From Salinivirgaceae bacterium (GTDB lineage Bacteria; Bacteroidota; Bacteroidia; Bacteroidales; SZUA-534): a stretch of 64,000 bases of DNA. Positions within the stretch are counted from its first letter, which is position 1; every line of letters begins with the position of its first letter. The notes under the pieces are model-generated. The model did not search any database, was not told where the DNA came from, and was given only the letters and a program-made list of their open reading frames with translations. Location: the NCBI GenBank assembly GCA_017557785.1, contig JAFYYA010000069.1, positions 4,288-68,287 of the forward strand, read 5' to 3'. The position numbers were made by a program, and so were the translations under genes. This document shows positions 1 to 64,000 of this stretch, piece by piece.

Positions 1-799
1 TGGTATCCCATTTTATCTCGCCCTTGTAGCCCACAACTTTCGCCACAAGTTCGGTCAACTGTTTTATTGTCAACTCTTTGCCCGTTCCCGCATTGACGGT
101 TTCGTTGCCGCTGTAGTTGTTCATCAGGAAGACGCACAGATTGGCAAGGTCGTCAACATAAAGGAACTCACGCAGCGGACTGCCGTCGCCCCAGCAGGTT
201 ACCGACGCCGCACCCGATACCTTCGCCTCGTGGAAACGCCGAATCAAGGCGGGCAGCACGTGGCTGTGCTCGGGGTGGTAGTTGTCGTTCGGGCCGTAAA
301 GGTTGGTCGGCATCACGCTGATATAATCGGTGCCGTATTGTCGGTTCAGGAACTCGCAGTATTTCAGGCCTGAAATCTTCGCCAAAGCGTAGGCCTCGTT
401 GGTTTTTTCCAATTCCGACGTCAGCAAGCACGACTCTTTCATCGGCTGCGGCGCCATTCGCGGATAAATGCACGACGAGCCCAAAAACTCAAGTTTCTTG
501 CAACCGTTCTGCCAGGCAGCGTGTATCACGTTCATTTCCAGTATCATATTCTGATACATAAAATCGGCCAATGCGCTTTGGTTGGCCACAATGCCACCCA
601 CTTTCGCCGCAGCCAGAAAAACATATTCGGGTTTCTCGGCCGCAAAAAACGCCTCAACATCCGCCTGACGGCAAAGGTCGAGTTCCTTATGGGTGCGGGT
701 GATTATGTTGTTGTAGCCCTGCCGCTGCAACTCGCGCACAATGGCCGAACCCACCATTCCGCGGTGGCCTGCTACGTAGATTTTACTGTCTTTTTCCAT
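1..799 (-). CDS. fcl: GDP-L-fucose synthase (GDP-4-keto-6-deoxy-D-mannose epimerase/reductase); C-terminal end cut by the window edge
   Basis: Absent from the ORF track because it runs off the window. My reverse-strand translation from ATG (complement of 797-799) reads [29 protein letters not shown]...[10 protein letters not shown]...GSSCIYP...[10 protein letters not shown]...[24 protein letters not shown]. That gives a GxxGxxG Rossmann motif plus a YxxxK SDR signature typical of Fcl/WcaG. It lies in the same orientation as gmd. Confidence 0.9.
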
Positions 800-814
800 A
801 TTTTGATTTTTATT

Positions 815-1327
815 TCTAACCAAACTAACCCTAATTAAATCCAAATACTTTAATACAACCACTTTGGAATATCCCCTGTGTAGTTAAAGTTTTTAATTCT
901 GTCATAGCCTTTGCCCATTACAAAATCATCCACATTGAAATTTATCAAATATCCTAAAGGTTTATTTGTCAAATTAAGGTAGTTGCTAATTTGTTTATAA
1001 TGAATATTTTCGAATGCAGCAATTGATTTTAGTTCAAGAATCATAATATTCTCAACTAAAATATCAATCCGAAACCCTAATCCTAAATCTTCTCCACAAT
1101 ATTCAACATTAATAGGCACTTCTGATTCCGCTCTAATATCTTGTCTTCTCAATTCAACCATCATCGCTTTCCTATACACAGACTCTAAAAGACCTGTACC
1201 CAATGTCGAATAAACTTTCATTGCGCACCCTATCACTTTATACGCTAAAGTGTTCTTTTTATCGCAATAATCGATATATTCTTCTAACATAATCAATTAG
1301 GGTTTGTTTTGGATTCGTTTGGTTAGA
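815..1327. repeat. Inverted-repeat-bounded cassette carrying the GxxExxY ORF
   Basis: TCTAACCAAAC (815-825) is the perfect reverse complement of GTTTGGTTAGA (1317-1327). Inner blocks also pair: AACCCTAATT (827-836) with AATTAGGGTT (1295-1304), and AATCCAAA (838-845) with TTTGGATT (1308-1315). The cassette fills the fcl-gmd spacer, 16 nt from the fcl start and 8 nt from the gmd stop. Confidence 0.6.
850..1290 (-). CDS. GxxExxY protein (PD-(D/E)XK nuclease-fold family)
   Basis: The translation contains the name-giving motif GLLESVY followed by ...[17 protein letters not shown] (a D...ExK-like core). The ORF-track start at 1296 is TTG and I prefer ATG at 1288-1290. Hand count on line 901-960 gives 20/60 G+C, far below the flanking genes. 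Confidence 0.75.
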
Positions 1328-1334
1328 GACAAAA

Positions 1335-2423
1335 TTATTCCATGTTCGCTTTTAAATGCAGTTTCTTCACAAACTTCATATCGTGCTCAACCATAATCTT
1401 CACCAAATCTTCGAACGACGTTTTACGCGGGTTCCAGCCTAACTGTGTTTTGGCCTTTGTAGGGTCACCTAAAAGTTGGTCAACCTCGGCGGGACGGAAA
1501 TATTTCGGGTCAACCTCGACCAGAACCTTGCCCGTGGCTACATCAATGCCCTTCTCGTTCACACCTTCGCCTTCCCAACGCAGATTGACGCCCAAAGTCT
1601 TGAACGCCAGCGTGCAGAAGTCGCGGACGGTGTGATACTCGCCTGTAGCAATCACAAAATCGTCGGGTTTTTCCTGCTGAAGAATCAGCCACATACACTC
1701 AACATAATCCTTTGCGTAGCCCCAGTCGCGCAGCGAGTTCAGATTGCCCAGATAGAGTTTGTCCTGATAGCCCTGCACAATGCGTGCGGCTGCCAGCGTA
1801 ATCTTGCGCGTAACGAATGTCTCGCCGCGGCGCTCGCTCTCGTGGTTGAACAGAATGCCATTGCAAGCGTACATTCCGTACGACTCGCGGTAGTTCTTCG
1901 TAATCCAGAAACCGTATTGCTTTGCAACACCATACGGGCTGCGCGGATAGAACGGTGTAGTCTCTTTCTGCGGCACTTCCTGCACCAAACCAAACAGTTC
2001 AGAAGTCGATGCCTGATAAATCTTGCATTTCTTCTCAAGCCCGAGAATGCGCACAGCCTCAAGCAGGCGCAGCGTGCCGACAGCATCGGCCTCGGCAGTG
2101 TATTCAGGCACGTCGAACGACACCTTCACGTGGCTCTGCGCGGCCAGATTGTAGATTTCGTCGGGCTGCACAAGTTGGATAATGCGGATAAGCGAACTCG
2201 AGTCGGTCATATCGCCATAGTGCAGATTGATAAGGCGTTTCTGCTTCATATCGCGCACCCACTCGTCAAGGTAAAGGTGCTCAATGCGCCCCGTGTTGAA
2301 CGACGACGAACGGCGCATAATGCCGTGAACCTCATAATCTTTTTCCAAAAGAAACTCTGCCAGGAACGAACCATCCTGACCTGTTATGCCTGTGATTAAT
2401 GCTACTTTTTTGCTCATAATCAT
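1335..2423 (-). CDS. gmd: GDP-mannose 4,6-dehydratase
   Basis: 362 aa reading [47 protein letters not shown]...[13 protein letters not shown]...[50 protein letters not shown]. This is the canonical Gmd sequence pattern. Confidence 0.95.
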
Positions 2424-2492
2424 ACTGTTTTAGTCATTGCCTAAAAAACGCCACCAACCACTGCGCGGGGCGTTTGAAAACGAATTTTAAAG

Positions 2493-2526
2493 AAACAAAA
2501 AAGGTTGGACAATGCCCAACCTTTTA
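2493..2526 (-). terminator. Rho-independent terminator after the PpiD-like gene
   Basis: Stem AAGGTTGG (2501-2508) pairs with CCAACCTT (2516-2523) around a 7-nt loop. The A-run at 2495-2500 gives a T-run on the minus strand. The site is 20 nt downstream of the stop at 2547. Confidence 0.6.
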
Positions 2527-2546
2527 TGGTGATTTTAATCAATCTA

Positions 2547-4649
2547 CTAATAGAAGTTCGAACGGTTGTCCTCAATGTCGGCGGCAGCCTCGATTGCTGA
2601 CAGAACCTGATAGCCGGCTTTCGACATGTTGGTGCGTTGCAGCAACTCACGCTCGCGAGCCAAATCAATGTTTTCAGGTTTAACAACCTGCTTAACCTGA
2701 ATCAGGTAAACGCCGTTGTTACCCTTCAGCGGTGCGCTGATTTGTTGCTCAGGCAGTGTTACCATTGCGGCCTGAAGATTAGGCTCAACACCAACTGACG
2801 GAACTGAGTAAGAAGAGTAAGAAACGCTCTTAGCCTCTCTAACCTGCTCGCCAAGTTTGTCGGCAACAGACTGAAGAGTTGAAGCACCAGTGCTGGCGTC
2901 GCTGAGTTTTGAAATCAGATATTCGGCTTTCTTCTCAATCAGCACGCGGCGGGCAATATCGTTGCGAACCTCGTCGAGCGATGCTGTGCCTTCTTTGTGA
3001 ACACCTGCCACCATGGCGATTACAAACTGATTGTCGAGCTCAAAAATCTCTGAAATCTCGCCGTAACCAGCTTTGTAAACCCAACGGATAATCTGGCGCG
3101 GGCTTTCGAAGTTTGCCAAGCGGCGGTCGTCGCGTTTCACGTTTGCGGTGCGAAGAGTCAGACCTTCTTTGTCAGCATTGTTGCGGAACGACTCTAAGTT
3201 GCGGTTGCTGCTGCCGAAGCGGCTTGCGTTTGAATAGATGGCGTCAACAGTTTTGTTGCTTGCTGCCACTTCGCGGGCCAATATTGCAACTTGAACCTTC
3301 TGCGAAGGTGCGGTCTGGTTCTGAATCTCAACCACGTGATAGCCGAATTGTGTCTTCACAACAACCAAGTCACCCTTCTTGCCGAAGAAGCAAGCATCGT
3401 TGAACTCTTTCACCATCTGGCCCTCGGTGAACCAACCAAGGTTGCCACCGTCTTGTGCCGAACCGTCAGCAGAGAATTTCTCGGCCATTTCGGCAAACGA
3501 AGCGCCTTTCTTGATGGCGTTCAGAATACTGTCGGCTTTGGCTTTTGCCTCGTCCTCGGTCAAATCGGCCGACGGGCGGATGAGAATGTGACGGGCCTCA
3601 ACTGAATCTGCAACTCTTGCGCTGCCAATCTTGCGGGCCAGTTTCACATAGTTGCCTTCCTGATAAGGACCAACAACAGTGTTGTCAGCAGCGTCGAACA
3701 GGCTGGCAATCGGCTCTGAAAGATCTTCTTTAGCCAGATACTTGCCGCTGAAAGGCTGTTCCGACTCAAGATTTACAAACTGCTCAAGAGCGTCGCCGTC
3801 TTTGCTTGCAAATTCGTCTTTGATTTTTTCAACACTTTCAATTGTGGCAGTCAAGTCTTCGTCTGATGCTACAATCGGGAAAGTCACATAGTAAATGTCA
3901 CGCGACTCATCTTGTTTGAAATCAGACTCGTGAGCGCTGTAATATTTCTTCAGGTCGCTGTCGGTTACTTTCACAAGCGAATCGGCAACCGAGCTATAGC
4001 GCAGCTGAATGAAGTCGAAATCATATTTGATGTTCTTGTCGTCAGACTCTTTCTGAGCCTGAAGGTTGGTGGTGTACATTCCCATGCCAACCAGCGACAG
4101 GAATTTCTGGTCTTTCTTGTTCTGAACCAGGCTCTTCTCGAACGAAGCCCACGATGCGGCTGCCTGACCTGATGGATCCAATTCCTTGTTTTTCAGGAAC
4201 TGAACAACCAAATTGCGGTCGAACTGACCGGTTTGGGCATCGCGGAAGATTGGAATCTGCATAACCTGCGGGTCAACAAAGTTGCCTTGAACCATATCAA
4301 ACAACTCGTCGGCTGTTACATTGATGCCGGCTTTTTCATACTCTTCGTCAATAACATACTGACGGATAAGTTGTTCCCATGTCTGGTCCTGAATCTGATC
4401 ATAAACGTTTGTTTCCAGCGAGTTCTGCTGAGTGTTCTGCTTGTAGATCTCGGTGTTCTCGTCAACCTTTGCCTGATAGTACTGGATAGGAATATCAGTT
4501 CCGGCTATTGTGCCGACGTTGTTTCTTGAACTACCGAAAGTTCCGTCGGCTTTGAAAAGGTCGCCAACGATGAATGCCAATAAGGCCAATGCTACGATGA
4601 TTGTCACCAGTGTGCCTGCGTGGTCACGTATTTTCTGTAATGTTGCCAT
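2547..4649 (-). CDS. Membrane-anchored periplasmic peptidyl-prolyl isomerase/chaperone (PpiD/SurA-like)
   Basis: 700 aa with an N-terminal TM helix (LVTIIVALALLAFIVGDLF). It contains a parvulin PpiC domain: ARHILIRPSADL...GGNLGWFTEGQMVKEFNDACF...VKTQFGYHVVEI. Confidence 0.85.
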   Translation of the reverse strand: MATLQKIRDHAGTLVTIIVALALLAFIVGDLFKADGTFGSSRNNVGTIAGTDIPIQYYQAKVDENTEIYKQNTQQNSLETNVYDQIQDQTWEQLIRQYVIDEEYEKAGINVTADELFDMVQGNFVDPQVMQIPIFRDAQTGQFDRNLVVQFLKNKELDPSGQAAASWASFEKSLVQNKKDQKFLSLVGMGMYTTNLQAQKESDDKNIKYDFDFIQLRYSSVADSLVKVTDSDLKKYYSAHESDFKQDESRDIYYVTFPIVASDEDLTATIESVEKIKDEFASKDGDALEQFVNLESEQPFSGKYLAKEDLSEPIASLFDAADNTVVGPYQEGNYVKLARKIGSARVADSVEARHILIRPSADLTEDEAKAKADSILNAIKKGASFAEMAEKFSADGSAQDGGNLGWFTEGQMVKEFNDACFFGKKGDLVVVKTQFGYHVVEIQNQTAPSQKVQVAILAREVAASNKTVDAIYSNASRFGSSNRNLESFRNNADKEGLTLRTANVKRDDRRLANFESPRQIIRWVYKAGYGEISEIFELDNQFVIAMVAGVHKEGTASLDEVRNDIARRVLIEKKAEYLISKLSDASTGASTLQSVADKLGEQVREAKSVSYSSYSVPSVGVEPNLQAAMVTLPEQQISAPLKGNNGVYLIQVKQVVKPENIDLARERELLQRTNMSKAGYQVLSAIEAAADIEDNRSNFY

Positions 4650-4884
4650 TGTTTATTTTTTAAGGTTTATTTCAAAATTTTAGGCTACGAAGATAGTAAT
4701 TTTTAAAAACGGCATAGGAAAAAGGTTTTTTTTGAAAAACATCAGCAGCCAATTGATTATCAATGCTTTATCAAACGCTGTTTTTCGACTGCAATTACCT
4801 ATGACGGCAATCGGGCGTTACGAATAGCAACATTTTCAATCTGATTGCAACGAAACTGCCGCTACTGCGCGTTCAAATTTCCGG

Positions 4885-6132
4885 TTAGTTAACAATTATG
4901 TCGACAAGCTCGATTTTGGTGGCTGTGGCACGCAGAATGGTGAAGCGGAAATCGCCGACCACAATGGCGTCGTTCATCTTCGGAATGGCGCCGTGATGGG
5001 CAAGAATCAAGCCGGCCAGCGTTTCGTACTCGTCCGACACGGGCAGGTCAAGGCCGTATTTCTCATTGATGTAGTCGATTTCGAGCCGGGCAGAGAACTG
5101 ATAGTGGTTCTTGCCGAACTTGTGCTCGCGGTATCGCTTCTTGTCATACTCATCCTGAATGTCGCCTACAATCTCTTCCAAAATGTCTTCCATTGTCACA
5201 ATGCCCGATGTGCCGCCAAACTCATCAACCACGAGTGCCATACTGCGGTGGTTCTGGATGAAAAGCGCCAGCAGTTTGTTGGCAGGCATCGATTCGGGGA
5301 CAATCGGCATGTTGCGTGTGATGGCGGCAATGCTGGCCGGCTGCTGGAACATCGATATTGATGGCGCAAACCCCACCACATTATCGATAGAGCCTTTATA
5401 GACAATGATTTTCGAAAGTCCCGAACTGACAAACAGTTTCTTTAATTCGTCAAGGCTGTCGTTGATGGATATGGCCACAATTTCGGGCCGCGGAACCATA
5501 CACTCGCGCAGTTTCACCTTCGAGAAATCGAGCGCGTTGCGGAAAAGTTTCACATCGTTCGACTCATCATCGGTATCGGTGGCGCTCACCTGCTCATCGG
5601 CAAGCGAATCCCAGTCGACGGCGCCCCAATAAACGGCATCATCGCCTGATATCTTGTTGTGTGCAAACAAGTTCGACACGAGTCTTGATGTGTGGTAAAC
5701 CAATCGCGAAAGCAGGAAAAACAGATAGTAGAAGACAAAAACCGGCAGCGAAATAGCTTTCAAAAGGTTGTTGGACTCACTGCGGAACATGAGTTTTGGC
5801 AGAATCTCGCCGGCCAGCAAGTAAAGCAGAAAGGCGCACACAGCCTGCATGCAGAGCACCACCGCCACCCCGGCGGGAACGGACCACTCAAACCCGCAGT
5901 TGGCCATCAGCATCGCCATCGACACAATAACAATCAGATTGCCGATAGCCATTGTTGAATAGTACTGCGACGGATTGCCCATATAGAGCTCGATTATCTG
6001 CGAGAAAACGCGGTCCTGTTTCTTGTCGAGCTCAATGCGCAAGCGGTTGGCCGACACAAACGCCACTTCCATCGCCGAAAAAAACAACGCGAAAAGCGCA
6101 AGCACAATTAATAATATGTATTGAATTGCCAT
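4885..6132 (-). CDS. Hemolysin-family protein (DUF21 membrane domain, CBS pair, CorC_HlyC); GldE-like
   Basis: An N-terminal 4-TM DUF21 region (MAIQYILLIVLALFALFFSAMEVAFVSANRLRIEL) is followed by CBS-pair and CorC/HlyC C-terminal patterns (VVDEFGGTSGIVTMEDILEEIVGDIQDEYD). The ORF-track start at 6165 is TTG and I use ATG at 6130-6132. Confidence 0.85.
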   Translation of the reverse strand: MAIQYILLIVLALFALFFSAMEVAFVSANRLRIELDKKQDRVFSQIIELYMGNPSQYYSTMAIGNLIVIVSMAMLMANCGFEWSVPAGVAVVLCMQAVCAFLLYLLAGEILPKLMFRSESNNLLKAISLPVFVFYYLFFLLSRLVYHTSRLVSNLFAHNKISGDDAVYWGAVDWDSLADEQVSATDTDDESNDVKLFRNALDFSKVKLRECMVPRPEIVAISINDSLDELKKLFVSSGLSKIIVYKGSIDNVVGFAPSISMFQQPASIAAITRNMPIVPESMPANKLLALFIQNHRSMALVVDEFGGTSGIVTMEDILEEIVGDIQDEYDKKRYREHKFGKNHYQFSARLEIDYINEKYGLDLPVSDEYETLAGLILAHHGAIPKMNDAIVVGDFRFTILRATATKIELVDIIVN

Positions 6133-6183
6133 AGTTGTATTTGCTTCTTCCGCAAATGTAATCAATAAAATAATCGTACCGAT

Positions 6184-6702
6184 TTATTTCTCTCGCTTTC
6201 CGTAGGCCGACCGGCTCTCAGCCGCTATTGGCAGCGGCTCGTCGGTTGGCGTGGCGTACGTTTTTGGCTTGTAAATCGATAGGAAGTTCTGATTGAGCCG
6301 CATTTCCACTTCCCACATTGTTTGCTCAAAGCGGGCAGGCGTGAGCTGGCATTCCCAAACAACAATCACCTGCCAGCCGTTTTGCAGCAATATCTGGTAG
6401 TTCAGCTGGTCGCGCTCGCGATTGCGGTTGATTTTGGCCTGCCAGAAATCAACGTTGCTCTTTGGCATTCGAAACTTCGGGCAACCGCTGTGGCCGTGCC
6501 AGAAGCAACCGTTGACAAAAATAGCCGTGCGGTAGCGGCGCAGCACCACATCGGGTTTGCCCGGCACGCTACGTACATTGAGCCTATAGCGATAGCCGCG
6601 TTGCCACAGCCATTGTCGCACCTTCAGCTCGGGCTTGGTGTTGCGGCTGCGGATATGCGACATACAGCGGTGCCGCTGTTCGGGTGTTAATGGGTCGGGC
6701 AT
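6184..6702 (-). CDS. vsr: Very short patch repair endonuclease
   Basis: MSHIRSRNTKPELKVRQWLWQRGYRYRLNVRSVPGKPDVVLRRYRTAIFVNGCFWHGH..CPKFRMPKSNVDFWQAKINRNRERDQ...GWQVIVVWECQL is the textbook Vsr pattern (D in PDVV, FVNGCFWH, WEC). The ORF-track start at 6750 is TTG and I use ATG at 6700-6702. Confidence 0.9.
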   Translation of the reverse strand: MPDPLTPEQRHRCMSHIRSRNTKPELKVRQWLWQRGYRYRLNVRSVPGKPDVVLRRYRTAIFVNGCFWHGHSGCPKFRMPKSNVDFWQAKINRNRERDQLNYQILLQNGWQVIVVWECQLTPARFEQTMWEVEMRLNQNFLSIYKPKTYATPTDEPLPIAAESRSAYGKREK

Positions 6703-6855
6703 TTTGTTTTTTGAGATTTCAAATATTGTTAGCGAGTTGTTTATCGGCAAATGAACACCTTTATTTTATGGCAAAGGTACTGATAAATCTCAAACGTCAC
6801 GGTCAACTGGCCGTTGAATATCCGGCCACAGCGGTTTTCTTTTGTGTTTGTATTA

Positions 6856-7362
6856 ATGCAAAACAAAATGACACTGCAGGAAAAACTCGGGAAAGCCATT
6901 GTGCTGCTGCGCAAACAGCGAGGGTTGGCACAAGAGAAATTCGCCAACGAATCGGAAATCGACCGCCGCTATATGAGCGACATTGAGAACGGCAAGCGCA
7001 ACATATCAATCGATGTTATTGAACGGCTTGCTAAAAGCTTTGGAATCAGCGTTAGCGACTTGTTCGCAGTGGCGGAAAATATTGACAGCAACCGCACCCT
7101 TGACCAAATCAAAGAGTGGCTCTGCGATATGGGCTACGAAGATACCGTAGTGATGGAAAACCCCGATTACCTTTCTGCCATTGTCGGCGTCAGCGACGAC
7201 GGCCGCTTGATTTACGATTACGAGAAAATGGTTGAGCACCTTATGTCCACCGACGGAATGGACTACGAAGAAGCCAGCGAGTTTATCGATTTCAACACCA
7301 TTGGCGCGCTGCCCTATATGGGCGAGAAACGGCCGGTGATAATGAATAAGATTGAAGAATAA
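6856..7362 (+). CDS. XRE-family HTH transcriptional regulator with an unrecognised acidic C-terminal domain
   Basis: LQEKLGKAIVLLRKQRGLAQEKFANESEIDRRYMSDIENGKRNISIDVIERLAKSFGISVSDLF is an HTH_3 pattern. The roughly 100 aa C-terminal part (…YEDTVVMENPDYLSAIVGVSDDGRLIYDYEKMVEHLMSTDGMDYEEASEFIDFNTIGALPYMGEKRPVIM) is unassigned. The in-frame ATG 6856 is chosen, and ATG 6868 is also possible. The stop at 7360-7362 lies 2 nt before the next ATG. Confidence 0.8.
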   Translation: MQNKMTLQEKLGKAIVLLRKQRGLAQEKFANESEIDRRYMSDIENGKRNISIDVIERLAKSFGISVSDLFAVAENIDSNRTLDQIKEWLCDMGYEDTVVMENPDYLSAIVGVSDDGRLIYDYEKMVEHLMSTDGMDYEEASEFIDFNTIGALPYMGEKRPVIMNKIEE

Positions 7363-7364
7363 TT

Positions 7365-9473
7365 ATGGCAAGATGCTTATATTCAGACAGCTTTGTCCAA
7401 TTCATAAAAGCTGATGTAAACGCGGTTGTCGGGCAGTTGCATTGTAATTACCACGGTGATGCCCTTACCACGACCAACGAAGCTTGGAAGAGCGAAGTTG
7501 AGCTGTTGCAAACGGTTCTTGCACCTTGGCAAAATGAAGATGCTGAGATTATTTTTGAGTATGACATTCCGCGCCTTGGCAAACGCATAGATGTTGTGCT
7601 TCTGCTTCGCGGAATCATTTTTTGCCTTGAGTTCAAAGTCGGGCAAAAAGACGCATTACAGGCCGATGTTGACCAAGTGATGGATTATGCTCTTGACTTG
7701 AAAAATTTTCACAAATTCAGCCACGACCGCACAATCGTTCCAATTCTTATTCCAACAAATTATCCTTCAGCAACTTCCGAATTTCAACCGTCAGTCTATA
7801 ACGACGACATTTACAATCCTTTAATCTCGGGTGCCGATGGTCTGCAAAGCTTGATAAGCAAGGTTTTATTGCGAGAAAACACACCTTCGGGCACCATAGC
7901 CAATTGGGTGATAAGCCCTTACAAGCCAACGCCAACTATTGTTGAAGCAGCCAGAGCATTGTACGAGAATCATTCGGTTGAAGACATTACAAGGCACGAA
8001 GCCGACAATGTTTCGACAGATAGAACTATCAATTACATTCTCAGCATTATAGAACGAAGTAAAAACAGCGGGCAGAAAAGCATTTGCTTTGTGACGGGTG
8101 TTCCCGGCGCAGGAAAAACGCTTGTCGGGCTCGATGTGGCTATAAAACAGACGTGTAAGGACAAAGAAAATGGCGCGGTTTATCTGTCAGGCAACGGCCC
8201 GTTGGTTGCGGTTTTGACTGAAGCTCTTGCGCGTAATAATGTGGAAAAGAGCAAAATGCGTGGCGAGAAAAGAAACAAGTCCGATGCAGAACGCGACGTC
8301 AGAAAATTCATTCAGGTAATCCACCGTTATCGCGAGAATATGATTCTCAAAATTAAAAATCCGATAGAAAACGGTGTGGTTGAGATTGACCCCGAAAAAT
8401 CGATAAAGGTTGATGAAAAGTCGGGCCACGCCGAAGTTGAGCACGTTGCTATTTTCGACGAAGCGCAGCGCAGTTGGACGCACAAGCGCATAGCTGATTA
8501 TCTGAAGCGCGGCGGCACATACGGTAACAAAACGAAAGTTGCTGATTTCCCGATGTCAGAAGCTGAATTTTTGATTTGGTCGCTCGACCAGCGAAAAGAT
8601 TGGGCCACAATTGTTTGCCTTGTCGGTGGCGGTCAAGAGATAAACACGGGCGAAGCCGGCATTGCCGAGTGGATTGCGGCACTTAACAACCGGTTCCAGC
8701 ATTGGCAGGTATTTATTTCCGATAAACTGACCGAGCCCGAATATGCCGAAGGTCGCGTTAATGAACTATTGCAAAACAATCCGAAAGTTACGTTTGCGAA
8801 TGATTTGCACCTATCGGTCAGCCTACGCTCGTTTCGTGCCGAAAAACTATCGGCTTTCGTCCATTCAATGCTATCGTTCAATACCGATGCGGCGCTGTTA
8901 TACAATGAGATACAAAACCGAAATTATCCAATAGTTCTTACTCGCGACATAAACAAAGCCCGCAAATGGCTCAGGGATAAAGCTCGCGGAAACGAACACA
9001 CCGGTTTGCTTGTTACAAAAGTCGCGGCACGATTCAAACCATTGGCAGTTAGCGTATTGCAGCAAGGCGACGAGAACGCCATACATTGGTTTTTGGAAGA
9101 TAAAACAGATGTGCGTTCGTCGAATTATCTTGAAGACGCCGCAACCGAAATACAAGTGCAAGGTTTGGAACTCGACTACACCTGCGTGCTTTGGGACGCT
9201 GATATGAGATGCGACAATAATAAATGGACATTTTACAAATTCAGTAATACCACAAGCAAATGGTCGCCAGAGAGTAATGAAGAGAATCGTAAATATGCTC
9301 TCAACGCTTATCGTGTCCTACTTACTCGGGCTCGTCAGGGAATGGTTATTTGTGTTCCTTATGGCAACGAGAAGAAAAATGCTGATGGCTTTCCCGAAGA
9401 CCCGACACGTTTGCCCGAATTTTACAATAGCACATATAATTATCTGAAATCATTAGGATTGAAAGAATTGTGA
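7365..9473 (+). CDS. PD-(D/E)XK nuclease domain fused to a DUF2075-type SF1 helicase/ATPase
   Basis: The N-terminus reads EIIFEYDIPRLGKRIDVVLLLRGIIFCLEFKVGQ, with D at 7590-7592 and ExK at 7629-7637, a restriction-endonuclease-like core. Helicase motifs follow: Walker A GVPGAGKT (about 8095-8118), Walker B/DExx VAIFDEAQR, VCLVGGGQEINTGEAG (GDxxQ-like) and motif VI YRVLLTRARQGMVI. The overall layout and length match proteins usually labelled DUF2075. Confidence 0.8.
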   Translation: MARCLYSDSFVQFIKADVNAVVGQLHCNYHGDALTTTNEAWKSEVELLQTVLAPWQNEDAEIIFEYDIPRLGKRIDVVLLLRGIIFCLEFKVGQKDALQADVDQVMDYALDLKNFHKFSHDRTIVPILIPTNYPSATSEFQPSVYNDDIYNPLISGADGLQSLISKVLLRENTPSGTIANWVISPYKPTPTIVEAARALYENHSVEDITRHEADNVSTDRTINYILSIIERSKNSGQKSICFVTGVPGAGKTLVGLDVAIKQTCKDKENGAVYLSGNGPLVAVLTEALARNNVEKSKMRGEKRNKSDAERDVRKFIQVIHRYRENMILKIKNPIENGVVEIDPEKSIKVDEKSGHAEVEHVAIFDEAQRSWTHKRIADYLKRGGTYGNKTKVADFPMSEAEFLIWSLDQRKDWATIVCLVGGGQEINTGEAGIAEWIAALNNRFQHWQVFISDKLTEPEYAEGRVNELLQNNPKVTFANDLHLSVSLRSFRAEKLSAFVHSMLSFNTDAALLYNEIQNRNYPIVLTRDINKARKWLRDKARGNEHTGLLVTKVAARFKPLAVSVLQQGDENAIHWFLEDKTDVRSSNYLEDAATEIQVQGLELDYTCVLWDADMRCDNNKWTFYKFSNTTSKWSPESNEENRKYALNAYRVLLTRARQGMVICVPYGNEKKNADGFPEDPTRLPEFYNSTYNYLKSLGLKEL

Positions 9474-9503
9474 AACAATCTTGCAAAATTGTAAGTTTGC
9501 ATT

Positions 9504-9893
9504 ATGAAAACAATCCAAGTCTCCGCCGCCATAATCCACGACAACGCCGGCCGCATATTCGCCACTCAGCGCGGATATGGCGATATGCAGGGCGGTTGGG
9601 AATTTTCGGGTGGCAAGATTGAATCGGGCGAAACGCCCGAAGCGGCTCTGAAACGCGAGATTTTGGAAGAGTTGGACACGCAAATAGTTGTTGAGCAGTT
9701 CATTACCACGGTCGAATACGATTACCCCAATTTCCACCTGACTATGCACTGCTATTGGTGCCGTGTTGCGAGCGGCACTCTGACACTTAAAGAGCACCAA
9801 GCCGCAAAATGGTTGTCGACAAACGAGCTCGACAGTGTGAACTGGCTGCCGGCGGATAAAATCGTTGTGGAAGAAATCAAAAGACGATTGTAG
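9504..9893 (+). CDS. Nudix (deoxy)nucleoside-triphosphate pyrophosphohydrolase, MutT/NudG-like
   Basis: 129 aa with a near-canonical Nudix box, GGKIESGETPEAALKREILEELD, preceded by WEFSGGK. The overall pattern resembles E. coli MutT/NudG. Confidence 0.9.
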   Translation: MKTIQVSAAIIHDNAGRIFATQRGYGDMQGGWEFSGGKIESGETPEAALKREILEELDTQIVVEQFITTVEYDYPNFHLTMHCYWCRVASGTLTLKEHQAAKWLSTNELDSVNWLPADKIVVEEIKRRL

Positions 9894-9942
9894 CCATAAA
9901 AAACTCCACCGACTTGGTAGAGTTTCTCGCGTCCAAACCATA

Positions 9943-11403
9943 TCACAGCCCAAACGATTCTTTTGTCGCTTTTAAAGTATTCTCGCCAACGGTGTAGGCG
10001 TAGCACGCCGAAGGAAGGAACTGCAGACTGCCGTATGGCATTTCTCTTTTCCCTGTTTCGGAAAGCGATGTGACAATGGCGTGCGTCAGGCCGTTCTTTT
10101 TCATAAACTGCTCAAGAGATGTTAACTCCGATGCGGGATTTGCAAATGGCTTGTTTGTCCATTTCACCTCCACCGCCCATTGCGGTTTTTGCCGTGCTTC
10201 GTTTATGCCGACAATATCTACCTCGCCTTTCTTTTTATTACCCTCGTTCCAATTGGCATAAGCAATATTAGCATTTCTAGGAATCCACTGCGCATACACG
10301 GCCGTTTCAACCATATTGCCGATAGCTTCATCGTTCTCGTCAATAGGTTGGAAAAGAGCGCACCGTAGCGACGGGTTGGTGAGATATAGTTTGAACATCA
10401 TCTCCCGGCGGTAATCCTTGGCTGTGTCATCGGCCCTTCGAATCTTTTTCACCAGAAAGGCCGCCTCAAGGTATTGTATATACTTACGTAGCGTATCTTT
10501 CTTAACACCAGAATCTTTCGACAGACCTTCGTATGAGAATTGCGCCCCCGAATGATAGGCTATCATTGTGAAGAGCGAGTTCAGTTCCTGAACGTCAGTT
10601 ATTCCGTACAAACTTGGCAAATCGCGCAGCAGCACTTTATCCACAATGTCGTGGCGGATGAATTGTCCTGGGTTCTCTTGCATGCGTTGCGAGAAAACAA
10701 CCTCTGGATAGCCACCGTAATTGATATAATCGACAAACAGATTGTTCAGTTTTGCAATGTCGATGGTTGTGTTTCCTGTTATGTCCCCATTCGACCACTC
10801 CATTTTTAAAGGAATCATAAGTTGCGCATAGTCTTTCAAGTGCACATACTCAAAGAATGTCAGTGGCGGCAGGCTGAAATCGGTAAAGCGCCCGGCACCA
10901 CTCTCGTCGCTACGCTTCTTCAATTCGGCGGCAGCAGAGCCCGATGCCACAAACTTGACATTGCGGTAGGTGTCAACCAGCGATTTCAGATTAATCTCCC
11001 AATTTTTCAAATACTGAATCTCGTCGAAGAATACATAAAACCGCTCGCTGCTGTCGCTTTTTCCCAATGCCTGTTTGGCAAAATTAAAGAGTTGCTCCAG
11101 CAGTATCTTATTATAAATTGGCGTCTCCACCGATATGTAAATAATGTTTTGCGGCGAAACGCCATCCGCAATCAAGCGCTGAATGGTGTGATAAAGCATA
11201 ACCGTCTTGCCCACACGGCGCGGCCCCATCAGTATGACAGCCCGGCGGATTTCCATATTTGTCACTAACGGATAGAATATGTCGAGATACAAGCGGGGGC
11301 GCATATCCGCATAGTCCTTTGCGATTTGATTCTCCGTCCACCACGGATTGTCCACACGTAGCCTTCCGATAATTTGTTTCTCCAATATCTCGTTGTACAA
11401 CAT
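9943..11403 (-). CDS. AAA_14-type ATPase with C-terminal DUF4143 (PD-(D/E)XK-like) domain
   Basis: Walker A ILMGPRRVGKT and Walker B YVFFDEIQY are present. The C-terminal GEVDIVGINEARQKPQWAVEVKW gives a D...E-x-K nuclease-fold motif. The N-terminal pattern (NPWW...) is typical of this abundant Bacteroidota family. Confidence 0.8.
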   Translation of the reverse strand: MLYNEILEKQIIGRLRVDNPWWTENQIAKDYADMRPRLYLDIFYPLVTNMEIRRAVILMGPRRVGKTVMLYHTIQRLIADGVSPQNIIYISVETPIYNKILLEQLFNFAKQALGKSDSSERFYVFFDEIQYLKNWEINLKSLVDTYRNVKFVASGSAAAELKKRSDESGAGRFTDFSLPPLTFFEYVHLKDYAQLMIPLKMEWSNGDITGNTTIDIAKLNNLFVDYINYGGYPEVVFSQRMQENPGQFIRHDIVDKVLLRDLPSLYGITDVQELNSLFTMIAYHSGAQFSYEGLSKDSGVKKDTLRKYIQYLEAAFLVKKIRRADDTAKDYRREMMFKLYLTNPSLRCALFQPIDENDEAIGNMVETAVYAQWIPRNANIAYANWNEGNKKKGEVDIVGINEARQKPQWAVEVKWTNKPFANPASELTSLEQFMKKNGLTHAIVTSLSETGKREMPYGSLQFLPSACYAYTVGENTLKATKESFGL

Positions 11404-11422
11404 AATATAGATTTTAAGACTA

Positions 11423-11430
11423 CAAATATA
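11423..11430 (-). promoter_or_regulatory. Putative Bacteroidota -7 box (TATATTTG on the minus strand) for the AAA ATPase gene
   Basis: The plus strand reads CAAATATA, 20 nt upstream of the ATG at 11403. It matches the TAnnTTTG consensus and is embedded between 13-nt inverted arms (11408-11420 and 11440-11452, 1 mismatch). Confidence 0.35.
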
Positions 11431-11615
11431 AGCATTTTTGTCTTAATATCTACATTTTCTAAATATTAAACAGAATTTAATCTGCTTAATATTTGCTTTT
11501 TGCCAAAATTAAGCTTTTTTGAGTCGCATTTTGACCTAAAATATAGCCGAAACAAGGCTTGTGAATTTTAGAATATACGCACAAATCATTAATATTGAGT
11601 GGTTTAGATATTAAA

Positions 11616-11651
11616 TATAGATTAAGCTGATTAAAATCCGCTTAATCTATA
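11616..11651. repeat. Perfect 12-bp inverted repeat with a 12-nt spacer
   Basis: TATAGATTAAGC (11616-11627) and GCTTAATCTATA (11640-11651) are exact reverse complements. The 7-mer ATTAAGC/GCTTAAT also occurs at about 11484 and about 11509. Confidence 0.7.
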
Positions 11652-11704
11652 CCGCTTGTCGTCCACCTTTTGCAAAAACCCCTTTCATCTTTCAAAAATC
11701 GCTT

Positions 11705-11712
11705 TACTTTTG
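11705..11712 (+). promoter_or_regulatory. Putative -7 promoter box TACTTTTG driving the riboswitch and TBDT
   Basis: It matches TAnnTTTG and sits immediately 5' of the TPP aptamer. Confidence 0.45.
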
Positions 11713-11714
11713 CG

Positions 11715-11800
11715 GCTCGAAAAGAATGGGGTGCCGCAAGGCTGAGATTATACCCTTTGAACCTGATACGGGTAATGCCGGCGTAGGGATAAGACTCTGA
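11715..11800 (+). promoter_or_regulatory. TPP (THI-box) riboswitch aptamer
   Basis: AATGGGGTGCCGCAAGGCTGAGATTATACCCTTTGAACCTGATACGGGTAATGCCGGCGTAGGGATAAG carries all the conserved TPP blocks: GGGGUGC, GCUGAGA, ACCC, ACCUGAU, UAAUGCC and GCGUAGGGA. A further GACTCT/AGAGTC hairpin follows at about 11793-11818, before the ATG at 11873. Confidence 0.9.
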
Positions 11801-11872
11801 TTTCCAAGAGTCAAAGTATAATTCTTTCATAACCCCCATTTCAATCTTTTTACTAACTAAAAATTTTAAAAG

Positions 11873-14296
11873 ATGAAAAGGGATTTTCTTACAGCAGCAG
11901 CCGTCGTTCTGTCGGCAGCGAGCGCAGTGGCGCAAGAAAGCGCTACAGACACGGTGATTACCGCCGAACAACTGCAGGAAGTTGTGGTGAGCGGTGTCCG
12001 TGCACCGAAAAACGCACCGTTCGCGGTGGCAAACATCAAAAAACAACAGTTAAATGAGTTCTCGACAACGGGCCGCGAATTGCCGTTCCTGTTCTCGCAG
12101 ACGCCAGGCGTTGTGGCGTGGGGCGAAAACGGACTCGGAACGGGCACAACCTATATGCGCATCCGCGGTGCGGGCGACTCGCGCATCAATGTCACCATCG
12201 ACGGTGTGCCGCTCAACTCGCCCGAAGACCAGTGCGTCTTTTGGGCCAATATGAACTCTTACGGCTCGCTGTTGGGCAGCGTGCAGATTCAGCGCGGCGT
12301 AGGCTCGTCGACCAATGGCGACGGCGCTTTCGGCGGCACGGTGGCGCTCTCGTCGGCTTTGCCATCGCTCAAGCCGATGGTTGAACTGTCGGTTTCGTAC
12401 GGCTCGTTCAACACCATCAATTTTGGCGGAAAGGCTTCTACAGGATTGTTGTTCAATGGGTTGATAATCGATGGTGCCTACCACCAGACGCGCACCGACG
12501 GCTTTGTACACGGCACCCAGGCTAACAGCGGCTCGTACTACGGCGGCCTGATGTGGACCATCGACAATCTGCAAATCCGATACAAGAACATCGGCAACTT
12601 TGAGCGCACGGGCCAGGCTTGGAACGGCATCACCGCAGGCGACAACGATTTGAGCCTGATGGACGGCACCTATGGCGCGAAGACGGGCATCAAGACCTAC
12701 GAAGATTTGTGGAAAGTGGGGCTTGGCCGATACAACACTCTGTATGAGACACTTGAGTATGATGAAGATGGCAATTTCAAGCGCGATGCCGACGGCAACT
12801 ATCAGACCGTCCGCTACCAGAAAGACGGCTCGCCGTGGGACCGCACCACCGACAACTTTTGGCAGGACCACAACATTCTTTCACTTGCGTGGAACATCAC
12901 CAACAATCTATCAACTTCGGCATCAGTGCATTACACCTACGGATACGGCTACTACGAAGAGTTCCGCCCGAACAACAAACTCAAGAAATTCGGACTCGAA
13001 AACGTCAAAATAAACGATTCGACATCGGTGAAAAAGACCGATTTTGTTCGTAAGAAGGGGCTGTCGCAGAACACCTACGGACTTGTTTGGAACGTGAACT
13101 ATTCGGCTGACGCTCTTGATATTATCGGCGGTGCGGCGGTGCAGAATTTCAGCGGGAACCACTTCGGCTATCTGACTTATGCCAAAGACGCCACTGTGCG
13201 CCAGACCTATCTGCCTGACGGTGAGCGCAAATACTACGATTCTGATGCCGACAAGTTCGATGGCAGCGCGTTTGTGAAGGCGTCGTACACCATCGGCGAA
13301 AGCCTGACAGTATTCGGCGATGTGCAGTTCCGTCACGTGGGCTACACCACCAGCGGCATCAACGATAAGTTTGTTGAAGGCGCAAACGGCTACGAGAACC
13401 AGCGTCTCGACATCGATGAGACATACAATTTCCTGAATCCGAAGGCGGGATTGAGTTACACCTTTGGCAGCAACCGCGTGTACGCTTCGGTGGCCGTGAG
13501 CCATCGCGAGCCCGAGCGCAACAATTTCACCGACAACGGCTCTTACCCCGCCCCCAAGGCCGAGCAACTAACTGATATTGAAGGTGGTTGGCAGTTCAGT
13601 GGCAAGACCGTGCGCACCGGTCTGAACCTGTATTATATGGACTACACCGACCAGTTTGTGCAGACGGGCGCGCAGAGCGACATAGGCGAGAAACTCACCA
13701 CCAACATCAAAGACTCGTACCGCGCAGGCGCTGAAATTCAGGCTTCCGTTGATGTTACCGAATGGCTAACTATTGAAGGCAACATCGCCTTGAGCATCAA
13801 CAAGATAAAAGACTTTGACGAGTATGTTGAGAATTGGGACGACTGGGAAGGCAACACCGATGCCAACGGCAACCCCTACGACGGCGACGGCTTCGACATC
13901 ATCCACTACGACAACTCAACGCTGGCTTTCTCGCCATCGGCCATTGCAAACGGCTTTGTGAACTTCCACCACAAAGGCTGGCAGGCCGTTTGGCACACGG
14001 GCTACGTAAGCCGTCAGTATCTCGACAACACAGAGAACAACGACCGCTCGCTGCCGGCCTATTCGCTCTCAAACGTTAGTCTGAGTTACACGCTGAAACC
14101 GCAGAAAGTGCTGAAGGAAGCCATCTTCGGACTGAATTTTAACAACGTGTTGAATCGCCACTGCGCCGCCAACGGCTGGGTTTATTCGGCCATCTGCGAC
14201 AGTTACGGCCACCCCAACGACAACCGCTACTACCAAATCGGCTTCGTTCCGATGGCTGGATTCACAATGATGGGCAGCGTGACGGTGAGGTTTTGA
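11873..14296 (+). CDS. TonB-dependent outer-membrane receptor, probably a thiamine/thiamine-precursor transporter
   Basis: 807 aa with a signal peptide (MKRDFLTAAAVVLSAASAVAQE). A plug domain is present (…VVVSG…FSQTPGVVAW…YMRIRGAGDSRINVTIDGVPLNSPEDQ…IQRGVGSSTNGDGAFGGTV), and the C-terminus is a beta-barrel ending in F. The substrate is inferred from the TPP riboswitch. Confidence 0.9.
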   Translation: MKRDFLTAAAVVLSAASAVAQESATDTVITAEQLQEVVVSGVRAPKNAPFAVANIKKQQLNEFSTTGRELPFLFSQTPGVVAWGENGLGTGTTYMRIRGAGDSRINVTIDGVPLNSPEDQCVFWANMNSYGSLLGSVQIQRGVGSSTNGDGAFGGTVALSSALPSLKPMVELSVSYGSFNTINFGGKASTGLLFNGLIIDGAYHQTRTDGFVHGTQANSGSYYGGLMWTIDNLQIRYKNIGNFERTGQAWNGITAGDNDLSLMDGTYGAKTGIKTYEDLWKVGLGRYNTLYETLEYDEDGNFKRDADGNYQTVRYQKDGSPWDRTTDNFWQDHNILSLAWNITNNLSTSASVHYTYGYGYYEEFRPNNKLKKFGLENVKINDSTSVKKTDFVRKKGLSQNTYGLVWNVNYSADALDIIGGAAVQNFSGNHFGYLTYAKDATVRQTYLPDGERKYYDSDADKFDGSAFVKASYTIGESLTVFGDVQFRHVGYTTSGINDKFVEGANGYENQRLDIDETYNFLNPKAGLSYTFGSNRVYASVAVSHREPERNNFTDNGSYPAPKAEQLTDIEGGWQFSGKTVRTGLNLYYMDYTDQFVQTGAQSDIGEKLTTNIKDSYRAGAEIQASVDVTEWLTIEGNIALSINKIKDFDEYVENWDDWEGNTDANGNPYDGDGFDIIHYDNSTLAFSPSAIANGFVNFHHKGWQAVWHTGYVSRQYLDNTENNDRSLPAYSLSNVSLSYTLKPQKVLKEAIFGLNFNNVLNRHCAANGWVYSAICDSYGHPNDNRYYQIGFVPMAGFTMMGSVTVRF

Positions 14297-14313
14297 TGAA
14301 ATTGACATAAAAC

Positions 14314-14343
14314 AAAAAAGGCGGCCTTACGGTCGCCTTTTTT
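14314..14343. terminator. Bidirectional rho-independent terminator between convergent genes
   Basis: AAGGCGGCC-TTAC-GGTCGCCTT forms a hairpin with one G-U pair. It is flanked by an A-run (14314-14319) and a T-run (14338-14343). Confidence 0.65.
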
Positions 14344-14359
14344 ATTATATGGTATAACA

Positions 14360-14968
14360 TTACTTGTTTTCTTCTCGTCGCTGAATCTCATCCCTGATGT
14401 GCGAGGCTTCTTCGTAGTCCTCGTTCGAGATTGACTTGCTGAGCAGTTTTTTCAGTTCCTTCACACTCAGTTTCTCATATTTGTCGGCACCAGTGGCCGA
14501 CGGTTGCGGTTCAGCCTCAGCTTTGGGCGATTCGGGCTGTTTGGCGGACTCGTCAACGGCATTGAAGACAATCCCAGCTTTGTCAATAATCTGCTCTGTA
14601 GTGTAGATGGGGCAGTTACAGCGGATTGCCAGCGCTACAGCGTCCGAGGTGCGTGCATCGATTTTCATATATGAGCCGTTGTTCATACATACGAGCTCCG
14701 AATAAAAAATGCCTTCCTCAAGATGATATATATTCACCTCGGTAATGGTAATGCCGAACGTTTTTGCAAAATTGATAAACAGATCGTGAGTGAGCGGGCG
14801 CGGCGGATGCAGCCGTTCCAAACCAATGGCGATGGCCTGGGCCTCGAACCCGCCAATGACAATCGGAATGCGGCGGTTGCCGTTCTCTTCCGACAGTATC
14901 AGCGCGTAAGCCCCCGACTGGGTTTGGCTGCACGACAGCCCCAAAACTTTGAGTCTAACCTTCGACAT
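14360..14968 (-). CDS. Bifunctional nuclease family protein (DUF151) with a C-terminal UVR motif
   Basis: MSKVRLKVLGLSCSQTQSGAYALILSEENGNRRIPIVIGGFEAQAIAIGLE...RPLTHDL...ARTSDAVALAIRCNCPIYT is the BFN/DUF151 pattern. The C-terminal KELKKLL...NEDYEEASHIRDEIQRR is a UvrB/C-type motif. The start was moved to the internal ATG at 14966-14968. Confidence 0.8.
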   Translation of the reverse strand: MSKVRLKVLGLSCSQTQSGAYALILSEENGNRRIPIVIGGFEAQAIAIGLERLHPPRPLTHDLFINFAKTFGITITEVNIYHLEEGIFYSELVCMNNGSYMKIDARTSDAVALAIRCNCPIYTTEQIIDKAGIVFNAVDESAKQPESPKAEAEPQPSATGADKYEKLSVKELKKLLSKSISNEDYEEASHIRDEIQRREENK

Positions 14969-15171
14969 TTTCTTCGCTATCTGTTGAGCAAATATAAAAA
15001 TATATAACACCAAGAGCCCGCCTGACGGCAATAATTCTGAAAAAGAAATTTATCAACCGCGCAAATTGCTGTATATCAGAAGAATTAACAATCCGAAAAT
15101 AACGTCAAAAAAAATGTGTTGAGAAAATCAGATTAATCGATTCAAATGTTTGCAAGTTGAAAAATACTTTC

Positions 15172-15179
15172 TACTTTTG
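15172..15179 (+). promoter_or_regulatory. Putative -7 promoter box TACTTTTG for rplU-rpmA
   Basis: TAnnTTTG match 37 nt upstream of the rplU ATG. Confidence 0.45.
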
Positions 15180-15215
15180 CCGTCCAAAAGTTATGAAAAT
15201 ATAACACACAAAAGT

Positions 15216-15527
15216 ATGTACGCAATAGTTGAAATTAACGGACAACAATTCAAAGTAGAGAAGGACTCGAAGATTTTTGTTCACCGTTTGGAAGCAGAAG
15301 ATGGCGCAGTTGTCGATTTCGACAAAGTTTTGTTGGTTGACAATGATGGCGACATCAAAGTTGGAACGCCGGTTGTTGACGGCGCAAAAGTATCAGCCAA
15401 GGTGCTGACACAGGTTAAGGGTGATAAAGTGATGGTATTCAAGAAGAAACGCCGCAAAGGTTATCAGAAGATGAATGGCCACCGCCAACAGTTCACTCAA
15501 ATTCAAATTGAAAACATTAAAGCATAA
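15216..15527 (+). CDS. rplU: 50S ribosomal protein L21
   Basis: [25 protein letters not shown]...[28 protein letters not shown]. The start was moved from the ORF-track 15150 to the conserved MYAIV. Confidence 0.95.
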
Positions 15528-15533
15528 TAAACT

Positions 15534-15794
15534 ATGGCACACAAGAAAGGCGTCGGCAGTTCAAAGAACGGTCGTGAATCAGCAAGTAAGAGATTGGGCG
15601 TTAAGATTTTCGGTGGCCAGGCCGCTGTTGCCGGCAACATCATCGTTCGCCAAAGGGGCACACAGCACCATCCGGGCAACAACGTAGGTTTGGGCAAAGA
15701 CCACACCCTGTTCGCTCTTGTAGATGGCACTGTTTCTTTTGTTAAGAAACGTGACAACAAATCGTACGTATCGGTTATTCCTGCCGAAGCATAG
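15534..15794 (+). CDS. rpmA: 50S ribosomal protein L27
   Basis: [29 protein letters not shown]...[29 protein letters not shown]. Confidence 0.95.
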
Positions 15795-15885
15795 ATTTTA
15801 ATCAAGAAAGATAAGAAAGGGGCTGACCGTCGTTCGATGGCATCCTCTTTTTTGTTTTATACCACGCAAATAAATACAAATCAAT

Positions 15886-17166
15886 ATGTTAACTCTCAAG
15901 TTAATCCAAGAGAACCGCGATGCAGTCATTGCGGGACTGAAAATCAAAAACTTCGACGCCGAACCGTACATCGACCAGATTCTGGCAAAGGACGACGAGC
16001 GTCGCAACACTCAGAAAGAGCAGGACGACACTCTGGCTCAAATCAATGCAATATCGAAACAGATTGGCCAACTCTTCAAGGAAGGCAAGGCCGCTGAAGC
16101 CAACGAACTGAAGCAGAAGAGCACCGAACTTGGCGAGAAACAGAAGGCTCTGGCCGCAAAACTTGATGCCATCACCGCCGAACTGAACGACATTCTGGTG
16201 CGCCTGCCCAACCTGCCCTACAAACTGGTGAAACCCGGCAAAGGCGCTGAAGACAACGAGATTGTGAAGCTTGTCGACGACAAGATTCCTCATCTGCCAG
16301 CTGACGCCAAACCGCACTGGGAACTGGCTAAAGACTACGATTTGATTGATTTCGAACTCGGCGTGAAAATCACCGGCGCCGGATTCCCCGTTTATAAAGG
16401 CAAAGGCGCAAAACTGCAGCGCGCCCTCATCAGTTTCTTCCTCGAAGAGAACGAAAAGGCTGGATATCTTGAGATTGAGCCGCCTTTGATGGTGAACGAA
16501 GCATCGGGCTACGGCACCGGTCAGCTACCTGACAAAGAAGGCCAGATGTATCACGTCAACCTCGACAATCTGTACCTGATTCCGACGGCTGAAGTGCCTG
16601 TGACAAACCTCTATCGCGATGTGATTGTGTCGTCGAAAGACCTGCCGATTAAGAACACCGCCTACAGCGCCTGCTTCCGCCGCGAAGCCGGTTCATACGG
16701 CAAGGATGTGCGCGGCCTGAACCGTCTGCACCAGTTCGACAAGGTTGAGATTGTATGCATTGAGCACCCGTCGCGCTCATACGAGACTCTGGACAAGATG
16801 GTGGCTCACGTTGAATCGCTTGTGCAAAAGCTGGGCCTGCCCTATCGTATTCTGCGCCTCTGCGGTGGCGATATGAGCTTCACTTCGGCAATGACCTACG
16901 ACTTTGAAGTGTTCTCGGCCGCACAGAAACGCTGGCTCGAAGTTAGTTCGGTATCGAACTTTGAAACCTTCCAGGCCAACCGCCTGAAACTGCGCTTCCG
17001 CGACGAAGAGACAAAGAAAACTCAATTGTGCCATACATTGAACGGCAGTTCGCTGGCATTGCCGCGCATTGTGGCCGCCCTGCTCGAGAACAACCAGACG
17101 CCCGAAGGCATCAAACTGCCGGAGTGCATCCAGAAGTTTATGGGCTGCAGCATGCTGACGAAATAA
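15886..17166 (+). CDS. serS: Serine--tRNA ligase
   Basis: 426 aa with an N-terminal coiled-coil arm. Class II motifs are present: YLIPTAEVPVTNLY, CFRREAGSYGKDVRGLNRLHQFDKVE, TLNGSSLALPRIVAALLENNQ. Confidence 0.95.
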   Translation: MLTLKLIQENRDAVIAGLKIKNFDAEPYIDQILAKDDERRNTQKEQDDTLAQINAISKQIGQLFKEGKAAEANELKQKSTELGEKQKALAAKLDAITAELNDILVRLPNLPYKLVKPGKGAEDNEIVKLVDDKIPHLPADAKPHWELAKDYDLIDFELGVKITGAGFPVYKGKGAKLQRALISFFLEENEKAGYLEIEPPLMVNEASGYGTGQLPDKEGQMYHVNLDNLYLIPTAEVPVTNLYRDVIVSSKDLPIKNTAYSACFRREAGSYGKDVRGLNRLHQFDKVEIVCIEHPSRSYETLDKMVAHVESLVQKLGLPYRILRLCGGDMSFTSAMTYDFEVFSAAQKRWLEVSSVSNFETFQANRLKLRFRDEETKKTQLCHTLNGSSLALPRIVAALLENNQTPEGIKLPECIQKFMGCSMLTK

Positions 17167-17186
17167 TTTTTCGAAAGAGATAAAAC

Positions 17187-17216
17187 AAAGCCCGGCCAAA
17201 TTGGTCGGGCTTTTTT
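17187..17216 (+). terminator. Rho-independent terminator after serS
   Basis: AAAGCCCG...CGGGCTTT hairpin followed by TTTTTT. Confidence 0.7.
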
Positions 17217-17234
17217 ATGTTTATACTGTAGGTG

Positions 17235-17438
17235 TTATCCTTCTTTTTCCGCGTTTTTCCGCTGATTGCGCCTCATCAGAAAGAAAAACAGCGCGGCTAA
17301 TGTCAAGGCAGCGAACAAAAGTGCTTGCGAATAGTTGTGGCGCAGACACTCTTTGACGGTTATGAAAAGACACATGATTGCGGCAGCAAACCAGATGCTT
17401 TCCACTATGCCCCGTGCCGCCTTGGTTATCTTATTCAT
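17235..17438 (-). CDS. Small two-TM membrane protein (hypothetical)
   Basis: 67 aa from ATG 17436-17438, which lies 2 nt after the lptC-like stop. It has two hydrophobic helices and a basic tail. No family recognised. Confidence 0.4.
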   Translation of the reverse strand: MNKITKAARGIVESIWFAAAIMCLFITVKECLRHNYSQALLFAALTLAALFFFLMRRNQRKNAEKEG

Positions 17439-17994
17439 TTTCAATATCAAAAACGCCACGACCGTTTTTTACTTCCCAATTGTTGAAGTGTTGGTCGGCA
17501 ACCATTCCATCACCATAAATGATGCCGTCGGCAGTTGAGATTTTTACAAACTGGTTAGTTTCAATAGTTTCCTTGTTGCGATTCCAAACCAGATATTCGG
17601 TATTGAGCTGGTCGCCCTTTTCGTTGCTGACCACAACATCATTTTTAGCTTCCCAAATGCCTTCTTTATCGTAATAAATGGAATATTTGGCTGACATGTG
17701 AGACGTCACATTGCCCAATGTGTCATACATAAACATTTCGAGCCCCTTAGGGAACTCGAAGGTGTTGTTGCCGGCATCCAGTTGTCGCACCTCGCTGCTT
17801 TTCATTCTCACGGCTATATATCCGTTGAGCGAGCGCGTCAACTCAACACCCTTGCCACTCATCTGTGCAGTGTCCATAGCTGTAGTCAGCGAATTGACCT
17901 GCTGCATATCGTTCTTGCACGATGCTAAAATAAAAACTAAGGCTCCTGCAAAAAGAGCCTTAGCAATTGTTTCTATGTAGCGATCGCAGTTCAC
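17431..17994 (-). CDS. lptC: LptC-like LPS export periplasmic protein (lipoprotein signal ...LASC)
   Basis: 187 aa with a lipobox-like ILASC. The beta-rich body has a size and pattern consistent with Bacteroidota LptC, but this assignment is by resemblance only. Confidence 0.55.
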   Translation of the reverse strand: MNCDRYIETIAKALFAGALVFILASCKNDMQQVNSLTTAMDTAQMSGKGVELTRSLNGYIAVRMKSSEVRQLDAGNNTFEFPKGLEMFMYDTLGNVTSHMSAKYSIYYDKEGIWEAKNDVVVSNEKGDQLNTEYLVWNRNKETIETNQFVKISTADGIIYGDGMVADQHFNNWEVKNGRGVFDIENE

Positions 17995-17996
17995 AA

Positions 17997-19385
17997 TTAG
18001 AACTCAGCGGTTGTTTTTTCGTTAATCCATCCGCCAACTGTCACCTGCGAACCAGGTTGAATACCGAACATGAAAGCTTCCTCCTTGTTCGGGAAGTGCT
18101 TTTTGTAGGTGTTTATCAACTCATTGGCTTCAGCTTCGCACGATGCGTCAACTTGTTTTGCTTTTCTGAACTTGTCGACAGCTGCCCAATAAGCTGCATT
18201 GTGCTCAACCTGCTCCTGACCGATGTTCTGCGCGTCGGCAGCGTAAGCTTTGCCAATGGCGATATAAGCCCTACCGTTTGCCGGATTGGCTTTGATGGCC
18301 ATGTTAGCCAATTCACGCACACGCTGGAAATGCTTCTGCATAAACACAACCTGACTCCACTCGTAGTAGTATTGCGATTTCAGCATCGGATCTTCCTGCT
18401 GATTGCAAGCGTTAGAGTAATATTCTGCTGCTTTTGGCAGTTCCTGCTTGATAAGGAACAGGCGAGCAAGGTTTCGGGCTGCAATAGCCGACGGCTCCAA
18501 AGCGTAGAGTGCTTCCGAGGCCTTGGCGAACAGCGGCGAAGCGTTGCATTCTGCCTTGTCGAGCAGTTTGGTAACTTTCTTCAACCATTCAATATCATCT
18601 TTGTTGGCATCATATTTTGCTTCGAAAATAGCAATCAAAGCATCGCAAGTGGCGGCACCGCTTTCAGAGAACAAGGCTTCAACGTTTTTAACATCAACGT
18701 CAAGATTCTCAAGCTCTTTCTGCGCGGCAGGAACTTTCTTTGCATCACCGCTGGCAACAATTTTCTTATTGCTTGCAACGGCCAGATCAAGTGTTGACAT
18801 AGCCAACTCGTATGCCGATATTACCTCTGAGCCATCAACTTCTTCGGCTTTGTACTGGTCAACCACGCTCTGCATCATCACTGTTGCAACGCCGGCACCA
18901 GTCTCGCCTTTTTCAAGTTCGCACGATTTTTTCAACATCTCGTAAACGTCGCCAGCTGCATCTTTACCACGATAAGAGTACAAATCAACACCCTTTGTGG
19001 CCAGCACAGCACCTTCTTGCTTGAAGTAGACAATACGTTGGTCGTAAATCTGCATCAGAGTATCGATGAGAGCTTCTTTTTTCACATCATCTTTTTCAGC
19101 CTTGATAAGGTTTTTGTAGATGGTGGCGCCACGGATGAATGTGTTCTTGCTGGCTGCGGGGCAGTTTTGGTAAACCTTGCGCCAGTCGTTGACTGCATCT
19201 TTGTAGTTTTTCTGTTTGTAGAACTCGTTGTAGAGCGACATGCGCATTGCGCACTCTTCGCGAGCGGCACTGTCCGGTCCGTATTTCGGGTCCGACAGAT
19301 ACTTTTTCTGTTGTGCATTTGTCTGGCCAGCCGCCATCATGAACGACATTGCCAGTATCCCAAATTTGAAAGCAAACGTTTTCAT
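17997..19385 (-). CDS. Exported helical-repeat (TPR-like) protein, function unknown
   Basis: Signal peptide MKTFAFKFGILAMSFMMAAGQTNAQ, with the start moved to ATG 19383-19385. The body is all-alpha and repeat-like. Confidence 0.5.
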   Translation of the reverse strand: MKTFAFKFGILAMSFMMAAGQTNAQQKKYLSDPKYGPDSAAREECAMRMSLYNEFYKQKNYKDAVNDWRKVYQNCPAASKNTFIRGATIYKNLIKAEKDDVKKEALIDTLMQIYDQRIVYFKQEGAVLATKGVDLYSYRGKDAAGDVYEMLKKSCELEKGETGAGVATVMMQSVVDQYKAEEVDGSEVISAYELAMSTLDLAVASNKKIVASGDAKKVPAAQKELENLDVDVKNVEALFSESGAATCDALIAIFEAKYDANKDDIEWLKKVTKLLDKAECNASPLFAKASEALYALEPSAIAARNLARLFLIKQELPKAAEYYSNACNQQEDPMLKSQYYYEWSQVVFMQKHFQRVRELANMAIKANPANGRAYIAIGKAYAADAQNIGQEQVEHNAAYWAAVDKFRKAKQVDASCEAEANELINTYKKHFPNKEEAFMFGIQPGSQVTVGGWINEKTTAEF

Positions 19386-19535
19386 TTTTTTAGTATTAAA
19401 ATTCTGCGCCAAAAGTAATAAATCTTTATTAGGTGTACCCGATAAAACCGCCATTCCATGGCTTTTAGTTTGATTGAGTAGCGTTTTTTGACGTCGAAAG
19501 GCTGATTTTCAGAGACAATGTGTCTTCTGCAAATC

Positions 19536-20252
19536 TCATTTTTGAGTGCAGAATTCTAAAATCCGATTCATCCCGATAATCACCAGATTCGGCTCGTACA
19601 CAACATCGGCACGGTTGACAATGGCAGCGGCCCCGCCCGTGACTACTATTTTAACATCTTGTGTCTCCGCACGATAGGCGTTTATGTAACCATCTATTTC
19701 AAACCGGACACCATTCAGAATGCCGAATTGCAAGGCATCAATGGTGCTTTTGCCCGCAAGATCTGATTTGTCGGGCACCTCAACCAGCGGCAACTTGCCC
19801 GTGAACGCGTTCAGCGCTTTTGCCCGTATTTCGGGGCCGGGCGAGATTGCTCCGCCCTGATAGACTCCATTCTTGTCTAGAAAATCGATGGTTATGGCTG
19901 TTCCCACATCGATTATCAGCACATTGCTGGCAGGAAACAGCACTTGCGCACCAACAGCAGCGGCTATACGGTCGCGGCCTAACGTCTGCGGTGTCGAATA
20001 GTTTATTTTTATCGGAAGTTTGGTTGTGGCATCAAGGCAGATGTGCGGAATGCCTTTCAACCCATCAGGCAGTTCGACTTTATCTCGTCTCGTGCTGATA
20101 CTTATTATATTATTGATGTTGTGCCGTTCGGCGAGTTGCAGAATCAGCGCCGCATCGGCTTCGGGGCTGGCCGTCTGAGCAATAATGGCACCGCCATCGG
20201 CAACTGCCACCTTGCACAGCGTGTTGCCTTCATCAATAATAAGATTGCTCAT
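19536..20252 (-). CDS. coaX: Type III pantothenate kinase
   Basis: MSNLIIDEGNTLCKVAV...GRDRIAAAVGA...LIIDVGTAITIDF...GGAISPG...VVTGGAA are CoaX/ASKHA motifs. Confidence 0.9.
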   Translation of the reverse strand: MSNLIIDEGNTLCKVAVADGGAIIAQTASPEADAALILQLAERHNINNIISISTRRDKVELPDGLKGIPHICLDATTKLPIKINYSTPQTLGRDRIAAAVGAQVLFPASNVLIIDVGTAITIDFLDKNGVYQGGAISPGPEIRAKALNAFTGKLPLVEVPDKSDLAGKSTIDALQFGILNGVRFEIDGYINAYRAETQDVKIVVTGGAAAIVNRADVVYEPNLVIIGMNRILEFCTQK

Positions 20253-20763
20253 CTTCTTTCTTTATCGCTTCAACCAGCCGGTTGAAGAAGAAAATCTTCA
20301 GATACAGTCCGTGTTTTTCAGTGTACGACAGTTTGACAGCGTAAACGCACTTGTCGTTGCCAATGGTCCATTGGCGCTCAAGGTCTTTGGCCTGGAACAT
20401 CTCCGCATCCGACTCGTCCCACTCTCCCTTGCGGTCGTCGTCGTAGCCGTATATCGCATAAAGCGAGTTGACTAACGCCTTAACGTTGGACTTTGTCACA
20501 TAGCGCGAGTTGGCTGGCAGCGTGACATTGATGTGGTTGCTGCCTACAATGTTGTCCTTATCGTTGAACAGGCGGAAAACCACCTTCTCGAACATTCCCA
20601 ACTCAACAAGCGGAAACTCCTTCTCGAACTCCACCATGAAAACGCCTTCGATATCTTTGCTCTGAATCTCGCAGTAGTCGTTGTCGGCAAAGAATTTTGT
20701 CAAATCGAACGACAACATTTCGAGAATGTTTTTTGGCTTGTTTGCTGCATCTAAAATTGACAT
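20233..20763 (-). CDS. Hypothetical protein
   Basis: 176 aa ORF that overlaps the coaX start by 20 nt. No recognisable motifs. Confidence 0.45.
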   Translation of the reverse strand: MSILDAANKPKNILEMLSFDLTKFFADNDYCEIQSKDIEGVFMVEFEKEFPLVELGMFEKVVFRLFNDKDNIVGSNHINVTLPANSRYVTKSNVKALVNSLYAIYGYDDDRKGEWDESDAEMFQAKDLERQWTIGNDKCVYAVKLSYTEKHGLYLKIFFFNRLVEAIKKEDEQSYY

Positions 20764-20775
20764 CTCTTTAATTTT

Positions 20776-21693
20776 TTAATGTTTGTTTTTTGTCAACTCC
20801 TGAAAAACTTCTTCCATCGACTTTTGTTTCACCTGCATTGCCAGCACGGCAAGATTGTGCTGCACGGCGAAGTTGAAAACATCCTGTCGCACATCGGCTT
20901 CAGAGTCCGACTCCAAAACGTATGTGCTGGCGCCCGTTTTTTCCACCGCAACAATATTAGCAATTTGTAACAACATTTTTTCATCAACAGGCAAATTAAA
21001 TTCAACTTCCACCTGTCGACGGTTGTTGCGGGTGCTGATGCCAATTTGTTCGGCACTTCCGTTTGCCACAAGAACGCCGTGGTCGAGAATCGCCATCTGA
21101 TGGCAGATGGCCTGCACTTCCTGCATGATGTGAGTTGAGAGCAGAATGGTTTTTTCGCGCCCCAGTTCAAGAATCAGGTTGCGTATCTCAACAATCTGAT
21201 TCGGGTCGAGACCGGTTGTCGGCTCATCGAGAATCAGCACTTGCGGATTGTGGATGATGGCTTGAGCAAGCCCCACACGCTGCTTGTAGCCTTTCGACAG
21301 AGCACCGATTTTTTTCCTGCATTCTGGCGCAAGCCCCGTGCGCTCAATCACTTCGCCAACCACCTTGTCGGTATTTGACAAGTGGTAGATGTTTGCAGTA
21401 TATTGCAGATATTCTTTAACATACATATCCAGATAAAGCGGATTGTTTTCGGGCAGATAGCCTATTATTTTCTTTATCTGGTTGATGTTTTCTGCCACAT
21501 CGAGCCCTTCGACCAGCACGGTGCCGCTGGTTGGCGACAACAAGCCGGTGACAATCTTCATCAGCGTTGACTTGCCGGCGCCATTCGGTCCCAAAAAACC
21601 CACAACCGTACCGCTGCCCACCGAAAACGACACGTTGTCGAGCGCTTTCTGCGTTCCGTAGTATTTTGTCAGGTTTTTAATCTCGATGGACAT
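20776..21693 (-). CDS. ABC transporter ATP-binding protein (GldA-like)
   Basis: Walker A GPNGAGKST, the signature LSKGYKQR and Walker B LILDEPTTGLD. No permease gene is adjacent. Confidence 0.9.
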   Translation of the reverse strand: MSIEIKNLTKYYGTQKALDNVSFSVGSGTVVGFLGPNGAGKSTLMKIVTGLLSPTSGTVLVEGLDVAENINQIKKIIGYLPENNPLYLDMYVKEYLQYTANIYHLSNTDKVVGEVIERTGLAPECRKKIGALSKGYKQRVGLAQAIIHNPQVLILDEPTTGLDPNQIVEIRNLILELGREKTILLSTHIMQEVQAICHQMAILDHGVLVANGSAEQIGISTRNNRRQVEVEFNLPVDEKMLLQIANIVAVEKTGASTYVLESDSEADVRQDVFNFAVQHNLAVLAMQVKQKSMEEVFQELTKNKH

Positions 21694-21809
21694 AACAAGG
21701 GTTGATTAATTGATTAACTGAAGGATTGAATAAAGAATAACTGAAAGATTGAATGTCGGAATATCTTGCTCATTCACGCATTCAATCCTTCAATCCTTCA
21801 CGCATTTAA

Positions 21810-22244
21810 TCAGTGTTTCACCGGAATCTTGTCGATGCGGCGCTGGTGGCGTCCGCCTTCAAAGCCTGTGCTCAAGAACGTGTCGACAACCTGCTTTGCC
21901 AAATCAACCGAAATGAAACGGGCCGGTATGGCGCAGATGTTGGCGTTGTTGTGCTGACGGGCAAGGGCTGCAATCTCTGTGTTCCAGCACAAAGCAGAGC
22001 GGATGCCCTGATGCTTGTTGGCAGTGATGTTGATGCCATTTCCGCTGCCGCAAAGGGTGATTCCCAAATCAAACTTACCCGCTTCAACTGCTTCAGCCAG
22101 CGGATGGGCTACATCGGGATAATCCATACTCTCGGGCGAATTTGTACCAAAATCGGTCACAGTGTGCCCTTTCGATTTCAAATATTCGACCAGAATCTGC
22201 TTTGTCTCAAAGCCTGCGTGGTCACTTCCTATTGCTAAATTCAT
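21810..22244 (-). CDS. rpiB: Ribose-5-phosphate isomerase B
   Basis: MNLAIGSDHAGFETKQ...LCGSGNGINITANKHQGIRSALCW...ARQHNNANICAIPARF. Confidence 0.9.
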   Translation of the reverse strand: MNLAIGSDHAGFETKQILVEYLKSKGHTVTDFGTNSPESMDYPDVAHPLAEAVEAGKFDLGITLCGSGNGINITANKHQGIRSALCWNTEIAALARQHNNANICAIPARFISVDLAKQVVDTFLSTGFEGGRHQRRIDKIPVKH

Positions 22245-22541
22245 AACTAAAAATGTTTTTCTATTCCGCTGCCAAAAATATCAAACCATTATTATATGGC
22301 AAAGAAAAACCTACAATCGCACCCATCATATTTTGCACACTTTTCAACGTTAGCTGCATAAACATTGACCAGTCAATAAGACGCTCTGTTCTAAACTGTT
22401 CATGAAGAAAGCACATCAACGACGCGGAACGGCCTTGTGGCAACAATTATCGGCAATTTCAAAAAAATAGATGGGTCCCCGTTTCAGTTTGATTTTTTTT
22501 GTATTTTGCCGACCGTTTTTCATGGCTTCTTTTGAGGCTTC

Positions 22542-22631
22542 GGAGAAATGGCCGAGTGGTCGAAGGCGCACGCCTGGAAAGTGTGTATACCATGTGAAAT
22601 GGTATCGTGGGTTCGAATCCCCCTTTCTCCG
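22542..22631 (+). tRNA. tRNA-Ser (anticodon GGA), type II with a long variable arm
   Basis: The acceptor stem GGAGAAA/TTTCTCC has discriminator G. The anticodon stem-loop is CACGC-CTGGAAA-GTGTG, with a long variable arm and a GTTCGAATC T-loop. No encoded CCA. Confidence 0.9.
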
Positions 22632-22701
22632 CAAATGAGATGATTTATTAACATTAATTATTAATAAGTAAACAAAACCGTAATAACAAAAAAGAAAGAT
22701 T

Positions 22702-23505
22702 ATGAAAAGGTTATTCACATTGTTAGTTGTGACTATGATGCTGGGAGTGGCATCAATCAATTGCGTTAAAGCGCAAGACCAAGACACAGTTGCAGCAACC
22801 GACACTACAGCGGTTGTTGACCAAGCAGCAGCAGCTGAAGAAGTTGCTGAAGATGCCATTGAGGGCACAAGTGCTCACCAAGCCATCAAACAGAAATTCA
22901 TCGAGGGTGGTGTAGGCTTTATGTCTGCCGTTATCCTTTGCTTGATTCTCGGTTTGGCTATCTGCGTTGAGCGCATTCTGTTCCTTAACCTGTCATCTAC
23001 CAACACTAAGAAACTGTTGGCAAAAATCGAGACCGCTCTTAACGAGCAAGGCGTAGAGGCAGCCAAAGAGGTTTGCCGCAACAGCCGCGGTCCGGTTGCA
23101 AGCATCTTCTATCAGGGTCTCGACCGCTACGACGCTGGTCTTGACATGGTTGAGAAAGCCGTTATCTCTTACGGCGGTGTTCAAACCGGTTTGCTTGAGA
23201 AGAACCTGTCGTGGATTGCATTGTTCATCGCCTTGGCCCCGATGTTGGGATTCTTGGGAACAGTTATTGGTATGGTGCAGGCCTTCGACTCAATCAAGGT
23301 TGCAGGTGACATCAGCCCGGCATTGGTTGCAGGTGGTATTTCAGTCGCACTTATCACAACAATGGCTGGTCTTATCGTAGCTATGATTCTTCAAGTGTTC
23401 TATAACTACTTCGTATCAAAAATCGACAGCATTGTCAACGATATGGAAGACGCATCTATCACTCTGACTGATATGCTTTATAAGTACAACTTGAAAAACA
23501 AATAA
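22702..23505 (+). CDS. exbB: MotA/TolQ/ExbB proton-channel family protein
   Basis: Signal/anchor followed by an acidic Ala-rich linker. Three TM helices are present, with the conserved ...LGFLGTVIGMVQAF...GGISVALITTMAGLIVA pattern. Confidence 0.85.
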   Translation: MKRLFTLLVVTMMLGVASINCVKAQDQDTVAATDTTAVVDQAAAAEEVAEDAIEGTSAHQAIKQKFIEGGVGFMSAVILCLILGLAICVERILFLNLSSTNTKKLLAKIETALNEQGVEAAKEVCRNSRGPVASIFYQGLDRYDAGLDMVEKAVISYGGVQTGLLEKNLSWIALFIALAPMLGFLGTVIGMVQAFDSIKVAGDISPALVAGGISVALITTMAGLIVAMILQVFYNYFVSKIDSIVNDMEDASITLTDMLYKYNLKNK

Positions 23506-23508
23506 AAA

Positions 23509-23928
23509 ATGAATTCAGTAACATCTAAAATAATCGCCATTGTCTCTGGCATTATGCTGGCAGTGAGCGCAGTTTCGGGTATCGTCACGTTTGCAACGGG
23601 CGAATACATCGACTGGCTACTGATATGGACATACATTCTTGTATTCGGCGCATTCTTTGTTATCATTGTGATGTCGCTGATCGGTATGCTCTCGTCGAAG
23701 AAAAGCGCTCTCACACTTGTGGGTATACTTGCGGTGGCAGCAGTTATCATATTCGGAGCCCACTCATTGGCTTCTGATACGCTTCCTACTTTCTTCGGAG
23801 TTGAGGACTACAATCTGACACTTACTGTGGCAAAATGGGTTGATACATCATTATATGTAACTTATCTTTTGTTTGGCTTGGCAATCGCCGGTTTAGGCTT
23901 TACAGCAGTCCGCGCTGCCGTTGAATAA
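23509..23928 (+). CDS. Hypothetical 4-TM membrane protein within the exbB-exbD cluster
   Basis: 139 aa and very hydrophobic, starting 4 nt after the exbB stop. Confidence 0.5.
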   Translation: MNSVTSKIIAIVSGIMLAVSAVSGIVTFATGEYIDWLLIWTYILVFGAFFVIIVMSLIGMLSSKKSALTLVGILAVAAVIIFGAHSLASDTLPTFFGVEDYNLTLTVAKWVDTSLYVTYLLFGLAIAGLGFTAVRAAVE

Positions 23929-23947
23929 GAGAGTTAAATAATAAATT

Positions 23948-24526
23948 ATGGCACGTAAAACACCAGATATTCCTTCTGCATCGTTGGCCGACACAGCATT
24001 CATGATGTTGATATTCTTCCTTGTATCAACAACCATGGACACCGACGCGGGCATATCGCGTATGCTTCCGCCACCGGTTCCAAAAGAGGAAATCAACGAT
24101 GACCAGAAGATTAAGGAAAGAAACGTTCTTATTGTCCTTATCAACAAGAATGACCAGTTGATGGTTGAAGGCGAGCCGATGCACATCAGCGAGCTGAAGA
24201 AGAAAGCCAAAGAGTTCATTGAGAACCCTGCCGACGATCCGAATCTTCCAGAAAAGAGCATCAAAGAGATTCCGTTCTTTGGCGACTATCCGGTTTCAAA
24301 GCAGGTTATCTCACTTCAGAACGACCGTGGCACATCATATGGCTTGTACGTTCAAGTGCAAGACGAATTGGCTGCCGCTTACAATGAGTTGAGAAACGAG
24401 TTGTCACAGAAGAAGTGGGGCAAACGCTATGACGACTTGGATAAGGAGCAGCAGGACGCCATCAAGAAAATCTATCCGCAGAGTATTTCTGAGGCTGAAC
24501 CTAAAAACTATGGAGGGAAAAAGTAA
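23948..24526 (+). CDS. exbD: ExbD/TolR biopolymer transport protein
   Basis: SLADTAFMMLIFFLVSTTM is the ExbD TM signature, followed by a periplasmic domain. Confidence 0.8.
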   Translation: MARKTPDIPSASLADTAFMMLIFFLVSTTMDTDAGISRMLPPPVPKEEINDDQKIKERNVLIVLINKNDQLMVEGEPMHISELKKKAKEFIENPADDPNLPEKSIKEIPFFGDYPVSKQVISLQNDRGTSYGLYVQVQDELAAAYNELRNELSQKKWGKRYDDLDKEQQDAIKKIYPQSISEAEPKNYGGKK

Positions 24527-24999
24527 TGGGAAAATTTAGAGACGGCGGCAAAAAAGAAGTGCCCGCAATTTCGACATCTTCACTTCCTGACGTGGTTTAC
24601 ATGTTGCTGTTCTTCTTCATGGTGTCAACCACAATGAAGGAGGTCGACCTGAAAGTCAACATGAATGTTCCATCGGCCAGCGAAATCAAGAAACTTGAGA
24701 AGAAATCGTTGGTAAGTTACATTTACATTGGTAAGCCGAAGGACAAATTCGCAAAAGCGTATGGTACAGAACCCCGTATCCAACTGAACGACCAATTCGC
24801 GGATGTTAAAGATGTTGCCGACTACATTGAGTCGGAACGCCAGCAGAAAGACGAGAAAGAAATTCCGCTGATGACAACATCACTTAAGGTTGACGAAAAT
24901 ACCAAAATGGGTATTGTTACCGACGTAAAGCAGGAATTGAGAAAGATGAGCGCATTGAAAATCAACTACTCTACCAAAAAGAGTGTAAGGCGCTACTAA
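24526..24999 (+). CDS. exbD: ExbD/TolR biopolymer transport protein (second copy)
   Basis: LPDVVYMLLFFFMVSTTM signature. The start overlaps the previous stop (TAATG). Confidence 0.8.
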   Translation: MGKFRDGGKKEVPAISTSSLPDVVYMLLFFFMVSTTMKEVDLKVNMNVPSASEIKKLEKKSLVSYIYIGKPKDKFAKAYGTEPRIQLNDQFADVKDVADYIESERQQKDEKEIPLMTTSLKVDENTKMGIVTDVKQELRKMSALKINYSTKKSVRRY

Positions 25000-25018
25000 T
25001 TCGCAAACTGATAATTTC

Positions 25019-25052
25019 AAAGGATGGCTGCCTATGGCGACCATCCTTTTTT
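25019..25052 (+). terminator. Rho-independent terminator after the exbBD cluster
   Basis: AAAGGATGG...CCATCCTTT hairpin plus a T-run. Confidence 0.65.
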
Positions 25053-25063
25053 AATTTTAAACC

Positions 25064-25546
25064 ATGACAAAAATCCGACTCACAATAATCTGTCTGCTTA
25101 TGGTTCTGCTGCAGAGTTGCGGTAGTTTTTTGCCGCCAGAGTTTGCAGGAATCAATGCCATCGATGTTACTGAAATCAGGCTAAGCCAGATTACTGTGCG
25201 TGTCAACGCCACGGTTTACAACCCTAACCGGCACCGCATCACCGTTAAAAATGCCGATATTGATGTTGCCATGCGCGATATTCGGGCTGGAAAACTCTTG
25301 ATTGACGAGCCGATAACGGTGGCTGCGCGAAGCCATGCCAATTGCGACTTCACACTCAAACTAAGCACCATTGAGACTTTTAGGGCCGGCATTTCTGCTG
25401 CAGACGAACTGTTCGCGAAAAACGGTGAGATAAAATTCTCTGGTACTGCTGAAGGTGAATACGGCATCTTCAAGCGGAAACTCGATATCGACACCACTGT
25501 CAAGGTTGATAACATTGCGTCTAAAGCAAAACAACACGATTTATAA
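25064..25546 (+). CDS. LEA_2/NDR1-HIN1-like lipoprotein
   Basis: Lipobox LLQSC. The beta-sandwich-like pattern (VRVNATVYNPNRHRITVKNADIDV...) resembles LEA type-2 family lipoproteins. Confidence 0.55.
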   Translation: MTKIRLTIICLLMVLLQSCGSFLPPEFAGINAIDVTEIRLSQITVRVNATVYNPNRHRITVKNADIDVAMRDIRAGKLLIDEPITVAARSHANCDFTLKLSTIETFRAGISAADELFAKNGEIKFSGTAEGEYGIFKRKLDIDTTVKVDNIASKAKQHDL

Positions 25547-25608
25547 CATGCGCCGGGTGTTGGATTTATTGAAAATCGATTTATATTGCCAACCGAAACA
25601 ATAGTGCT

Positions 25609-26445
25609 ATGAACAAGTACATTTTGGTTCCGGTAGATTTTTCGCCAAGTTCCATCAATGCGATGGAACACGCGGTACTTTATGCCAATGCAATAGGGTG
25701 CGACATAAGAATGATACACGTAAAGCGCCGCAACGCCGACTATGATCCCGCCATCAACTTTAACGATTACGACGAAGTGCTGAAATCATCAGTCATCAAT
25801 AATTTCAAGCGTATTATTGCCCATTTCAAAAGCAAAATGAAGGGGAAGATTGACTACTGCGTGCGCGATGGACGGGTATTTACCGAAGTGTGCAATCAAG
25901 CCAAATATGGCGACGCGCTGATGATTATCAGCGGAACTAACGGTGTATCCGGGTTCAAAGAGCGGTGGGAAGGCAGCAACGCTTTCCGCATTGTGAGCCA
26001 CGCCATCTGCCCCGTCGTCACCATCAAATACAATTTTGTTCCGCAGAGCCCGCGTCGCATTGTGGTGCCGATTGACAACACCGACCGCACAAGACTCAAA
26101 ATTCCGATTGTGGCAAAAATCGCAAAATGCTTCGACGCGGAAATGATGCTTATCGACTTACGAAACGATAACAAGCCGTTGACACAGAAAAAGATGGAAG
26201 AAGCCATGAAAGCCGTAACCATCTATCTTGACCGTCATAATGTTAGATACAGTAAAGACAATTTGCGGGTTAAGAAGAAAAAAACGGCAACGGCTGTGAT
26301 CGACTACGCATTGGAAAACGACGCCGACCTGATTGCTGCAACAAGCGAACGTCTCGACAACAACTGGCAACTTTTCTCGGTTTCAAACCCGCAAAAACTG
26401 GTCAACCACTCGCCTATTCCGGTTATCACCATTAAGGTGGCGTAA
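25609..26445 (+). CDS. Tandem-domain universal stress protein (UspA family)
   Basis: ILVPVDFSPSS...A and RIVVPIDNTD... repeats are each followed by G..G...ERL-type segments. At 278 aa this equals two Usp domains. Confidence 0.8.
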   Translation: MNKYILVPVDFSPSSINAMEHAVLYANAIGCDIRMIHVKRRNADYDPAINFNDYDEVLKSSVINNFKRIIAHFKSKMKGKIDYCVRDGRVFTEVCNQAKYGDALMIISGTNGVSGFKERWEGSNAFRIVSHAICPVVTIKYNFVPQSPRRIVVPIDNTDRTRLKIPIVAKIAKCFDAEMMLIDLRNDNKPLTQKKMEEAMKAVTIYLDRHNVRYSKDNLRVKKKKTATAVIDYALENDADLIAATSERLDNNWQLFSVSNPQKLVNHSPIPVITIKVA

Positions 26446-26480
26446 TGAGCGAATATGCATGAAACTGGCGTTGCCAATTT

Positions 26481-28370
26481 CTATTTCCCTTCAATCATTT
26501 TCAGCAGTTCGGCTGGCGCAATGGCTTCGTCAACACCGCGTTTGACGAGTGTTTTGCCTTTGTACAAATTCACCTTGCCGGGACCTGCGCCAACGTAGCC
26601 GTAGTCGGCATCGGCCATCTCGCCGGGGCCGTTCACAATGCAGCCCATCACGGCAATTTTCAGGCCGGTCAGGTGCGCCGTGGCTTTCTTCACTTCGGCA
26701 AGCCCCTTCTCAATGTCGTACAAAGTGCGTCCACACGATGGGCACGAGATGTACTCGGTGCGGGTGTAGCGAGCGCGCGCCGATTGCAGAATGGCAAATG
26801 CCGTGTCGGTCACCGTTTTGACATTGATGCGCGCAAAATTGCTCAGCCACAGGCCGTTGGCCATTCCATCGATGAAGAAAAGACCATTGTCGGCGGCGGC
26901 TTTCAGTTGGAACTGCGCTACATCGGGTTCTTTGTAGATACTGCTCACCACAACGGGCAGGTTTACGTCGTTGGCAATCAGTCTGTTGAAGATGGCGCGT
27001 TGCTCGGCGGCTTGGTTAACGCACATTGAGCACGCAATCAGCACCACCGTAGGGTCGGTCTTGAGCCGTGCCATTGCTTCGGGTGTCAGCGTGTTAAGGC
27101 TTACCATCACCCAGTTGCGCTTGTCTGATTTGTATTTTGCTGTCAGATATGTATTTAGACCGTATAGCGGTTCAAAATTGCTGTCTTTTATCCAAACTTT
27201 GTAGTCGATTAAAAGTGAAACGCCGTTGGTTTTGAAGTCGGGCAGGTCCATTTCGGGTGCACCAAAATACAGAACATCAGGCGATTGTTTGCCACCAGTG
27301 ATGGTCATTGTGTTCAGGTCGAAGGTGATGTCGAGCGATTTGAGTGTTTCCATCGAAAGGTCGGGCAAATCGCAGATTACAAGCGGCTTGGTATTGTCGA
27401 ACGAAGGATTCAGTTCAGTGCTGCGTCGGCTGAAACTGAACGGGTCGAATGCCAAAGGCTCGTTATAGTTGATTTTCACGTTCTTGTTGGGGCCGGCAAA
27501 GTAATCGGCAAGCATCCGTGCGGGTGCGATTTCGGAAGCCGGACTGCCTGTGAGCGACACGCGGATGGTATCGCCAATGCCGTCGGTGAGCAACGTGCCA
27601 ATGCCCACTGCCGATTTAATGATACCGTCGGTTCCGGCACCGGCTTCGGTCACGCCCAAATGGATAGGAAAACTCATTTTCTCGGCGGCCATCTGCTTCA
27701 CAAGCAAGCGGTAAGCCTGCACCATAACCACAGTATTGCTCGATTTGAGCGAGACAGCAACATTTTGAAAATCATATTTTTGGCAGACGCGCAAGAATTC
27801 CATCGTTGCTTCGACCATTCCGGCCGGGGTATCGCCGTAGCGCGACATTATACGGTCCGACAGCGAGCCGTGGTTAGTGCCGATACGCAGCGCCGTGCCG
27901 TGTTCCTTGCAGATATTCAGTAGTTTCAGCAGTCGATTGTCGAGTTTCTCGAGTTCGGCGCGGTACTCGTCATCAGTGAATTCAAGCGTGGTGAAAGTGG
28001 CGCGTTTTTCGAGATAGTTGCCTGGATTAATACGCACTTTATCAACAAATTGAGCGGCAATATCGGCCAGTTGTGCGTTGAAGTGCACATCGGCAACAAT
28101 GGGCTTGACGTAGCCTTTCGTAACAAGTTCGTTTTTAATGTCGCGCAGGGCGTAGGCGTCGCGCTCGTCGATGGCGGTGAAGCGCACCAATTCGGCGCCC
28201 GCATCGAAAATCTCAATCGCCTGTCGCACTGACGCTTCCACATCGTGCGTTGGGGTGTTGGCCATCGACTGCACACGAACGGGATTAGTGCCGCCCATTT
28301 GCAGGTTGCCTATTGTAATTTCATGAGTTTCAAAACGTTTGTCGGTAAACGATAGGTTGACAAGGTCCAT
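26481..28370 (-). CDS. ispG: 4-hydroxy-3-methylbut-2-en-1-yl diphosphate synthase, long three-domain form
   Basis: The N-terminal TIM-barrel part reads VRVQSMANT...IVADVHFN...VRINPGN...LRIGTNHGSL. A roughly 270 aa insert follows, then the C-terminal 4Fe-4S domain with ISCPSCGRT...GCIVNGPGE. The start was moved to ATG 28368-28370. Confidence 0.9.
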   Translation of the reverse strand: MDLVNLSFTDKRFETHEITIGNLQMGGTNPVRVQSMANTPTHDVEASVRQAIEIFDAGAELVRFTAIDERDAYALRDIKNELVTKGYVKPIVADVHFNAQLADIAAQFVDKVRINPGNYLEKRATFTTLEFTDDEYRAELEKLDNRLLKLLNICKEHGTALRIGTNHGSLSDRIMSRYGDTPAGMVEATMEFLRVCQKYDFQNVAVSLKSSNTVVMVQAYRLLVKQMAAEKMSFPIHLGVTEAGAGTDGIIKSAVGIGTLLTDGIGDTIRVSLTGSPASEIAPARMLADYFAGPNKNVKINYNEPLAFDPFSFSRRSTELNPSFDNTKPLVICDLPDLSMETLKSLDITFDLNTMTITGGKQSPDVLYFGAPEMDLPDFKTNGVSLLIDYKVWIKDSNFEPLYGLNTYLTAKYKSDKRNWVMVSLNTLTPEAMARLKTDPTVVLIACSMCVNQAAEQRAIFNRLIANDVNLPVVVSSIYKEPDVAQFQLKAAADNGLFFIDGMANGLWLSNFARINVKTVTDTAFAILQSARARYTRTEYISCPSCGRTLYDIEKGLAEVKKATAHLTGLKIAVMGCIVNGPGEMADADYGYVGAGPGKVNLYKGKTLVKRGVDEAIAPAELLKMIEGK

Positions 28371-28426
28371 TGTTGAGTTGTTTAATCGGTGAATCGTTTT
28401 AATCGGTTGTGGTCGGCCCACGTAGT

Positions 28427-28454
28427 GTAGAGACGCGGCGCTCCACGTCTCTAC
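28427..28454. repeat. Perfect 9-bp-stem hairpin of the GT(A/C)...CTAC intergenic family
   Basis: GTAGAGACG-cggcgctcca-CGTCTCTAC, abutting the ribE stop. It is related in sequence to the ...CGTCCCTAC units at 33400-33486. Confidence 0.7.
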
Positions 28455-29062
28455 TATTCTTCGGACAATTTCGTAATCTGCGCAATGTACTTCCCAATAA
28501 TATCGAATTCCAGATTGACAACGGTTCCTTCCTTGATTGTGTGGAAGTTAGTGTTGTCGAAGGTGTAGGGAATGATGCAGACTTGGAACGAGTTGCGCGT
28601 TGGGCGGCAGACGGTCAGGCTCACACCGTTGACGGTCACAGAACCTTTATCCACAGTCAGATAGCCGCGTTTGGCCATCTCTTTGTCGAAATCGTACTCG
28701 AAGGTGAAAACGTGGCTTCCTTCGGCATCTTCAACTTTTGTGCAGCGTGCCGTTTTGTCGACGTGGCCCTGCACAATGTGGCCGTCAAGGCGGCCGTTCA
28801 TCAGCATCGAGCGCTCAACATTCACCTTGTCGCCAACCTTCAGCAGCCCCAGATTCGAGCAGTAGAGCGTCTCTTTCATCGCCGTCACGGTGTAGGTTCC
28901 GTCCTTGATGCGAACCACCGTCAGGCAGACGCCGTTGTGCGCCACGCTTTGGTCGATTTTCAACTCGTTGACAAACGAGCATTTCAGCGTAAAATGCAGA
29001 TTTTCCTGGTCTTTCTCAATGCCGACAACTTCGGCAAACTCTTCAACAATTCCTGAAAACAT
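28454..29062 (-). CDS. ribE: Riboflavin synthase (alpha chain)
   Basis: MFSGIVEE...SVAHNGVCLTV...ETL..SNLG.LK.GDKVNVERS, with the duplicated lumazine-binding repeat (GSVTVNGVSLTV...). Confidence 0.9.
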   Translation of the reverse strand: MFSGIVEEFAEVVGIEKDQENLHFTLKCSFVNELKIDQSVAHNGVCLTVVRIKDGTYTVTAMKETLYCSNLGLLKVGDKVNVERSMLMNGRLDGHIVQGHVDKTARCTKVEDAEGSHVFTFEYDFDKEMAKRGYLTVDKGSVTVNGVSLTVCRPTRNSFQVCIIPYTFDNTNFHTIKEGTVVNLEFDIIGKYIAQITKLSEE

Positions 29063-29089
29063 AGTTTCCTTGTTTTAATTTTATAACAA

Positions 29090-29338
29090 TTATTGGCGAT
29101 TGGGGTTGAGAGTGCTGCTAATTTGGTTAACACCATTCTGCCCGGTTGTACTCATCTCGCTTCCGCGATAAATCAAGCCGTCTTTTATTATGCCGATAAT
29201 TGCCCATGACATCAGCAGACACCATGGCAAAGGATCGGCGTGGCCGGTTTCAACATAGCAGTTTACAATGCCAACAATACTGACAATCAAGGTTATAACA
29301 TCTAAGATAACCAACGTAATAAAAATACCTTTCATCAT
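29090..29338 (-). CDS. Small membrane protein (hypothetical)
   Basis: 82 aa with two hydrophobic helices. No family recognised. Confidence 0.4.
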   Translation of the reverse strand: MMKGIFITLVILDVITLIVSIVGIVNCYVETGHADPLPWCLLMSWAIIGIIKDGLIYRGSEMSTTGQNGVNQISSTLNPNRQ

Positions 29339-29374
29339 TTCATTTTAGTTTTTTGGTTAATACTCTAGTTTTTT

Positions 29375-30964
29375 TCACTTTACCCTGACACCGTGCAAGT
29401 AGGTCTGTTCGATCTCGACTTGCGGAAGGTCGGGTTGGTACATGGTTGTGATATTTTTGCCAACAATCACAAAATCAGCCCATTTACCAACTTCAATGCT
29501 GCCTTTTGCTTGTTCGTCGAATTGCGAGTAAGCACCCCAGATGGTCAACGATTTGAGAGCCTGCGTTGGTGTCATTTTCTGGCTTTGCTTGTTGTGGGTC
29601 TTGCGTTTGTCCTGACTCATGGCCGCATACAAAATTTCCATCGGGCTGAGTGAGCCGTATGGAACATTACTGCCGCTCACAATGCCCTGATTCTGTCCCA
29701 ATAGTTGTTTCCATGCGAAGACTTCTTTTTTGAGTTTGCGGTTGAAATTGTCGGATATATACTGCTTATTGTATTCGTATTGAGTTGGTTGCACTGACGG
29801 AATAATATTGTAGTGTCCGAAATACTTCATGTCTTTTTTCGAAATCAGGTGAAGATTGTCGATTCGCCAGCGCAAGTTGTTTTTGTTGGGCAGAATGTTG
29901 GCGTAGGTTTTCAGCGCCAGACGAGCCGCCGAGTCACCAATGCAGCCAACGCACATTTGGAATCCGTGGTCGAAAGCGGTCTGGCATAGATTCCGAAGGC
30001 TGTCGGGGCTGATGCGAAGTTGTCCGTTTGATTCGCCGTTGGCGTCAGATTGCAGCATCACCGAGTTGTGCAGCGATATGCGTCCGTCGATGTCGACACC
30101 TACTGCAAGAATCTTCAGTTTGTCAGTCTTGACAGGCACCTTGCAGATGTAGTTCCGCATATTTTCGGCTGATGGCTCAAGAATAGCGTAAACCGGCAGT
30201 TGCAGAAGGCCCGTTTGGTAAAGGCTGTCAAGCAGTTGAACATTTTCGAAGGTTGTCCCGTAGTCGGTAACAGAAGTGATACCAACATTGAAACATTGCC
30301 GTTCAGCCAGTCCGACCAGTTGCGCCAGTTCGTCGTTAGTGGGACGTGGAAGGCATTGCGCGGCCTGCCGTGCCTGATAGCCCACAAGGTAGCCGTCGGC
30401 ACTTGCTTTGTCCAGACCGGCGGCCTTTATCATGGCACTGTTGGCCAAGGCCCATTTGTAACCTTTGGTCCAGATGAATACCGGCGTGTCGCCAAAAATC
30501 CTGTCGATAACCGAATTGTCAGGGATGATGCAGTCGTCGGGCGGCGAGTAAGTCAGGTTTCGTGCCACAATCCACTTGCCGGGGTTGTTTTTTTTGAAAT
30601 TCGACAACTGATTGAGAACCGCGTTCATGCTTTCGGCTTCGCCAAGGTCGATTTGCGCCAGTTCAACCGCATACTGCATGAAATGCGCATGAGAATCAAT
30701 GAATCCAGGATAGACGAATTTTCCTTTCAGGTTCAGAATGCTGTCCGATGTGTATCGTGCGCCGATGTTAGCGTCGCTGCCGATGGCCACGAACCGGCCG
30801 TTGTGAATAGCGGCGCTCTGCACAACCGAGAAACTGTTGTTCACGGTGTAAATCTTTGCGTTCTTGATTATCAGGTCAACTTCTTCGCGCTGCTGGCAGC
30901 CTGTTGCAAGCAGCAAACCGCCTATCATTATCAGTAAAATACGTTTATCAAATCTCATTGTCAA
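29375..30964 (-). CDS. Amidohydrolase family (Amidohydro_3/YtcJ-like) lipoprotein
   Basis: Lipobox LLATGC. GFIDSHAHF is the metal-binding HxH motif, and the C-terminal ...GSIEVGKWADFVIV is typical of this family. Confidence 0.8.
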   Translation of the reverse strand: MTMRFDKRILLIMIGGLLLATGCQQREEVDLIIKNAKIYTVNNSFSVVQSAAIHNGRFVAIGSDANIGARYTSDSILNLKGKFVYPGFIDSHAHFMQYAVELAQIDLGEAESMNAVLNQLSNFKKNNPGKWIVARNLTYSPPDDCIIPDNSVIDRIFGDTPVFIWTKGYKWALANSAMIKAAGLDKASADGYLVGYQARQAAQCLPRPTNDELAQLVGLAERQCFNVGITSVTDYGTTFENVQLLDSLYQTGLLQLPVYAILEPSAENMRNYICKVPVKTDKLKILAVGVDIDGRISLHNSVMLQSDANGESNGQLRISPDSLRNLCQTAFDHGFQMCVGCIGDSAARLALKTYANILPNKNNLRWRIDNLHLISKKDMKYFGHYNIIPSVQPTQYEYNKQYISDNFNRKLKKEVFAWKQLLGQNQGIVSGSNVPYGSLSPMEILYAAMSQDKRKTHNKQSQKMTPTQALKSLTIWGAYSQFDEQAKGSIEVGKWADFVIVGKNITTMYQPDLPQVEIEQTYLHGVRVK

Positions 30965-31106
30965 AAACTTTAAGGCAGATTCGAAAATTCACCGTTTCAA
31001 ATATATTTATTTCAGTGCATTGTCAATTGCTAATTTTCAATAGTTGACTATTTTTGTAGTCGATGCTCAAAGCATCGGATAAATTTCTCAAAAAATTACA
31101 TTTCGA

Positions 31107-31481
31107 ATGGCACCGTTAGTTATCAATGGCACCGAAGACACCCCAGAAGTGATTTTCGAGCCGGCAACTGGAAAATTCTCAATCTCAGGCACTTCGATTC
31201 CCGAAAACGCCCGCAAGTTCTACGACCAGATTCTTGAGTGGCTCGACGGCTATCTGAAAGAACCCGCCGCCGACACTTGCATCAGTTTCAAACTCAAGTA
31301 TTTCAATACTGCATCGACCAAGTATCTGTTCGACATTATGGTTCTGCTCAAACCACTTGCAGCCAGCAAAAACACCTTGGTTTACAACTGGTATTTTTTG
31401 GATGACGACGAAGACATGTTCGAAGCGGGACAAGGTTTCTCGAAGATGTTGCGCTATCCATTCAACTTTGTAAAATACTGA
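31107..31481 (+). CDS. DUF1987 (SiaC-like) domain protein
   Basis: 124 aa reading LVINGTEDTPEVIFEPATGKFSISGTSIPENARKFYDQILEWLDGY...FKLKYFNTASTKYLFDIM. This is the characteristic DUF1987 N-terminal pattern. Confidence 0.7.
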   Translation: MAPLVINGTEDTPEVIFEPATGKFSISGTSIPENARKFYDQILEWLDGYLKEPAADTCISFKLKYFNTASTKYLFDIMVLLKPLAASKNTLVYNWYFLDDDEDMFEAGQGFSKMLRYPFNFVKY

Positions 31482-31593
31482 AAAACAACCTTCTCAGCAG
31501 TAGTGGGTAACTGCCAATGGCTTAAGTCTGTTCACTTTTACAGTGTCGGGCGGCCATTGCCAACTTTTTGTTTTCCATTTGCAAACTAACCGC

Positions 31594-31601
31594 TACTTTT
31601 G
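31594..31601 (+). promoter_or_regulatory. Putative -7 promoter box TACTTTTG for the glycosyltransferase gene
   Basis: TAnnTTTG match 20 nt upstream of ATG 31621. Confidence 0.4.
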
Positions 31602-31620
31602 CGGCCGCAAACAGAGTGAG

Positions 31621-32748
31621 ATGATTATTGCAGTAAACACGCAGTCGTTACTGAAAGACAAACTCGAAGGTCTTGGCAGTTTTGCCGATGAAGTGTTGTC
31701 GCGGATGGTGCGCAACCATCCCGAGCACAAGTTCGTGTTCATCTTCGACCGTCAATGGGACCCGTCATTCATCTATGCCGACAATGTCTTGCCTGTCAGG
31801 ACCATGCTACCGTCGCGGCACCCGCTGCTATGGTACTTGCGGTTTGAGCACGCTGTTCCGCAAATCATTAGCCGCCACAAGGCCGATTTATTTCTTTCAA
31901 CAGATGGCTACATGCCGCTGCATCCATCGGTGCCAACTTATAATGTTATTCACGATATAGGGTTCGCTCACAATACCAAAAGCCAGCCGTATCTCACAAA
32001 CCGCTACTACAACCGCTATTTCCCGCAGTTTGCGCGCAACGCCGGTCGCCTAGGCACGGTGTCGGAATACTCAAAAGCCGACATTGTGAAGACTTGGGGC
32101 ATTGACCCCGACAAAATCGATGTCATCTACAATGGTGTGAAAACGGTGTTTGGTCCGCTGCCAGCCGCCGAGCAGCAGCAGGTACGCGAAAATGTGACCA
32201 GCGGCTGTCCCTATTTCATTTTCGTGGGATCGCTTAATCAGCGCAAGAATGTTGAAGGAATGCTGCGCGCCTTCGACATCTACAAAGAAAAAACAGGCTC
32301 AGTCCACAAGTTGGTGGTGGTTGGCGAGTGCATGTGGTCCATGTCGACCATCGACCACGAACTAGAACACATGCGTCATGCCGATGATGTTATCTTCCTA
32401 GGCCGCCTTCAACCACAGGAACTTGCCCGTGTGGTGGCAAGTGCACAGGCACTTTTGCTAGTTTCGTTTCTCGAAGGGTTTGGCGTTCCACTAGTTGAAG
32501 CCATGAATTGTGATGTGCCGGTAATCACATCGAACTGTACATCGATGCCCGAAGTGGCCGGTAATGCAGGGTTGCTTGTGAATCCGCAGTCTGACGATGA
32601 CATTGCCGCCGCCATGGAACGTATTGCAACCGACGACGAACTTCGTGCGCAACTTATTGCCAATGCTAAAATCCAGCGGACAAAATTCTCGTGGGACAAG
32701 TCGGCCATCGACCTGTGGAACGGCATTGAAAAACTGTTGGGGAAATAG
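31621..32748 (+). CDS. Glycosyltransferase family 4 (GT-B, Glycos_transf_1)
   Basis: The C-terminal E-x7-E region reads FLEGFGVPLVEAMNCDVPVITSNCTSMPEVAG. The start was moved to MIIAVNTQ (ATG 31621). Confidence 0.85.
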   Translation: MIIAVNTQSLLKDKLEGLGSFADEVLSRMVRNHPEHKFVFIFDRQWDPSFIYADNVLPVRTMLPSRHPLLWYLRFEHAVPQIISRHKADLFLSTDGYMPLHPSVPTYNVIHDIGFAHNTKSQPYLTNRYYNRYFPQFARNAGRLGTVSEYSKADIVKTWGIDPDKIDVIYNGVKTVFGPLPAAEQQQVRENVTSGCPYFIFVGSLNQRKNVEGMLRAFDIYKEKTGSVHKLVVVGECMWSMSTIDHELEHMRHADDVIFLGRLQPQELARVVASAQALLLVSFLEGFGVPLVEAMNCDVPVITSNCTSMPEVAGNAGLLVNPQSDDDIAAAMERIATDDELRAQLIANAKIQRTKFSWDKSAIDLWNGIEKLLGK

Positions 32749-32774
32749 CCTGACGCAGGCAACTCACCATCCCG

Positions 32775-33368
32775 TCATTCCTTGTAAGTCTTTACTTTCG
32801 ACAATGCATCGTAAACCGAGTGCGCCCAATAGTTGCGCAAGCCAAAACCGCCCGCAACACCGCTCAGCGTCCAGTGCCGTGTGACGGTGCGTGTATCGAT
32901 GTCGAACAGAACAAAAACGAAAGTGCCCGTCTCGGCGGGTTTGTCGAGAGTTTCCATTATCATCACCAAACCCATTCCGTGGTTGTAACTCACAATGCTC
33001 AAATCTCTGACAGTCTGTGCTATAGTCGAATCGCTGATGGTGTGTCCTTTGACTATGGTTTTGATGGAATCGAGCGGAATGGTATCGTTCATATTGGTGA
33101 CGGCATCAATGCGGATTTCGTTCATCGGCTTGCCAACAAACTTGGCTACATTGTACTTCTCTGGTTCCATAATGAATAGCATATTGATGTCGCCAAACGC
33201 CTTACGCAGTTTTTCTGGCTCGTCAACTGAACCGTACACACGGCCTTTTGAGAAGTCGATGCCATAGAAAGTCATGCTGCCCAAACCAGCCAGCGGACTT
33301 GTTTTTTTCTGTGCTGCAGCCGAAAAACAGATGGCTGCCAATGCTAGCGAGAATAGAATCTTTTTCAT
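32775..33368 (-). CDS. Exported hypothetical protein
   Basis: Signal peptide MKKILFSLALAAICFSAAAQ. No recognised domain. Confidence 0.5.
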   Translation of the reverse strand: MKKILFSLALAAICFSAAAQKKTSPLAGLGSMTFYGIDFSKGRVYGSVDEPEKLRKAFGDINMLFIMEPEKYNVAKFVGKPMNEIRIDAVTNMNDTIPLDSIKTIVKGHTISDSTIAQTVRDLSIVSYNHGMGLVMIMETLDKPAETGTFVFVLFDIDTRTVTRHWTLSGVAGGFGLRNYWAHSVYDALSKVKTYKE

Positions 33369-33399
33369 ATCAACAGATTAAACGATTTTATTTTTTATT

Positions 33400-33486
33400 C
33401 GGACGCGGCACGCCACGTCCCTACATTGTTTCGGACACACGCGGTGTGTCCCTACGTTTGCGGACGCCACAATGTGACGTCCCTAC
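33400..33486. repeat. Three tandem hairpin units, each ending in GTCCCTAC
   Basis: Unit 1 (33400-33424) is CGGACGCGGCACGCCACGTCCCTAC. Unit 2 (33432-33455) is CGGACACACGCGGTGTGTCCCTAC. Unit 3 (33461-33486) is CGGACGCCACAATGTGACGTCCCTAC. Each contains an internal GGAC.../...GTCC stem. Confidence 0.8.
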
Positions 33487-33510
33487 TTATGCCTTTTGCC
33501 TTATGCCTTA

Positions 33511-33537
33511 AAAACTTAAAACTTCAATAACTTATAA
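33511..33537. repeat. 27-nt word AAAACTTAAAACTTCAATAACTTATAA, copy 1
   Basis: Identical 27-mer at 44535-44561. Both copies are preceded by a ...GTGAC..CCCTAC hairpin unit and lie just 3' of a minus-strand gene. Confidence 0.85.
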
Positions 33538-33573
33538 TTCAAAACTTGTACCTTGTACCTTACACCTTATCCC

Positions 33574-34872
33574 TTACCGTAAATCATAGAACTTCACCGG
33601 TTTGCGGCTCATTTCGGGGTAGAGCAACTTGTTTATGTACTCTGGTGACTCGAAACTGATGGACGGCGCCACACGCACCTTCGAGCGGAAAATATCCTTG
33701 ATTTCCTTCGCGTAAGCGTCGTCGGAACGCGTTGAGCCGATGCGCACCTTGATGTCGTCGGTGCCCAGTTCGTTGGTGAACACTTCAACCACGTAGTTCT
33801 TCACATCGTGAATGCCGTCCAAAATATCGAACAGTGCGGGCGGATAAAGTGTTGTGCCTTTGTATTTTATCATCTGTCCCTTGCGCCCGATTACCGAACT
33901 CAAACGCATTGTGTTGCGGCCGCATTTGCACGGCTCGTTGTAGTGGTAGCACACGTCACCCGTCTTGAATCGCAGCAACGGCATACCTTCAACGCCAAGC
34001 GATGTGATGGTGACTTCGCCCGGCTCGTCGTCGGCCACAGGCTGGTTGTTCTCGTCAAGGAATTCAACAATGATGAGTTCGGGCTGCACGTGGCCGCCGT
34101 TGTACTGGTCGCAATCGGTGAACGACGACTGCATCTCGGTTGATGCGTATGTGGTGTGCAGTTTCAGTTCGGGCCATTTCTCATTGATGCGCTGGCCGAG
34201 CGTGGTGTAGGTGCCGTCAGGCTTGTAGAGCGCTTCACCAATGCAGATGCACTTTTTCAGGCTCGATTTATGATGGTCGATGCCGTTCTTCTCGGCAAAA
34301 TCGGCCAATTTGACCAGGAACGAGGGCACACACATACAGCACGTTGGGTGGATGCGGTTGATGGTGTCCCACTGCAGTTCGGGAATTCCGTTGCCCACGC
34401 GCGAAACGCCCATCCCAACTTCGCGGCAGCCAAGAAAGTAAGCCAGGCCAGCCATAAAGCGGCGGTCGATGGTGACCATTTCCTGCATAATATCATTGCG
34501 AGTAAGCCCGGCCGTGGTGAACGACAGATACTCGTTGTAGGCCAGACGGTCGAGATCGTTATTTGTCAAGGCGAAAGTTACGGGGTTACCCATTGTGCCC
34601 GAAGTGGTTACGTAGTCGATGACATCGGCCTTGTCAACGCATAGGAACTCATCGTTGTGCAGTTGCAGGTCGGCTTTGGTTGTGACCGGAATCTGCCGCA
34701 AGTCTTCAATGGTGCGTATTTTGCTGATGTCGATATGGTTATCGGCGAACATCCGTTGGTAGAATTTCGAGTGCGCCTGCAAGTAGGCCAGCGCTTCGGC
34801 GAGCCGTGCTTCCTGAAAAGCCTTGATTTCTGCAGGCGATTTGAACTGAATCTGTGAATCTTTTACAATCAT
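33574..34872 (-). CDS. Phenylacetate-CoA ligase family (PaaK-like adenylate-forming enzyme)
   Basis: YVTTSGTMGNPVTF is an AMP-binding motif I variant. YASTEM, KTGD and GRKGQMIKYKGTTLYP are the PaaK/F390-synthetase pattern. The start was moved to ATG 34870-34872. Confidence 0.85.
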   Translation of the reverse strand: MIVKDSQIQFKSPAEIKAFQEARLAEALAYLQAHSKFYQRMFADNHIDISKIRTIEDLRQIPVTTKADLQLHNDEFLCVDKADVIDYVTTSGTMGNPVTFALTNNDLDRLAYNEYLSFTTAGLTRNDIMQEMVTIDRRFMAGLAYFLGCREVGMGVSRVGNGIPELQWDTINRIHPTCCMCVPSFLVKLADFAEKNGIDHHKSSLKKCICIGEALYKPDGTYTTLGQRINEKWPELKLHTTYASTEMQSSFTDCDQYNGGHVQPELIIVEFLDENNQPVADDEPGEVTITSLGVEGMPLLRFKTGDVCYHYNEPCKCGRNTMRLSSVIGRKGQMIKYKGTTLYPPALFDILDGIHDVKNYVVEVFTNELGTDDIKVRIGSTRSDDAYAKEIKDIFRSKVRVAPSISFESPEYINKLLYPEMSRKPVKFYDLR

Positions 34873-35117
34873 TATCTGTTTGTTTTTCAAGCGTGTTGGT
34901 TGCAAATGTGCTTTAGCAGGGCATTCAACTCACGCATCACAAATGTAATTATTATTGGTGAACTGATACGCCGATAATTATATGGACAGACAATCGGTGA
35001 ATCGAAGGCATTTACACCACTAATGCCTTCTTGCTTTAGTATCTGGGGACTAAAAACAAAAACCGCGGTTCCGAACTTGTCGGACCGCGATTCAGTTAGA
35101 TTTTGTGGCGCTGATGG

Positions 35118-35492
35118 TTACTCTTCAGCCGAGTCATCGCTGATTCTTAAGCATCCGTCTTCAACCACAAACACAACGTCTTTGTAATTAGGATTGACGT
35201 TGCAGAAATCGTTGCTGCTGATGCGCATCGGATAGGTTCCTGCGCTTACAGCACTAACCGAATCGGTTGCGTAGCAAACAAAATCGTCCGCTGTGTAAAG
35301 GTCCGAATTTGTTTCAACTGTGTAGCCAATGGCCGACTGACGCTGACCATTGAAAGTCACATTCTTAATGTTGCCTTTGATTGTTACCACAATTGTGTTG
35401 TCGTTGTTTTTCAGCAACAATGATCCTGCGGTAATTACGCCACCCATTACTAATGCGATTGCTACAATGTGTAAAATCCGTTTCTTTCTCAT
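35118..35492 (-). CDS. Small membrane-anchored protein with a possible MBG-like beta domain
   Basis: N-terminal anchor ILHIVAIALVMGGVITAG. NVTFNGQRQSAIGYTV...SAGTYPMRISS...NYKDVVFVVEDGCLRI resembles adhesin-associated MBG repeats. This call is weak. Confidence 0.4.
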   Translation of the reverse strand: MRKKRILHIVAIALVMGGVITAGSLLLKNNDNTIVVTIKGNIKNVTFNGQRQSAIGYTVETNSDLYTADDFVCYATDSVSAVSAGTYPMRISSNDFCNVNPNYKDVVFVVEDGCLRISDDSAEE

Positions 35493-36011
35493 AGTCCTAA
35501 TCTTTTTTTCTCACTGCAAAAATACTTTCCAAGATTGCTCTAAAACGATATTCGTCAACTATTTTTTCAACACTGCAAATGTTGAAAGAAAAAACAGCCC
35601 AAAACAAGCTAATTAAAATTCGGCTAGTTTGAGTTAAAATATGGTGTTAATCAGTCAAAATCGGATTTAATATTGATTTGCAGAACAATACGAAAACGTA
35701 TGCGTAAAAAAATCAGCCATTTTAACTTTAGATAAGTATTGGGTGATTGGCGGTTTCAGACTTCATTCCAACAACTGCCAAACGTCAGTTTTTTTATAGA
35801 CTTTCGTCAACAAATCGTTCCGTATCCAAATTCTGATTTCAAAATAAATGGTGGGGTATGGAATTTTTATGACATAAATACGTAGCGTGACAGTTAATGT
35901 CCGCGATATAAACAGATTTTTCATGCAGTTTGTGCCATCCCTGCGTTTTTGCAATCTCAAATCGTTCTTAAAATGTGAATAACCCACCCTTGATTACCCC
36001 TTATTCTTTTG

Positions 36012-36019
36012 TAGATTTG
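36012..36019 (+). promoter_or_regulatory. Putative -7 promoter box TAGATTTG for purL
   Basis: TAnnTTTG match 41 nt upstream of ATG 36060. Confidence 0.4.
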
Positions 36020-36059
36020 CACTTTGATTTTGAAACCGTAATTTTTAAAACGAATTTTG

Positions 36060-39000
36060 ATGGTTACCTTCTTTAAAACACCTGAAAACAAAGTGATTGC
36101 AGTGCAGACGACTGCCGAAATCGCAGCCGCCGACATTGAGAAACTGAACTGGCTTTTCGGCCGTTCGGAGTGCCTGGGACAGAAAGCGCCTGCCGGCTCG
36201 TTTGTGGGCCCGCGCAAGGAGATGATTACCCCGTGGAGCACCAACGCCGTCGAGATTACCCAAAATATGGGTATCAGCGGCATTGTCCGCATTGAGGAGT
36301 TCGAAGCGCAGAGTGCCGACAAAAAGCACTTCGACCCAATGCTCAAATCGTTCTATAACCAATTGGACCAAAGCATTTTCACTGTCGATATCAAGCCGCA
36401 GCCCATTGTCCACATAACCGATATCAGGGCCTACAACAAAAAAGAAGGCTTGGCACTTAAAGAAGAGGAAATCAACTATTTGGAAGGCCTTGCAAAGAAA
36501 CTCGGCCGTCCGCTCACCGACAGCGAAGTGTTCGGCTTCTCGCAGGTGAACTCGGAGCACTGCCGTCACAAAATCTTTGGCGGACAGTTTATTATCGACG
36601 GCGAGGAGAAAAAGGAAACGCTCTTCGGCCTGATTAAAAAGACTACAAAAACCAACCCGAACAACGTGGTTTCGGCCTACAAAGACAACTGCGCGTTTAT
36701 GCAGGGACACACTCTGGAGCAGTTTGCACCGGCCGCGCAGGAGAAATCAGATTTCTTTGAAGTGACTGATTACGAGTCGGTTTACTCGCTGAAAGCCGAA
36801 ACTCACAACTTCCCCACAACTGTGGAGCCGTTCAATGGCGCCGCAACTGGTTCGGGCGGCGAAATCCGCGACCGTATGGGAGGCGGCAAGGGCAGTATGC
36901 CGATTGCCGGAACTGCCGTTTATATGACTTCGTATCCGCGCCTTGACGGCGGACGTCAGTGGGAGAAGGCCACCGAGCCGCGTCCTTGGCTCTATCAGAC
37001 GCCAGAGCAGATTCTTATCAAGGCGTCGAACGGTGCGAGCGACTTCGGCAACAAGTTCGGACAGCCGCTTATCTGCGGAAGTTTGCTCACAATGGAGCAC
37101 TTCGAGCAATACAAGAAATTCGGTTTCGACAAGGTGATAATGATGGCCGGCGGCGTGGGCTATGCCAAAAAGAAGGACTGCCTGAAGGCCGACCCCGAGC
37201 CGGGCGACAAAGTGGTGATTCTGGGCGGCGACAACTACCGCATTGGAATGGGCGGCGGCGCAGTGTCGTCGGTTGCCACGGGCGAGTACAACAACTCGAT
37301 TGAGTTGAACGCCGTACAGCGCTCGAACCCCGAAATGCAGCGCCGCGTTTACAACGCAATCCGCGCCCTAAGCGAACAGTCTGACAACCCGATTGTCTCT
37401 ATCCACGACCACGGCGCAGGCGGCCACCTGAACTGCCTTTCGGAGTTGGTTGAGGCCACCGGTGGCGTTATCGACATTCGCAAACTGCCTATCGGCGACC
37501 CGACTCTTTCTGACAAGGAAATTGTTGGCAACGAGAGTCAGGAGCGTATGGGTTTGGTGCTGAAAGAAAAGGATATAGACCACCTGAAGAAAATTGCCGA
37601 CCGCGAGCGCGCGCCAATGTACGTTGTGGGCGAGGCCACGGGCGATATGCAGTTCCGCTTCACCGACAAGCAGACCAACGAAGACCCTATCAATCTGCAA
37701 CTTGCCGATATGTTTGGCAATCCGCCGCGCACCATAATGAACGACAAAACCGTCAAAGAACAGTATGCCGATTTGAAATACGACACCGCTAAAGTTGCCG
37801 ATTATCTGGAGCAAGTGCTTCAACTTGAGTCGGTTGCGTGCAAAGACTGGCTCACCAACAAGGTGGACCGCTCGGTGACCGGAAAGGTTGCAATGCAGCA
37901 GTGCGCCGGCCCGCTTCACCTGCCGCTCAACGACTGCGGCGTGGTAGCGCTTGATTATCAGGGCAAATATGGTGTCGCCACTTCGGTTGGTCACGCACCG
38001 CTTTGTGCGATGATTAATCCTGCCAAAGGCTCGCGAATGGCTGTGGCCGAAGCACTTACAAACATTGTCTGGGCGCCGATTCAGGACAAACTGAAAGGCA
38101 TTTCGTTGAGCGCCAACTGGATGTGGCCGTGCTTCAATCCGGGCGAGGACGCAAGACTCTATAAGGCTGTTGAGGCGTTGAGCGATTTCTGTATCAAGTT
38201 GGGAATCAATGTTCCGACTGGCAAAGACTCGCTCTCGATGACGCAGAAATATCCGAACGGTGACAAGGTTCTGTCGCCTGGAACGGTGATTGTTTCGGCC
38301 GTTGGCGAGACCACCGATATCCGCAAGGCTGTGTCGCCCGTGCTGCACAATCTGAAATCTGAACTGATTTATATCGATTTGTCGAAAGACGCTTTGAAAC
38401 TTGGCGGTTCAGCGTTTGCACAGATAATCAACGGCGTAGGTGCCGATTGCCCCGACATTACTGATACTGAATATTTTGCAAAGGCGTTCAACGCTGTTCA
38501 GGGCTTGATTGAAAGCGGTCTGGTGATTGCCGGACACGACGTTTCGGCAGGTGGTCTTGTTACCACATTGCTCGAGATGGCCTTCTCGAACGACGAGACT
38601 GGCCTGAATATCAACCTTGCTGACTTTGGCGAGAGCGACCCCGTGAAACTGTTGTTTGCTGAAAATCCGGCACTTGTGCTGCAAGTTGCCGCCGACGGCA
38701 AAGCCGCTGACGCACTCAAAAAGGCGGGTGTGGCATTCAAGACTATCGGCACGCTGGGCACTGCCGGCAAACTCGACATTGCCGCAGGTGCAAGCAAATA
38801 CTCATTCGATATCAAGAAGTTGCGCGACACTTGGTTCCGCACTTCATACTTGCTCGATTGCGACCAAACTCAAAACGGCCTGGCACTCGAGCGCTTCAAC
38901 AACTACAAGAACCACGCCCACAAGTTCGATTTCAAAGCCTTCGACGGCTCGGCAAAATCGCTTGGTATCGACCTGAAACGCCGCACAAAGAGCGGCATTA

Positions 39001-39749
39001 AGGCTGCCATAATCCGCGAGAAGGGCAACCAATGCGACCGCGAGGTGGCCTATATGCTCTACACCGCCGGCTTCGATGTGAAAGACGTTCATATGACCGA
39101 CCTTGTGAGCGGCCGCGAGACGCTTGAGGATGTGAATATGATAATCTTCGTCGGCGGATTCTCGAATTCCGACGTTCTGGGTTCGGCAAAAGGCTGGGCT
39201 GGTGCGTTCCTTTACAACGAGAAGGCCAAAAAGGCTCTCGAGAACTTCTACGCCCGTCCCGACACGCTGAGTATGGGTATCTGCAACGGCTGTCAGGTGA
39301 TGGTTGAACTCGGACTTATCAATCCTGCCGACGCTGAGAAGCCGCGGATGCTGCACAACAAGTCGCACAAGTTCGAATCGGGCTTTGTTGATGTCGTTAT
39401 CGAACCGAACAACAGCGTGTTCTTCAAGAATATGGCAGGAATGAGGCTTGGCGTTTGGGTGGCTCACGGCGAAGGCCAATTCAGTTTCCCATACAGCGAG
39501 GACAAATACAACATTCCTGTTAAATACGCTTACGGCACCTATCCTGCCAACCCGAACGGCTCGGCGTTCAACGCTGCCGGCATTTGCTCGGCCGATGGCC
39601 GCCACGTGGCAATGATGCCGCACCCCGAGCGCGCCCTGTTCCCGTGGCAGTGGCCGCACTACCCCGAGGGCCGCAAACAAGACGACCTGTCGCCGTGGGC
39701 AATCGCTCTGCGGAATGCGTTCGAGTGGGTAAAAGCAAAAAAAGGTTGA
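36060..39749 (+). CDS. purL: Phosphoribosylformylglycinamidine synthase, large single-chain form
   Basis: About 1229 aa. FGAM synthase motifs are present (ETHNFPTTVEPFNGAATGSGGEIRD, HDHGAGGHLN). The C-terminal glutaminase domain has GICNGCQ and a HPER catalytic pattern. ORF-track 36057 is TTG and ATG is at 36060. Confidence 0.95.
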   Translation: MVTFFKTPENKVIAVQTTAEIAAADIEKLNWLFGRSECLGQKAPAGSFVGPRKEMITPWSTNAVEITQNMGISGIVRIEEFEAQSADKKHFDPMLKSFYNQLDQSIFTVDIKPQPIVHITDIRAYNKKEGLALKEEEINYLEGLAKKLGRPLTDSEVFGFSQVNSEHCRHKIFGGQFIIDGEEKKETLFGLIKKTTKTNPNNVVSAYKDNCAFMQGHTLEQFAPAAQEKSDFFEVTDYESVYSLKAETHNFPTTVEPFNGAATGSGGEIRDRMGGGKGSMPIAGTAVYMTSYPRLDGGRQWEKATEPRPWLYQTPEQILIKASNGASDFGNKFGQPLICGSLLTMEHFEQYKKFGFDKVIMMAGGVGYAKKKDCLKADPEPGDKVVILGGDNYRIGMGGGAVSSVATGEYNNSIELNAVQRSNPEMQRRVYNAIRALSEQSDNPIVSIHDHGAGGHLNCLSELVEATGGVIDIRKLPIGDPTLSDKEIVGNESQERMGLVLKEKDIDHLKKIADRERAPMYVVGEATGDMQFRFTDKQTNEDPINLQLADMFGNPPRTIMNDKTVKEQYADLKYDTAKVADYLEQVLQLESVACKDWLTNKVDRSVTGKVAMQQCAGPLHLPLNDCGVVALDYQGKYGVATSVGHAPLCAMINPAKGSRMAVAEALTNIVWAPIQDKLKGISLSANWMWPCFNPGEDARLYKAVEALSDFCIKLGINVPTGKDSLSMTQKYPNGDKVLSPGTVIVSAVGETTDIRKAVSPVLHNLKSELIYIDLSKDALKLGGSAFAQIINGVGADCPDITDTEYFAKAFNAVQGLIESGLVIAGHDVSAGGLVTTLLEMAFSNDETGLNINLADFGESDPVKLLFAENPALVLQVAADGKAADALKKAGVAFKTIGTLGTAGKLDIAAGASKYSFDIKKLRDTWFRTSYLLDCDQTQNGLALERFNNYKNHAHKFDFKAFDGSAKSLGIDLKRRTKSGIKAAIIREKGNQCDREVAYMLYTAGFDVKDVHMTDLVSGRETLEDVNMIIFVGGFSNSDVLGSAKGWAGAFLYNEKAKKALENFYARPDTLSMGICNGCQVMVELGLINPADAEKPRMLHNKSHKFESGFVDVVIEPNNSVFFKNMAGMRLGVWVAHGEGQFSFPYSEDKYNIPVKYAYGTYPANPNGSAFNAAGICSADGRHVAMMPHPERALFPWQWPHYPEGRKQDDLSPWAIALRNAFEWVKAKKG

Positions 39750-39822
39750 ACAGGTTGAAACGCTTCGCTGTTGAACAAGTTGAAAGTTTAGATGGTTTAG
39801 CGTTTCGTTATTAGGAATGATA

Positions 39823-39853
39823 AAATCCCGTTCGAAGTTCGGACGGGATTTTT
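39823..39853 (+). terminator. Rho-independent terminator after purL
   Basis: AAATCCCGT...ACGGGATTT hairpin plus a T-run. Confidence 0.7.
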
Positions 39854-40187
39854 GTTTATAATTAAGTTCTAGCGCCATCGACAACACAATACACCCACAG
39901 TCGCGACAAAATTCGTTGTATGCAAGCCGTAAAAAACATGATGTGGTTCATAAAAACAAATGATGACTAACACGTGCTTTTTTATAACATATTTTTTGCC
40001 ATTCCGTTTAACTGAACTGTAAGAAATTGACAGATAGTTTTTTTCATAAGGTTTGAGTTAGTTAGTAAAAAGTCTCTGGTTGTGAAATCGGGGACTTTTT
40101 GATTTATGTGGGGTGGCAAAACAAAAGGAATTTTGATGCTGCCCCGCATTTTTATGCTTCAGCTGGTACGTTGTATTAACTATTTTC

Positions 40188-40195
40188 TACATTTG
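40188..40195 (+). promoter_or_regulatory. Putative -7 promoter box TACATTTG
   Basis: TAnnTTTG match 22 nt upstream of ATG 40217. Confidence 0.4.
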
Positions 40196-40216
40196 TTCAC
40201 ACAAAAAATAAATGAG

Positions 40217-40558
40217 ATGGACGATTTTGAGAAGAAAGACAGCGATACCGCGTTTTCGAAGGTTGTGAAAGCCGGCAAACGCACCTATTTTTTCGATGTG
40301 AAAACAACCCGTCAGAACGAGCACTACATCACGATTACCGAAAGCAAGAAGATTTTCGAGGACAATGGAAGTGCACATTTTGAGAAGCACAAGATCTTCT
40401 TGTATAAAGAAGATTTTGAGAAGTTTATGGACAGTTTCGACGAGGCTCTGCAATTCATAAAAGAGAACGGTGGCGGAACCGTAAACACAGAAAACAAGTC
40501 AGAAAACACCGAAACCGACAAATACACCAATGTCGATTTTGACGATCTGGGCAAATAG
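40217..40558 (+). CDS. PUR-alpha-like nucleic-acid-binding protein (DUF3276)
   Basis: FSKVVKAGKRTYFFDVKTTRQNEHYITITESKK...KHKIFLYKEDFEKFMDSFDEALQFI is the PUR repeat pattern. The start was moved from 40106 to the in-frame ATG 40217. Confidence 0.65.
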   Translation: MDDFEKKDSDTAFSKVVKAGKRTYFFDVKTTRQNEHYITITESKKIFEDNGSAHFEKHKIFLYKEDFEKFMDSFDEALQFIKENGGGTVNTENKSENTETDKYTNVDFDDLGK

Positions 40559-40667
40559 CACAGGATCTGTCAAAGGCTGATTTGCAGATTGTTGTAAAAA
40601 TTAACGCGTAACTGACAGCACCATTGAGTGCGATTGGTTGCGCGTTTTTTGTAAAGTTTAAAGATGA

Positions 40668-41471
40668 TTATTCCAACGGATTTTCTTCGTTCGGCTCACT
40701 ATCTTCCAATTCATCGATATCATCGAAGTTGATTTCGTTCTCAGAGCCCAATTCTTCCATTTTGCCGGCTACAAACTCGTCTATCTCATCGAATGTCAGT
40801 GTTTTAACATTGGTGATCAGAAAATCGGTTTTAAGGAAGTTTCCATACATGTTGCACTCGTCAACAGCGTCGAGCAATGTCTGATGGCACGGCACATCTA
40901 ACGGAATCAGCACTGTCATTGCCGCGTATTTGCCCTGAAATTCAATGCTTTCGATGTCAGAGTGGTTGTTTTTCAGCGCAGTTTCAAACTCTGACTGGAT
41001 GACGTGCTGCTGGTATGGTGCGAACTCATCGAGATTGTTGCCCACAAGTGCCACAAAATAACGCAGCAATTTGCCACGGCCGCCCAAGCCTGTCGACACA
41101 AACACCTGCCGTTCGTTGAGCAGATTGCCTTCAATCAGCATTTTGCTTTCCTGCAGGGCCATCAAAGCCCACTGATGCAGCCGGTTCGACTTGTCTTTTG
41201 TGTATTCTTCAAGGATGCGGTAGGCGCGGGGGTCATCGATGCTGGCAAGCAGAATCATGCGGTCGCGCAACTGTTCGTCGTCGAGTTCCGGTGCTATCAG
41301 ATCTTCAACTTCTTCCAATTGAGGTGCGCTATCGCGTCTGATTTTCTTCGAGCGCTTGAAATAATCCATCTGCAAATTAATGTCGATGGGTTCATCAATG
41401 ACATTAAAATTGTTGCTGCCCGAAGCCAGATTCGAAAGTTCCTTAAATATGTTAAACAAGTCGCTGTTCAT
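40668..41471 (-). CDS. Hypothetical protein with a strongly acidic C-terminus
   Basis: 267 aa from ATG 41469-41471. No recognised domain. It is divergent from the HD-domain membrane protein. Confidence 0.45.
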   Translation of the reverse strand: MNSDLFNIFKELSNLASGSNNFNVIDEPIDINLQMDYFKRSKKIRRDSAPQLEEVEDLIAPELDDEQLRDRMILLASIDDPRAYRILEEYTKDKSNRLHQWALMALQESKMLIEGNLLNERQVFVSTGLGGRGKLLRYFVALVGNNLDEFAPYQQHVIQSEFETALKNNHSDIESIEFQGKYAAMTVLIPLDVPCHQTLLDAVDECNMYGNFLKTDFLITNVKTLTFDEIDEFVAGKMEELGSENEINFDDIDELEDSEPNEENPLE

Positions 41472-41607
41472 CTGTCGATTTTTAGCACACAAATTTGCAT
41501 AAAAAAACACAACCGACCACTGTGCCAAAAATTTTTTGCGTGCCAACCATGTCAAAATGTGTATTTTTGATAAAAATTTTACGCCGATGATACCAGTTGA
41601 GGTCAGA

Positions 41608-43695
41608 ATGTCGAAGCACTACAAGGTTAGCGCGCTGATAATATATGTTTTAGCCGTGATTGCCATCACTGCCATGCTGCCAAAGCAGCGGCAGTTCAAA
41701 TATGAGTTGCAGAAGGGCAAAGCCTGGCAGTATGAAGATTTGTATGCGCCGTTCGACTTTGTGGTGCTGAAAACCAATGCAGAAATCAAGGAAGAGCGCG
41801 AGAACATCTACAAAAGCGCAAAACCCTATTTCACTGTCATCTCATCGGTTTATCCTGAACAGAAAATCAAGTTTGAGCAGGACTTCGACAGGCGGTTTGC
41901 GTCGGCAATGGATATGGTGCGCAATAGGTATCCCGATTTCCAAATCGATGTCGACACCATCAAGGCGCGGATTCATCAGTTTGCGCTGACAGAGTTGGAA
42001 TTTGTTTATTCAAAGGGAATTACAAACTACACCGAAGTGCTCGAGAAAGAGAACGGGCAGGGAATGGTGGTGCTGGTCGAGAACAAGATGTCGCACACTG
42101 TGCCGTCGACAGAAGTGTTCACCGTGCATTCGGCGCAACAGTATGTGGCAGAGCAGATTTCGATAAAATTCAGCAGCAATCCCGTGCTGCTCACCGCCAT
42201 CGACTACCTGAATGTCTACGATTTCATCAAACCCAACATTGAATATGATAAAACGCTGACAACCAAAGCTCGGCAGACACTTGAAGAGCAACTGTCGGAA
42301 TCGCGCGGAATGGTGCAGGCGGGAACGCTCATCATCGCGCACAACGAGCTGATGAACGACCAAAATCTGCGTGTTTTGCGGTCGCTGCGGCGCGAGTATC
42401 AGAGCTCGGGCATATCGGCTTCGCTGATATCGTGGACGCTCTTCGGTCAGACATTGCTGGTGGCCATTCTGATGGCGCTTCTGTTTGCTTTTGTGATGCT
42501 GAACTATCCGCGCATTCTCACACGTTTCCTTCACTTGTTTTTTGTGGTGGGGCTTGTGGTTGTGATGATTGGAATGATGTGCGTGTCGATGCGGTTGCAA
42601 CTGGGCCACGCCTACTTGCTGCCGTTCGCCATTCTGCCGCTCATCCTGCGCACGTTCTACGACGGTCATCTGGCCATTATCGCGCACACGCTGACAGTGA
42701 TTTTGTGCGGCCTGTTCATCTCGAGCGGTTTTGAATTTATTATGCTTCAGACAGTTGCGGGAATGGTTGCCATCTTCTGCCTGTCGCGTATTGCCAAACG
42801 CCGACAACTGTTTTCGGCTGTGCTGCTGGTAACTGCTTCGTACATAATAACATACACGGCCATATCGCTTCTTCAGGAAGGACAGTTTTCCAACATCGGG
42901 CTGCGGCCGTATATGTGGTTCATTATCAACGGATTATTCCTATTTGTAACCTATCCGCTGATATTCTTGTTCGAGCGTGTTTTCGGACTCGTGTCAGATG
43001 TGACGCTGCTTGAGTTGGCCGACACCAACCATCCGCTGCTGCGCGAGTTGGCCGAGAAGGCGCCTGGCACGTTCCAACACGTGATGCAGGTTGCCAATCT
43101 GGCCGAAGACGCCATCCGCAATATTGGCGGCAACGCGCTTATGGCCCGTGTGGGGGCGCTCTATCACGATGTGGGGAAAGCCAATGCACCGCAGTTTTTT
43201 ATTGAAAATCAGGTTGGTGCCAATCCGCACAATGCACTCTCGAACGAAGAGAGCGCCGCAATCATCATCGGGCACGTGAAGAACGGTGAGACATTGGCAA
43301 AAAGTTACAAACTGCCGCCGCGTATCATCGACTTCATCACCACCCACCACGGAACCGATGTGGTGCGCTATTTCTATAATAATGAAGTAAATGCCAATGG
43401 CGCCGACAATGTGGATGTGGCAAAATACACTTACCCTGGGCCATCGCCATTCTCGAAAGAGACGGCTGTGGTAATGCTTGCCGACTCGGTTGAAGCGGCG
43501 TCGCGCACGCTGAAAGACTACTCGCCCGAAGTTGTGGGTCCGCTTGTTGACGAAGTTGTGGGCGACAAGATTGAGCATGGTCAAATGAATCAAGCCGACC
43601 TGACGTTCCGCGATATAGAGACCATCAAGGCCATCTTCAAGCAGAAACTGCAGAACATCTACCACACTCGGATTGAGTATCCGAAGGCGAAGTGA
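41608..43695 (+). CDS. 7TM receptor with intracellular HD/HDIG phosphohydrolase domain (PgpH/YqfF-like)
   Basis: An extracellular N-domain is followed by 7 TM helices. The HD domain follows (GTFQHVMQVANLAE...ALYHDVGK...HHG...ADSVEAASR). Confidence 0.85.
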   Translation: MSKHYKVSALIIYVLAVIAITAMLPKQRQFKYELQKGKAWQYEDLYAPFDFVVLKTNAEIKEERENIYKSAKPYFTVISSVYPEQKIKFEQDFDRRFASAMDMVRNRYPDFQIDVDTIKARIHQFALTELEFVYSKGITNYTEVLEKENGQGMVVLVENKMSHTVPSTEVFTVHSAQQYVAEQISIKFSSNPVLLTAIDYLNVYDFIKPNIEYDKTLTTKARQTLEEQLSESRGMVQAGTLIIAHNELMNDQNLRVLRSLRREYQSSGISASLISWTLFGQTLLVAILMALLFAFVMLNYPRILTRFLHLFFVVGLVVVMIGMMCVSMRLQLGHAYLLPFAILPLILRTFYDGHLAIIAHTLTVILCGLFISSGFEFIMLQTVAGMVAIFCLSRIAKRRQLFSAVLLVTASYIITYTAISLLQEGQFSNIGLRPYMWFIINGLFLFVTYPLIFLFERVFGLVSDVTLLELADTNHPLLRELAEKAPGTFQHVMQVANLAEDAIRNIGGNALMARVGALYHDVGKANAPQFFIENQVGANPHNALSNEESAAIIIGHVKNGETLAKSYKLPPRIIDFITTHHGTDVVRYFYNNEVNANGADNVDVAKYTYPGPSPFSKETAVVMLADSVEAASRTLKDYSPEVVGPLVDEVVGDKIEHGQMNQADLTFRDIETIKAIFKQKLQNIYHTRIEYPKAK

Positions 43696-43712
43696 TGCTT
43701 ATTGTTTGAAAA

Positions 43713-44393
43713 TCAATGCTTATCGTCGTAGTTACGCTGCCCGAAGATTGATGAGCCGACACGAACCAATGTTGAACCGTGGGCAATGGCCAGTTGGTAG
43801 TCGCCCGACATTCCCATTGAGAGTTCTTTAAAATCGTCAGAACCAGCAAAATAGTCAGTTTTGAGAGTGTCGAAAATCTGCTTCAGATTGGCGAACTCGC
43901 GGTTGGTCTGCTCGGTGTTGTCGGTCAGGCTGCCGATGCCCATAACGCCGCAGATGCGCACGTTATGCAATGTCCGAAACTCATCAGAATCAAGCAGTTG
44001 GCGGGCTTCGTCGAGCGTCAGGCCGAACTTTGTCTCTTCGGTGGCAATGTGAAATTGCAGCAGGCAGCGCACCACCACGCCGTGTTTGGCGGCTTCCTTG
44101 TTGATTTCGACCAGCAGTTTCAGGCTGTCCACGCTGTGTATCAAGCTGATATAACTGATGATATATTTTATTTTGTTGGTCTGCAGGTGACCGATGAAGT
44201 GCCATTCAATGTCCTTCGGCAGGTCTTCGTGTTTCTGTTTCAGTTCCTGCGCGTGGCTCTCGCCAAAGATGCGCTGCCCAGCGTTGTAGGCTTCCTGAAT
44301 GTCGGCTTCAGGTTTCATTTTCGACACCGCCACAAGCCGCACCCCAGCGGGCAATGTCGATTTTATACGGTTCAGATTATCAGATATGCTCAT
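43713..44393 (-). CDS. yggS: YggS-family pyridoxal-5'-phosphate homeostasis protein
   Basis: LVAVSKMKP (PLP Lys), FGESHAQEL, WHFIGHLQTNK, LSMGMSGDYQLAIAHGSTLVRVGSSIFG. Confidence 0.9.
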   Translation of the reverse strand: MSISDNLNRIKSTLPAGVRLVAVSKMKPEADIQEAYNAGQRIFGESHAQELKQKHEDLPKDIEWHFIGHLQTNKIKYIISYISLIHSVDSLKLLVEINKEAAKHGVVVRCLLQFHIATEETKFGLTLDEARQLLDSDEFRTLHNVRICGVMGIGSLTDNTEQTNREFANLKQIFDTLKTDYFAGSDDFKELSMGMSGDYQLAIAHGSTLVRVGSSIFGQRNYDDKH

Positions 44394-44508
44394 AGTTTTG
44401 ATGTTTTTTTGAACGCTGATGACACAGATTTAACTGATTTACACAGATTTATTTATTTCTAACCGATTTTATCCGATTCAAATAGACTGCGTTATTATTT
44501 ATTTTTTT

Positions 44509-44561
44509 CGGTTGCCACGCTGTGACAGCCCTACAAAACTTAAAACTTCAATAACTTATAA
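44509..44561. repeat. Composite repeat, copy 2 (hairpin unit plus the 27-nt word)
   Basis: CGGTTGCCACGCTGTGACAGCCCTAC (44509-44534) is about 20/26 identical to the unit at 33461-33486. It is followed by the identical 27-mer at 44535-44561. Confidence 0.85.
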
Positions 44562-44590
44562 CTTAAAACTTCAAAAATTTACAACTTAAA

Positions 44591-45838
44591 TCACTTCCGC
44601 GTTTGTCCTTCGCCCGTCACGAGCCACTTGTACGAGTTGAGTTCGCGCAAGGCCATTGGGCCGCGAGCGTGCAGTTTTTGTGTTGAGATACCGATTTCGG
44701 CACCCAAGCCGAATTGTGCGCCGTCGGTGAAGGCAGTTGGGGCGTTCACGTAAACCACAGCAGCGTCAACTGCCTTGCGGAACAAATCGGCATTTGCCTG
44801 ATTGTCAGTCACAATGCACTCGCTGTGGCGCGAACTGTAGCGGGCAATGTGAGCCAGCGCTTCGTCAATCGAGCCAACGGTTTTGACAGCCATTTTGTAG
44901 TCCATAAACTCAGTGCCAAACGACTGTGCGTCAGCGTGTTCGAGCAGATTGGCGGGGTATTTTCCGTCGAGCGCGGCATAGGCTTGCTCGTCGGCGTAGA
45001 TGATGACGTTTTTGGTGGCGCAGTCGGCAACCAAAGCCGACAAATCGGCCAGGCGTTTCTGATTGATAATCACGCAGTCTAATGCGTTGCAGACGCTCAC
45101 ACGGCGCGTTTTGGCGTTGAAGATTATGCGTTTTCCCCACTCAAGGTTGCCGAACTCGTCGAAATAGGTGTGGCAGATGCCAGCGCCAGTCTCGATGACG
45201 GGCACAATGGAATTTTGGCGCACAAAATCGATGAGCCGCTTGCTGCCGCGCGGGATTATCAGGTCAACGTAGTCGGTGGCCTTCAGCAGTTGCTCGGTTT
45301 CGGCGTGACCGGCAGGCAAAAGCGCAATGCAGTTCTCATCAACTCCGTGGCGGCGCAGCACTTCCTTGATGATGCCAACACCCACAACGTTCGAGTCGTA
45401 GGCGTCAGAACCACCCTTCAGGATGCAGGCGTTACCCGATTTCAGACAGAGCGAGAAGACGTCGTAAGTGACGTTCGGGCGTGCTTCGTATATCATTCCA
45501 ATAACGCCGATTGGTACGGTTACTTTTTTGAGTTTCAACCCGTTGGGCAGTTCGCGTTCTTCAAGCGTGCGGCCAACCGGATAGGGCAGCGAAGCCACGT
45601 TGCGCATATCGCCGGCAATGTCGGCAATGCGCTGCTCGGTGAGTTGCAGACGGTCATAAACGGGATTGGCCTTGTCCATACGCGCCAAATCCTTGTTGTT
45701 GGCGGCCAGAATCTCGCCAGTGCGCGCCACAATGGCATCGGCCACGTCGCGCAAAATATTGTTAATCTTCTCTTCGGTCAGGAAAACCATACCGCGGCTC
45801 GCCTGCCGCACTTTCTCAAATAATTCAGTGCAATCCAT
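44591..45838 (-). CDS. proA: Glutamate-5-semialdehyde dehydrogenase
   Basis: 415 aa reading ...[17 protein letters not shown]...ILKGGS...RVSVCNALD...[11 protein letters not shown]...[31 protein letters not shown]. Confidence 0.95.
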
Positions 45839-46091
45839 AATTCTTACTCAAACTAAAAACGCAAACTCAAACTAAAAACTGTTTGTAAATGTGAACGCAA
45901 ACTTAAGTGAAATTTTGGGGAAAGTGAGTAACGATTGGCGGGAAAGTGAAAAAAGGCTGAAACCAGCGGAAAGTGACCATTGGTGCGGTTTCAGGCCTGA
46001 AATAGGATTTGTTAATCGTCAAATTACCATAAGATTACGTTCCTTTCGTCAAAAAACACTTGCAATTATGACATTATTATTAAGTTGATGT

Positions 46092-46099
46092 TAAATTTG
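46092..46099 (+). promoter_or_regulatory. Putative -7 promoter box TAAATTTG upstream of the CHAT cluster
   Basis: TAnnTTTG match 57 nt upstream of ATG 46156. Confidence 0.35.
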
Positions 46100-46155
46100 T
46101 AAGATTTTTGAATCGAAATGCTTTTAAAATTAAATAACGCTTAATTTATTAAACT

Positions 46156-46917
46156 ATGAAAACTCTAAATTTTGGAATGAAATTGATGGCTGCATCGTTA
46201 ATGTTGCTGCCTTTTGCGTCGAATGCGCAAAAAAACGTGAACTACAAGGTTGTGAAAGTTCAAGGTGAAATCCAACGTGTTAAAACCGGTAATCTGTTGT
46301 CGATTGGCGAAGATGTTGCCAACAACGAGAACTTCAGTTTCAAAACCAACTACTCGCGCGCCGTTGTGGTGAACAAGGAAAAAGGCTGCGTGATTCTGAG
46401 CGCCAGAAACGACAACGAAGGCTCGCAGTTCCTTCCGTCGCCTAGCAACATGAGCGTCAGAGCCGCTCTGCCGACTCAGCCATCGGAAGTTATCGAGTAC
46501 TATTATGGTGACGTGTTTGTTTCGGGCTTCGACAGTCTGAAAATCGACGACAGCAAACTGCTGATCAACGACGACAGTTATTTCACTGTAAAATACAGCG
46601 TTGACGGCAAAGACTACGCAGAGAAACTCAGTTACAAGAACGGAAAACTAGCCCTTCCGTCAAGTCTGCTTGAGAACAAGCCTGAAAAAGCCACTCTGTG
46701 CTACAACGATGAGTTTGGTGAGAGCAACAAGTCAGAGTTCACCCCTGTTTACGCTGACAAAGAGACTCTGAAAGGCGAACTCGAACTGATTTTCTCAACA
46801 ATGAAAGGCAAACGCAACGCGAAAGTTTTGTCGTCGGCAACCTTTGTTAACGATTTCTACGGAAAAACCACTGAAGAAGCCGTTGATGCTTGGATAAAGA
46901 ATAATATGAACAAATAA
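46156..46917 (+). CDS. Exported hypothetical protein (possible FecR-like N-terminal beta domain)
   Basis: Signal peptide MKLMAASLMLLPFASNAQ. VVKVQGEIQRVKTGNLLSIGEDVANNENFSFKTNYSRAVVVNKEKGCVILSA loosely resembles the FecR sensor fold. Otherwise unrecognised. Confidence 0.55.
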   Translation: MKTLNFGMKLMAASLMLLPFASNAQKNVNYKVVKVQGEIQRVKTGNLLSIGEDVANNENFSFKTNYSRAVVVNKEKGCVILSARNDNEGSQFLPSPSNMSVRAALPTQPSEVIEYYYGDVFVSGFDSLKIDDSKLLINDDSYFTVKYSVDGKDYAEKLSYKNGKLALPSSLLENKPEKATLCYNDEFGESNKSEFTPVYADKETLKGELELIFSTMKGKRNAKVLSSATFVNDFYGKTTEEAVDAWIKNNMNK

Positions 46918-46936
46918 TTGGTTGATAATGAACCAA

Positions 46937-46973
46937 AATGCCCGATTGTATGATGCAGCCGGGCATTTTTTTT
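46937..46973 (+). terminator. Hairpin plus T8: terminator or attenuator between gene A and the TPR-CHAT gene
   Basis: AATGCCCG (46937-46944) pairs with CGGGCATT (46960-46967) around a 15-nt loop. A run of 8 T follows (46966-46973). Confidence 0.5.
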
Positions 46974-46983
46974 AAATGTGTGT

Positions 46984-49900
46984 ATGAATAAATTTCTTCC
47001 GATTCTGATTTTTTCGATGGCACCACTGACGTTGCTCTCACAAACGTGCAACGAGAAGGAAGCCATAAAAAACTTTACCGCAGCCCAGGAAACCGAAGAC
47101 TCGGAATCCGCTGTTCTGTTTGAAAAAGCCGCCGAAGGATTCAAGTGCTGCAAGCAGCACGACAACTATCTGATTTCGGCTTACCAGTCGGGCGTCGCCT
47201 ATTTCAACATCGGCAATTTGGACAAGGCGCAGACTGTGCTCGAGCAGAGCCTTCAGGACACCAAAGGGCTGACAGACTCAACAGCGGAAGTAAACATGCT
47301 GATTTACCACACATTAGGCGAAGTCTACTACGGAATCAAAAATGCCGAGCGCTCGGTGTTCTACTACAAAAAGGCCGTCGGGATTCTTGGAACCGACGAC
47401 TCGGAAGAACTTGCCATCTGCCTTTTCAACATGGGCAACTCTTACGAGATGCTGTCGCTCTACGCCGATGCGATTGGCTGCCACCGGAAATCAATCGAGA
47501 TGAAACGGAGGCTTGAGATTGCCGACAGTAGCGACTATTACCAGGCCTATTCGACACTTGCCGACATCTACCAGTCGGTTGGCAAGAACGACTCATCGGA
47601 TTATTTCTACCGGATGGCCGGTAAGTTCACTGACACCAACGACTCGGAATCGGCCGCGTTTATAAAATTCAAAGAAGCACAGAAAAACTACGACGGCAAG
47701 AACATGAAAGCCGCCGAAGCACTGTTCGACGAAGCGCGGAACATTTGCGAGATTGCCAATCTGCGGAACGATGTTTTTGTCGGCTCGTGCCTTTATTTAG
47801 GATTGATTTATGAAAGCGACGGAAATCAGAAAAAGGCTAGCAACATGTTGGCGAAAGCCGCTGAATATCAGAAAGAAAAGAACGACACTTATTACAACAT
47901 CCTGTTAGCGCAGGGCCGCATTGAAAAGGCTGACAATCAGAGCCAAGCCATCGAAAAACTCAATAAGGTGGTGGCCGAGTCGAAAAACAGCGAACTTGTT
48001 AATTTGGCCCGCATCGAACTTGCGAAAAGTTATGAAGCAAGCAATCCGGCACAAGCCAAACAACTTTACAATCAGGTGGTTGCAAGCGTCGACAGCACAT
48101 CGCAGACTATAATCTACGTGCAGGCCCTGTGCGGACTTGCCAGCATTGAATCGCAGGAAGGAAAAGGCGACAAGGCCATCAGCAGCCTGCTTCGCGCCAA
48201 AAAGACTCTTGGCGGAAAAGACCCCGAATTTGAAGCGAACATCTACGAACAGATTGGAAACGAATACTTTAAGCAGAGCAACAACGAGAAAGCGCTTATG
48301 AACTACCGCGAAGCCGCAAGCATACTGTCAAAAACTTTCGGGAAAGGCAGTGTGAAAACCATGTCGGCTGAAGAAAACGTGGCAACCGTGCTGATGGACG
48401 ACGAGAAATTTGCCGAAGCCGCTGCAAAATACGAACTGAGTTTGGCAATTAAATCGAAGGCTCTTGGCGAATACAATCCGCAACTTGTTGATTTATACAG
48501 CAACTACGGCAACGCTCTCTGCAATATGCGCAACTACGAAAAAGCCGGCGATGTTTATGCAAAATGCTTGCAGATAATTGAAAAAGAGAACATTGCCGAC
48601 ACCCGTCTTGATGTTTTCTACAACAACTACGGACTATACTGCAAAACCATTGGCGACTACAAGAGCGCCCTGACCTACACCGAGAAATCGTTGAATGCCA
48701 AAGAGAAAATCTATGGCAAGGAAAGTGCAAAATACGCCAACACGCTCAACAACCTTGGCACCATCTACGACAAACTTGGCAACTTCAACAAATCGGCTGA
48801 ATGCTTTGAGCAAGCCGAGTTGATTATGGCAGAAGCCGCTTCGGGCAATGTTGAAGCCGTAAGCGAAATCTATATCAACAAGGGTAACCTTTATAACCGG
48901 TTGGGCCAAAACGATTTGGCATTGACTTATTACAACAAGGCTCTTGAAGTGAAGACTGAGAAAAACAACGCCAGCGACAAAAAACTTGCACCAATCTACA
49001 ACAACATCGGAACTGTGTGCCAAAACATTGAAGATTACCGACTTGCTCAGTATTATTTCAAAAAATCGCTCGACATTACGCTGAAATACGGCGGCAAGGG
49101 CACGCAGGAAGCGGCTGAAGCCTACAACAACCTTGGAAACGTGATGCTGAAAACCGGTAAAACCCGCGAAGCGATTGACAATTACTTGAAAGCCAGCAAC
49201 ATCTACAATAAAATACCAGCGGTGAACCCCGTGCTGATTGGCAACACCAACAACAACATTGCAGCCGCCTACCAGCAGTTGAACCAATTGGATTCGTCGC
49301 AGTTCTACTATCGCAAATCAGTCGACCTGTACAAGAATGTTTTTGGTGCTAAACATCCGCACTTAGCGTTGATATACAATAACATAGGCAACATCGACTT
49401 GAAACTTGAAAAGTATGCCGATGCTTTTGCCGACTACAGTTTGGCCATTGAGTCGAACCACGAAAATTTCAACTCAAAGAAAGACTCACTGCCCAGCCAG
49501 TCTGGCTATTACGACCAGAGCACGTTTGTAAACTCGCTGCTTTTGCGGGCTTCGGCATTGGCAACAAAATTCATATCGTCGCGCAATGTGGCCGACCTGA
49601 AATATGCGTTCAGGCACTATCAATTCTGCGACGAGATTATTCTGAACATGCGTCGTTCGGCACTGACCAAAACTGACAAACTCGAACTCGGAAAATTAGC
49701 AGCCAAATGCTACGAAGGTGCTTTGGAAGTCTGCGCAGAACTTCTGAACAGCAAACTGACCGACCGCCAGCGTCGCTACTATCAGGAACAGGCGTTTACG
49801 TTTGTCGAGAAGGGCAAGTCGAACTCGCTGCTCGAGTCGATGGCCGGACAGGACGCCATGCAATTGGCCAACATCCCGGCCGATGTTCAGCAGAAAGAGA

Positions 49901-51237
49901 ACCAGTTGTCGGCTGATGTGCTTTACTACGAGCAATTGTTGGCCGAAAAGCCGAAAAATGCGGCGCAGATTCGCGACAGCCTATTGAACGCCAACAAAAA
50001 GCACGATGCATTTGTCAAGAAACTCGAAAAACAATACCCAGAGTACCATCAACTTAAATATGCCGACAACGTGGTGAGTCTGAACGAGTTGCAGCAGAAA
50101 CTGCAGCCAGGCACGCAGTTGCGGATGTATATGCTCGGCAACGATGCCGTCTATGCCGTTCTCATCACAAACTCACGGTTCGACATTGTGATGAGCCCCG
50201 CACCACAGAACATTTCCGACACCGTGCGGCAATACCGCAACTCGATGATTCAAAGTTCGCAGAAAGCCACAATGGATTTCAGCGTGCTGTCGCGACGGTT
50301 CTACAAGATGCTGTTTGCCGACACGCCCGCCGACGATGTGAAACGGTTGGTTGTGGTGCCCGACGGTGTTTTGAACCAAATTCCGTTTGAGAGCCTTCTG
50401 ACCAGCGACATTCAAGGCTCGGTCTACAACTATCAGGACTACGATTTCCTAATCAAAAAATACTCTGTAAGTTACGCCTATTCGGCCACACTCTACTACC
50501 GCGACATCACACGCAAGAAGGACAACGGGACAAAAGGTTGGTTCGGCTTGGCGCCAGTATTCACGCAAGGCAAATATTCGGGCGTGGTGCTCGACAGCCG
50601 TATCAAAAAAAACGAAAAGACTTTTACCGACATTCCGGTTGTGAGCAACAACAAACTTGAGCCGCTGCCGTCGTCGGAACCCGAAGTGCGCAACATCTTC
50701 TCGATGTTTGTCAAAGCCGGTCAGCCTGCAAGAGCCTGCCTGTGGGGCAGCGCCAACCGTCAGAATTTCAACAGCGACTCGGTGTCGCGCTACCGCTACA
50801 TTCACCTTGCCACACACGGATTTGTCAACTCTGAGAATCCCGAACTGTCGGGTGTGCAACTGAGTCAGTTGCGGGGCGACAACAGCGACGGCGTGCTCTA
50901 TTCGGGCGACGTGTACGGCTTGAAACTCAATTGCGACCTTCTGATTCTGTCGGCTTGTGAGACCGGATTGGGCAAGATTATGAAAGGCGAAGGAATTGTG
51001 GGCCTGTCGCGTGCGTTCATCTACGCCGGCAGCCGGAACCTGCTTGTATCACTTTGGAAAGTGGCCGACAACTCAACATCACAGATGATGGTGGAATTTT
51101 ACCGTCAACTGCTGCTAAAGGAAAACAGCGAACTTAATTACGCCGAGATATTGCAAAAAGCGAAACAGATGCTAATATTGGACAAGAATTATTCGCGTCC
51201 ATACTATTGGGCACCATTCATATTGATAGGCGACTAA
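46984..51237 (+). CDS. Exported tetratricopeptide-repeat protein with a C-terminal CHAT (caspase-fold) peptidase domain
   Basis: Signal-like N-terminus MNKFLPILIFSMAPLTLLSQT (ORF-track 46978 is GTG; ATG at 46984). About 900 aa of TPR follow, with recurring NNLG/YNNIG..Y......A..YY.KAL units. The C-terminus reads YIHLATHGF (His codon 50815-50817) ... DLLILSACETGLG (Cys codon 50956-50958), the CHAT His-Cys dyad. Confidence 0.85.
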   Translation: MNKFLPILIFSMAPLTLLSQTCNEKEAIKNFTAAQETEDSESAVLFEKAAEGFKCCKQHDNYLISAYQSGVAYFNIGNLDKAQTVLEQSLQDTKGLTDSTAEVNMLIYHTLGEVYYGIKNAERSVFYYKKAVGILGTDDSEELAICLFNMGNSYEMLSLYADAIGCHRKSIEMKRRLEIADSSDYYQAYSTLADIYQSVGKNDSSDYFYRMAGKFTDTNDSESAAFIKFKEAQKNYDGKNMKAAEALFDEARNICEIANLRNDVFVGSCLYLGLIYESDGNQKKASNMLAKAAEYQKEKNDTYYNILLAQGRIEKADNQSQAIEKLNKVVAESKNSELVNLARIELAKSYEASNPAQAKQLYNQVVASVDSTSQTIIYVQALCGLASIESQEGKGDKAISSLLRAKKTLGGKDPEFEANIYEQIGNEYFKQSNNEKALMNYREAASILSKTFGKGSVKTMSAEENVATVLMDDEKFAEAAAKYELSLAIKSKALGEYNPQLVDLYSNYGNALCNMRNYEKAGDVYAKCLQIIEKENIADTRLDVFYNNYGLYCKTIGDYKSALTYTEKSLNAKEKIYGKESAKYANTLNNLGTIYDKLGNFNKSAECFEQAELIMAEAASGNVEAVSEIYINKGNLYNRLGQNDLALTYYNKALEVKTEKNNASDKKLAPIYNNIGTVCQNIEDYRLAQYYFKKSLDITLKYGGKGTQEAAEAYNNLGNVMLKTGKTREAIDNYLKASNIYNKIPAVNPVLIGNTNNNIAAAYQQLNQLDSSQFYYRKSVDLYKNVFGAKHPHLALIYNNIGNIDLKLEKYADAFADYSLAIESNHENFNSKKDSLPSQSGYYDQSTFVNSLLLRASALATKFISSRNVADLKYAFRHYQFCDEIILNMRRSALTKTDKLELGKLAAKCYEGALEVCAELLNSKLTDRQRRYYQEQAFTFVEKGKSNSLLESMAGQDAMQLANIPADVQQKENQLSADVLYYEQLLAEKPKNAAQIRDSLLNANKKHDAFVKKLEKQYPEYHQLKYADNVVSLNELQQKLQPGTQLRMYMLGNDAVYAVLITNSRFDIVMSPAPQNISDTVRQYRNSMIQSSQKATMDFSVLSRRFYKMLFADTPADDVKRLVVVPDGVLNQIPFESLLTSDIQGSVYNYQDYDFLIKKYSVSYAYSATLYYRDITRKKDNGTKGWFGLAPVFTQGKYSGVVLDSRIKKNEKTFTDIPVVSNNKLEPLPSSEPEVRNIFSMFVKAGQPARACLWGSANRQNFNSDSVSRYRYIHLATHGFVNSENPELSGVQLSQLRGDNSDGVLYSGDVYGLKLNCDLLILSACETGLGKIMKGEGIVGLSRAFIYAGSRNLLVSLWKVADNSTSQMMVEFYRQLLLKENSELNYAEILQKAKQMLILDKNYSRPYYWAPFILIGD

Positions 51238-51252
51238 AAACAAACAGCGAAG

Positions 51253-53286
51253 ATGATATGTAAAAAACTGATGTTGTGTGCGTTGGTTATCGCCGCCGGG
51301 CCGTTGGCCGGACAGGCGCAAACCGATTTGTTTCCCGAGTTCACAGGCTCGGTGACCAACGTCGCAATTACGCACAACGGCGACAAAGTGGTGTTTATTG
51401 GTGAGAAAGGTGAAGGAAAAGGAATTTTTGAATCAGTTAAAGTGAACGGCAAATGGGGTGACCCGATGTCAATTCCGGTGCTGAGACCAATGCTCGAAAA
51501 TCAGATTGGCGGGTTCTCGTTCAACCACGATGGCACGTTGCTGCTTTTCCACGCCAAAACCGGCAAATCATTCGACATTATGTACGTTACGTTCAACAAC
51601 GGCGAATGGGGCAACCTGACCCGGTTCGACGAGCCGGTAAACTCGCAGGACGATGAGTTCTCGCCGTCACTGTCGGTCGACGACCATTACATCTTCTTCC
51701 TGCGGCCGAAACGTCAGATTGAGAAAACAGATGAAGAGTGCAAAGAGATTGTATTGTACAGCCGCCAGAGCGACGGAACTTGGGTGGGACCGCACGAGAT
51801 TCCACGCTTCTTCAACAGCGGTTGTCAGGAAACCCCTTACTTGTGCGCCGATGAGAAGACACTCTTTTTTGCATCGCGACGAGCCGACACAACGCCCGAA
51901 GGCAAAAAACTGCCCGACGATGTCTACAACATCTATCACACGCAGCTGATTTCGGAAGAGATTTACGAAAACGGTTGGACCATACCGAAATACGTGAGCA
52001 GTCTGAGCACAAGTTACAACGACCTCTCGCCGCAGATGACCACCGACGGCAGCATAATTAAAAACACCAATCCGAAGAAGGCAACAAAGAAGCAGCCTAA
52101 CAAAACCTACATGTATGCCGCTTCCGATGATGTGAAACCCAAACCGACAATGCAACTCTTCGGCGTCATCAGCGACCGCGGGACAAAAGAGCCCGTAAAA
52201 GCGCAAGTGGTTGTGTCAGACATGATTACGTCAGCCGTTCTTGGCACTTACACAACCGATGACAATGGACGCTACTCAATCTACCTTGGCGAGAACGGAA
52301 ACTACAAGATTGACTGTTTCAAAGAAGGCTTCTCACACTCGTATCACTACGAAAGAATCGGCTATTTCACCAAAAACATTAAAAAACAATTCGATACAAC
52401 CATCTTCTCGACTGTCGAATTCGATTTGAACGTGTTCGACGAAGAAATTTACAATCCGCTGTCGCCGAAAATATCGGTTTACGACTCAACAACCAGCGAG
52501 TTGCTCATCGACAGCCTGCAACCCGTCGAATTGGGAAAATACAAGAGCCGGTTCAACATCGGAAAAACCTACAAGGTGCACATCGAAAGCCCGTACTACA
52601 AACCGCAGGACATCTTTCTGAACACCATTGCCGACATTTTCTACAATGAGTTTGAAGAAGATGTGGAACTAAGCCCGCTGAAGACAGCGATGGTTCTTGA
52701 TGTTGACGCCGGTCAGGGCGGCGATTCGGTGATGGTGAAGGTTAAGAACTTGAGCCGCAACGAAACCCGCACCGTAGTTGCCAAGCGCGACAAGGACGGT
52801 AATCTGATTGTCGAACTTCGCGAAGGCGACAGTTATGAGATTGACGTGGCCAAAAAGGGTTACACCTACAGCAGCACGAAAGTCGATGTGTCGAAATCGA
52901 AAAAAACGCAGAAGCTCAACATCAAACTCGACCTGCTGACGAAAGACACGAAGATGACATTCAAGAACATAACGTTTGAGATCAATTCATCGGAACTGAA
53001 CACTGCATCGTATGCCGAACTCGATAGGATTATCGAGTTCCTGAAACTCAACGACAATGTAAAAATAGAGCTTTCGGCGCACACCGACGATTTAGGCTCT
53101 GAATGGTACAACATGCGCTTGTCGGAAAAGCGTGCGCAGATGGCCGCCAAATATCTGACCGACAACGGCATCAGCGAGCGAATGATCCGGACCAAGGGCT
53201 ATGGCGAATCGAAACCCATTGTGCCGAACACATCGGACGAGAACCGCGCGCAGAACCGGCGTGTTGAAATCAAGATTATCGAATAA
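51253..53286 (+). CDS. Exported PD40/TolB-like repeat, carboxypeptidase-regulatory-like beta-sandwich and OmpA_C peptidoglycan-binding protein
   Basis: Signal peptide MICKKLMLCALVIAAGPLAGQAQ. The N-terminal segments are WD40-like (PD40), with repeated ...FSPSLSVDDHYIFF / ...TPYLCADEKTLFFASRR motifs. The C-terminal OmpA domain reads FEINSSELN...AHTDDLGSEWYNMRLSEKRAQMAAKYL...GYGESKPI...NRRVEIKI. Confidence 0.85.
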   Translation: MICKKLMLCALVIAAGPLAGQAQTDLFPEFTGSVTNVAITHNGDKVVFIGEKGEGKGIFESVKVNGKWGDPMSIPVLRPMLENQIGGFSFNHDGTLLLFHAKTGKSFDIMYVTFNNGEWGNLTRFDEPVNSQDDEFSPSLSVDDHYIFFLRPKRQIEKTDEECKEIVLYSRQSDGTWVGPHEIPRFFNSGCQETPYLCADEKTLFFASRRADTTPEGKKLPDDVYNIYHTQLISEEIYENGWTIPKYVSSLSTSYNDLSPQMTTDGSIIKNTNPKKATKKQPNKTYMYAASDDVKPKPTMQLFGVISDRGTKEPVKAQVVVSDMITSAVLGTYTTDDNGRYSIYLGENGNYKIDCFKEGFSHSYHYERIGYFTKNIKKQFDTTIFSTVEFDLNVFDEEIYNPLSPKISVYDSTTSELLIDSLQPVELGKYKSRFNIGKTYKVHIESPYYKPQDIFLNTIADIFYNEFEEDVELSPLKTAMVLDVDAGQGGDSVMVKVKNLSRNETRTVVAKRDKDGNLIVELREGDSYEIDVAKKGYTYSSTKVDVSKSKKTQKLNIKLDLLTKDTKMTFKNITFEINSSELNTASYAELDRIIEFLKLNDNVKIELSAHTDDLGSEWYNMRLSEKRAQMAAKYLTDNGISERMIRTKGYGESKPIVPNTSDENRAQNRRVEIKIIE

Positions 53287-53301
53287 CAAAAACCGACCGA
53301 G

Positions 53302-55476
53302 ATGAAACAGTATATTGCACTTATAATCAGTCTGCTGATTGGCATTCAGGCATCAGCGCAAAAGTACAAGGACGTGTACGAGAACATCAAAAAACTCTCG
53401 GACAACGAAGCCTATCAGGAACTTTATGATTTCTCGCAACAGCACAACAACGCACACTCGGCGTCGCTCTACAAAATGGCGCTGATTCTTGAGCGCAGAA
53501 TCGAGATGTATGACCCGTTCCTGCAGGAAAGGGTTGTGTCACAGAACCTTTACAACGCCGAGCTCTACTTCTCACTTGCAAAGATGAACCTGAACGAGAA
53601 GGTGGCACGGCAAGACAGCCGCTTCTTTGACGATGTGGTGGCCGCCAACCCCAAGAAGGATCCTAACTTTTCGGAAATCAGCGATGCTGTCGACGGGCAC
53701 ATCAAAAAAATAAAAGCATTTAAAGCCATATTTAACGAAAACCGCAACAACCTTTACAGTGCTGCGACAAAATACAACGAGTGCATCAGAATCTACAACG
53801 AGATCAATCAGAAAAACAGCAAGTTGAAGGATCTTTATTTTTTGGTTGACAACAATTTCGAGAAACAACTCAACGAACTCAAAACCAATTTCGACTCAAC
53901 GCTCTACTACCTTGAGAAACTGAAAGTGTCGCTCAAAGAGCATCCGATGCACAAATACACATTCGAGTACAATCTGAACCCGATTTTGATATACAGAATG
54001 CATGGCCTGACACAGGCCAACTTCCTGGCCCCGACCATCGAACTTTGGGATTTCAATCTTTGGATAAAGACATTCAACGATGTGTATACCAACGAGATAA
54101 CCTATCTCTACAAGAACATCGACGAAACCGACACGCAGAACCGCAAATATGTTGATGCCCTGGGAAAGAAACAGATTGACAATGTGCCGGAAAACTACCG
54201 GGTTTCACCTTATCTGATCAACAAAATCTTCAAATACGATTACGAGTCGCTGGCCAACTCGCTTCTGCTTTATCAGGAAGCGCAGGTCCGCTATATGTAT
54301 CAGTTGGCTTCATATCGCCCTGACACCAACTTCGTCGCATTTGGCGTCAACTATCCGGCTAACGACCATTTCACAAAGGCTCTTGAGCGCCGCCGTGCAA
54401 CCGACTCGCTGCTGGTGCTGCTCAACGACAACATCAGCGCGGAAGGTGTAAAAAAATACAGCGACATTTTTGAGAAAAAGTATAAAGGCGAAAAGGGACT
54501 GAAGGAATACACTAAAAATGAGCAGGTATTTAATAATAAAACTTTTGACGCGGCCGTCAACGATTTTGCCGATCGTTTGCTCACAATGGGTTCTTGGCAA
54601 GCCGACAACTCGCAGACACTAAAATACAATGGTGATGTGCTATATGCTCAAATGACGCCATCGGAAAAATTCCATGACAAGGGTTATTATGTTCATTGCA
54701 AGCAGATTGTTGACAAAAGTACCGTTCTGGTTGGCGGCACTTACGTGGACAAGAGCGGCGGACAGACTGCCTTTGTGGCGTCGGTTGACACTCTGCGGAA
54801 AATCAACTGGCTCAAGACATTCAAGCCGGGCGAAGGAAACCGCTCGTGCATGCTTATAAGCGTGGCCAACAACGAGATTGCCGCTGTGGTGACATCAACA
54901 ACGAAAGCCGGTGCCATCCGTAATTTTGTGATTCTGCTCGACAATGCCGGAACTCAGAAAATGACGGCCGAAACGAAGTCGAAGGCACTGCCGCGCAAAC
55001 TGATTGCCGACGACATCAGCGGAAAATACATTGTGGTGTTCAGTGGCACCAAGCGTCAGCAGTTTGCCAACGAAGATTGCGAGATGCACATCTGCTGCCT
55101 CGACTCAAAACTGAAAACCGAGTGGGACAAACAATTGAAATTCAGCGGATATTTCTGCAACATTCTGCGCACTGACAATGTCTACTACGTCATGGGCAAA
55201 TTCAACAAAATTCACGGTCTCGACAATAAGGATGTCGATCTTGGAAGTGGTTCGGGAATGTTCTGCTACTCAATAGGCAGTGACGGCAACTGGCTGAAAG
55301 GCGAGAACCACGAATTGGACAAACCAATTTACCCGATGTGGATTTCGAAATGCGACAACACAACATTTGAAGTGGTGTCTGCACTTGACAAAGCACCCGA
55401 AAGCAAGCCGGTGAACGCAGCCTATATGCGGTTCACGTTCGACGGCAAGGAAACATTCAACAGTATTGGCAAGTGA
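53302..55476 (+). CDS. Exported hypothetical protein (alpha-helical N-half, beta-rich C-half)
   Basis: Signal peptide MKQYIALIISLLIGIQASAQ. 724 aa with no recognised domain. It starts 15 nt after the OmpA-family gene. Confidence 0.55.
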   Translation: MKQYIALIISLLIGIQASAQKYKDVYENIKKLSDNEAYQELYDFSQQHNNAHSASLYKMALILERRIEMYDPFLQERVVSQNLYNAELYFSLAKMNLNEKVARQDSRFFDDVVAANPKKDPNFSEISDAVDGHIKKIKAFKAIFNENRNNLYSAATKYNECIRIYNEINQKNSKLKDLYFLVDNNFEKQLNELKTNFDSTLYYLEKLKVSLKEHPMHKYTFEYNLNPILIYRMHGLTQANFLAPTIELWDFNLWIKTFNDVYTNEITYLYKNIDETDTQNRKYVDALGKKQIDNVPENYRVSPYLINKIFKYDYESLANSLLLYQEAQVRYMYQLASYRPDTNFVAFGVNYPANDHFTKALERRRATDSLLVLLNDNISAEGVKKYSDIFEKKYKGEKGLKEYTKNEQVFNNKTFDAAVNDFADRLLTMGSWQADNSQTLKYNGDVLYAQMTPSEKFHDKGYYVHCKQIVDKSTVLVGGTYVDKSGGQTAFVASVDTLRKINWLKTFKPGEGNRSCMLISVANNEIAAVVTSTTKAGAIRNFVILLDNAGTQKMTAETKSKALPRKLIADDISGKYIVVFSGTKRQQFANEDCEMHICCLDSKLKTEWDKQLKFSGYFCNILRTDNVYYVMGKFNKIHGLDNKDVDLGSGSGMFCYSIGSDGNWLKGENHELDKPIYPMWISKCDNTTFEVVSALDKAPESKPVNAAYMRFTFDGKETFNSIGK

Positions 55477-55505
55477 ACACCATCACAAGTGTCTGAAAGC
55501 AGTTT

Positions 55506-58500
55506 CTAAATCCTGATACCAATCACCAGAATATCGTCAATCTGATCGGTGTTGCCCTTGAACTCAAGGTGGATGCGGTTGAGTTCTTCGCCCTGCTGTT
55601 CCATCGGCAGAGTCCACAACTCGAGCAGGTGACGTTTGAACCGCGCCTTCATAAATTTCTTCTGTCCGTCTTCGCCACCGAACTGATCGCAGTAGCCGTC
55701 AGAGAAGAAGTAGTAGCAGTCGCCATTCTGCACGTCGATGGTCTGTGTGGTGAACATAATGCCCGATTTGTACTGGTCTGACAGGGCGCACGGGAATTTA
55801 TCAACCTTGAACTCATTCAACTCGCCGTTGCGTATCTGCAGCAGCGAGTTGTAGGCACCGGCGAACATCAGTTTTCCATTTTCTTTGTCGATGGTGAGCA
55901 TGCAGATATCCATACCATCTTTGGCCGCGTTTTCGCCTTTGTCGGCAAACGAGCGCACCACGCTTGCGCGAAGGTCGTTCAGAATTGCGCCGGGATCGAT
56001 GATGCCGCGCACTTTGACAATGGTGTTCAGTGAGTTCATGCCCAGCATACTCATCATTGCACCCGGAACGCCGTGGCCGGTGCAGTCGGCAGCGGTGATA
56101 ATCAGCTTGTTGTCTTTTTCGGCACACCAATAGAAGTCGCCGCTCACAATGTCGCGCGGTTTGAATAGGATGAACGACTCGCTTACGTAGTTGTTCACGA
56201 AATCGGTTTTCGGCAGCGACATACGCTGGATTCGTGCGGCATAGTTGATGCTGTCCGTCAGCGAATGGTTCTGCTCTTCAATCTTAACCAACTGTTCGTT
56301 GATTTGCTTTGTCTGGCGCTTCACTTCAAGGTCAAGCAGACGGTTGCGCTCTTTCAGTTGGTAGGTGTAGTATTTGATGATGCCAAAGACAGCGGCCACC
56401 AGCAGCAGTACATAAAAAATGTAGGCCACCACCGTGCGGTACCACGGCGGGCTGATGGTGAACGACAGTTCGGCGGTATCGCTCTCTTCGCCCAATGCGC
56501 TCACAGCCTTCACCATAAAGGTGTAGGTGCCTTCGGGCAGATGGGTGAACACAACCGAGTCGGCGCCTGTAATCTGCCAATCGTCAATGTATCCTTGAAG
56601 CGTGTATGAGAATTTGATTGATTCTGAATTTGGGAACCACGGTGCCGAGAAGGTGAACGTCAGCGTGTTGCGGCTGAACGGCAATTTAAGCCTGTCTTCT
56701 CTGATTGAGAGTACTGAGTCGTGGCTCACAAGCCTGCGGATGATACTGTAGTGCGGCGTCGACTTGATTACCGAAGAGTTGTCGCACAGAACAAGGCCTT
56801 CAGTGGTGCCAACCCACACCTGGCTGTTGTTGTTGGTGTAGATGGTATTGACTTTCCCGGCATCGAGCGCACCGAATTTCCGTGTGTGCAGCACCGTGTC
56901 ACCATCAATGTAGAACGATATGTCGGACCCGCGCGACAGCCATGTGATGGTGTCGTACTGCTTCAGCAGGTAGATGTTTTTCACAAGGTTGAGCTCTGCA
57001 TCGTCGAACAGGGCAATGGCCATATACTTGAGAGAGTCGGCCATTCTTTCGGCCATCTCTTCCTGACTGATATACTTGTAGATATGGTCTTTGTTGAGCA
57101 GATATACCGTGCCGTTATATTTCAGCGGCGATGTCATTCCTTCAACAATACCATTGATCTCATTGAAAACTAGCGGTTTCCAGTCGTCGCCATTGAACAG
57201 AATTCTGACGTAGCCTTGATTGCTGGTGCCGAGCCAGACCGCAAGGTGGCCGGCCGTGTCGATCTCGGTTTCCATACGGTTGAAACTATAGTTATCGGCC
57301 ACTACATCGAACATATTCACCCATAACCCATATTCGGCAATGTACTCAAAATACGACAGTCCACGCGTGCCGGCAGACAGAAGAACGTCCTTGTCGGCGC
57401 AGAACGACACGCAGCGTGCGTCAGCATCCGAAATCTTTTCAAATTTCCGGTTAGCCTGCATTCGGTATAGTCCGTCGTCGGTGCCGATGAACAGCGAGCC
57501 GTTGCCTTCATCCATCGACCAAACCGCCTGACGGATGCTCTCAACTGGTGTAAACAGCGGTTCGGTGAAGTCGGTCAGTTGTTTGTTCTGTACAAACAAG
57601 CCTTCCGATGTACCGACAAACAGCAGACCATTGTACTCATAAATGGCGTTCACGCTGCCGCTGATGCCGCTTTCCGCCGCAAAAACCGAGACGAAAAGGT
57701 TGTTCGACAGAAGGGTGATGCCCATTTTTGATGTAAACCAGATGTTACGCTCACGGTCGCAGAAAAGACTATTTATCTCGTTATAAATCAGTCCGTTCTT
57801 TATGTTTTTATGAAGCACGACTGTACCGTCGGTCTTTATCACCAGAATGCCGTTGTCGTACGAGCCCAGAACAAGAGTGGTGCTGTCGGGCATTACGCAA
57901 CTTGTCACACCGAAGCCAATTTTCTTCAGCGATTTGTTCAGTTTCGACGGGTTAGGCTTGACAACGTCGTTTTCCAAAACCCACGTTCCGTCTTCATAAC
58001 TTATAATCAACGATTTGCCATCTTCAATGGGCATGATGCCGAAGATGCCGATGTTGGCAAAGATCTCGCCGCCCGTAACCATTTTAATTTCGTTCGAGTC
58101 GATGCGCGCAAGTCCTATCTCGCGTTGGCGCACATAGAGTGACCCGTTGACACAGAACGAGTTATGGAAGAAAGTCTCAGCTTCAATGATGGTGATTTCC
58201 GAGCCATCGTAAACAAAAATGTAATCGGAACTTTGAAAATAGACCTTTCCGCTTATTTCATAAATGTTCCAGACATCGGAAAACGGGAAGATGTATTCGC
58301 GGATGCTGTCGGCAAGCGAAACATAGTTATACCGCGAGCCGGTATTGTCAGTTATAAGGAAGCCGAAATCGTTCTGTGAACCCACAAAAATGGTGTCGCC
58401 CGATTCCGATGGCAGTATCGATTTCACCCATACGCCCAGTTTCACTTCGAGCCTGTTCCAAACCTTGCCGTCGAATTCCCAGATGGCATTGGCCGAGCCG

Positions 58501-58670
58501 AAATACATCATTCCAAAGCGGTTTTGGGCAATGGCGTAATTCTCAACATCATAGTTTTTGCCATAGTCTTTAGGCCCGTAGTTCACCGGCGAGTAGTTCT
58601 TGATTTGCGCCTGTGCGCTTGCAGCCATCGCAATAGCAGCCGCCAAAACAAAAATTTTGAGTGCTCTCAT
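55506..58670 (-). CDS. Periplasmic beta-propeller/Y_Y_Y sensor, TM helix, coiled coil and PP2C (SpoIIE-type) phosphatase
   Basis: Signal peptide MRALKIFVLAAAIAMAASAQAQ. About 700 aa of two-component-regulator-propeller-like repeats are followed by an Ig-like Y_Y_Y segment (FSYTLQGYIDDWQ). Next come the TM helix VVAYIFYVLLLVAAVFGII and a coiled coil. The PP2C motifs are SGDFYW, AADCTGHGVPGAMMS, DGMDI and SDGYCDQ. The start was moved to ATG 58668-58670. Confidence 0.85.
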   Translation of the reverse strand: MRALKIFVLAAAIAMAASAQAQIKNYSPVNYGPKDYGKNYDVENYAIAQNRFGMMYFGSANAIWEFDGKVWNRLEVKLGVWVKSILPSESGDTIFVGSQNDFGFLITDNTGSRYNYVSLADSIREYIFPFSDVWNIYEISGKVYFQSSDYIFVYDGSEITIIEAETFFHNSFCVNGSLYVRQREIGLARIDSNEIKMVTGGEIFANIGIFGIMPIEDGKSLIISYEDGTWVLENDVVKPNPSKLNKSLKKIGFGVTSCVMPDSTTLVLGSYDNGILVIKTDGTVVLHKNIKNGLIYNEINSLFCDRERNIWFTSKMGITLLSNNLFVSVFAAESGISGSVNAIYEYNGLLFVGTSEGLFVQNKQLTDFTEPLFTPVESIRQAVWSMDEGNGSLFIGTDDGLYRMQANRKFEKISDADARCVSFCADKDVLLSAGTRGLSYFEYIAEYGLWVNMFDVVADNYSFNRMETEIDTAGHLAVWLGTSNQGYVRILFNGDDWKPLVFNEINGIVEGMTSPLKYNGTVYLLNKDHIYKYISQEEMAERMADSLKYMAIALFDDAELNLVKNIYLLKQYDTITWLSRGSDISFYIDGDTVLHTRKFGALDAGKVNTIYTNNNSQVWVGTTEGLVLCDNSSVIKSTPHYSIIRRLVSHDSVLSIREDRLKLPFSRNTLTFTFSAPWFPNSESIKFSYTLQGYIDDWQITGADSVVFTHLPEGTYTFMVKAVSALGEESDTAELSFTISPPWYRTVVAYIFYVLLLVAAVFGIIKYYTYQLKERNRLLDLEVKRQTKQINEQLVKIEEQNHSLTDSINYAARIQRMSLPKTDFVNNYVSESFILFKPRDIVSGDFYWCAEKDNKLIITAADCTGHGVPGAMMSMLGMNSLNTIVKVRGIIDPGAILNDLRASVVRSFADKGENAAKDGMDICMLTIDKENGKLMFAGAYNSLLQIRNGELNEFKVDKFPCALSDQYKSGIMFTTQTIDVQNGDCYYFFSDGYCDQFGGEDGQKKFMKARFKRHLLELWTLPMEQQGEELNRIHLEFKGNTDQIDDILVIGIRI

Positions 58671-58719
58671 TGTCTGAAAATTATCTACCAAAGATGCACA
58701 AATTTATTTACAATCGGGC

Positions 58720-58727
58720 TACCTTTG
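58720..58727 (+). promoter_or_regulatory. Putative -7 promoter box TACCTTTG
   Basis: TAnnTTTG match 29 nt upstream of ATG 58756. Confidence 0.4.
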
Positions 58728-58755
58728 CTCTTCGGAACAAAAAAACACAAGAACT

Positions 58756-59103
58756 ATGAAAATAGCAATCCCCACACGCGATGGCGTTGTCGACGACCAT
58801 TTCGGACACTGCAAGGAATACACCGTTTATTCGGTTGAAAACAAACAAATTACCGGCACAGAGACCGTTCCATCGCCCGAAGGCTGCGGCTGCAAGAGCA
58901 ACATTGCCTTCACGCTTCGGCAGATGGGTGTGAACGTGATGCTTGCCGGCAATATGGGCGACGGCGCGCTAAACGTGCTCAACGCGCAGAATATTATGGT
59001 GATTCGCGGCTGCTCGGGCAACGTGAAAGAAGTAGCAGAATCCTACCTAAACGGCACATTGGCCGATTCAGGCATCGGCTGCCAGCACCACGAGTGTCAT
59101 TAA
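58756..59103 (+). CDS. NifB/NifX-family (dinitrogenase FeMo-cofactor-binding-like) small protein
   Basis: MKIAIPTRDGVVDDHFGHCKEYTVY...VNVMLAGNMGDGALNVLNAQNIMVIRG is the typical Nitro_FeMo-Co domain pattern. Confidence 0.7.
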   Translation: MKIAIPTRDGVVDDHFGHCKEYTVYSVENKQITGTETVPSPEGCGCKSNIAFTLRQMGVNVMLAGNMGDGALNVLNAQNIMVIRGCSGNVKEVAESYLNGTLADSGIGCQHHECH

Positions 59104-59310
59104 AGGGTTTAATCGGTTAACTGGTGAATCGGTGAATCGGTGAATCGAAAGGGTGAGAGTTTAGTGGTGAGAGTTGAGAAGGTTTAGTTTAATTTAGCGC
59201 TTTGCTGTTTAGTTTGTGATTAGATAAGAATCTGCGTTAATCTGTTAAATCTGTGTTCCCGACAGCTATCGGGGCTGCGTTCAAATCAAAATTCAAAAAT
59301 CAAAAATACC
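59104..59310. repeat. Intergenic spacer composed of stuttered short words
   Basis: GGTGAATC occurs 3 times (59123-59146) and GGTGAGAGTT twice. GTTTAGTTT occurs twice and AATCTG three times. TCAAA(A)AT occurs three times, and there is also a CCCGA/TCGGG hairpin. Confidence 0.75.
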
Positions 59311-61131
59311 TTGCAATCCCCCGACGAACATATTGCCCGCCTGAAAGAACTGGTTGCCGTGCTGCCCGAGAGCCCTGGCGTTTACCAGTATCTCGACAAG
59401 AACGGAACCATCATCTACGTTGGCAAGGCCAAACGGCTGAAGCGGCGTGTGTCGTCGTACTTCAACAAGTATCAGGACCGCGCCAAGGTGCGGATTCTAG
59501 TGCGTAACATTGCCGACATCAAACACATTGTAGTTGATACAGAGCAAGATGCGCTGCTGCTCGAGAACAACCTGATAAAGAAATACCAGCCGCGCTACAA
59601 CTCGCTGCTGAAAGACGACAAGACCTATCCGTGGATTTGCATCAAGAACGAGCCGTTCCCGCGCATCTTCTCAACGCGGAACTTCATCCGCGACGGCTCG
59701 TCGTACTTTGGGCCGTACACGTCGGGCTTTGCGCTGAAAACGCTGCTCGACCTTATCCGCCAACTCTACCCGCTGCGCACCTGCGCCCTAAACCTGAGCC
59801 GCGACGCCATTGCCAAAGGCCGCTACAAAATCTGCCTTGAGCACCACATCGGCAACTGCCTGGGCCCCTGCGAGGGACTGCAGTCGGAGGATGATTACGC
59901 CGAGGCCATCAGCAACATAAAAGAGATTCTGAAGGGCAACTCGAACGCCGTCATCGACCTGCTAAAGACTAAAATGAATGCTTTAAGTAAGGAGTATAAA
60001 TTTGAAGAGGCACAGAAGATTAAGAACAAAATCGATAAGTTGTCGGAGTTTCAGAGCAAATCGACGGTTGTGAGCCCCACAATCCACAATGTTGATGTAT
60101 TTTCGATTATCGATGACGACGACTGCGCCTACATCAATTTTATGAAGGTGGTGAACGGCGCCATTGTGCAGGTGCACACCTTCGAAATGAGGAAACGGAT
60201 TGAGGAGGAACTCGACTCGCTGCTGCTATCGGTCATTGAGGAGGCGCGGCAACGGCGGCTGAGCACCTCGGCAGAGATTATTGTGCCGTTCGAAATCGAC
60301 TTCAGCCTCGACAACATAAACTTTGTTGTTCCGCAGCGCGGCGACAAGAAAAAACTGCTTGAACTGTGCGAGAAAAACGCGCACATGTACGCCGTTGAGA
60401 AACTCAAGCGCAGCGCCCTGCACAACCGTAACAATCCTATCGACCTGCTGGTGTCGGTTCAGAAAAAACTGCATCTGCCCAACATTCCGCGCTACATAGA
60501 GATTTTCGACAACTCAAACATTCAGGGCGCGTTTCCGGTTGCCGCCTGCGTTGTTTATAAAGACGGAAAGCCGTCGAAAAAAGACTACCGGCTGTTCAAC
60601 ATAAAAACTGTTGAGGGTCCCGACGATTACGCCTCAATGTTTGAAGTGGTAAACCGCCGCTACTCCCGTCTTATGGCCGAGGCGCAACCCCTGCCCGACC
60701 TGATTGTCGCCGACGGCGGTGTGGGGCAAATGGAGTCAATCCGTCAGGCTACGGAAGACGCTCTCGGGTTGAATATTCCCATACTGGGGCTTGCCAAAAA
60801 CGACAAGCACTCAACCAACGAACTTCTAATCGGATTTCCGCCGAAACACATTGAGATACGCCGTACCGACGACATTTTCCGATTCTTTGCAGGAATGCAG
60901 GAGGATGTTCACCGCGCGGCCATCACCTTCCACCGCAACAAACGCTCAAAAGCATTCCTTGTGTCAGAACTCGACGGCATCAAAGGCATCGGCGACAAGA
61001 CCAAGGAAGCGCTCTTCAGCGAACTGAAAACCGTTGACGCAATGCGCGCCGCGTCACTCGAAACGCTCGAAAAGATTATCGGTCACGCCAAGGCGGTGAT
61101 TGTGAGAGAGTATTTTGATGGGAACAAGTAA
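59311..61131 (+). CDS. uvrC: Excinuclease ABC subunit C
   Basis: GIY-YIG N-terminus (PGVYQYLDKNGTIIYVGKAKRLKRRVSSYF). A UVR motif (YKFEEAQKIKNKIDKL), an RNase-H-like endonuclease domain and C-terminal (HhH)2 are also present. The apparent start is TTG at 59311, with no in-frame ATG nearby. Confidence 0.93.
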   Translation: MQSPDEHIARLKELVAVLPESPGVYQYLDKNGTIIYVGKAKRLKRRVSSYFNKYQDRAKVRILVRNIADIKHIVVDTEQDALLLENNLIKKYQPRYNSLLKDDKTYPWICIKNEPFPRIFSTRNFIRDGSSYFGPYTSGFALKTLLDLIRQLYPLRTCALNLSRDAIAKGRYKICLEHHIGNCLGPCEGLQSEDDYAEAISNIKEILKGNSNAVIDLLKTKMNALSKEYKFEEAQKIKNKIDKLSEFQSKSTVVSPTIHNVDVFSIIDDDDCAYINFMKVVNGAIVQVHTFEMRKRIEEELDSLLLSVIEEARQRRLSTSAEIIVPFEIDFSLDNINFVVPQRGDKKKLLELCEKNAHMYAVEKLKRSALHNRNNPIDLLVSVQKKLHLPNIPRYIEIFDNSNIQGAFPVAACVVYKDGKPSKKDYRLFNIKTVEGPDDYASMFEVVNRRYSRLMAEAQPLPDLIVADGGVGQMESIRQATEDALGLNIPILGLAKNDKHSTNELLIGFPPKHIEIRRTDDIFRFFAGMQEDVHRAAITFHRNKRSKAFLVSELDGIKGIGDKTKEALFSELKTVDAMRAASLETLEKIIGHAKAVIVREYFDGNK

Positions 61132-61286
61132 AACGGTCTATGCACCGCTCTACGTGTGGCACCCTACTCTTATTCCATATTTTTTCAATATCAGTGTAAC
61201 AACTCATTTTATGGCGCGTCATTTGTGTGTGAAATAAAAAGAACGTTGCGGCTAACCGCAATTAGCAACTTTTAAAACAACTTATT

Positions 61287-62183
61287 ATGAAAATGACAGT
61301 TAAGATTTCAATGATTTGCGCCGCACTGATGGCGGCAACATCAGTTTTTGCAGAGCCATATACGGCCGACAGCACTATCGCGGATGCCAAAATCAATGAT
61401 AAACAGATTAAGACACACACCGACTCCGCCAGCCACTTCTATTTTGGCCGGCGCGAAGTTATCGTGGACAACAGCGGCATCCACTTCGTCAAAACCCACT
61501 CAAGCAACTTCGATGACGATTTCGAAGACAACTACTACCACAAGTACGGATTTTCGTGGTTCAATATGTACGAAGACACGCATGTCGATGCGTTCGACTT
61601 TGGAATGACAGGCTATGGCTCAAAAATATTCTCAACCAATATTGTCGACAGCGCCAGCTTTATGGAGCTGAACCGCGGATTCCACATTGCCTTTGGCCTT
61701 TGCGAGACAACGCTGCCGATTGTGGAGAACAAACTTTATTTAGGAACTGACATCGGTTTGAAGTTCGACATCTACTCGTTTTCGAACAACGATATGATTC
61801 TGAGCAAAGGACCTACACGTTTGGTTTATAGTCACGACACCGCAACAAGTTACAGCAAGAGCAAGCTGCGCTGCACCTATCTGACAGTTCCACTTGTTAT
61901 GGAATGGCAATTGGGCGACGACGATGATTTCTACATTCTGGCCGGCGTTGAGGGCAACCTGCGCATCGGCTCATCGACAAAAACCAAAACAACATCAGGC
62001 TATAAGGAAAAACACCGCAACGATTTGTATATTAATCGCTTCAACTACAATCTTGTGGCACGAGTTGGAATAAAAGGTGTGGGAGTGTTTGTGAAAGCCA
62101 ATATGTCGCCGCTTTTCCGCGACGGCAAAGGCCCCGAGCTCTATCCCTTCTCGGCCGGCATAAGTTTAGGCGGGTTCGATTAA
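61287..62183 (+). CDS. Outer-membrane beta-barrel protein (porin-like), paralog 1
   Basis: Signal peptide, then alternating-hydrophobic beta-strand pattern and a C-terminal ...KGPELYPFSAGISLGGF. Confidence 0.55.
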   Translation: MKMTVKISMICAALMAATSVFAEPYTADSTIADAKINDKQIKTHTDSASHFYFGRREVIVDNSGIHFVKTHSSNFDDDFEDNYYHKYGFSWFNMYEDTHVDAFDFGMTGYGSKIFSTNIVDSASFMELNRGFHIAFGLCETTLPIVENKLYLGTDIGLKFDIYSFSNNDMILSKGPTRLVYSHDTATSYSKSKLRCTYLTVPLVMEWQLGDDDDFYILAGVEGNLRIGSSTKTKTTSGYKEKHRNDLYINRFNYNLVARVGIKGVGVFVKANMSPLFRDGKGPELYPFSAGISLGGFD

Positions 62184-62212
62184 ACATATTACTCATTTAA
62201 AAAAAGAATCGT

Positions 62213-63133
62213 ATGAAAGCAATAATGAAACTTACAATGACCGGTGTCGCACTAATAGCCGCGACATCGCTGTTTGCGGAAACCGAAATTGCGATTGATG
62301 AAAGTTTTGCCGGCGACTCGCTCAACATACAAACCAATGACGCTGTCAAGAGTTACCATTTCGGCCGCCGCGAGGTGATTTTCGACGACAACGGAATCCA
62401 CTTCATAAAAGACCGTAACAACTTCGACAGCAGTTTCGACGACGATGACCAGAAAGCACCTTTTACTAACAACAACTACCAAGGCGGATACACACCAACT
62501 ACAAACAATCAGAGCAAACCAAAACCGAAAAAATACCGCCACTTCAGTTCCAGTCTGTCGTCACTCGATTTGGGTGTAGTGCAATTTGCTTCAAATCCGT
62601 TTTCAGTCAATCTCGATGACGATGCCAACTATATGGACAACCGCGGATTCCAGCTCTACTGTGCTGATGCCGTAGGCCTGCCAATCATCGACCGCCATTT
62701 GGGATTCTGCATCGGCGTTGGTGCGAAAATCGATTTCTACACATTTTCGAATAAAAACCTGGTGCTCGAGAAAGGCAAAAACCATCTGGTTTACTACACC
62801 GACACCGTGCAATCGTACAAGAAAAGCAAGTTGACAAACACCTATCTGACTGTGCCCATGGCCATTGAAGTGCACGCAAAAGGTGCTTGGATGCTGGCAG
62901 GCGTTGAGGGCAATCTGCTTTTGTGGTCGAACACGAAAATGAAAACAACATCGGGCGAGAAGAACAGAACGCACTCGAATTTCTACCAGAACTTGTTCAG
63001 TTACAATCTGCTGGTAAAAGTCGGTGTTGACTGCGTAGGAGCATATGTGCGCGCCAACATGTCGCCGATGTTCCAAAAAGACAAGGGGCCTGAGCTTTAT
63101 CCGTTCTCGGCAGGTGTGTCTTTCTGGTTCTAA
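62213..63133 (+). CDS. Outer-membrane beta-barrel protein, paralog 2 (tandem duplicate)
   Basis: It shares with paralog 1 the blocks HF(Y)FGRREVI.D..GIHF.K, SKLR/T.TYLTVP, LAGVEGNL, KTTSG and ANMSP.F...KGPELYPFSAG. It also carries an extra N/Q/K-rich insert (…NNNYQGGYTPTTNNQSKPKPKKY…). Confidence 0.55.
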   Translation: MKAIMKLTMTGVALIAATSLFAETEIAIDESFAGDSLNIQTNDAVKSYHFGRREVIFDDNGIHFIKDRNNFDSSFDDDDQKAPFTNNNYQGGYTPTTNNQSKPKPKKYRHFSSSLSSLDLGVVQFASNPFSVNLDDDANYMDNRGFQLYCADAVGLPIIDRHLGFCIGVGAKIDFYTFSNKNLVLEKGKNHLVYYTDTVQSYKKSKLTNTYLTVPMAIEVHAKGAWMLAGVEGNLLLWSNTKMKTTSGEKNRTHSNFYQNLFSYNLLVKVGVDCVGAYVRANMSPMFQKDKGPELYPFSAGVSFWF

Positions 63134-63247
63134 ATCGTTTAACTTGTTTAAAAACAATAAACTGACAATTTGTTTCGTTTTTCGTTACAATTTCAGTAAT
63201 CATCGCTATCTTGCGTTGATTTTAAACAACTTTAAAACCGCATTAAA

Positions 63248-64000
63248 ATGAAACAACTGACACTTATTGCGGCCATTGCCGCAAGCATGCTGATGCCATC
63301 GCAGATGAAGGCGCAGCAAGTGCCGCAACTTCCGCTCGACACAGCGGTGGTTTTCGGCAAACTGCCCAACGGGCTGACTTATTACATCCGCCACAACGAG
63401 GAACCGCGTGAGCGCGTCTATTTCTACATTGCGCAACGTGTGGGCTCAGTGCAGGAGGAAGAAGATCAGCGCGGTCTGGCTCACTTTCTGGAGCACATGT
63501 GCTTCAACGGAACCACACACTTCCCCGGCGACTCGATTGTTAAATACTGCGAGAGCATTGGTGTGAAATTCGGCAACAACCTGAACGCTTACACCAGCAC
63601 CGATGAGACAGTGTATAACATTGACGATGTGCCGGTCAACGACAACAACATCGACTCGTGCCTGCTCATCCTTCGCGACTGGTCAGACGGTCTTCTGCTG
63701 CTACCCAATGAAATTGACAAGGAGCGCGGCGTGATTCACGAGGAATGGCGTATGCGCACCAGCCCGCAGATGCGAATACTGAACCGCAACCTGGAGACAC
63801 TCTACCCCAACTCTCGCTACGGCAAGCGCATGCCGATTGGCCTGATGAGCGTGGTTGACAATTTTGAACCGCAAACCCTTCGCAACTACTACGAAAAATG
63901 GTACCGTCCTGACCTTCAGGGAATTATTGTAGTGGGAGATATTGATGCTAAAAATGTCGAGAAACGCATCCAGAAACTATTCGGCGATGTGCAGATGCCT
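63248..64000 (+). CDS. M16-family (pitrilysin/insulinase-like) zinc peptidase; C-terminal part beyond the window
   Basis: Not in the ORF track because it is edge-truncated. My translation from ATG 63248 reads MKQLTLIAAIAASMLMPSQMKAQ...LPNGLTYYIRHN...GLAHFLEHMCFNGT. This contains the inverted HxxEH zinc motif. Confidence 0.85.
   Translation, partial: MKQLTLIAAIAASMLMPSQMKAQQVPQLPLDTAVVFGKLPNGLTYYIRHNEEPRERVYFYIAQRVGSVQEEEDQRGLAHFLEHMCFNGTTHFPGDSIVKYCESIGVKFGNNLNAYTSTDETVYNIDDVPVNDNNIDSCLLILRDWSDGLLLLPNEIDKERGVIHEEWRMRTSPQMRILNRNLETLYPNSRYGKRMPIGLMSVVDNFEPQTLRNYYEKWYRPDLQGIIVVGDIDAKNVEKRIQKLFGDVQMP

Follow-up and report, generated by a model that had tools for sequence, protein, structure and literature searches.

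A predicted nuclease-helicase effector in an exchangeable slot between an XRE regulator gene and a Nudix gene in Salinivirgaceae

Does a three-gene cassette in the genome of a Salinivirgaceae bacterium encode a defence system, and are its three genes dedicated to one another? We analyzed a 64-kb stretch of contig JAFYYA010000069.1 (64,000 nt; hereafter the window), in which three co-directional ORFs are separated by intergenic gaps of 2 nt (7363–7364) and 30 nt (9474–9503), as a preliminary description of this DNA had noted. They encode a 164-aa XRE/controller-protein-like regulator (6868..7362, + strand), a 702-aa protein with a PD-(D/E)XK nuclease and a DUF2075 SF1 helicase (7365..9473, + strand; hereafter gene 2) and a 129-aa MutT/NudG-type Nudix hydrolase (9504..9893, + strand). 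The flanks are also those described earlier, a vsr gene (6184..6750, − strand) on the left and an AAA_14/DUF4143 ATPase gene (9943..11403, − strand) on the right. A PADLOC run on the region matched defence or candidate models to all three genes and both neighbours, including PDC-S41 to gene 2 over its full length (E = 2.2e-250), PDC-S07 to the Nudix gene (3.5e-50), Control_protein to the regulator gene (5.8e-19) and PDC-S01 to the ATPase gene (1.6e-60). These matches bear out the earlier proposal of a defence locus and, judged from its sequence, the locus is a real anti-phage or anti-plasmid defence locus. We hold it somewhat better than an even chance that it is a one-effector operon built on a reusable frame, with a controller-like regulator and a non-essential Nudix sanitiser, perhaps of 5-methyl-dCTP.

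Homology and architecture mark gene 2 as a predicted stand-alone nuclease-helicase effector. Its PD-(D/E)XK nuclease domain (aa 1–~130) carries the residues E65...D76...E89-F-K91, exactly where a restriction-endonuclease-like core had been read; among 41 diverse relatives E65, E89 and K91 never vary, and the conservation of D76 reaches at least 90%. In the AF2 model (pLDDT 89), these residues sit on an alpha-beta-beta-beta-alpha-beta core, a canonical topology as modelled. The Schlafen-group-III-type SF1 helicase domain (aa 238–665) contains the Walker A motif GVPGAGKT (245–252), DEAQ (365–368) and LLTRARQG (652–659), the first two invariant in the same 41 relatives, and its Pfam match (SLFN-g3_helicase/DUF2075, 1e-68) confirms the helicase type proposed before. 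Neither Pfam nor the AF2 model revealed a detectable modified-base reader domain in gene 2. Gene 2 would thus be expected, from its architecture, to translocate on or unwind invading DNA at the expense of ATP and to couple this movement to nucleolytic degradation. Single-gene defences of the same kind, Nhi (S. epidermidis SERP2475; Bari et al.) and Nhi-like (Millman et al. 2022), likewise join an N-terminal PD-(D/E)XK nuclease to a DUF2075 SF1 helicase in one polypeptide, and are validated anti-phage nuclease-helicases acting alone (bioRxiv 776245; bioRxiv 2022.05.11.491447). The mechanism is transferred from them by architecture and not by orthology, because the match between gene 2 and the PADLOC Nhi model is confined to the P-loop (E = 0.0023), with no significant similarity beyond it. 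Gene 2 also differs from Nhi in being set in a frame of XRE and Nudix genes and in being exchangeable there with Type IV enzymes.

Relatives 64–68% identical to gene 2 occur in Bacteroidales, Clostridia, Erysipelotrichaceae, Alphaproteobacteria, Kiritimatiellia, Spirochaetales and one Methanobrevibacter MAG, and genes neighbouring the PDC-S41 family include HpaII, DpnII, EcoRI-MTase, BrxA, Fic and PIN genes. The distribution and neighbourhood of the family are typical of defence genes, and the family has spread across phyla by horizontal transfer. The AF2 model of gene 2 resembles SLFN11/14, Dna2 and Upf1, and a fold similar to Dna2, UvrD and Upf1 could also belong to a housekeeping helicase-nuclease of DNA repair or replication (Dna2/AddAB-like). 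We regard a housekeeping role as extremely improbable, since the family is patchily distributed, lies in defence-rich neighbourhoods and matches a PADLOC candidate model, and since gene 2 has a foreign GC3 and its type shares one locus slot with McrBC.

Comparison of related loci in this Bacteroidales lineage revealed a conserved frame, made up of the XRE regulator gene and the Nudix gene and often vsr, around a slot whose cargo is of two kinds, PDC-S41 proteins and methylcytosine-directed Type IV restriction enzymes (SauUSI-like PLD-helicase-DUF3427 proteins, or McrBC). In loci where McrBC or mREase_IV replaces gene 2, identity is 73–86% for vsr, 85–94% for XRE and 88–91% for Nudix. In blastn comparisons with these loci, homology breaks off exactly at the XRE stop codon (7362) and begins again 1–8 nt ahead of the Nudix ATG, in alignments that run from 9496–9509 to 9899; the gene 2 stretch between (7363–9495) has no counterpart in the McrBC and mREase_IV loci. 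A locus with Nhi-like cargo (L095) and two with McrBC (L011/L012) have more than 6 kb of downstream DNA in common, 93–95% identical; both cargo alleles, PDC-S41-type and McrBC, occupy one chromosomal site. Among nine sampled XRE contexts, the gene directly downstream was PDC-S41 in five and a Type IV enzyme in four, and a Nudix gene was present in eight. Six or more unrelated chromosomal settings carry the frame, and at least four (the window/L003, L175-177, L178-179 and L186) carry the complete XRE-PDC-S41-Nudix triad, so linkage of the three genes across genomes, on which the preliminary description depended, is conserved.

The base composition of the locus points in the same direction. The cassette has a GC content of 0.462, the 13th percentile of 3-kb windows (64-kb window mean, 0.482). 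The GC3 of gene 2 is 0.459 and ties the minimum of 23 long ORFs (0.615 ± 0.058), whereas GC3 is host-typical in XRE (0.63), Nudix (0.615) and vsr (0.67). The cassette had been called compositionally foreign; this is true of gene 2, within which both of the 60-nt lines then counted for G+C fall, and not of the XRE and Nudix genes, nor of vsr. Gene 2 is thus a recently acquired cargo in a slot between host-adapted regulator and Nudix genes. The P. aeruginosa cDHS and the P2/P4 hotspots similarly hold alternative defence genes at one locus between conserved flanks. The flanks in the window are, in contrast, a regulator and an enzyme, which are operonic with the cargo and travel with the slot to different sites, and the exchanged cargo corresponds exactly to the ORF.

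A hotspot might nevertheless be all that these genes have in common, with vsr and Nudix as housekeeping repair and sanitation genes at the border of a defence integration site and the XRE gene contributed by the cassettes or the hotspot. The host-typical GC3 of the frame genes and the coincidence of breakpoints with gene boundaries would agree with this, as would the metagenomic loci L101-L128, in which a constant 189-aa ORF lies downstream of Nudix and the upstream genes vary, and a P. aeruginosa defence hotspot bordered by NUDIX genes (PMC10250203). We consider such a chance association unlikely, as the frame recurs in unrelated contexts, and many junctions overlap by 1–4 nt, which suggests translational coupling. 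One enzyme class, moreover, is frequent in the company of the Nudix gene: in a de-replicated set of distinct genes immediately upstream of its close relatives (n = 50), mREase_IV of the SauUSI type accounted for 21 (42%), and McrC and Vsr were also among the immediate upstream neighbours. DUF3427 was present in 28 of 66, and in L180-185 the effector and Nudix genes have an SRA-domain gene between them. In Bacteroidota, Clostridia and Kiritimatiellia, a Nudix gene stands beside PDC-S41 or Type IV enzymes, as it does in staphylococci according to the literature (PMC3141236). The link to methylcytosine rests on this company of the frame, because gene 2 itself has no detectable reader of modified bases.

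If the frame is functional, is it dedicated to gene 2? The preliminary description had teamed the nuclease-helicase with a dNTP-hydrolysing Nudix and a dedicated regulator. Taken as a co-adapted three-component system, this would make the Nudix protein a second effector that depletes or hydrolyses (d)NTPs during infection, in concert with the nuclease-helicase. Antiphage systems that deplete nucleotides are well established. The three genes form an operon, the triad is recurrent, and the Nudix family is itself a stand-alone PADLOC candidate. The Nudix gene adjoins PDC-S41 in 10 of ~76 species, across phyla, an adjacency with P ~1e-15 on an assumed background of 0.2%. However, ~87% of PDC-S41 genes stand without a Nudix gene beside them, an HTH gene adjoins PDC-S41 in ~3 of 66, and most PDC-S41 genes come with neither partner. 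The Nudix gene is a recurrent but optional neighbour of the PDC-S41 family, and any protective role of its product is therefore dispensable. Co-divergence of effector and Nudix was not detected (Mantel r = 0.12, p = 0.19), and the closely similar XRE and Nudix genes around McrBC and SauUSI-like enzymes likewise argue against a dedicated system, as does the size and type of the Nudix protein, a MutT/NudG-type housecleaning enzyme. Depletion of dNTPs by the Nudix protein found no support; in the SauUSI system, deletion of the linked nudix gene left restriction intact (reported in 2012; PMC3312211). A co-adapted three-component system with a nucleotide-depleting Nudix is therefore, in our estimate, distinctly unlikely.

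Nor is the combination without precedent in kind, as had been supposed, since at least 60 SauUSI-like genes linked to a MutT/Nudix gene were reported in 2011 (PMC3141236). SauUSI (Xu et al. 2011; Monk et al. 2012) is, like gene 2, a large ATP-dependent nuclease-helicase with a small MutT-type Nudix gene before or after it (PMC3141236, PMC3312211), and relatives of the window have the same Nudix and XRE genes around SauUSI-like enzymes. The two effectors differ in build: SauUSI consists of a PLD nuclease, an SF2 helicase and DUF3427, whereas gene 2 combines a PD-(D/E)XK nuclease with an SF1 DUF2075 helicase and has no DUF3427/SRA reader. The S. aureus SauUSI-linked Nudix and that of the window are likened here by gene linkage and type, with no assumption of orthology. 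PDC-S41, PDC-S07 and PDC-S01, which match gene 2, the Nudix gene and the neighbouring ATPase gene, are guilt-by-embedding candidates (Payne et al., bioRxiv 2024.01.29.577857), each treated there as an independent single-gene candidate; a term search of the main text of that paper gave no mention of the three names, of a recurrent adjacency of PDC-S41 and PDC-S07 or of a shared regulator frame.

We then consider the regulator, whose HTH_3 domain (~aa 1–70; Pfam 9.7e-13) and acidic C-terminal domain had both been recognized earlier. Its presence was confirmed and its start corrected, from 6856 to the ATG at 6868, where M-T-L-Q is kept in all homologous loci. The C-terminal domain (~aa 78–160, ~90 aa) contains 21 D/E against 7 K/R, is conserved to the same degree as the HTH and has no match in Pfam, PDB or BFVD; the family comprises ~340 clusters, always 163–167 aa long. 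The best PDB matches of the regulator, in sequence and also in fold (rmsd 0.8–1.5 Å), are the R-M controller proteins C.BclI, C.Esp1396I and C.AhdI, the nearest relatives of its HTH domain. As with these proteins, the regulator gene lies directly upstream of a nuclease gene and has a conserved palindrome upstream of it. This imperfect 16-bp palindrome, ACGGTCAACTGGCCGT (6799..6814), has the core ACGG-N8-CCGT and lies in the divergent promoter region between vsr and XRE. It is kept, regardless of cargo, in all loci whose XRE identity reaches 78% or more (the window, L003, L096, L011, L004, L175 and L178), and the neighbouring intergenic DNA diverges. The palindrome is a candidate operator for the XRE regulator, on the model of the C-boxes known from R-M controller proteins. 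Unlike the controller proteins, the regulator has the additional conserved 90-aa acidic domain, the unit has no methyltransferase, and the candidate operator differs from published C-boxes.

The regulator would thus probably bind the palindrome through its C-protein-like HTH and set the expression level and timing of a potentially self-toxic nuclease, with the acidic domain, whose fold has no assignment, as a possible dimerisation or sensing module. The potential toxicity of the nuclease, the tight gene order, the conserved extra domain on XRE and the XRE-type antitoxins HipB, PezA and HigA among its weak NCBIfam matches could also be taken to mean that this domain, or the Nudix protein, binds the nuclease-helicase as an antitoxin or immunity factor. 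We think such protein-level neutralization highly improbable: the same XRE and Nudix proteins stand beside the unrelated folds PD-(D/E)XK-SF1, PLD-SF2 and McrBC, co-divergence with the effector is lacking, and the best XRE matches are transcriptional controllers.

The Nudix gene product has the near-canonical Nudix box noted before and matches NUDIX (4e-18) and NUDIX_4 (2.6e-17) in Pfam; MutT and NudG are its nearest models, in line with the earlier assignment. It scores 97.6 on the MutT equivalog TIGR00586 (cutoff 97.9) and 83.9 on NudG PRK10546 (cutoff 156), and its best PDB match is 3gwy, a "putative CTP pyrophosphohydrolase". An Asp occupies the position equivalent to the 8-oxoG-reading Asn119 of MutT; three of the PDB relatives with this Asp are themselves labelled MutT. 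An ordinary 8-oxo-dGTPase is possible, because the score falls 0.3 bits under the MutT cutoff. The element TAAGTTTG (9492..9499, + strand) was found where the preliminary description had placed it, 4 nt upstream of the Nudix ATG, and L003 and L095 keep it at an identical distance from the ATG, as does L178, a more divergent locus, in the form TAAATTTG; loci whose cargo runs into the start of the Nudix gene (L004, L175) lack it. The Bacteroidetes −7 promoter consensus is TAnnTTTG. By its match to this consensus, TAAGTTTG may serve as a promoter inside the operon, from which the Nudix mRNA would be leaderless or have a short leader, and such a separate promoter would suggest constitutive rather than infection-triggered expression, a further point against a second effector.

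In the one-effector scheme, the Nudix protein would be an optional housecleaning enzyme, perhaps expressed from a promoter of its own, and would hydrolyse non-canonical dNTPs. The likeliest of these are 5-methyl-dCTP and similar modified dCTPs, which the cell would salvage when foreign or methylated DNA is degraded. The preferred substrate of E. coli NudG is 5-methyl-dCTP, and MutT cleaves it too (PMC3744803, PMC5158307). The Asp in place of Asn119 and the CTP pyrophosphohydrolase label of the closest solved relative also favour a substrate of this kind. Modified bases would thereby be kept from entering the chromosome of the host, in which they would set off restriction of its own DNA or, once deaminated, give T:G mismatches of the kind repaired by Vsr. 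This role is the least certain part of the proposed scheme. A precedent for a defence-operon Nudix acting on a non-canonical nucleotide tied to effector activity is the CRISPR-associated adenosine deaminase (CAAD) system, whose Nudix processes ITP made by the effector, whereas the window locus has no nucleotide-modifying effector (PMC13276650). The presence of enzymes that cut methylated DNA in the same slot of related bacteria suggests a role, open to experiment, for a Nudix partner whose link to SauUSI-type enzymes was noted in 2011 and has since gone without an explanation.

The outer neighbours differ in their relation to the frame. The vsr gene, which encodes a very-short-patch T:G mismatch endonuclease (153 bits on NCBIfam TIGR00632, cutoff 97.85; Pfam Vsr 1e-30), is divergent from XRE. 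No C5-methyltransferase motif was found anywhere in the 64-kb window, and vsr is thus without dcm there. It occupies the same position in L003, L004/6 and L011/12 (73–96% identical) and is missing from the frames of L175, L178, L180 and L188, which makes it an optional left-hand member. The ATPase gene (AAA_14 8e-33; DUF4143 3e-24) is convergent with the Nudix gene and adjoins the conserved frame on the outside; we place it outside the unit because homology to other frame-bearing loci ends at 9899.

The region holds a genuine defence locus. The preliminary description of its anatomy, a regulator, a nuclease-helicase and a Nudix protein judged from sequence, proved essentially right. A PADLOC profile search assigned gene 2 to the candidate system PDC-S41, the Nudix protein to PDC-S07 and the neighbouring ATPase to PDC-S01. 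As a whole, the locus is better described as an Nhi-like effector (the cargo) set in a conserved frame, regulator...Nudix, in which Type IV restriction enzymes occur too. Three co-directional genes were recovered on the plus strand with gaps of 2 nt and 30 nt: the XRE/HTH_3 regulator (gene 1; 6868-7362; HTH_3, 9.7e-13), the nuclease-helicase (gene 2; 7365-9473) and a NUDIX/NUDIX_4 protein (gene 3; 9504-9893), whose best curated matches were MutT and NudG. The start of gene 1 had been placed at 6856 but was moved to 6868, the M-T-L-Q start common to every homologous locus and to the 164-aa gene calls. The promoter-like box TAAGTTTG noticed upstream of the Nudix gene was present at 9492-9499. 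A sigma-70 promoter/terminator scan, which is inapplicable to Bacteroidetes promoters, returned counts no better than those from shuffled sequence.

The cassette had also been called compositionally foreign, and this view survived for gene 2 only. Ranked among 3-kb windows, the cassette (GC 0.462) fell at the 13th percentile, and the GC3 of gene 2 was 0.459 against 0.615 ± 0.058 for the 23 long ORFs of the window, whereas XRE, Nudix and vsr (GC3 0.63, 0.615 and 0.67) were unremarkable. We therefore rejected a cassette-wide foreign composition; by this measure the cargo stands out as foreign-looking, and the frame genes resemble native ones. At the cassette we found neither flanking direct repeats nor an integrase or tRNA that would indicate a discrete mobile element. 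Among the comparison loci, which bear relatives of gene 2, XRE or Nudix (L numbers), a resolvase lies beside L188 and a primase-like MGE gene beside L187.

Judged by its sequence, gene 2 is better placed with a known type of effector, the single-gene nuclease-helicases (PDC-S41, Nhi-like). Its residues 1-702 aligned to positions 1-653 of the 657-position PDC-S41 profile PDLC05014 (E=2.2e-250). The nuclease motif reported previously was confirmed as E65, D76 and E89-F-K91, and in an alignment of 41 relatives (34-66% identity) E65, E89 and K91 were invariant and D76 was at least 90% conserved; the Walker A motif (G245-T252), the DEAQ box (365-368) and the arginine motif (R655/R657) were likewise invariant. 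In an AlphaFold model (pLDDT 89), a canonical alpha-beta-beta-beta-alpha-beta core carried the acidic residues and the lysine; the model resembled full-length SLFN11/14, Dna2, Upf1 and nsp13, with SLFN11 and SLFN14 as the top Foldseek matches. Sequence relatives in the PDB were limited to P-loop-level matches to SLFN5 and SLFN11.

Nhi and the 'Nhi-like' protein of Millman et al. are experimentally validated single-gene defences that combine a nuclease with DUF2075 (bioRxiv 776245; bioRxiv 2022.05.11.491447). Gene 2 likewise joins an N-terminal PD-(D/E)XK nuclease to a DUF2075 (PF09848) SF1 helicase at aa 238-665, the comparison with Nhi-like proteins being one of architecture. The PADLOC Nhi profile matched gene 2 in the P-loop region alone (232-277, E=0.0023), outside family membership, so gene 2 is a protein of the same kind from a different sequence family. 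With Schlafen group III proteins it shares the SLFN-g3 helicase domain (Pfam, 1e-68), whereas their N-terminal AlbA_2 RNase core is absent (no Pfam match) and a PD-(D/E)XK fold stands in its place. In contrast to Hhe, a helicase-Vsr-like nuclease fusion, Vsr is here a separate divergent gene, and the nuclease of gene 2 is of the PD-(D/E)XK type with an E-D-ExK motif. At L186, two tandem SLFN_AlbA_2 + HATPase_c_4 genes (3355-6722) lie directly upstream of an XRE-PDC-S41 unit, so that both halves of eukaryotic Schlafen proteins occur there as separate adjoining genes.

No modified-base reader (DUF3427, SRA, PUA/EVE, McrB-N and similar) was found in gene 2 by Pfam, and the model contains no extra beta-barrel domain; the alternative cargos of the same frame, unlike gene 2, carry DUF3427 or are McrBC. 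The family comprises 4,457 clusters at 50% identity (E<1e-3), 839 of them at E<1e-30. Copies 64-68% identical to gene 2 occur in Bacteroidales, Lachnospiraceae, Erysipelotrichaceae, Alphaproteobacteria, Kiritimatiellia, Spirochaetales and a Methanobrevibacter MAG, a signature of horizontal transfer. The archaeal copy (L043, Methanobrevibacter sp. MAG from goat ileum, JAFRFD010000059.1, 7001-9121; 66% identical) reflects either cross-domain transfer or a binning artefact. Immediate neighbours of gene 2 relatives include HpaII, DpnII, an EcoRI methylase, BrxA, UvrD-like helicases, Fic and PIN genes. The PDC-S41 family is rare on viral contigs: a single-protein scan returned nothing and a profile scan just 21 loci at 30-48% identity, and a phage-borne origin was rejected on these data. 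In the literature searched, PDC-S41 was not mentioned and PDC-S07 appeared in survey tables alone, among the uncharacterised candidates of rumen and gut defence surveys; both are candidates for experiment.

A conserved linkage of the three genes had been anticipated, and the outcome depended on the gene from which it was viewed. Seen from gene 2, in 80 species-representative loci with 75 downstream and 66 upstream neighbours, linkage was only partial. The same-subfamily Nudix was the most frequent immediate neighbour (8/75 downstream, 2/66 upstream), about six more lay within 4 kb, and an HTH gene stood upstream in about 3/66. Given an assumed background of 0.2%, an adjacent Nudix in 10 of about 76 species corresponds to P ~1e-15. 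The PDC-S41 homologues of Prevotella, which are common and 74% identical to gene 2, sit between a 49-aa ORF and mreBCD with neither XRE nor Nudix. Because of these homologues, and because the two genes adjoin in those 10 species only, we rejected the Nudix as an obligate PDC-S41 partner. The 49-50-aa ORF upstream of the Prevotella-type genes (L015, 6644-6793; L001, 7848-7997) matches only the end of DUF1016_N (1e-10), the N-terminal domain of YhcG-like nucleases; the ORF may be what is left of a displaced gene, pointing to another cargo replacement.

Seen from the XRE gene, linkage was tight. The XRE family is narrow, with about 340 clusters of invariably 163-167 aa, and in 9/9 sampled contexts the gene just downstream encoded PDC-S41 or a Type IV methyl-directed enzyme. 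The cargo was PDC-S41 in the window/L003, L175-177, L178-179, L186 and L187, a SauUSI-like PLD-helicase(-DUF3427) in L004/6, L180-185 and L188-190, and McrBC in L011/12/96/105. A Nudix gene closed the operon in 8/9 of these contexts.

Comparison with the alternative-cargo loci revealed how sharply the cargo is delimited. In the McrBC-bearing L011/L012/L096 and the mREase_IV-bearing L004, identity to the window was 73-86% for vsr, 85-94% for XRE and 88-91% for Nudix. DNA homology to such loci ended precisely at the XRE stop codon (7362), resumed at 9496-9509, at points ranging from 8 nt ahead of the first base of the Nudix ATG to 5 nt beyond it, and stopped at 9899, six bases past the Nudix stop. 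L095 starts within an Nhi-like gene that is 92% identical to that of the window, and it has more than 6 kb of downstream DNA in common with L011/L012 at 93-95% identity; both cargos are therefore alleles at one chromosomal site. The frame itself recurs in unrelated chromosomal contexts: with CorC/AAA_14 in the window, and with DEAD/DUF5131, AlaDH/HisIE, RF-1/RloB-AAA_21, SbcCD/peptidase C14 or YhcG/resolvase elsewhere. Across 19 adjacent pairs, effector and Nudix identities showed no correlation (Mantel r=0.12, p=0.19), which argues against a co-adapted complex; at L175, for example, XRE (P0423) is 84%, Nudix 67% and the effector just 41% identical. The same test led us to reject the idea that effector-Nudix pairs are transferred or evolve together. 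A RhuM-family gene occupies the vsr/XRE intergenic region of the McrBC frame (L011, 646-2019; L012, 654-2027; L105, 964-2337; all on the minus strand), inserted between points matching window positions 6702 and 6798.

The component families and the association of Nudix genes with restriction helicases are already known. Apparently undescribed are the ORF-precise exchange of cargo inside the XRE...Nudix frame, a Nudix partnership that extends to DUF2075 nuclease-helicases, and an orphan C-terminal domain in the XRE regulator. The locus offers a clean example of modular exchange, in which one effector ORF exactly replaces another between two conserved genes, one for the regulator and one for the accessory enzyme, and natural isogenic alleles in which one frame carries three effector classes.

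The company of the Nudix gene was sampled in 80 metagenomic loci around close relatives (57-94% identical), with the upstream ORF callable in 66. The gene directly upstream carried DUF3427 in 28/66 and matched PADLOC mREase_IV in 26/66; after de-replication (n=50), the upstream neighbours included 21 SauUSI-type, 2 Nhi-like, 2 Vsr and 1 McrC genes. In L180-185 the SauUSI-like effector and the Nudix are separated by an SRA-domain gene. This company (SauUSI/DUF3427, SRA, McrBC, Vsr) would fit a putative sanitiser of modified cytosine nucleotides. E. coli NudG prefers 5-methyl-dCTP, and MutT cleaves it too (PMC3744803, PMC5158307). A conserved MutT/Nudix gene was noted beside sauUSI and at least 60 homologues with its 'function to be examined' (Xu et al. 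2011, PMC3141236), and deletion of the SauUSI-linked Nudix does not abolish restriction (Monk et al. 2012, PMC3312211); our literature search found no later functional work on it. On the most economical reading, the Nudix would act as a dispensable sanitiser that clears modified cytosine nucleotides from the pool, protecting the host against their misincorporation and against self-restriction. The question raised in 2011 about MutT-type Nudix genes tied to Type IV enzymes now becomes testable with a concrete hypothesis, that the Nudix sanitises modified dCTP and so avoids self-restriction, and for a gene also tied to Nhi-like nuclease-helicases.

The protein may instead be an ordinary 8-oxo-dGTPase. 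It matched the PDC-S07 profile PDLC04899 over residues 1-127 (profile 3-130 of 135; E=3.5e-50), fell a borderline 0.3 bits below the cutoff of the MutT equivalog TIGR00586 (97.6 against 97.9 bits) and scored well below that of NudG PRK10546 (83.9 against 156 bits); the PDB NudG entry 2rrk matched at 5.9e-16, comparable to MutT. In E. coli MutT, Asn119 recognises 8-oxoG. The Nudix has LPADK, with Asp at the Asn119 position, where the true MutT-type 7syc has PPANE, and this Asp was kept in 19/19 Nhi-adjacent Nudix genes. Among solved structures, the closest relative of the Nudix carries the annotation putative CTP pyrophosphohydrolase. Possibly, too, the Nudix is a functionally unlinked flanking gene. 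Two further arrangements were seen: a second, divergent Nudix paralogue about 4 kb upstream of the SauUSI-linked one (L144, 5856-6278; L153, 1058-1480; both on the minus strand), and a constant 189-aa ORF after the Nudix, with varying upstream genes (Type I R-M-like sets and others), in L101, L103, L104, L106, L109, L110, L115, L121, L125 and L128. In this L101-L128 lineage the Nudix forms the constant border of a defence island whose content varies.

The XRE HTH was closest in sequence and fold to the R-M controller proteins C.BclI (7.6e-8), C.AhdI and C.Esp1396I, the latter two superposing at an rmsd of 0.8-1.6 A with 30-38% identity, and XRE matched PADLOC Control_protein at 5.8e-19. Controller proteins belong with a cognate methyltransferase, whereas the unit here has none. 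A 16-bp imperfect palindrome, ACGG-N8-CCGT (6799-6814), was kept upstream of XRE wherever XRE identity reached at least 78%, whatever the cargo, while the flanking DNA diverged. By analogy with C-boxes, we infer that XRE autoregulates the nuclease operon through this candidate operator, and perhaps controls the divergent vsr as well. The vsr product (6184-6750, minus strand) is a Vsr endonuclease (153.4 bits against the TIGR00632 cutoff of 97.85). No C5-MTase motif IV (PCQxFS-type), and hence no dcm partner for vsr, was found in the 64-kb window; a looser [DNS]PP[YFW] scan gave one match, SPPW at ~56453, in a 1,066-codon ORF that is not methyltransferase-like. The C-terminal 90 residues of XRE are acidic, have many invariant positions and were confidently modelled, with no match in Pfam, PDB or BFVD beyond the HTH. 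A defined regulator, a candidate operator and an orphan protein domain are likewise nominated by the locus. The best viral fold match to the XRE model was BFVD A0A8S5VCK1 (Siphoviridae sp. ctDXu9, 152 aa; 160 columns, 28% identity), which may be a two-domain homologue of the regulator in a gut phage. A perfect 14-nt inverted repeat, AACCGCTGTGGCCG / CGGCCACAGCGGTT, has one arm inside vsr (6483-6496) and the other in the XRE promoter region (6823-6836); the CCACA core of the latter is conserved across loci, and the chance expectation is roughly 0.04 for a 4.4-kb region.

A more ambitious reading, which we consider rather unlikely, treats the pair of XRE and Nudix, joined by vsr in some lineages, as a dedicated plug-and-play safety chassis for immune effectors that degrade DNA. 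The controller-like XRE would gate expression of whichever nuclease sits in the slot, and the Nudix would sanitise 5-methyl-dCTP or 5-hydroxymethyl-dCTP, so that modified cytosines, once salvaged, do not enter the host chromosome and autoimmunity is prevented. By extension, PDC-S41 nuclease-helicases, which share their slot with SauUSI and McrBC, would be functional Type IV analogues that target modified or foreign DNA via a cryptic, not-yet-recognisable reader.

Outside the conserved frame, the AAA_14/DUF4143 ATPase (9943-11403, minus strand; PDC-S01, 1.6e-60) adjoins the cassette. A similar ATPase lies near the Nudix-less Prevotella PDC-S41 gene (L001, 5903-7192), perhaps by coincidence, since such ATPases are abundant in Bacteroidales. 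The only tRNA of the window, tRNA-Ser (GGA) at 22542-22632 (plus strand), lies well away from the cassette. On the plus strand at 11717-11806, a TPP riboswitch (Rfam RF00059) scored 60 bits, above the gathering score of 54.3; it lies directly upstream of an ORF for an 807-aa outer-membrane-receptor-like protein (11873-14296), an arrangement consistent with thiamine-regulated uptake.

Follow-up and report, generated by a model that had tools for sequence, protein, structure and literature searches.

A TPR-CHAT gene quartet of Salinivirgaceae that looks like a periplasmic proteolytic signaling module

Four adjacent genes (P1 to P4) of a rumen Salinivirgaceae bacterium look like an undescribed proteolytic signaling module of the envelope and not like a defense or suicide system. 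The reading that we tentatively favor is a chromosomal, vertically inherited module that would act in the periplasm and is made of two sub-modules, P1-P2 and P3-P4. The genes were analyzed within a stretch of 64,000 nucleotides (the window), in which the following features are placed.

46092..46099, + strand: candidate -7 promoter box TAAATTTG, which matches TAnnTTTG, 57 nt upstream of the P1 start
46156..46917, + strand: P1, 253 aa, predicted to be exported; its family has no annotation
46459..46461, + strand: codon of P1 Arg102, in the family-wide motif P-x-x-N-[IVM]-S-[STV]-R; candidate cleavage or recognition site
46936..46973, + strand: terminator-like hairpin and U8 in the P1-P2 gap, placed by fold and conservation
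46984..51237, + strand: P2, predicted 1417-aa exported TPR-CHAT caspase-fold protease
47086..49458, + strand: P2 TPR array, residues ~35-825; Pfam TPR_12 (10 stretches, E = 4.6e-75), TPR_1/2/8/10 and TPR_MalT
50290..51234, + strand: P2 CHAT domain (PF12770), residues 1103-1417
51253..53286, + strand: P3, 677 aa, predicted to be exported; probable PD40-type beta-propeller followed by CRD beta-sandwiches and OmpA_C
52972..53259, + strand: P3 OmpA_C-like domain, residues 574-669, with the motif TDDxG...LSEKRA
53302..55476, + strand: P4, predicted 724-aa exported protein with a helical N-terminal domain and a beta-propeller
55506..58691, - strand: sensor phosphatase with, by Pfam, periplasmic Reg_prop/Y_Y_Y, one TM segment and cytoplasmic SpoIIE/PP2C

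Gene order, expression signals and predicted export

A sequence-only reading of the window had described four co-directional genes with 15-nt gaps between the last three, ending 29 nt from the stop of a phosphatase gene. All of this was reproduced: P2 and P3 are separated by 15 nt, as are P3 and P4, and 29 nt lie between the end of P4 and the stop codon of the phosphatase gene, which is convergent and encodes 1061 aa. Inter-gene spacers are 7 to 27 nt across all lineages with the quartet. A second possible start of the P2 reading frame is GTG 46978.

TAAATTTG is the sole match to TAnnTTTG in positions 45839-47000, and the consensus is absent between P1 and P2. We take TAnnTTTG to be the mark of a Bacteroidetes-type promoter and hence regard TAAATTTG as a candidate promoter. 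The hairpin and T8 reported after P1 were also recovered. Nucleotides 46936-46968 fold at -21.2 kcal/mol (z = -3.3), T8 occupies 46966-46973, and both hairpin and U-tract are kept, with compensatory base changes, in nine orthologous loci. The hairpin probably acts by attenuation and would keep P1 levels well above those of P2 to P4.

Signal peptides and localization of P1 to P4 were assigned by manual reading of the N termini. As proposed earlier, each of the four proteins starts like a signal peptide: a basic n-region leads into a hydrophobic core, and Gln comes directly after a small-x-small site. The sites in the window (arrow, predicted cleavage) are SNA↓QK in P1 (...FASNA↓QKN), LLS↓QT in P2, GQA↓QT in P3 (...LAGQA↓QTD) and ASA↓QK in P4. 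SPase-I cleavage in Bacteroidetes exposes an N-terminal Gln (the Q-rule; PMC5837995), and Gln at +1 is kept in every orthologue of P1 to P4. In P2, a conserved Q-x-C-N directly follows the signal peptide. No further hydrophobic 19-mer follows the signal peptide in any of the four proteins, and none has a lipobox; the P3 site, AGQA↓Q, lacks the lipobox Cys, so P3 is not a lipoprotein. Export of the entire module to the periplasm via Sec/SPase-I is thus predicted for all four proteins, in agreement with the original suggestion.

The predicted protease P2 and its relatives

The CHAT domain of P2 matched PF12770 with 188.3 bits (cut-off, 24; E = 2.7e-55). The His-Cys dyad was found intact, as claimed, at H1278 (HLATHG; codon 50815-50817) and C1325 (LSACETG; codon 50956-50958). 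Both residues are invariant in eight P2 orthologues (43-69% identical), and the dyad is also kept in distant homologues. P2 is predicted to be a CHAT protease of the clan CD caspase fold.

The best PDB match to the P2 CHAT profile was DdvA (8rot_B; E = 4.6e-4), with the dyad aligned with H862/C907, and the next matches were Csx29 chains of Craspase (E ~0.01). DdvA is an anti-sigma factor of Myxococcus xanthus with a periplasmic TPR-CHAT region, is reported only from Myxococcota and one Comamonas species, and has been proposed to be a signal-activated periplasmic protease that serves signaling, not killing (PMC11506125). Since the closest solved CHAT relative is periplasmic, a periplasmic CHAT domain is not unprecedented, a point on which the sequence-only reading needed correction. 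In both proteins a TPR superhelix precedes a CHAT domain with a His-Cys dyad, in the periplasm by prediction for P2. DdvA, however, has a TM helix, a cytoplasmic zinc-binding anti-sigma domain and an ECF sigma partner, whereas P2 is predicted to be soluble after signal peptide cleavage and has about twice as many TPRs; no sigma or anti-sigma gene was found among the P2 flanking genes scanned with Pfam.

P2 shares its TPR-CHAT architecture and caspase-fold dyad with Csx29 of type III-E Craspase and with separase. These are cytoplasmic and are controlled by RNA-guided Cas7-11 or the cell cycle, whereas P2 has a signal peptide. The neighbors of P2 are P1, P3, P4, ProA and the PP2C phosphatase, with no gRAMP/Cas7-11, Csx30/31 or STAND/AAA NTPase gene among them. 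Both work as regulated, latent proteases, a logic that P2 would share; separase is held by the pseudo-substrate securin, from which we draw an analogy for P1 (below). The distant exported TPR-CHAT genes L053 and L054 have no P1 alongside.

The P3-P4 pair and the distribution of the quartet

P3 had been described as a combination of TolB-like PD40 repeats with a canonical OmpA_C domain. The OmpA_C part was borne out by PF00691 (82.7 bits; cut-off, 27.2; E = 2.5e-23) and by PDB matches to Pal, OprF, YfiB and the PorE C-terminal domain 6top, and the domain has the putative peptidoglycan-binding motif HTDDLG...LSEKRA. The PD40 part has indirect evidence only: the P3 N terminus has no Pfam match to PD40 even at an E value of ≤10, TolB matched P3 weakly (E about 0.1), and P3 orthologues have "faint" precomputed PD40 matches. 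A neighbor protein at locus L056 with a PD40 match (E = 6.6e-16) is matched by the P3 N-terminal HMM at E = 2e-15. The N-terminal half of P3 is, from these profiles, a probable PD40-type beta-propeller. A CarboxypepD_reg (CRD) domain at P3 residues 302-362 was missed earlier.

P3 is always paired with P4. The AF2 model of P4 (pLDDT, 88.7) predicts an all-helical region at residues ~20-430 and a beta-propeller at ~439-720. In Foldseek searches, the propeller alone was matched, by CylK (E = 3e-8) and by neuraminidase and GH43 propellers. The earlier statement that P1 and P4 resemble nothing recognized was upheld, and neither falls into a characterized pathway, with no T9SS C-terminal domain, no PADLOC assignment and no Pfam or NCBIfam match for either protein.

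The order propeller (PD40/WD40), CRD, OmpA_C in P3 is that of PorE (PG1058 of P. gingivalis) and CHU_0125 (C. hutchinsonii), which are Bacteroidota multidomain Pal-like proteins whose OmpA_C domain binds peptidoglycan in the periplasm (PMC12773672, PMC7192894, PMC5891637). P3 differs in having no N-terminal TPR and in not being a lipoprotein, and no PorE or CHU_0125 counterpart of P4 has been described. Assignment of P3 as PorE (NF052230) or CHU_0125 (NF053607) itself was rejected, with scores of 113.8 versus 600 and 136.2 versus 620 at the NCBIfam equivalog cut-offs. It is very improbable that the quartet is a T9SS accessory or cargo-processing set with P3 as a PorE paralogue. The sub-threshold PorE match of P3 (114 bits), the domain order in common (PMC12773672) and a weak match of the P2 TPR region to PorW/SprE would fit such a set, but these scores are far under the curated cut-offs (PorE, 114 versus 600; PorW/SprE, 40 versus 250), and P3 lacks the lipoprotein signal and TPR of PorE. 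Moreover, Pfam and NCBIfam found the Por_Secre_tail C-terminal domain in none of the four proteins, and there are no T9SS genes nearby.

The quartet occurs well beyond this genome. It is found on about 16 contigs from Salinivirgaceae-like MAGs of the rumen and gut, giving about 16 complete quartets in at least three different flanking contexts, and also on more distant metagenome contigs on which P2 is 39-43% identical and the flanking genes are others. The quartet is intact next to proA in the window, between SusD/Lipid_bd and EptA genes in L002, and between phosphatase and GidA genes in L036. Its synteny is stable over a family-level clade.

The view of the quartet as one indivisible unit was not sustained. 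About 17 other Bacteroidales loci have the P3-P4 pair without P1-P2, among them termite-gut "Prevotellaceae" and Tannerella MAGs and a Prolixibacteraceae MAG, and their upstream genes vary. In one of these loci (L003), the neighbor of the pair is not a CHAT gene but a gene for an S41 C-terminal processing protease, transcribed divergently. Between near-identical strains, the P3-P4 segment alone was replaced (dS of 0.65-0.81 versus 0.03-0.23 for P1, P2 and flanks). The quartet is therefore a composite of two pairs, of which P3-P4 is independent, more widespread and recombines as a unit, while P1 belongs to a much broader family. The occurrence of P3-P4 alone and the swap of this segment would also be explained if two functionally unrelated modules, a P1-P2 system and a Pal/PorE-like envelope pair, merely shared one transcript in this lineage. 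We consider this unlikely, since the P2-P3 junction (7-27 nt) is present in every locus with a 1417-aa-class P2, down to 39-43% identity and in three flanking contexts, and since in L056 P1-like genes have independently come together with a PD40-CRD homologue of P3 and a caspase-fold protease.

CHAT and caspase-fold proteases have a prominent place in conflict systems such as Craspase, where a caspase-fold domain is typically fused to a TPR or WD40 sensor array. The sequence-only reading had named a suicide system beside a signaling one. The exported CHAT protein would then execute envelope damage or death in a conflict system located in the envelope, be it anti-phage, abortive infection or contact-dependent killing. 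Control of a CBASS/CRISPR island by DdvA (PMC11506125) and the replacement of P3-P4 alleles between strains are in favor of such a system. However, the locus is chromosomal with housekeeping neighbors (7TMR-HD, YggS-like, ProA and UvrC), no mobile-element or defense gene, integrase, NTPase or nuclease was seen among the neighboring genes, and PADLOC gave only generic TPR and MotB matches. The stable synteny, purifying selection on the locus (dN/dS of 0.05-0.13) and unremarkable GC content likewise argue against a conflict system, which we regard as improbable.

The P1 family and a proposed mechanism

A profile search placed P1 in an unannotated family of 452 clusters (E value of ≤1e-3). The AF2 model of P1 (pLDDT, 74.7) predicts beta-rich domains and a C-terminal three-helix region. 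A faint FecR-like segment proposed for P1 failed every test: neither P1 nor 42 family members matched FecR in Pfam at an E value of ≤1, a PDB profile search with P1 gave no FecR match, and Foldseek with the P1 model returned generic Ig-like sandwiches only. The position of Arg102 in the family motif is at least 90% conserved in the 42 family members (20-38% identical). Several lineages have two P1 copies in tandem, and L057 has three; the tandem copies all keep Arg at the equivalent position, except for one paralogue with Lys. In the AF2 model, Arg102 falls within residues 96-105, the sole internal P1 segment with a pLDDT of <50. This loop is a candidate site of protease cleavage or recognition.

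The partners of P1-like genes were tallied in seven independent non-quartet contexts. An exported caspase-fold protease is encoded within 10 kb in three of the seven, as WD40-Peptidase_C14 in L032 and L056 and as TPR-CHAT in L057, each with a Q-rule signal peptide. In three contexts (L032, L034 and L057) the P1-like genes have a CHASE2 gene beside them, and in two (L039 and L056) a Y_Y_Y-SpoIIE phosphatase gene near them; L056 brings together P1-like genes, the protease and the PD40-CRD homologue of P3. L040 and L041 have P1-like genes with no protease or sensor gene within 10 kb. Around the quartet itself, the phosphatase gene is convergent beside P4 in seven further loci and upstream and co-directional in L036 and L037; about half of the quartet loci have no such gene within 10 kb.

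In NlpI-Prc and LbcA-CtpA, a TPR adaptor works at the cell wall with a protease of the periplasm, and the substrates are peptidoglycan hydrolases. By analogy, the quartet could serve housekeeping proteostasis of the envelope or cell wall remodeling. P2 would then degrade peptidoglycan hydrolases or misassembled envelope proteins, P3-P4 would be a Pal/PorE-like tether, and P1 would be an abundant adaptor or substrate without a signaling role. The housekeeping context, the purifying selection, the S41 protease gene beside P3-P4 in L003 and the likeness of P3 to the PorE/CHU_0125 class, in which CHU_0125 deletion compromises outer-membrane integrity (PMC5891637), are consistent with this alternative, which is possible but doubtful. 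It leaves unexplained the recurrence of P1-like genes by CHASE2 and Y_Y_Y-PP2C sensors and a guanylate-cyclase-type domain, and the cluster has no peptidoglycan hydrolase gene. The NlpI-Prc parallel is one of analogy: in these pairs the protease belongs to the S41 serine proteases and is not on the same polypeptide as the TPR module, and neither pair appears to have a sequence relationship to the quartet.

In the signaling module that we tentatively favor, attenuation at the terminator would lead to P1 being made in excess over P2 to P4, a proposal based on the conserved hairpin and U-tract, the lone -7 box upstream of P1 and the tandem P1 copies. P1 would be a substrate or a securin-like pseudo-substrate regulator of latent P2, the TPR array of which may sense an envelope cue or act as a scaffold. 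CHAT specificity is not uniformly for Arg, since Craspase cleaves Csx30 after a hydrophobic residue. That P2 would cut P1 at the invariant Arg102 loop is suggested by the invariant Arg in a low-confidence loop and by cleavage after basic residues by orthocaspases (PMC6426788). Cyanobacterial orthocaspases and metacaspases join a caspase fold to repeat or CHASE2 sensor modules (PMC2853523), and P1-like genes likewise adjoin WD40-Peptidase_C14 and CHASE2 genes. The cyanobacterial proteins differ in having Peptidase_C14 and not CHAT, and they are not known to be exported or to have a P1-like partner or a peptidoglycan anchor.

The adjacent PP2C-type phosphatase might read processed P1 through its periplasmic sensor domain, and in other lineages a CHASE2 protein could take the phosphatase's role as P1 reader. 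P3 and P4, two predicted beta-propeller proteins of which one would bind peptidoglycan, may serve as the cell wall dock of the system; the approximately 17 loci with P3-P4 but without P1-P2 indicate that such docking is not obligatory for this pair. Also counting against the signaling module are the P1-like genes of L040 and L041, the TPR-CHAT genes of L053 and L054 that stand without P1, the quartet loci with no phosphatase gene within 10 kb and the non-uniform specificity of CHAT. The output of the module is likely envelope homeostasis or stress signaling and not cell suicide.

Gene layout and conservation of the quartet

All four open reading frames proposed by the sequence-only reading were recovered on the + strand. 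P2 and P3 are separated by 15 nt, as are P3 and P4, and P4 ends 29 nt from the stop codon of a convergent gene for a sensor phosphatase, also as described in that reading.

46156-46917, + strand: P1, unannotated protein, 253 aa
46984-51237, + strand: P2, TPR-CHAT protease, 1417 aa (the frame also opens at GTG 46978)
51253-53286, + strand: P3, OmpA_C protein, 677 aa
53302-55476, + strand: P4, helical/propeller protein, 724 aa
55506-58691, - strand: phosphatase, convergent to P4, 1061 aa

The window belongs to Bacteroidales, in a lineage related to rumen Salinivirgaceae MAGs. A search using tblastn and four custom HMMs confirmed that the cluster is real and conserved and that the quartet recurs outside this genome. 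The complete P1-P2-P3-P4 order was found on ~16 distinct contigs of gut MAGs (sheep, yak, buffalo, and horse) and in a more distant lineage (L036/L037; identity to the window, 40% for P1, 36-55% for P2, 49% for P3, and 37% for P4). Two short contigs keep the same order as far as each reaches (L050, P1, P2, and the first half of P3; L051, P2 and P3), and their P2 proteins are 39-40% identical overall. The flanks differ by lineage: proA in the window, SusD-like/Lipid_bd and EptA/PAP2 genes in L002, and the phosphatase and GidA in L036. Because of these differences, the quartet must be held together by something beyond frozen synteny. It thus passed the check, set out in the sequence-only reading, that the genes should co-occur in other genomes. 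In the window and in seven further quartet loci, a phosphatase gene of this class converges on P4; in L036/L037 it lies upstream and co-directional, and the remaining quartet loci have none within 10 kb.

The quartet is a composite. P3-P4 occurs without P1-P2 at ~17 loci, with spacers of ~10-150 nt, in termite-gut 'Prevotellaceae' and Tannerella MAGs and in one Prolixibacteraceae MAG; where the sequence reaches far enough 5′, the genes there are unrelated, and neither CHAT nor P1-like genes are among them. Such stand-alone pairs would fit two unrelated modules placed on a shared transcript, an explanation that we consider improbable when set beside the recurrence of the full order within differing flanks. 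In a comparison of the window with L042, a near-identical strain, dS was 0.03 to 0.23 for P1, P2, proA, and the phosphatase but 0.65 to 0.81 for P3 and P4, with dN/dS just 0.10 to 0.13 for these two. P3-P4 was therefore swapped as a block by recombination (an imported allele) and is under purifying selection. Diversifying selection was rejected, since the divergence stems from high dS. In nucleotide alignments of window 51400-55600 with L042 12270-16496, P3-P4 is 77-90% identical; P1, P2, and the flanks are 91-99% identical.

The hairpin and T-tract reported after P1 were also borne out. The P1-P2 spacer (46936-46973, including U8) folds strongly, at -21.2 kcal/mol (z = -3.3); the hairpin was not picked up by a simple terminator scan and was clear on folding. 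A hairpin and U-tract occupy the equivalent site in 9 orthologous loci, with compensatory substitutions (GGCCUGAUUGU/ACAAUUGGGCC in L013 and AUGCCUAAUUGU/ACAGUUGGGCAU in L014). A TAnnTTTG box occurs once in 45839-47000, 57 nt 5′ of P1, and the U-tract lies 10 nt from the P2 start. From these features, we infer that P2-P4 would be transcribed by read-through and that P1 would be produced in excess. No known RNA element was matched in or around the operon (Rfam, E ≤ 1). Elsewhere in the window, and unrelated to the operon, are a TPP riboswitch (11717-11806, + strand; 60 bits, above the gathering score) just 5′ of an 807-aa ORF (11873-14296) and a tRNA gene (22542-22631, + strand).

In the window, the genes flanking the operon encode a 7TMR-HD protein, a YggS-like PLP protein, ProA, a FeMo-co-type protein, and UvrC, and the GC content of the locus is unremarkable. 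This setting does not resemble a defense island or mobile element. Membership in a defense system was rejected, as PADLOC gave only generic TPR and MotB similarities. The suicide system proposed from sequence thus found no support in the flanks, GC content, PADLOC, or Rfam, and we regard an envelope conflict or suicide role for this caspase-fold module as very unlikely. What stands of that proposal is an uncharacterized exported CHAT module with a predicted peptidoglycan anchor.

Export signals and domains of P2, P3, and P4

N-termini were read by hand and then checked for conservation across orthologues. P1 to P4 and all orthologues in 8-11 further loci carry a short basic n-region, a hydrophobic core, and a small-x-small site followed by Gln; the predicted cleavage sites in the window are SNA/QK (P1), LLS/QT (P2), GQA/QT (P3), and ASA/QK (P4). 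Gln after the cleavage site follows the "Q-rule" described for signal peptidase I substrates of Bacteroidetes (PMC5837995). The signal peptides first noticed in the window are therefore present and conserved in every orthologue examined. No second hydrophobic 19-mer, lipobox, or T9SS C-terminal domain was found in any of P1 to P4, and these sequence features predict four soluble periplasmic proteins, one of them tethered non-covalently to peptidoglycan. The Reg_prop/Y_Y_Y sensor part of the phosphatase was placed in the periplasm too. That these exported proteins form a T9SS accessory set is hardly credible; the link was rejected on sub-threshold scores and the missing C-terminal secretion domain. 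P2 was also considered as a lipoprotein, and this was rejected: a conserved Cys lies after the conserved Gln, and because the residue preceding it varies (T, N, D, G, P, or Q), there is no lipobox. The predicted mature N-terminus of P2 (residues 21-24; 47044-47055) is Q-x-C-N in nearly all orthologues and Q-C-N in L014, and its Cys might form a disulfide with a conserved FKCCK segment.

To our knowledge, CHAT caspase-fold proteases are understood almost solely as cytoplasmic executioners (separase, Craspase), and the lone studied periplasmic CHAT is membrane-tethered, with activity unproven. In P2, ten TPR_12 stretches and other TPR families span approximately residues 35-825, and the CHAT domain (PF12770) covers residues 1103-1417 (Pfam, E = 2.7e-55). 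The catalytic dyad was correctly assigned to His1278 (codon 50815-50817) and Cys1325 (codon 50956-50958); both residues are invariant in 8 orthologues (43-69% identical) and in two homologues 32-38% identical to P2 over the CHAT region. A single-sequence PDB search with the CHAT region gave no match, and a profile search alone succeeded. Its best solved relative was 8rot_B, a 991-aa "CHAT domain-containing protein" (E = 4.6e-4), in which the motifs LATHG and AACEGG line up with the dyad of P2; Craspase Csx29 chains ranked after it (E ~0.01). The structure 8rot_B belongs to DdvA, an M. xanthus anti-sigma factor that spans the membrane and whose periplasmic domain is a TPR-CHAT with H862/C907, for which self-cleavage upon signal has been proposed (PMC11506125). 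Since the best solved relative is DdvA, a periplasmic TPR-CHAT with a His-Cys dyad, as predicted for P2, has structural precedent, which tempers the earlier impression that there was none. However, DdvA has a transmembrane helix, an anti-sigma domain, and a sigma partner, and P2 lacks all three. The novelty predicted here is a caspase-fold TPR-CHAT protease that is soluble in the periplasm and has new partners. In literature searches, neither the operon, nor the P1 or P4 family, nor exported soluble CHAT proteases turned up. In L053 and L054, a distant exported TPR-CHAT protein of ~970 aa, again with a Q-rule signal peptide, is encoded on its own. The L053 protein (7698-10604) has a hydrophobic C-terminal segment (…WWLWTLMLAVILGIAAVRRLRDK) that is probably a membrane anchor, and the L054 gene (26-4654) adjoins a divergent proA, as in the window.

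A Pfam match confirmed the OmpA_C domain of P3 (residues 574-669, E = 2.5e-23) and revealed a CarboxypepD_reg domain (CRD; residues 302-362) that had been missed. The PD40 repeats ascribed to P3 were weak by direct test, and a PDB profile search with the P3 N-terminus gave just insignificant TolB and FGF matches. Transitive support came from a protein in locus L056 with clear PD40 (E = 6.6e-16) and CRD domains, which matches the P3 N-terminal profile at E = 2e-15. P3 falls in the same general class of Bacteroidota multidomain Pal-like proteins as PorE and CHU_0125 (PMC12773672, PMC7192894, PMC5891637) but lacks their TPR, is not a lipoprotein, and scores far below both curated cut-offs. For P4, as for P1, no Pfam or NCBIfam match was found, in line with the failure to recognize either at first reading. 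The AF2 model of P4 (pLDDT 88.7) has an all-helical N-terminal domain (~20-430), which had no Foldseek match, and a C-terminal beta-propeller (~439-720), to which all matches were confined; these were generic (CylK, E = 3e-8; neuraminidase and GH43 propellers).

Several P3-P4 loci carry further genes. A second, longer P3-like gene (L009 18537-21017, - strand; P3 N-terminal HMM, E = 1.5e-16; OmpA_C end) lies 6 kb 3′ of the quartet and may be the PorE/CHU_0125-type paralogue of that genome. In the Prolixibacteraceae locus L003, where P3-P4 lacks a CHAT gene, a divergent PDZ/Peptidase_S41 C-terminal processing protease gene (57-1667, - strand) adjoins P3; its product could stand in as the periplasmic protease partner, or the adjacency could be coincidental. 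In two termite-gut MAGs (L025 4094-7692; L029 428-4025), three co-directional genes of ~350-420 aa with signal-peptide- or lipoprotein-like N-termini lie directly 5′ of P3-P4.

The P1 family and its genomic neighbors

The AF2 model of P1 (pLDDT 74.7) shows beta-rich domains followed by three C-terminal helices, with residues 96-105 as the sole internal low-confidence stretch. No specific match to this fold was found in PDB or BFVD. The FecR-like segment suspected in P1 was rejected: Pfam (P1 or 42 family members), PDB profile search, and Foldseek gave no support, and Foldseek against PDB and BFVD returned only generic Ig-like sandwiches (TM ≤ 0.26). In a word-indexed search, relatives were confined to Salinivirgaceae. 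A profile search of 1.84 billion representatives recovered 452 clusters (at 50% identity) at E ≤ 1e-3 and 174 at E ≤ 1e-10. Members are nearly all 250-290 aa, and those named come from Bacteroidota, Bacteroidales, and Ignavibacteria MAGs. The strongest family-wide motifs are P-x-x-N-[IVM]-S-[STV]-R and a C-terminal FYGK...W. The motif Arg is R102 in P1 (codon 46459-46461), exactly within the predicted disordered loop. Orthocaspases are described in one account (PMC6426788) as cleaving after basic residues.

Nine individual locus look-ups gave seven independent non-quartet contexts for P1-like genes:

L032: P1-like gene near an exported WD40-Peptidase_C14 and a CHASE2 protein
L034: CHASE2 protein directly 5′ of a P1-like gene
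L039: Y_Y_Y-SpoIIE phosphatase 3 kb from a P1-like gene
L056: two P1-like genes, an exported WD40-Peptidase_C14, a TPR protein, and a guanylate-cyclase domain; further along, the PD40-CRD homologue of P3 and a third P1-like gene directly 5′ of a Y_Y_Y-SpoIIE phosphatase
L057 (Ignavibacteria): exported 1076-aa TPR-CHAT, divergent from a CHASE2 gene that precedes three P1-like genes
L040 and L041: P1-like genes, no comparable neighbors

A caspase-fold protease thus lies within 10 kb of a P1-like gene in 3 of the 7 contexts, a small-sample count rather than a statistical test. Because caspase-fold protease genes are assumed to have few copies per genome, we expect this to be far above chance. Caspase-CHASE2 fusions exist in cyanobacteria (PMC2853523). 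Together, these recurrences suggest that caspase-fold proteases, CHASE2 proteins, and PP2C sensor phosphatases form one extracytoplasmic signaling neighborhood in Bacteroidota and Ignavibacteriota. An NlpI-Prc-like housekeeping role in proteostasis or the cell wall we rate as somewhat unlikely; it would leave the recurrence of membrane sensors beside P1-like genes unaccounted for.

P1-family genes are often found in tandem, with two copies in several Salinivirgaceae lineages and L056 and three in L057 (L005 1947-3593; L008; L010-L012; L044-L048; L056 9132-10828; L057 9989-12395). The basic residue of S-[ST]-R is retained in every tandem copy, as Lys in one. The excess of P1 suggested by the transcript layout fits this amplification in other lineages. 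The third P1-like gene of L056 (17284-18092) is split over two reading frames by a frameshift or assembly error, and the phosphatase beyond it (18173-20831) is 27.6% identical to the window phosphatase over ~800 aa. Small exported or lipoprotein-like genes lie beside the P1-like and CHASE2 genes in L032 (6302-9990) and L034 (8331-10574), with PKD, lipocalin-like, and weak VWA matches; BLAST detected no homology between the two sets.

Proposed mechanism and significance

As a whole, the data are tentatively best read as follows. P2 would be a latent periplasmic protease whose TPR array acts as an envelope-cue sensor or scaffold. P1, made in excess, would be its substrate or a securin-like pseudo-substrate, engaged through the Arg102 loop. 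The P1 product would be the input to the periplasmic sensor of the PP2C phosphatase; in other lineages, CHASE2 proteins would take this part. P3-P4 would dock the system to peptidoglycan.

A broader version, which we think unlikely, makes the P1 family the hallmark pro-ligand of an as yet unrecognized protease-ligand-receptor pathway that would operate outside the cytoplasm in the FCB group. P1-like proteins would be cut at the invariant Arg by exported caspase-fold proteases with sensor repeats (TPR-CHAT or WD40-Peptidase_C14), membrane sensors (Y_Y_Y-PP2C phosphatases or CHASE2 proteins) would read the processed product, and the peptidoglycan-anchored propeller pair P3-P4 would provide the docking platform in Bacteroidales. 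If true, bacteria would have in this pathway their own equivalent of the extracellular proteolytic signaling of the Spaetzle/Toll type.

A predicted soluble exported TPR-CHAT in a conserved operon is a tractable entry to the roles of caspase-like proteases in the bacterial envelope, as the operon offers a candidate substrate apparently made in excess, a predicted peptidoglycan anchor, and a linked sensor phosphatase. It also gives two sizeable unannotated families, P1-like and P4-like, their first functional context. The main interest lies in a broader link, not noticed before, between the P1 family on one side and exported caspase-fold proteases and membrane sensors on the other.
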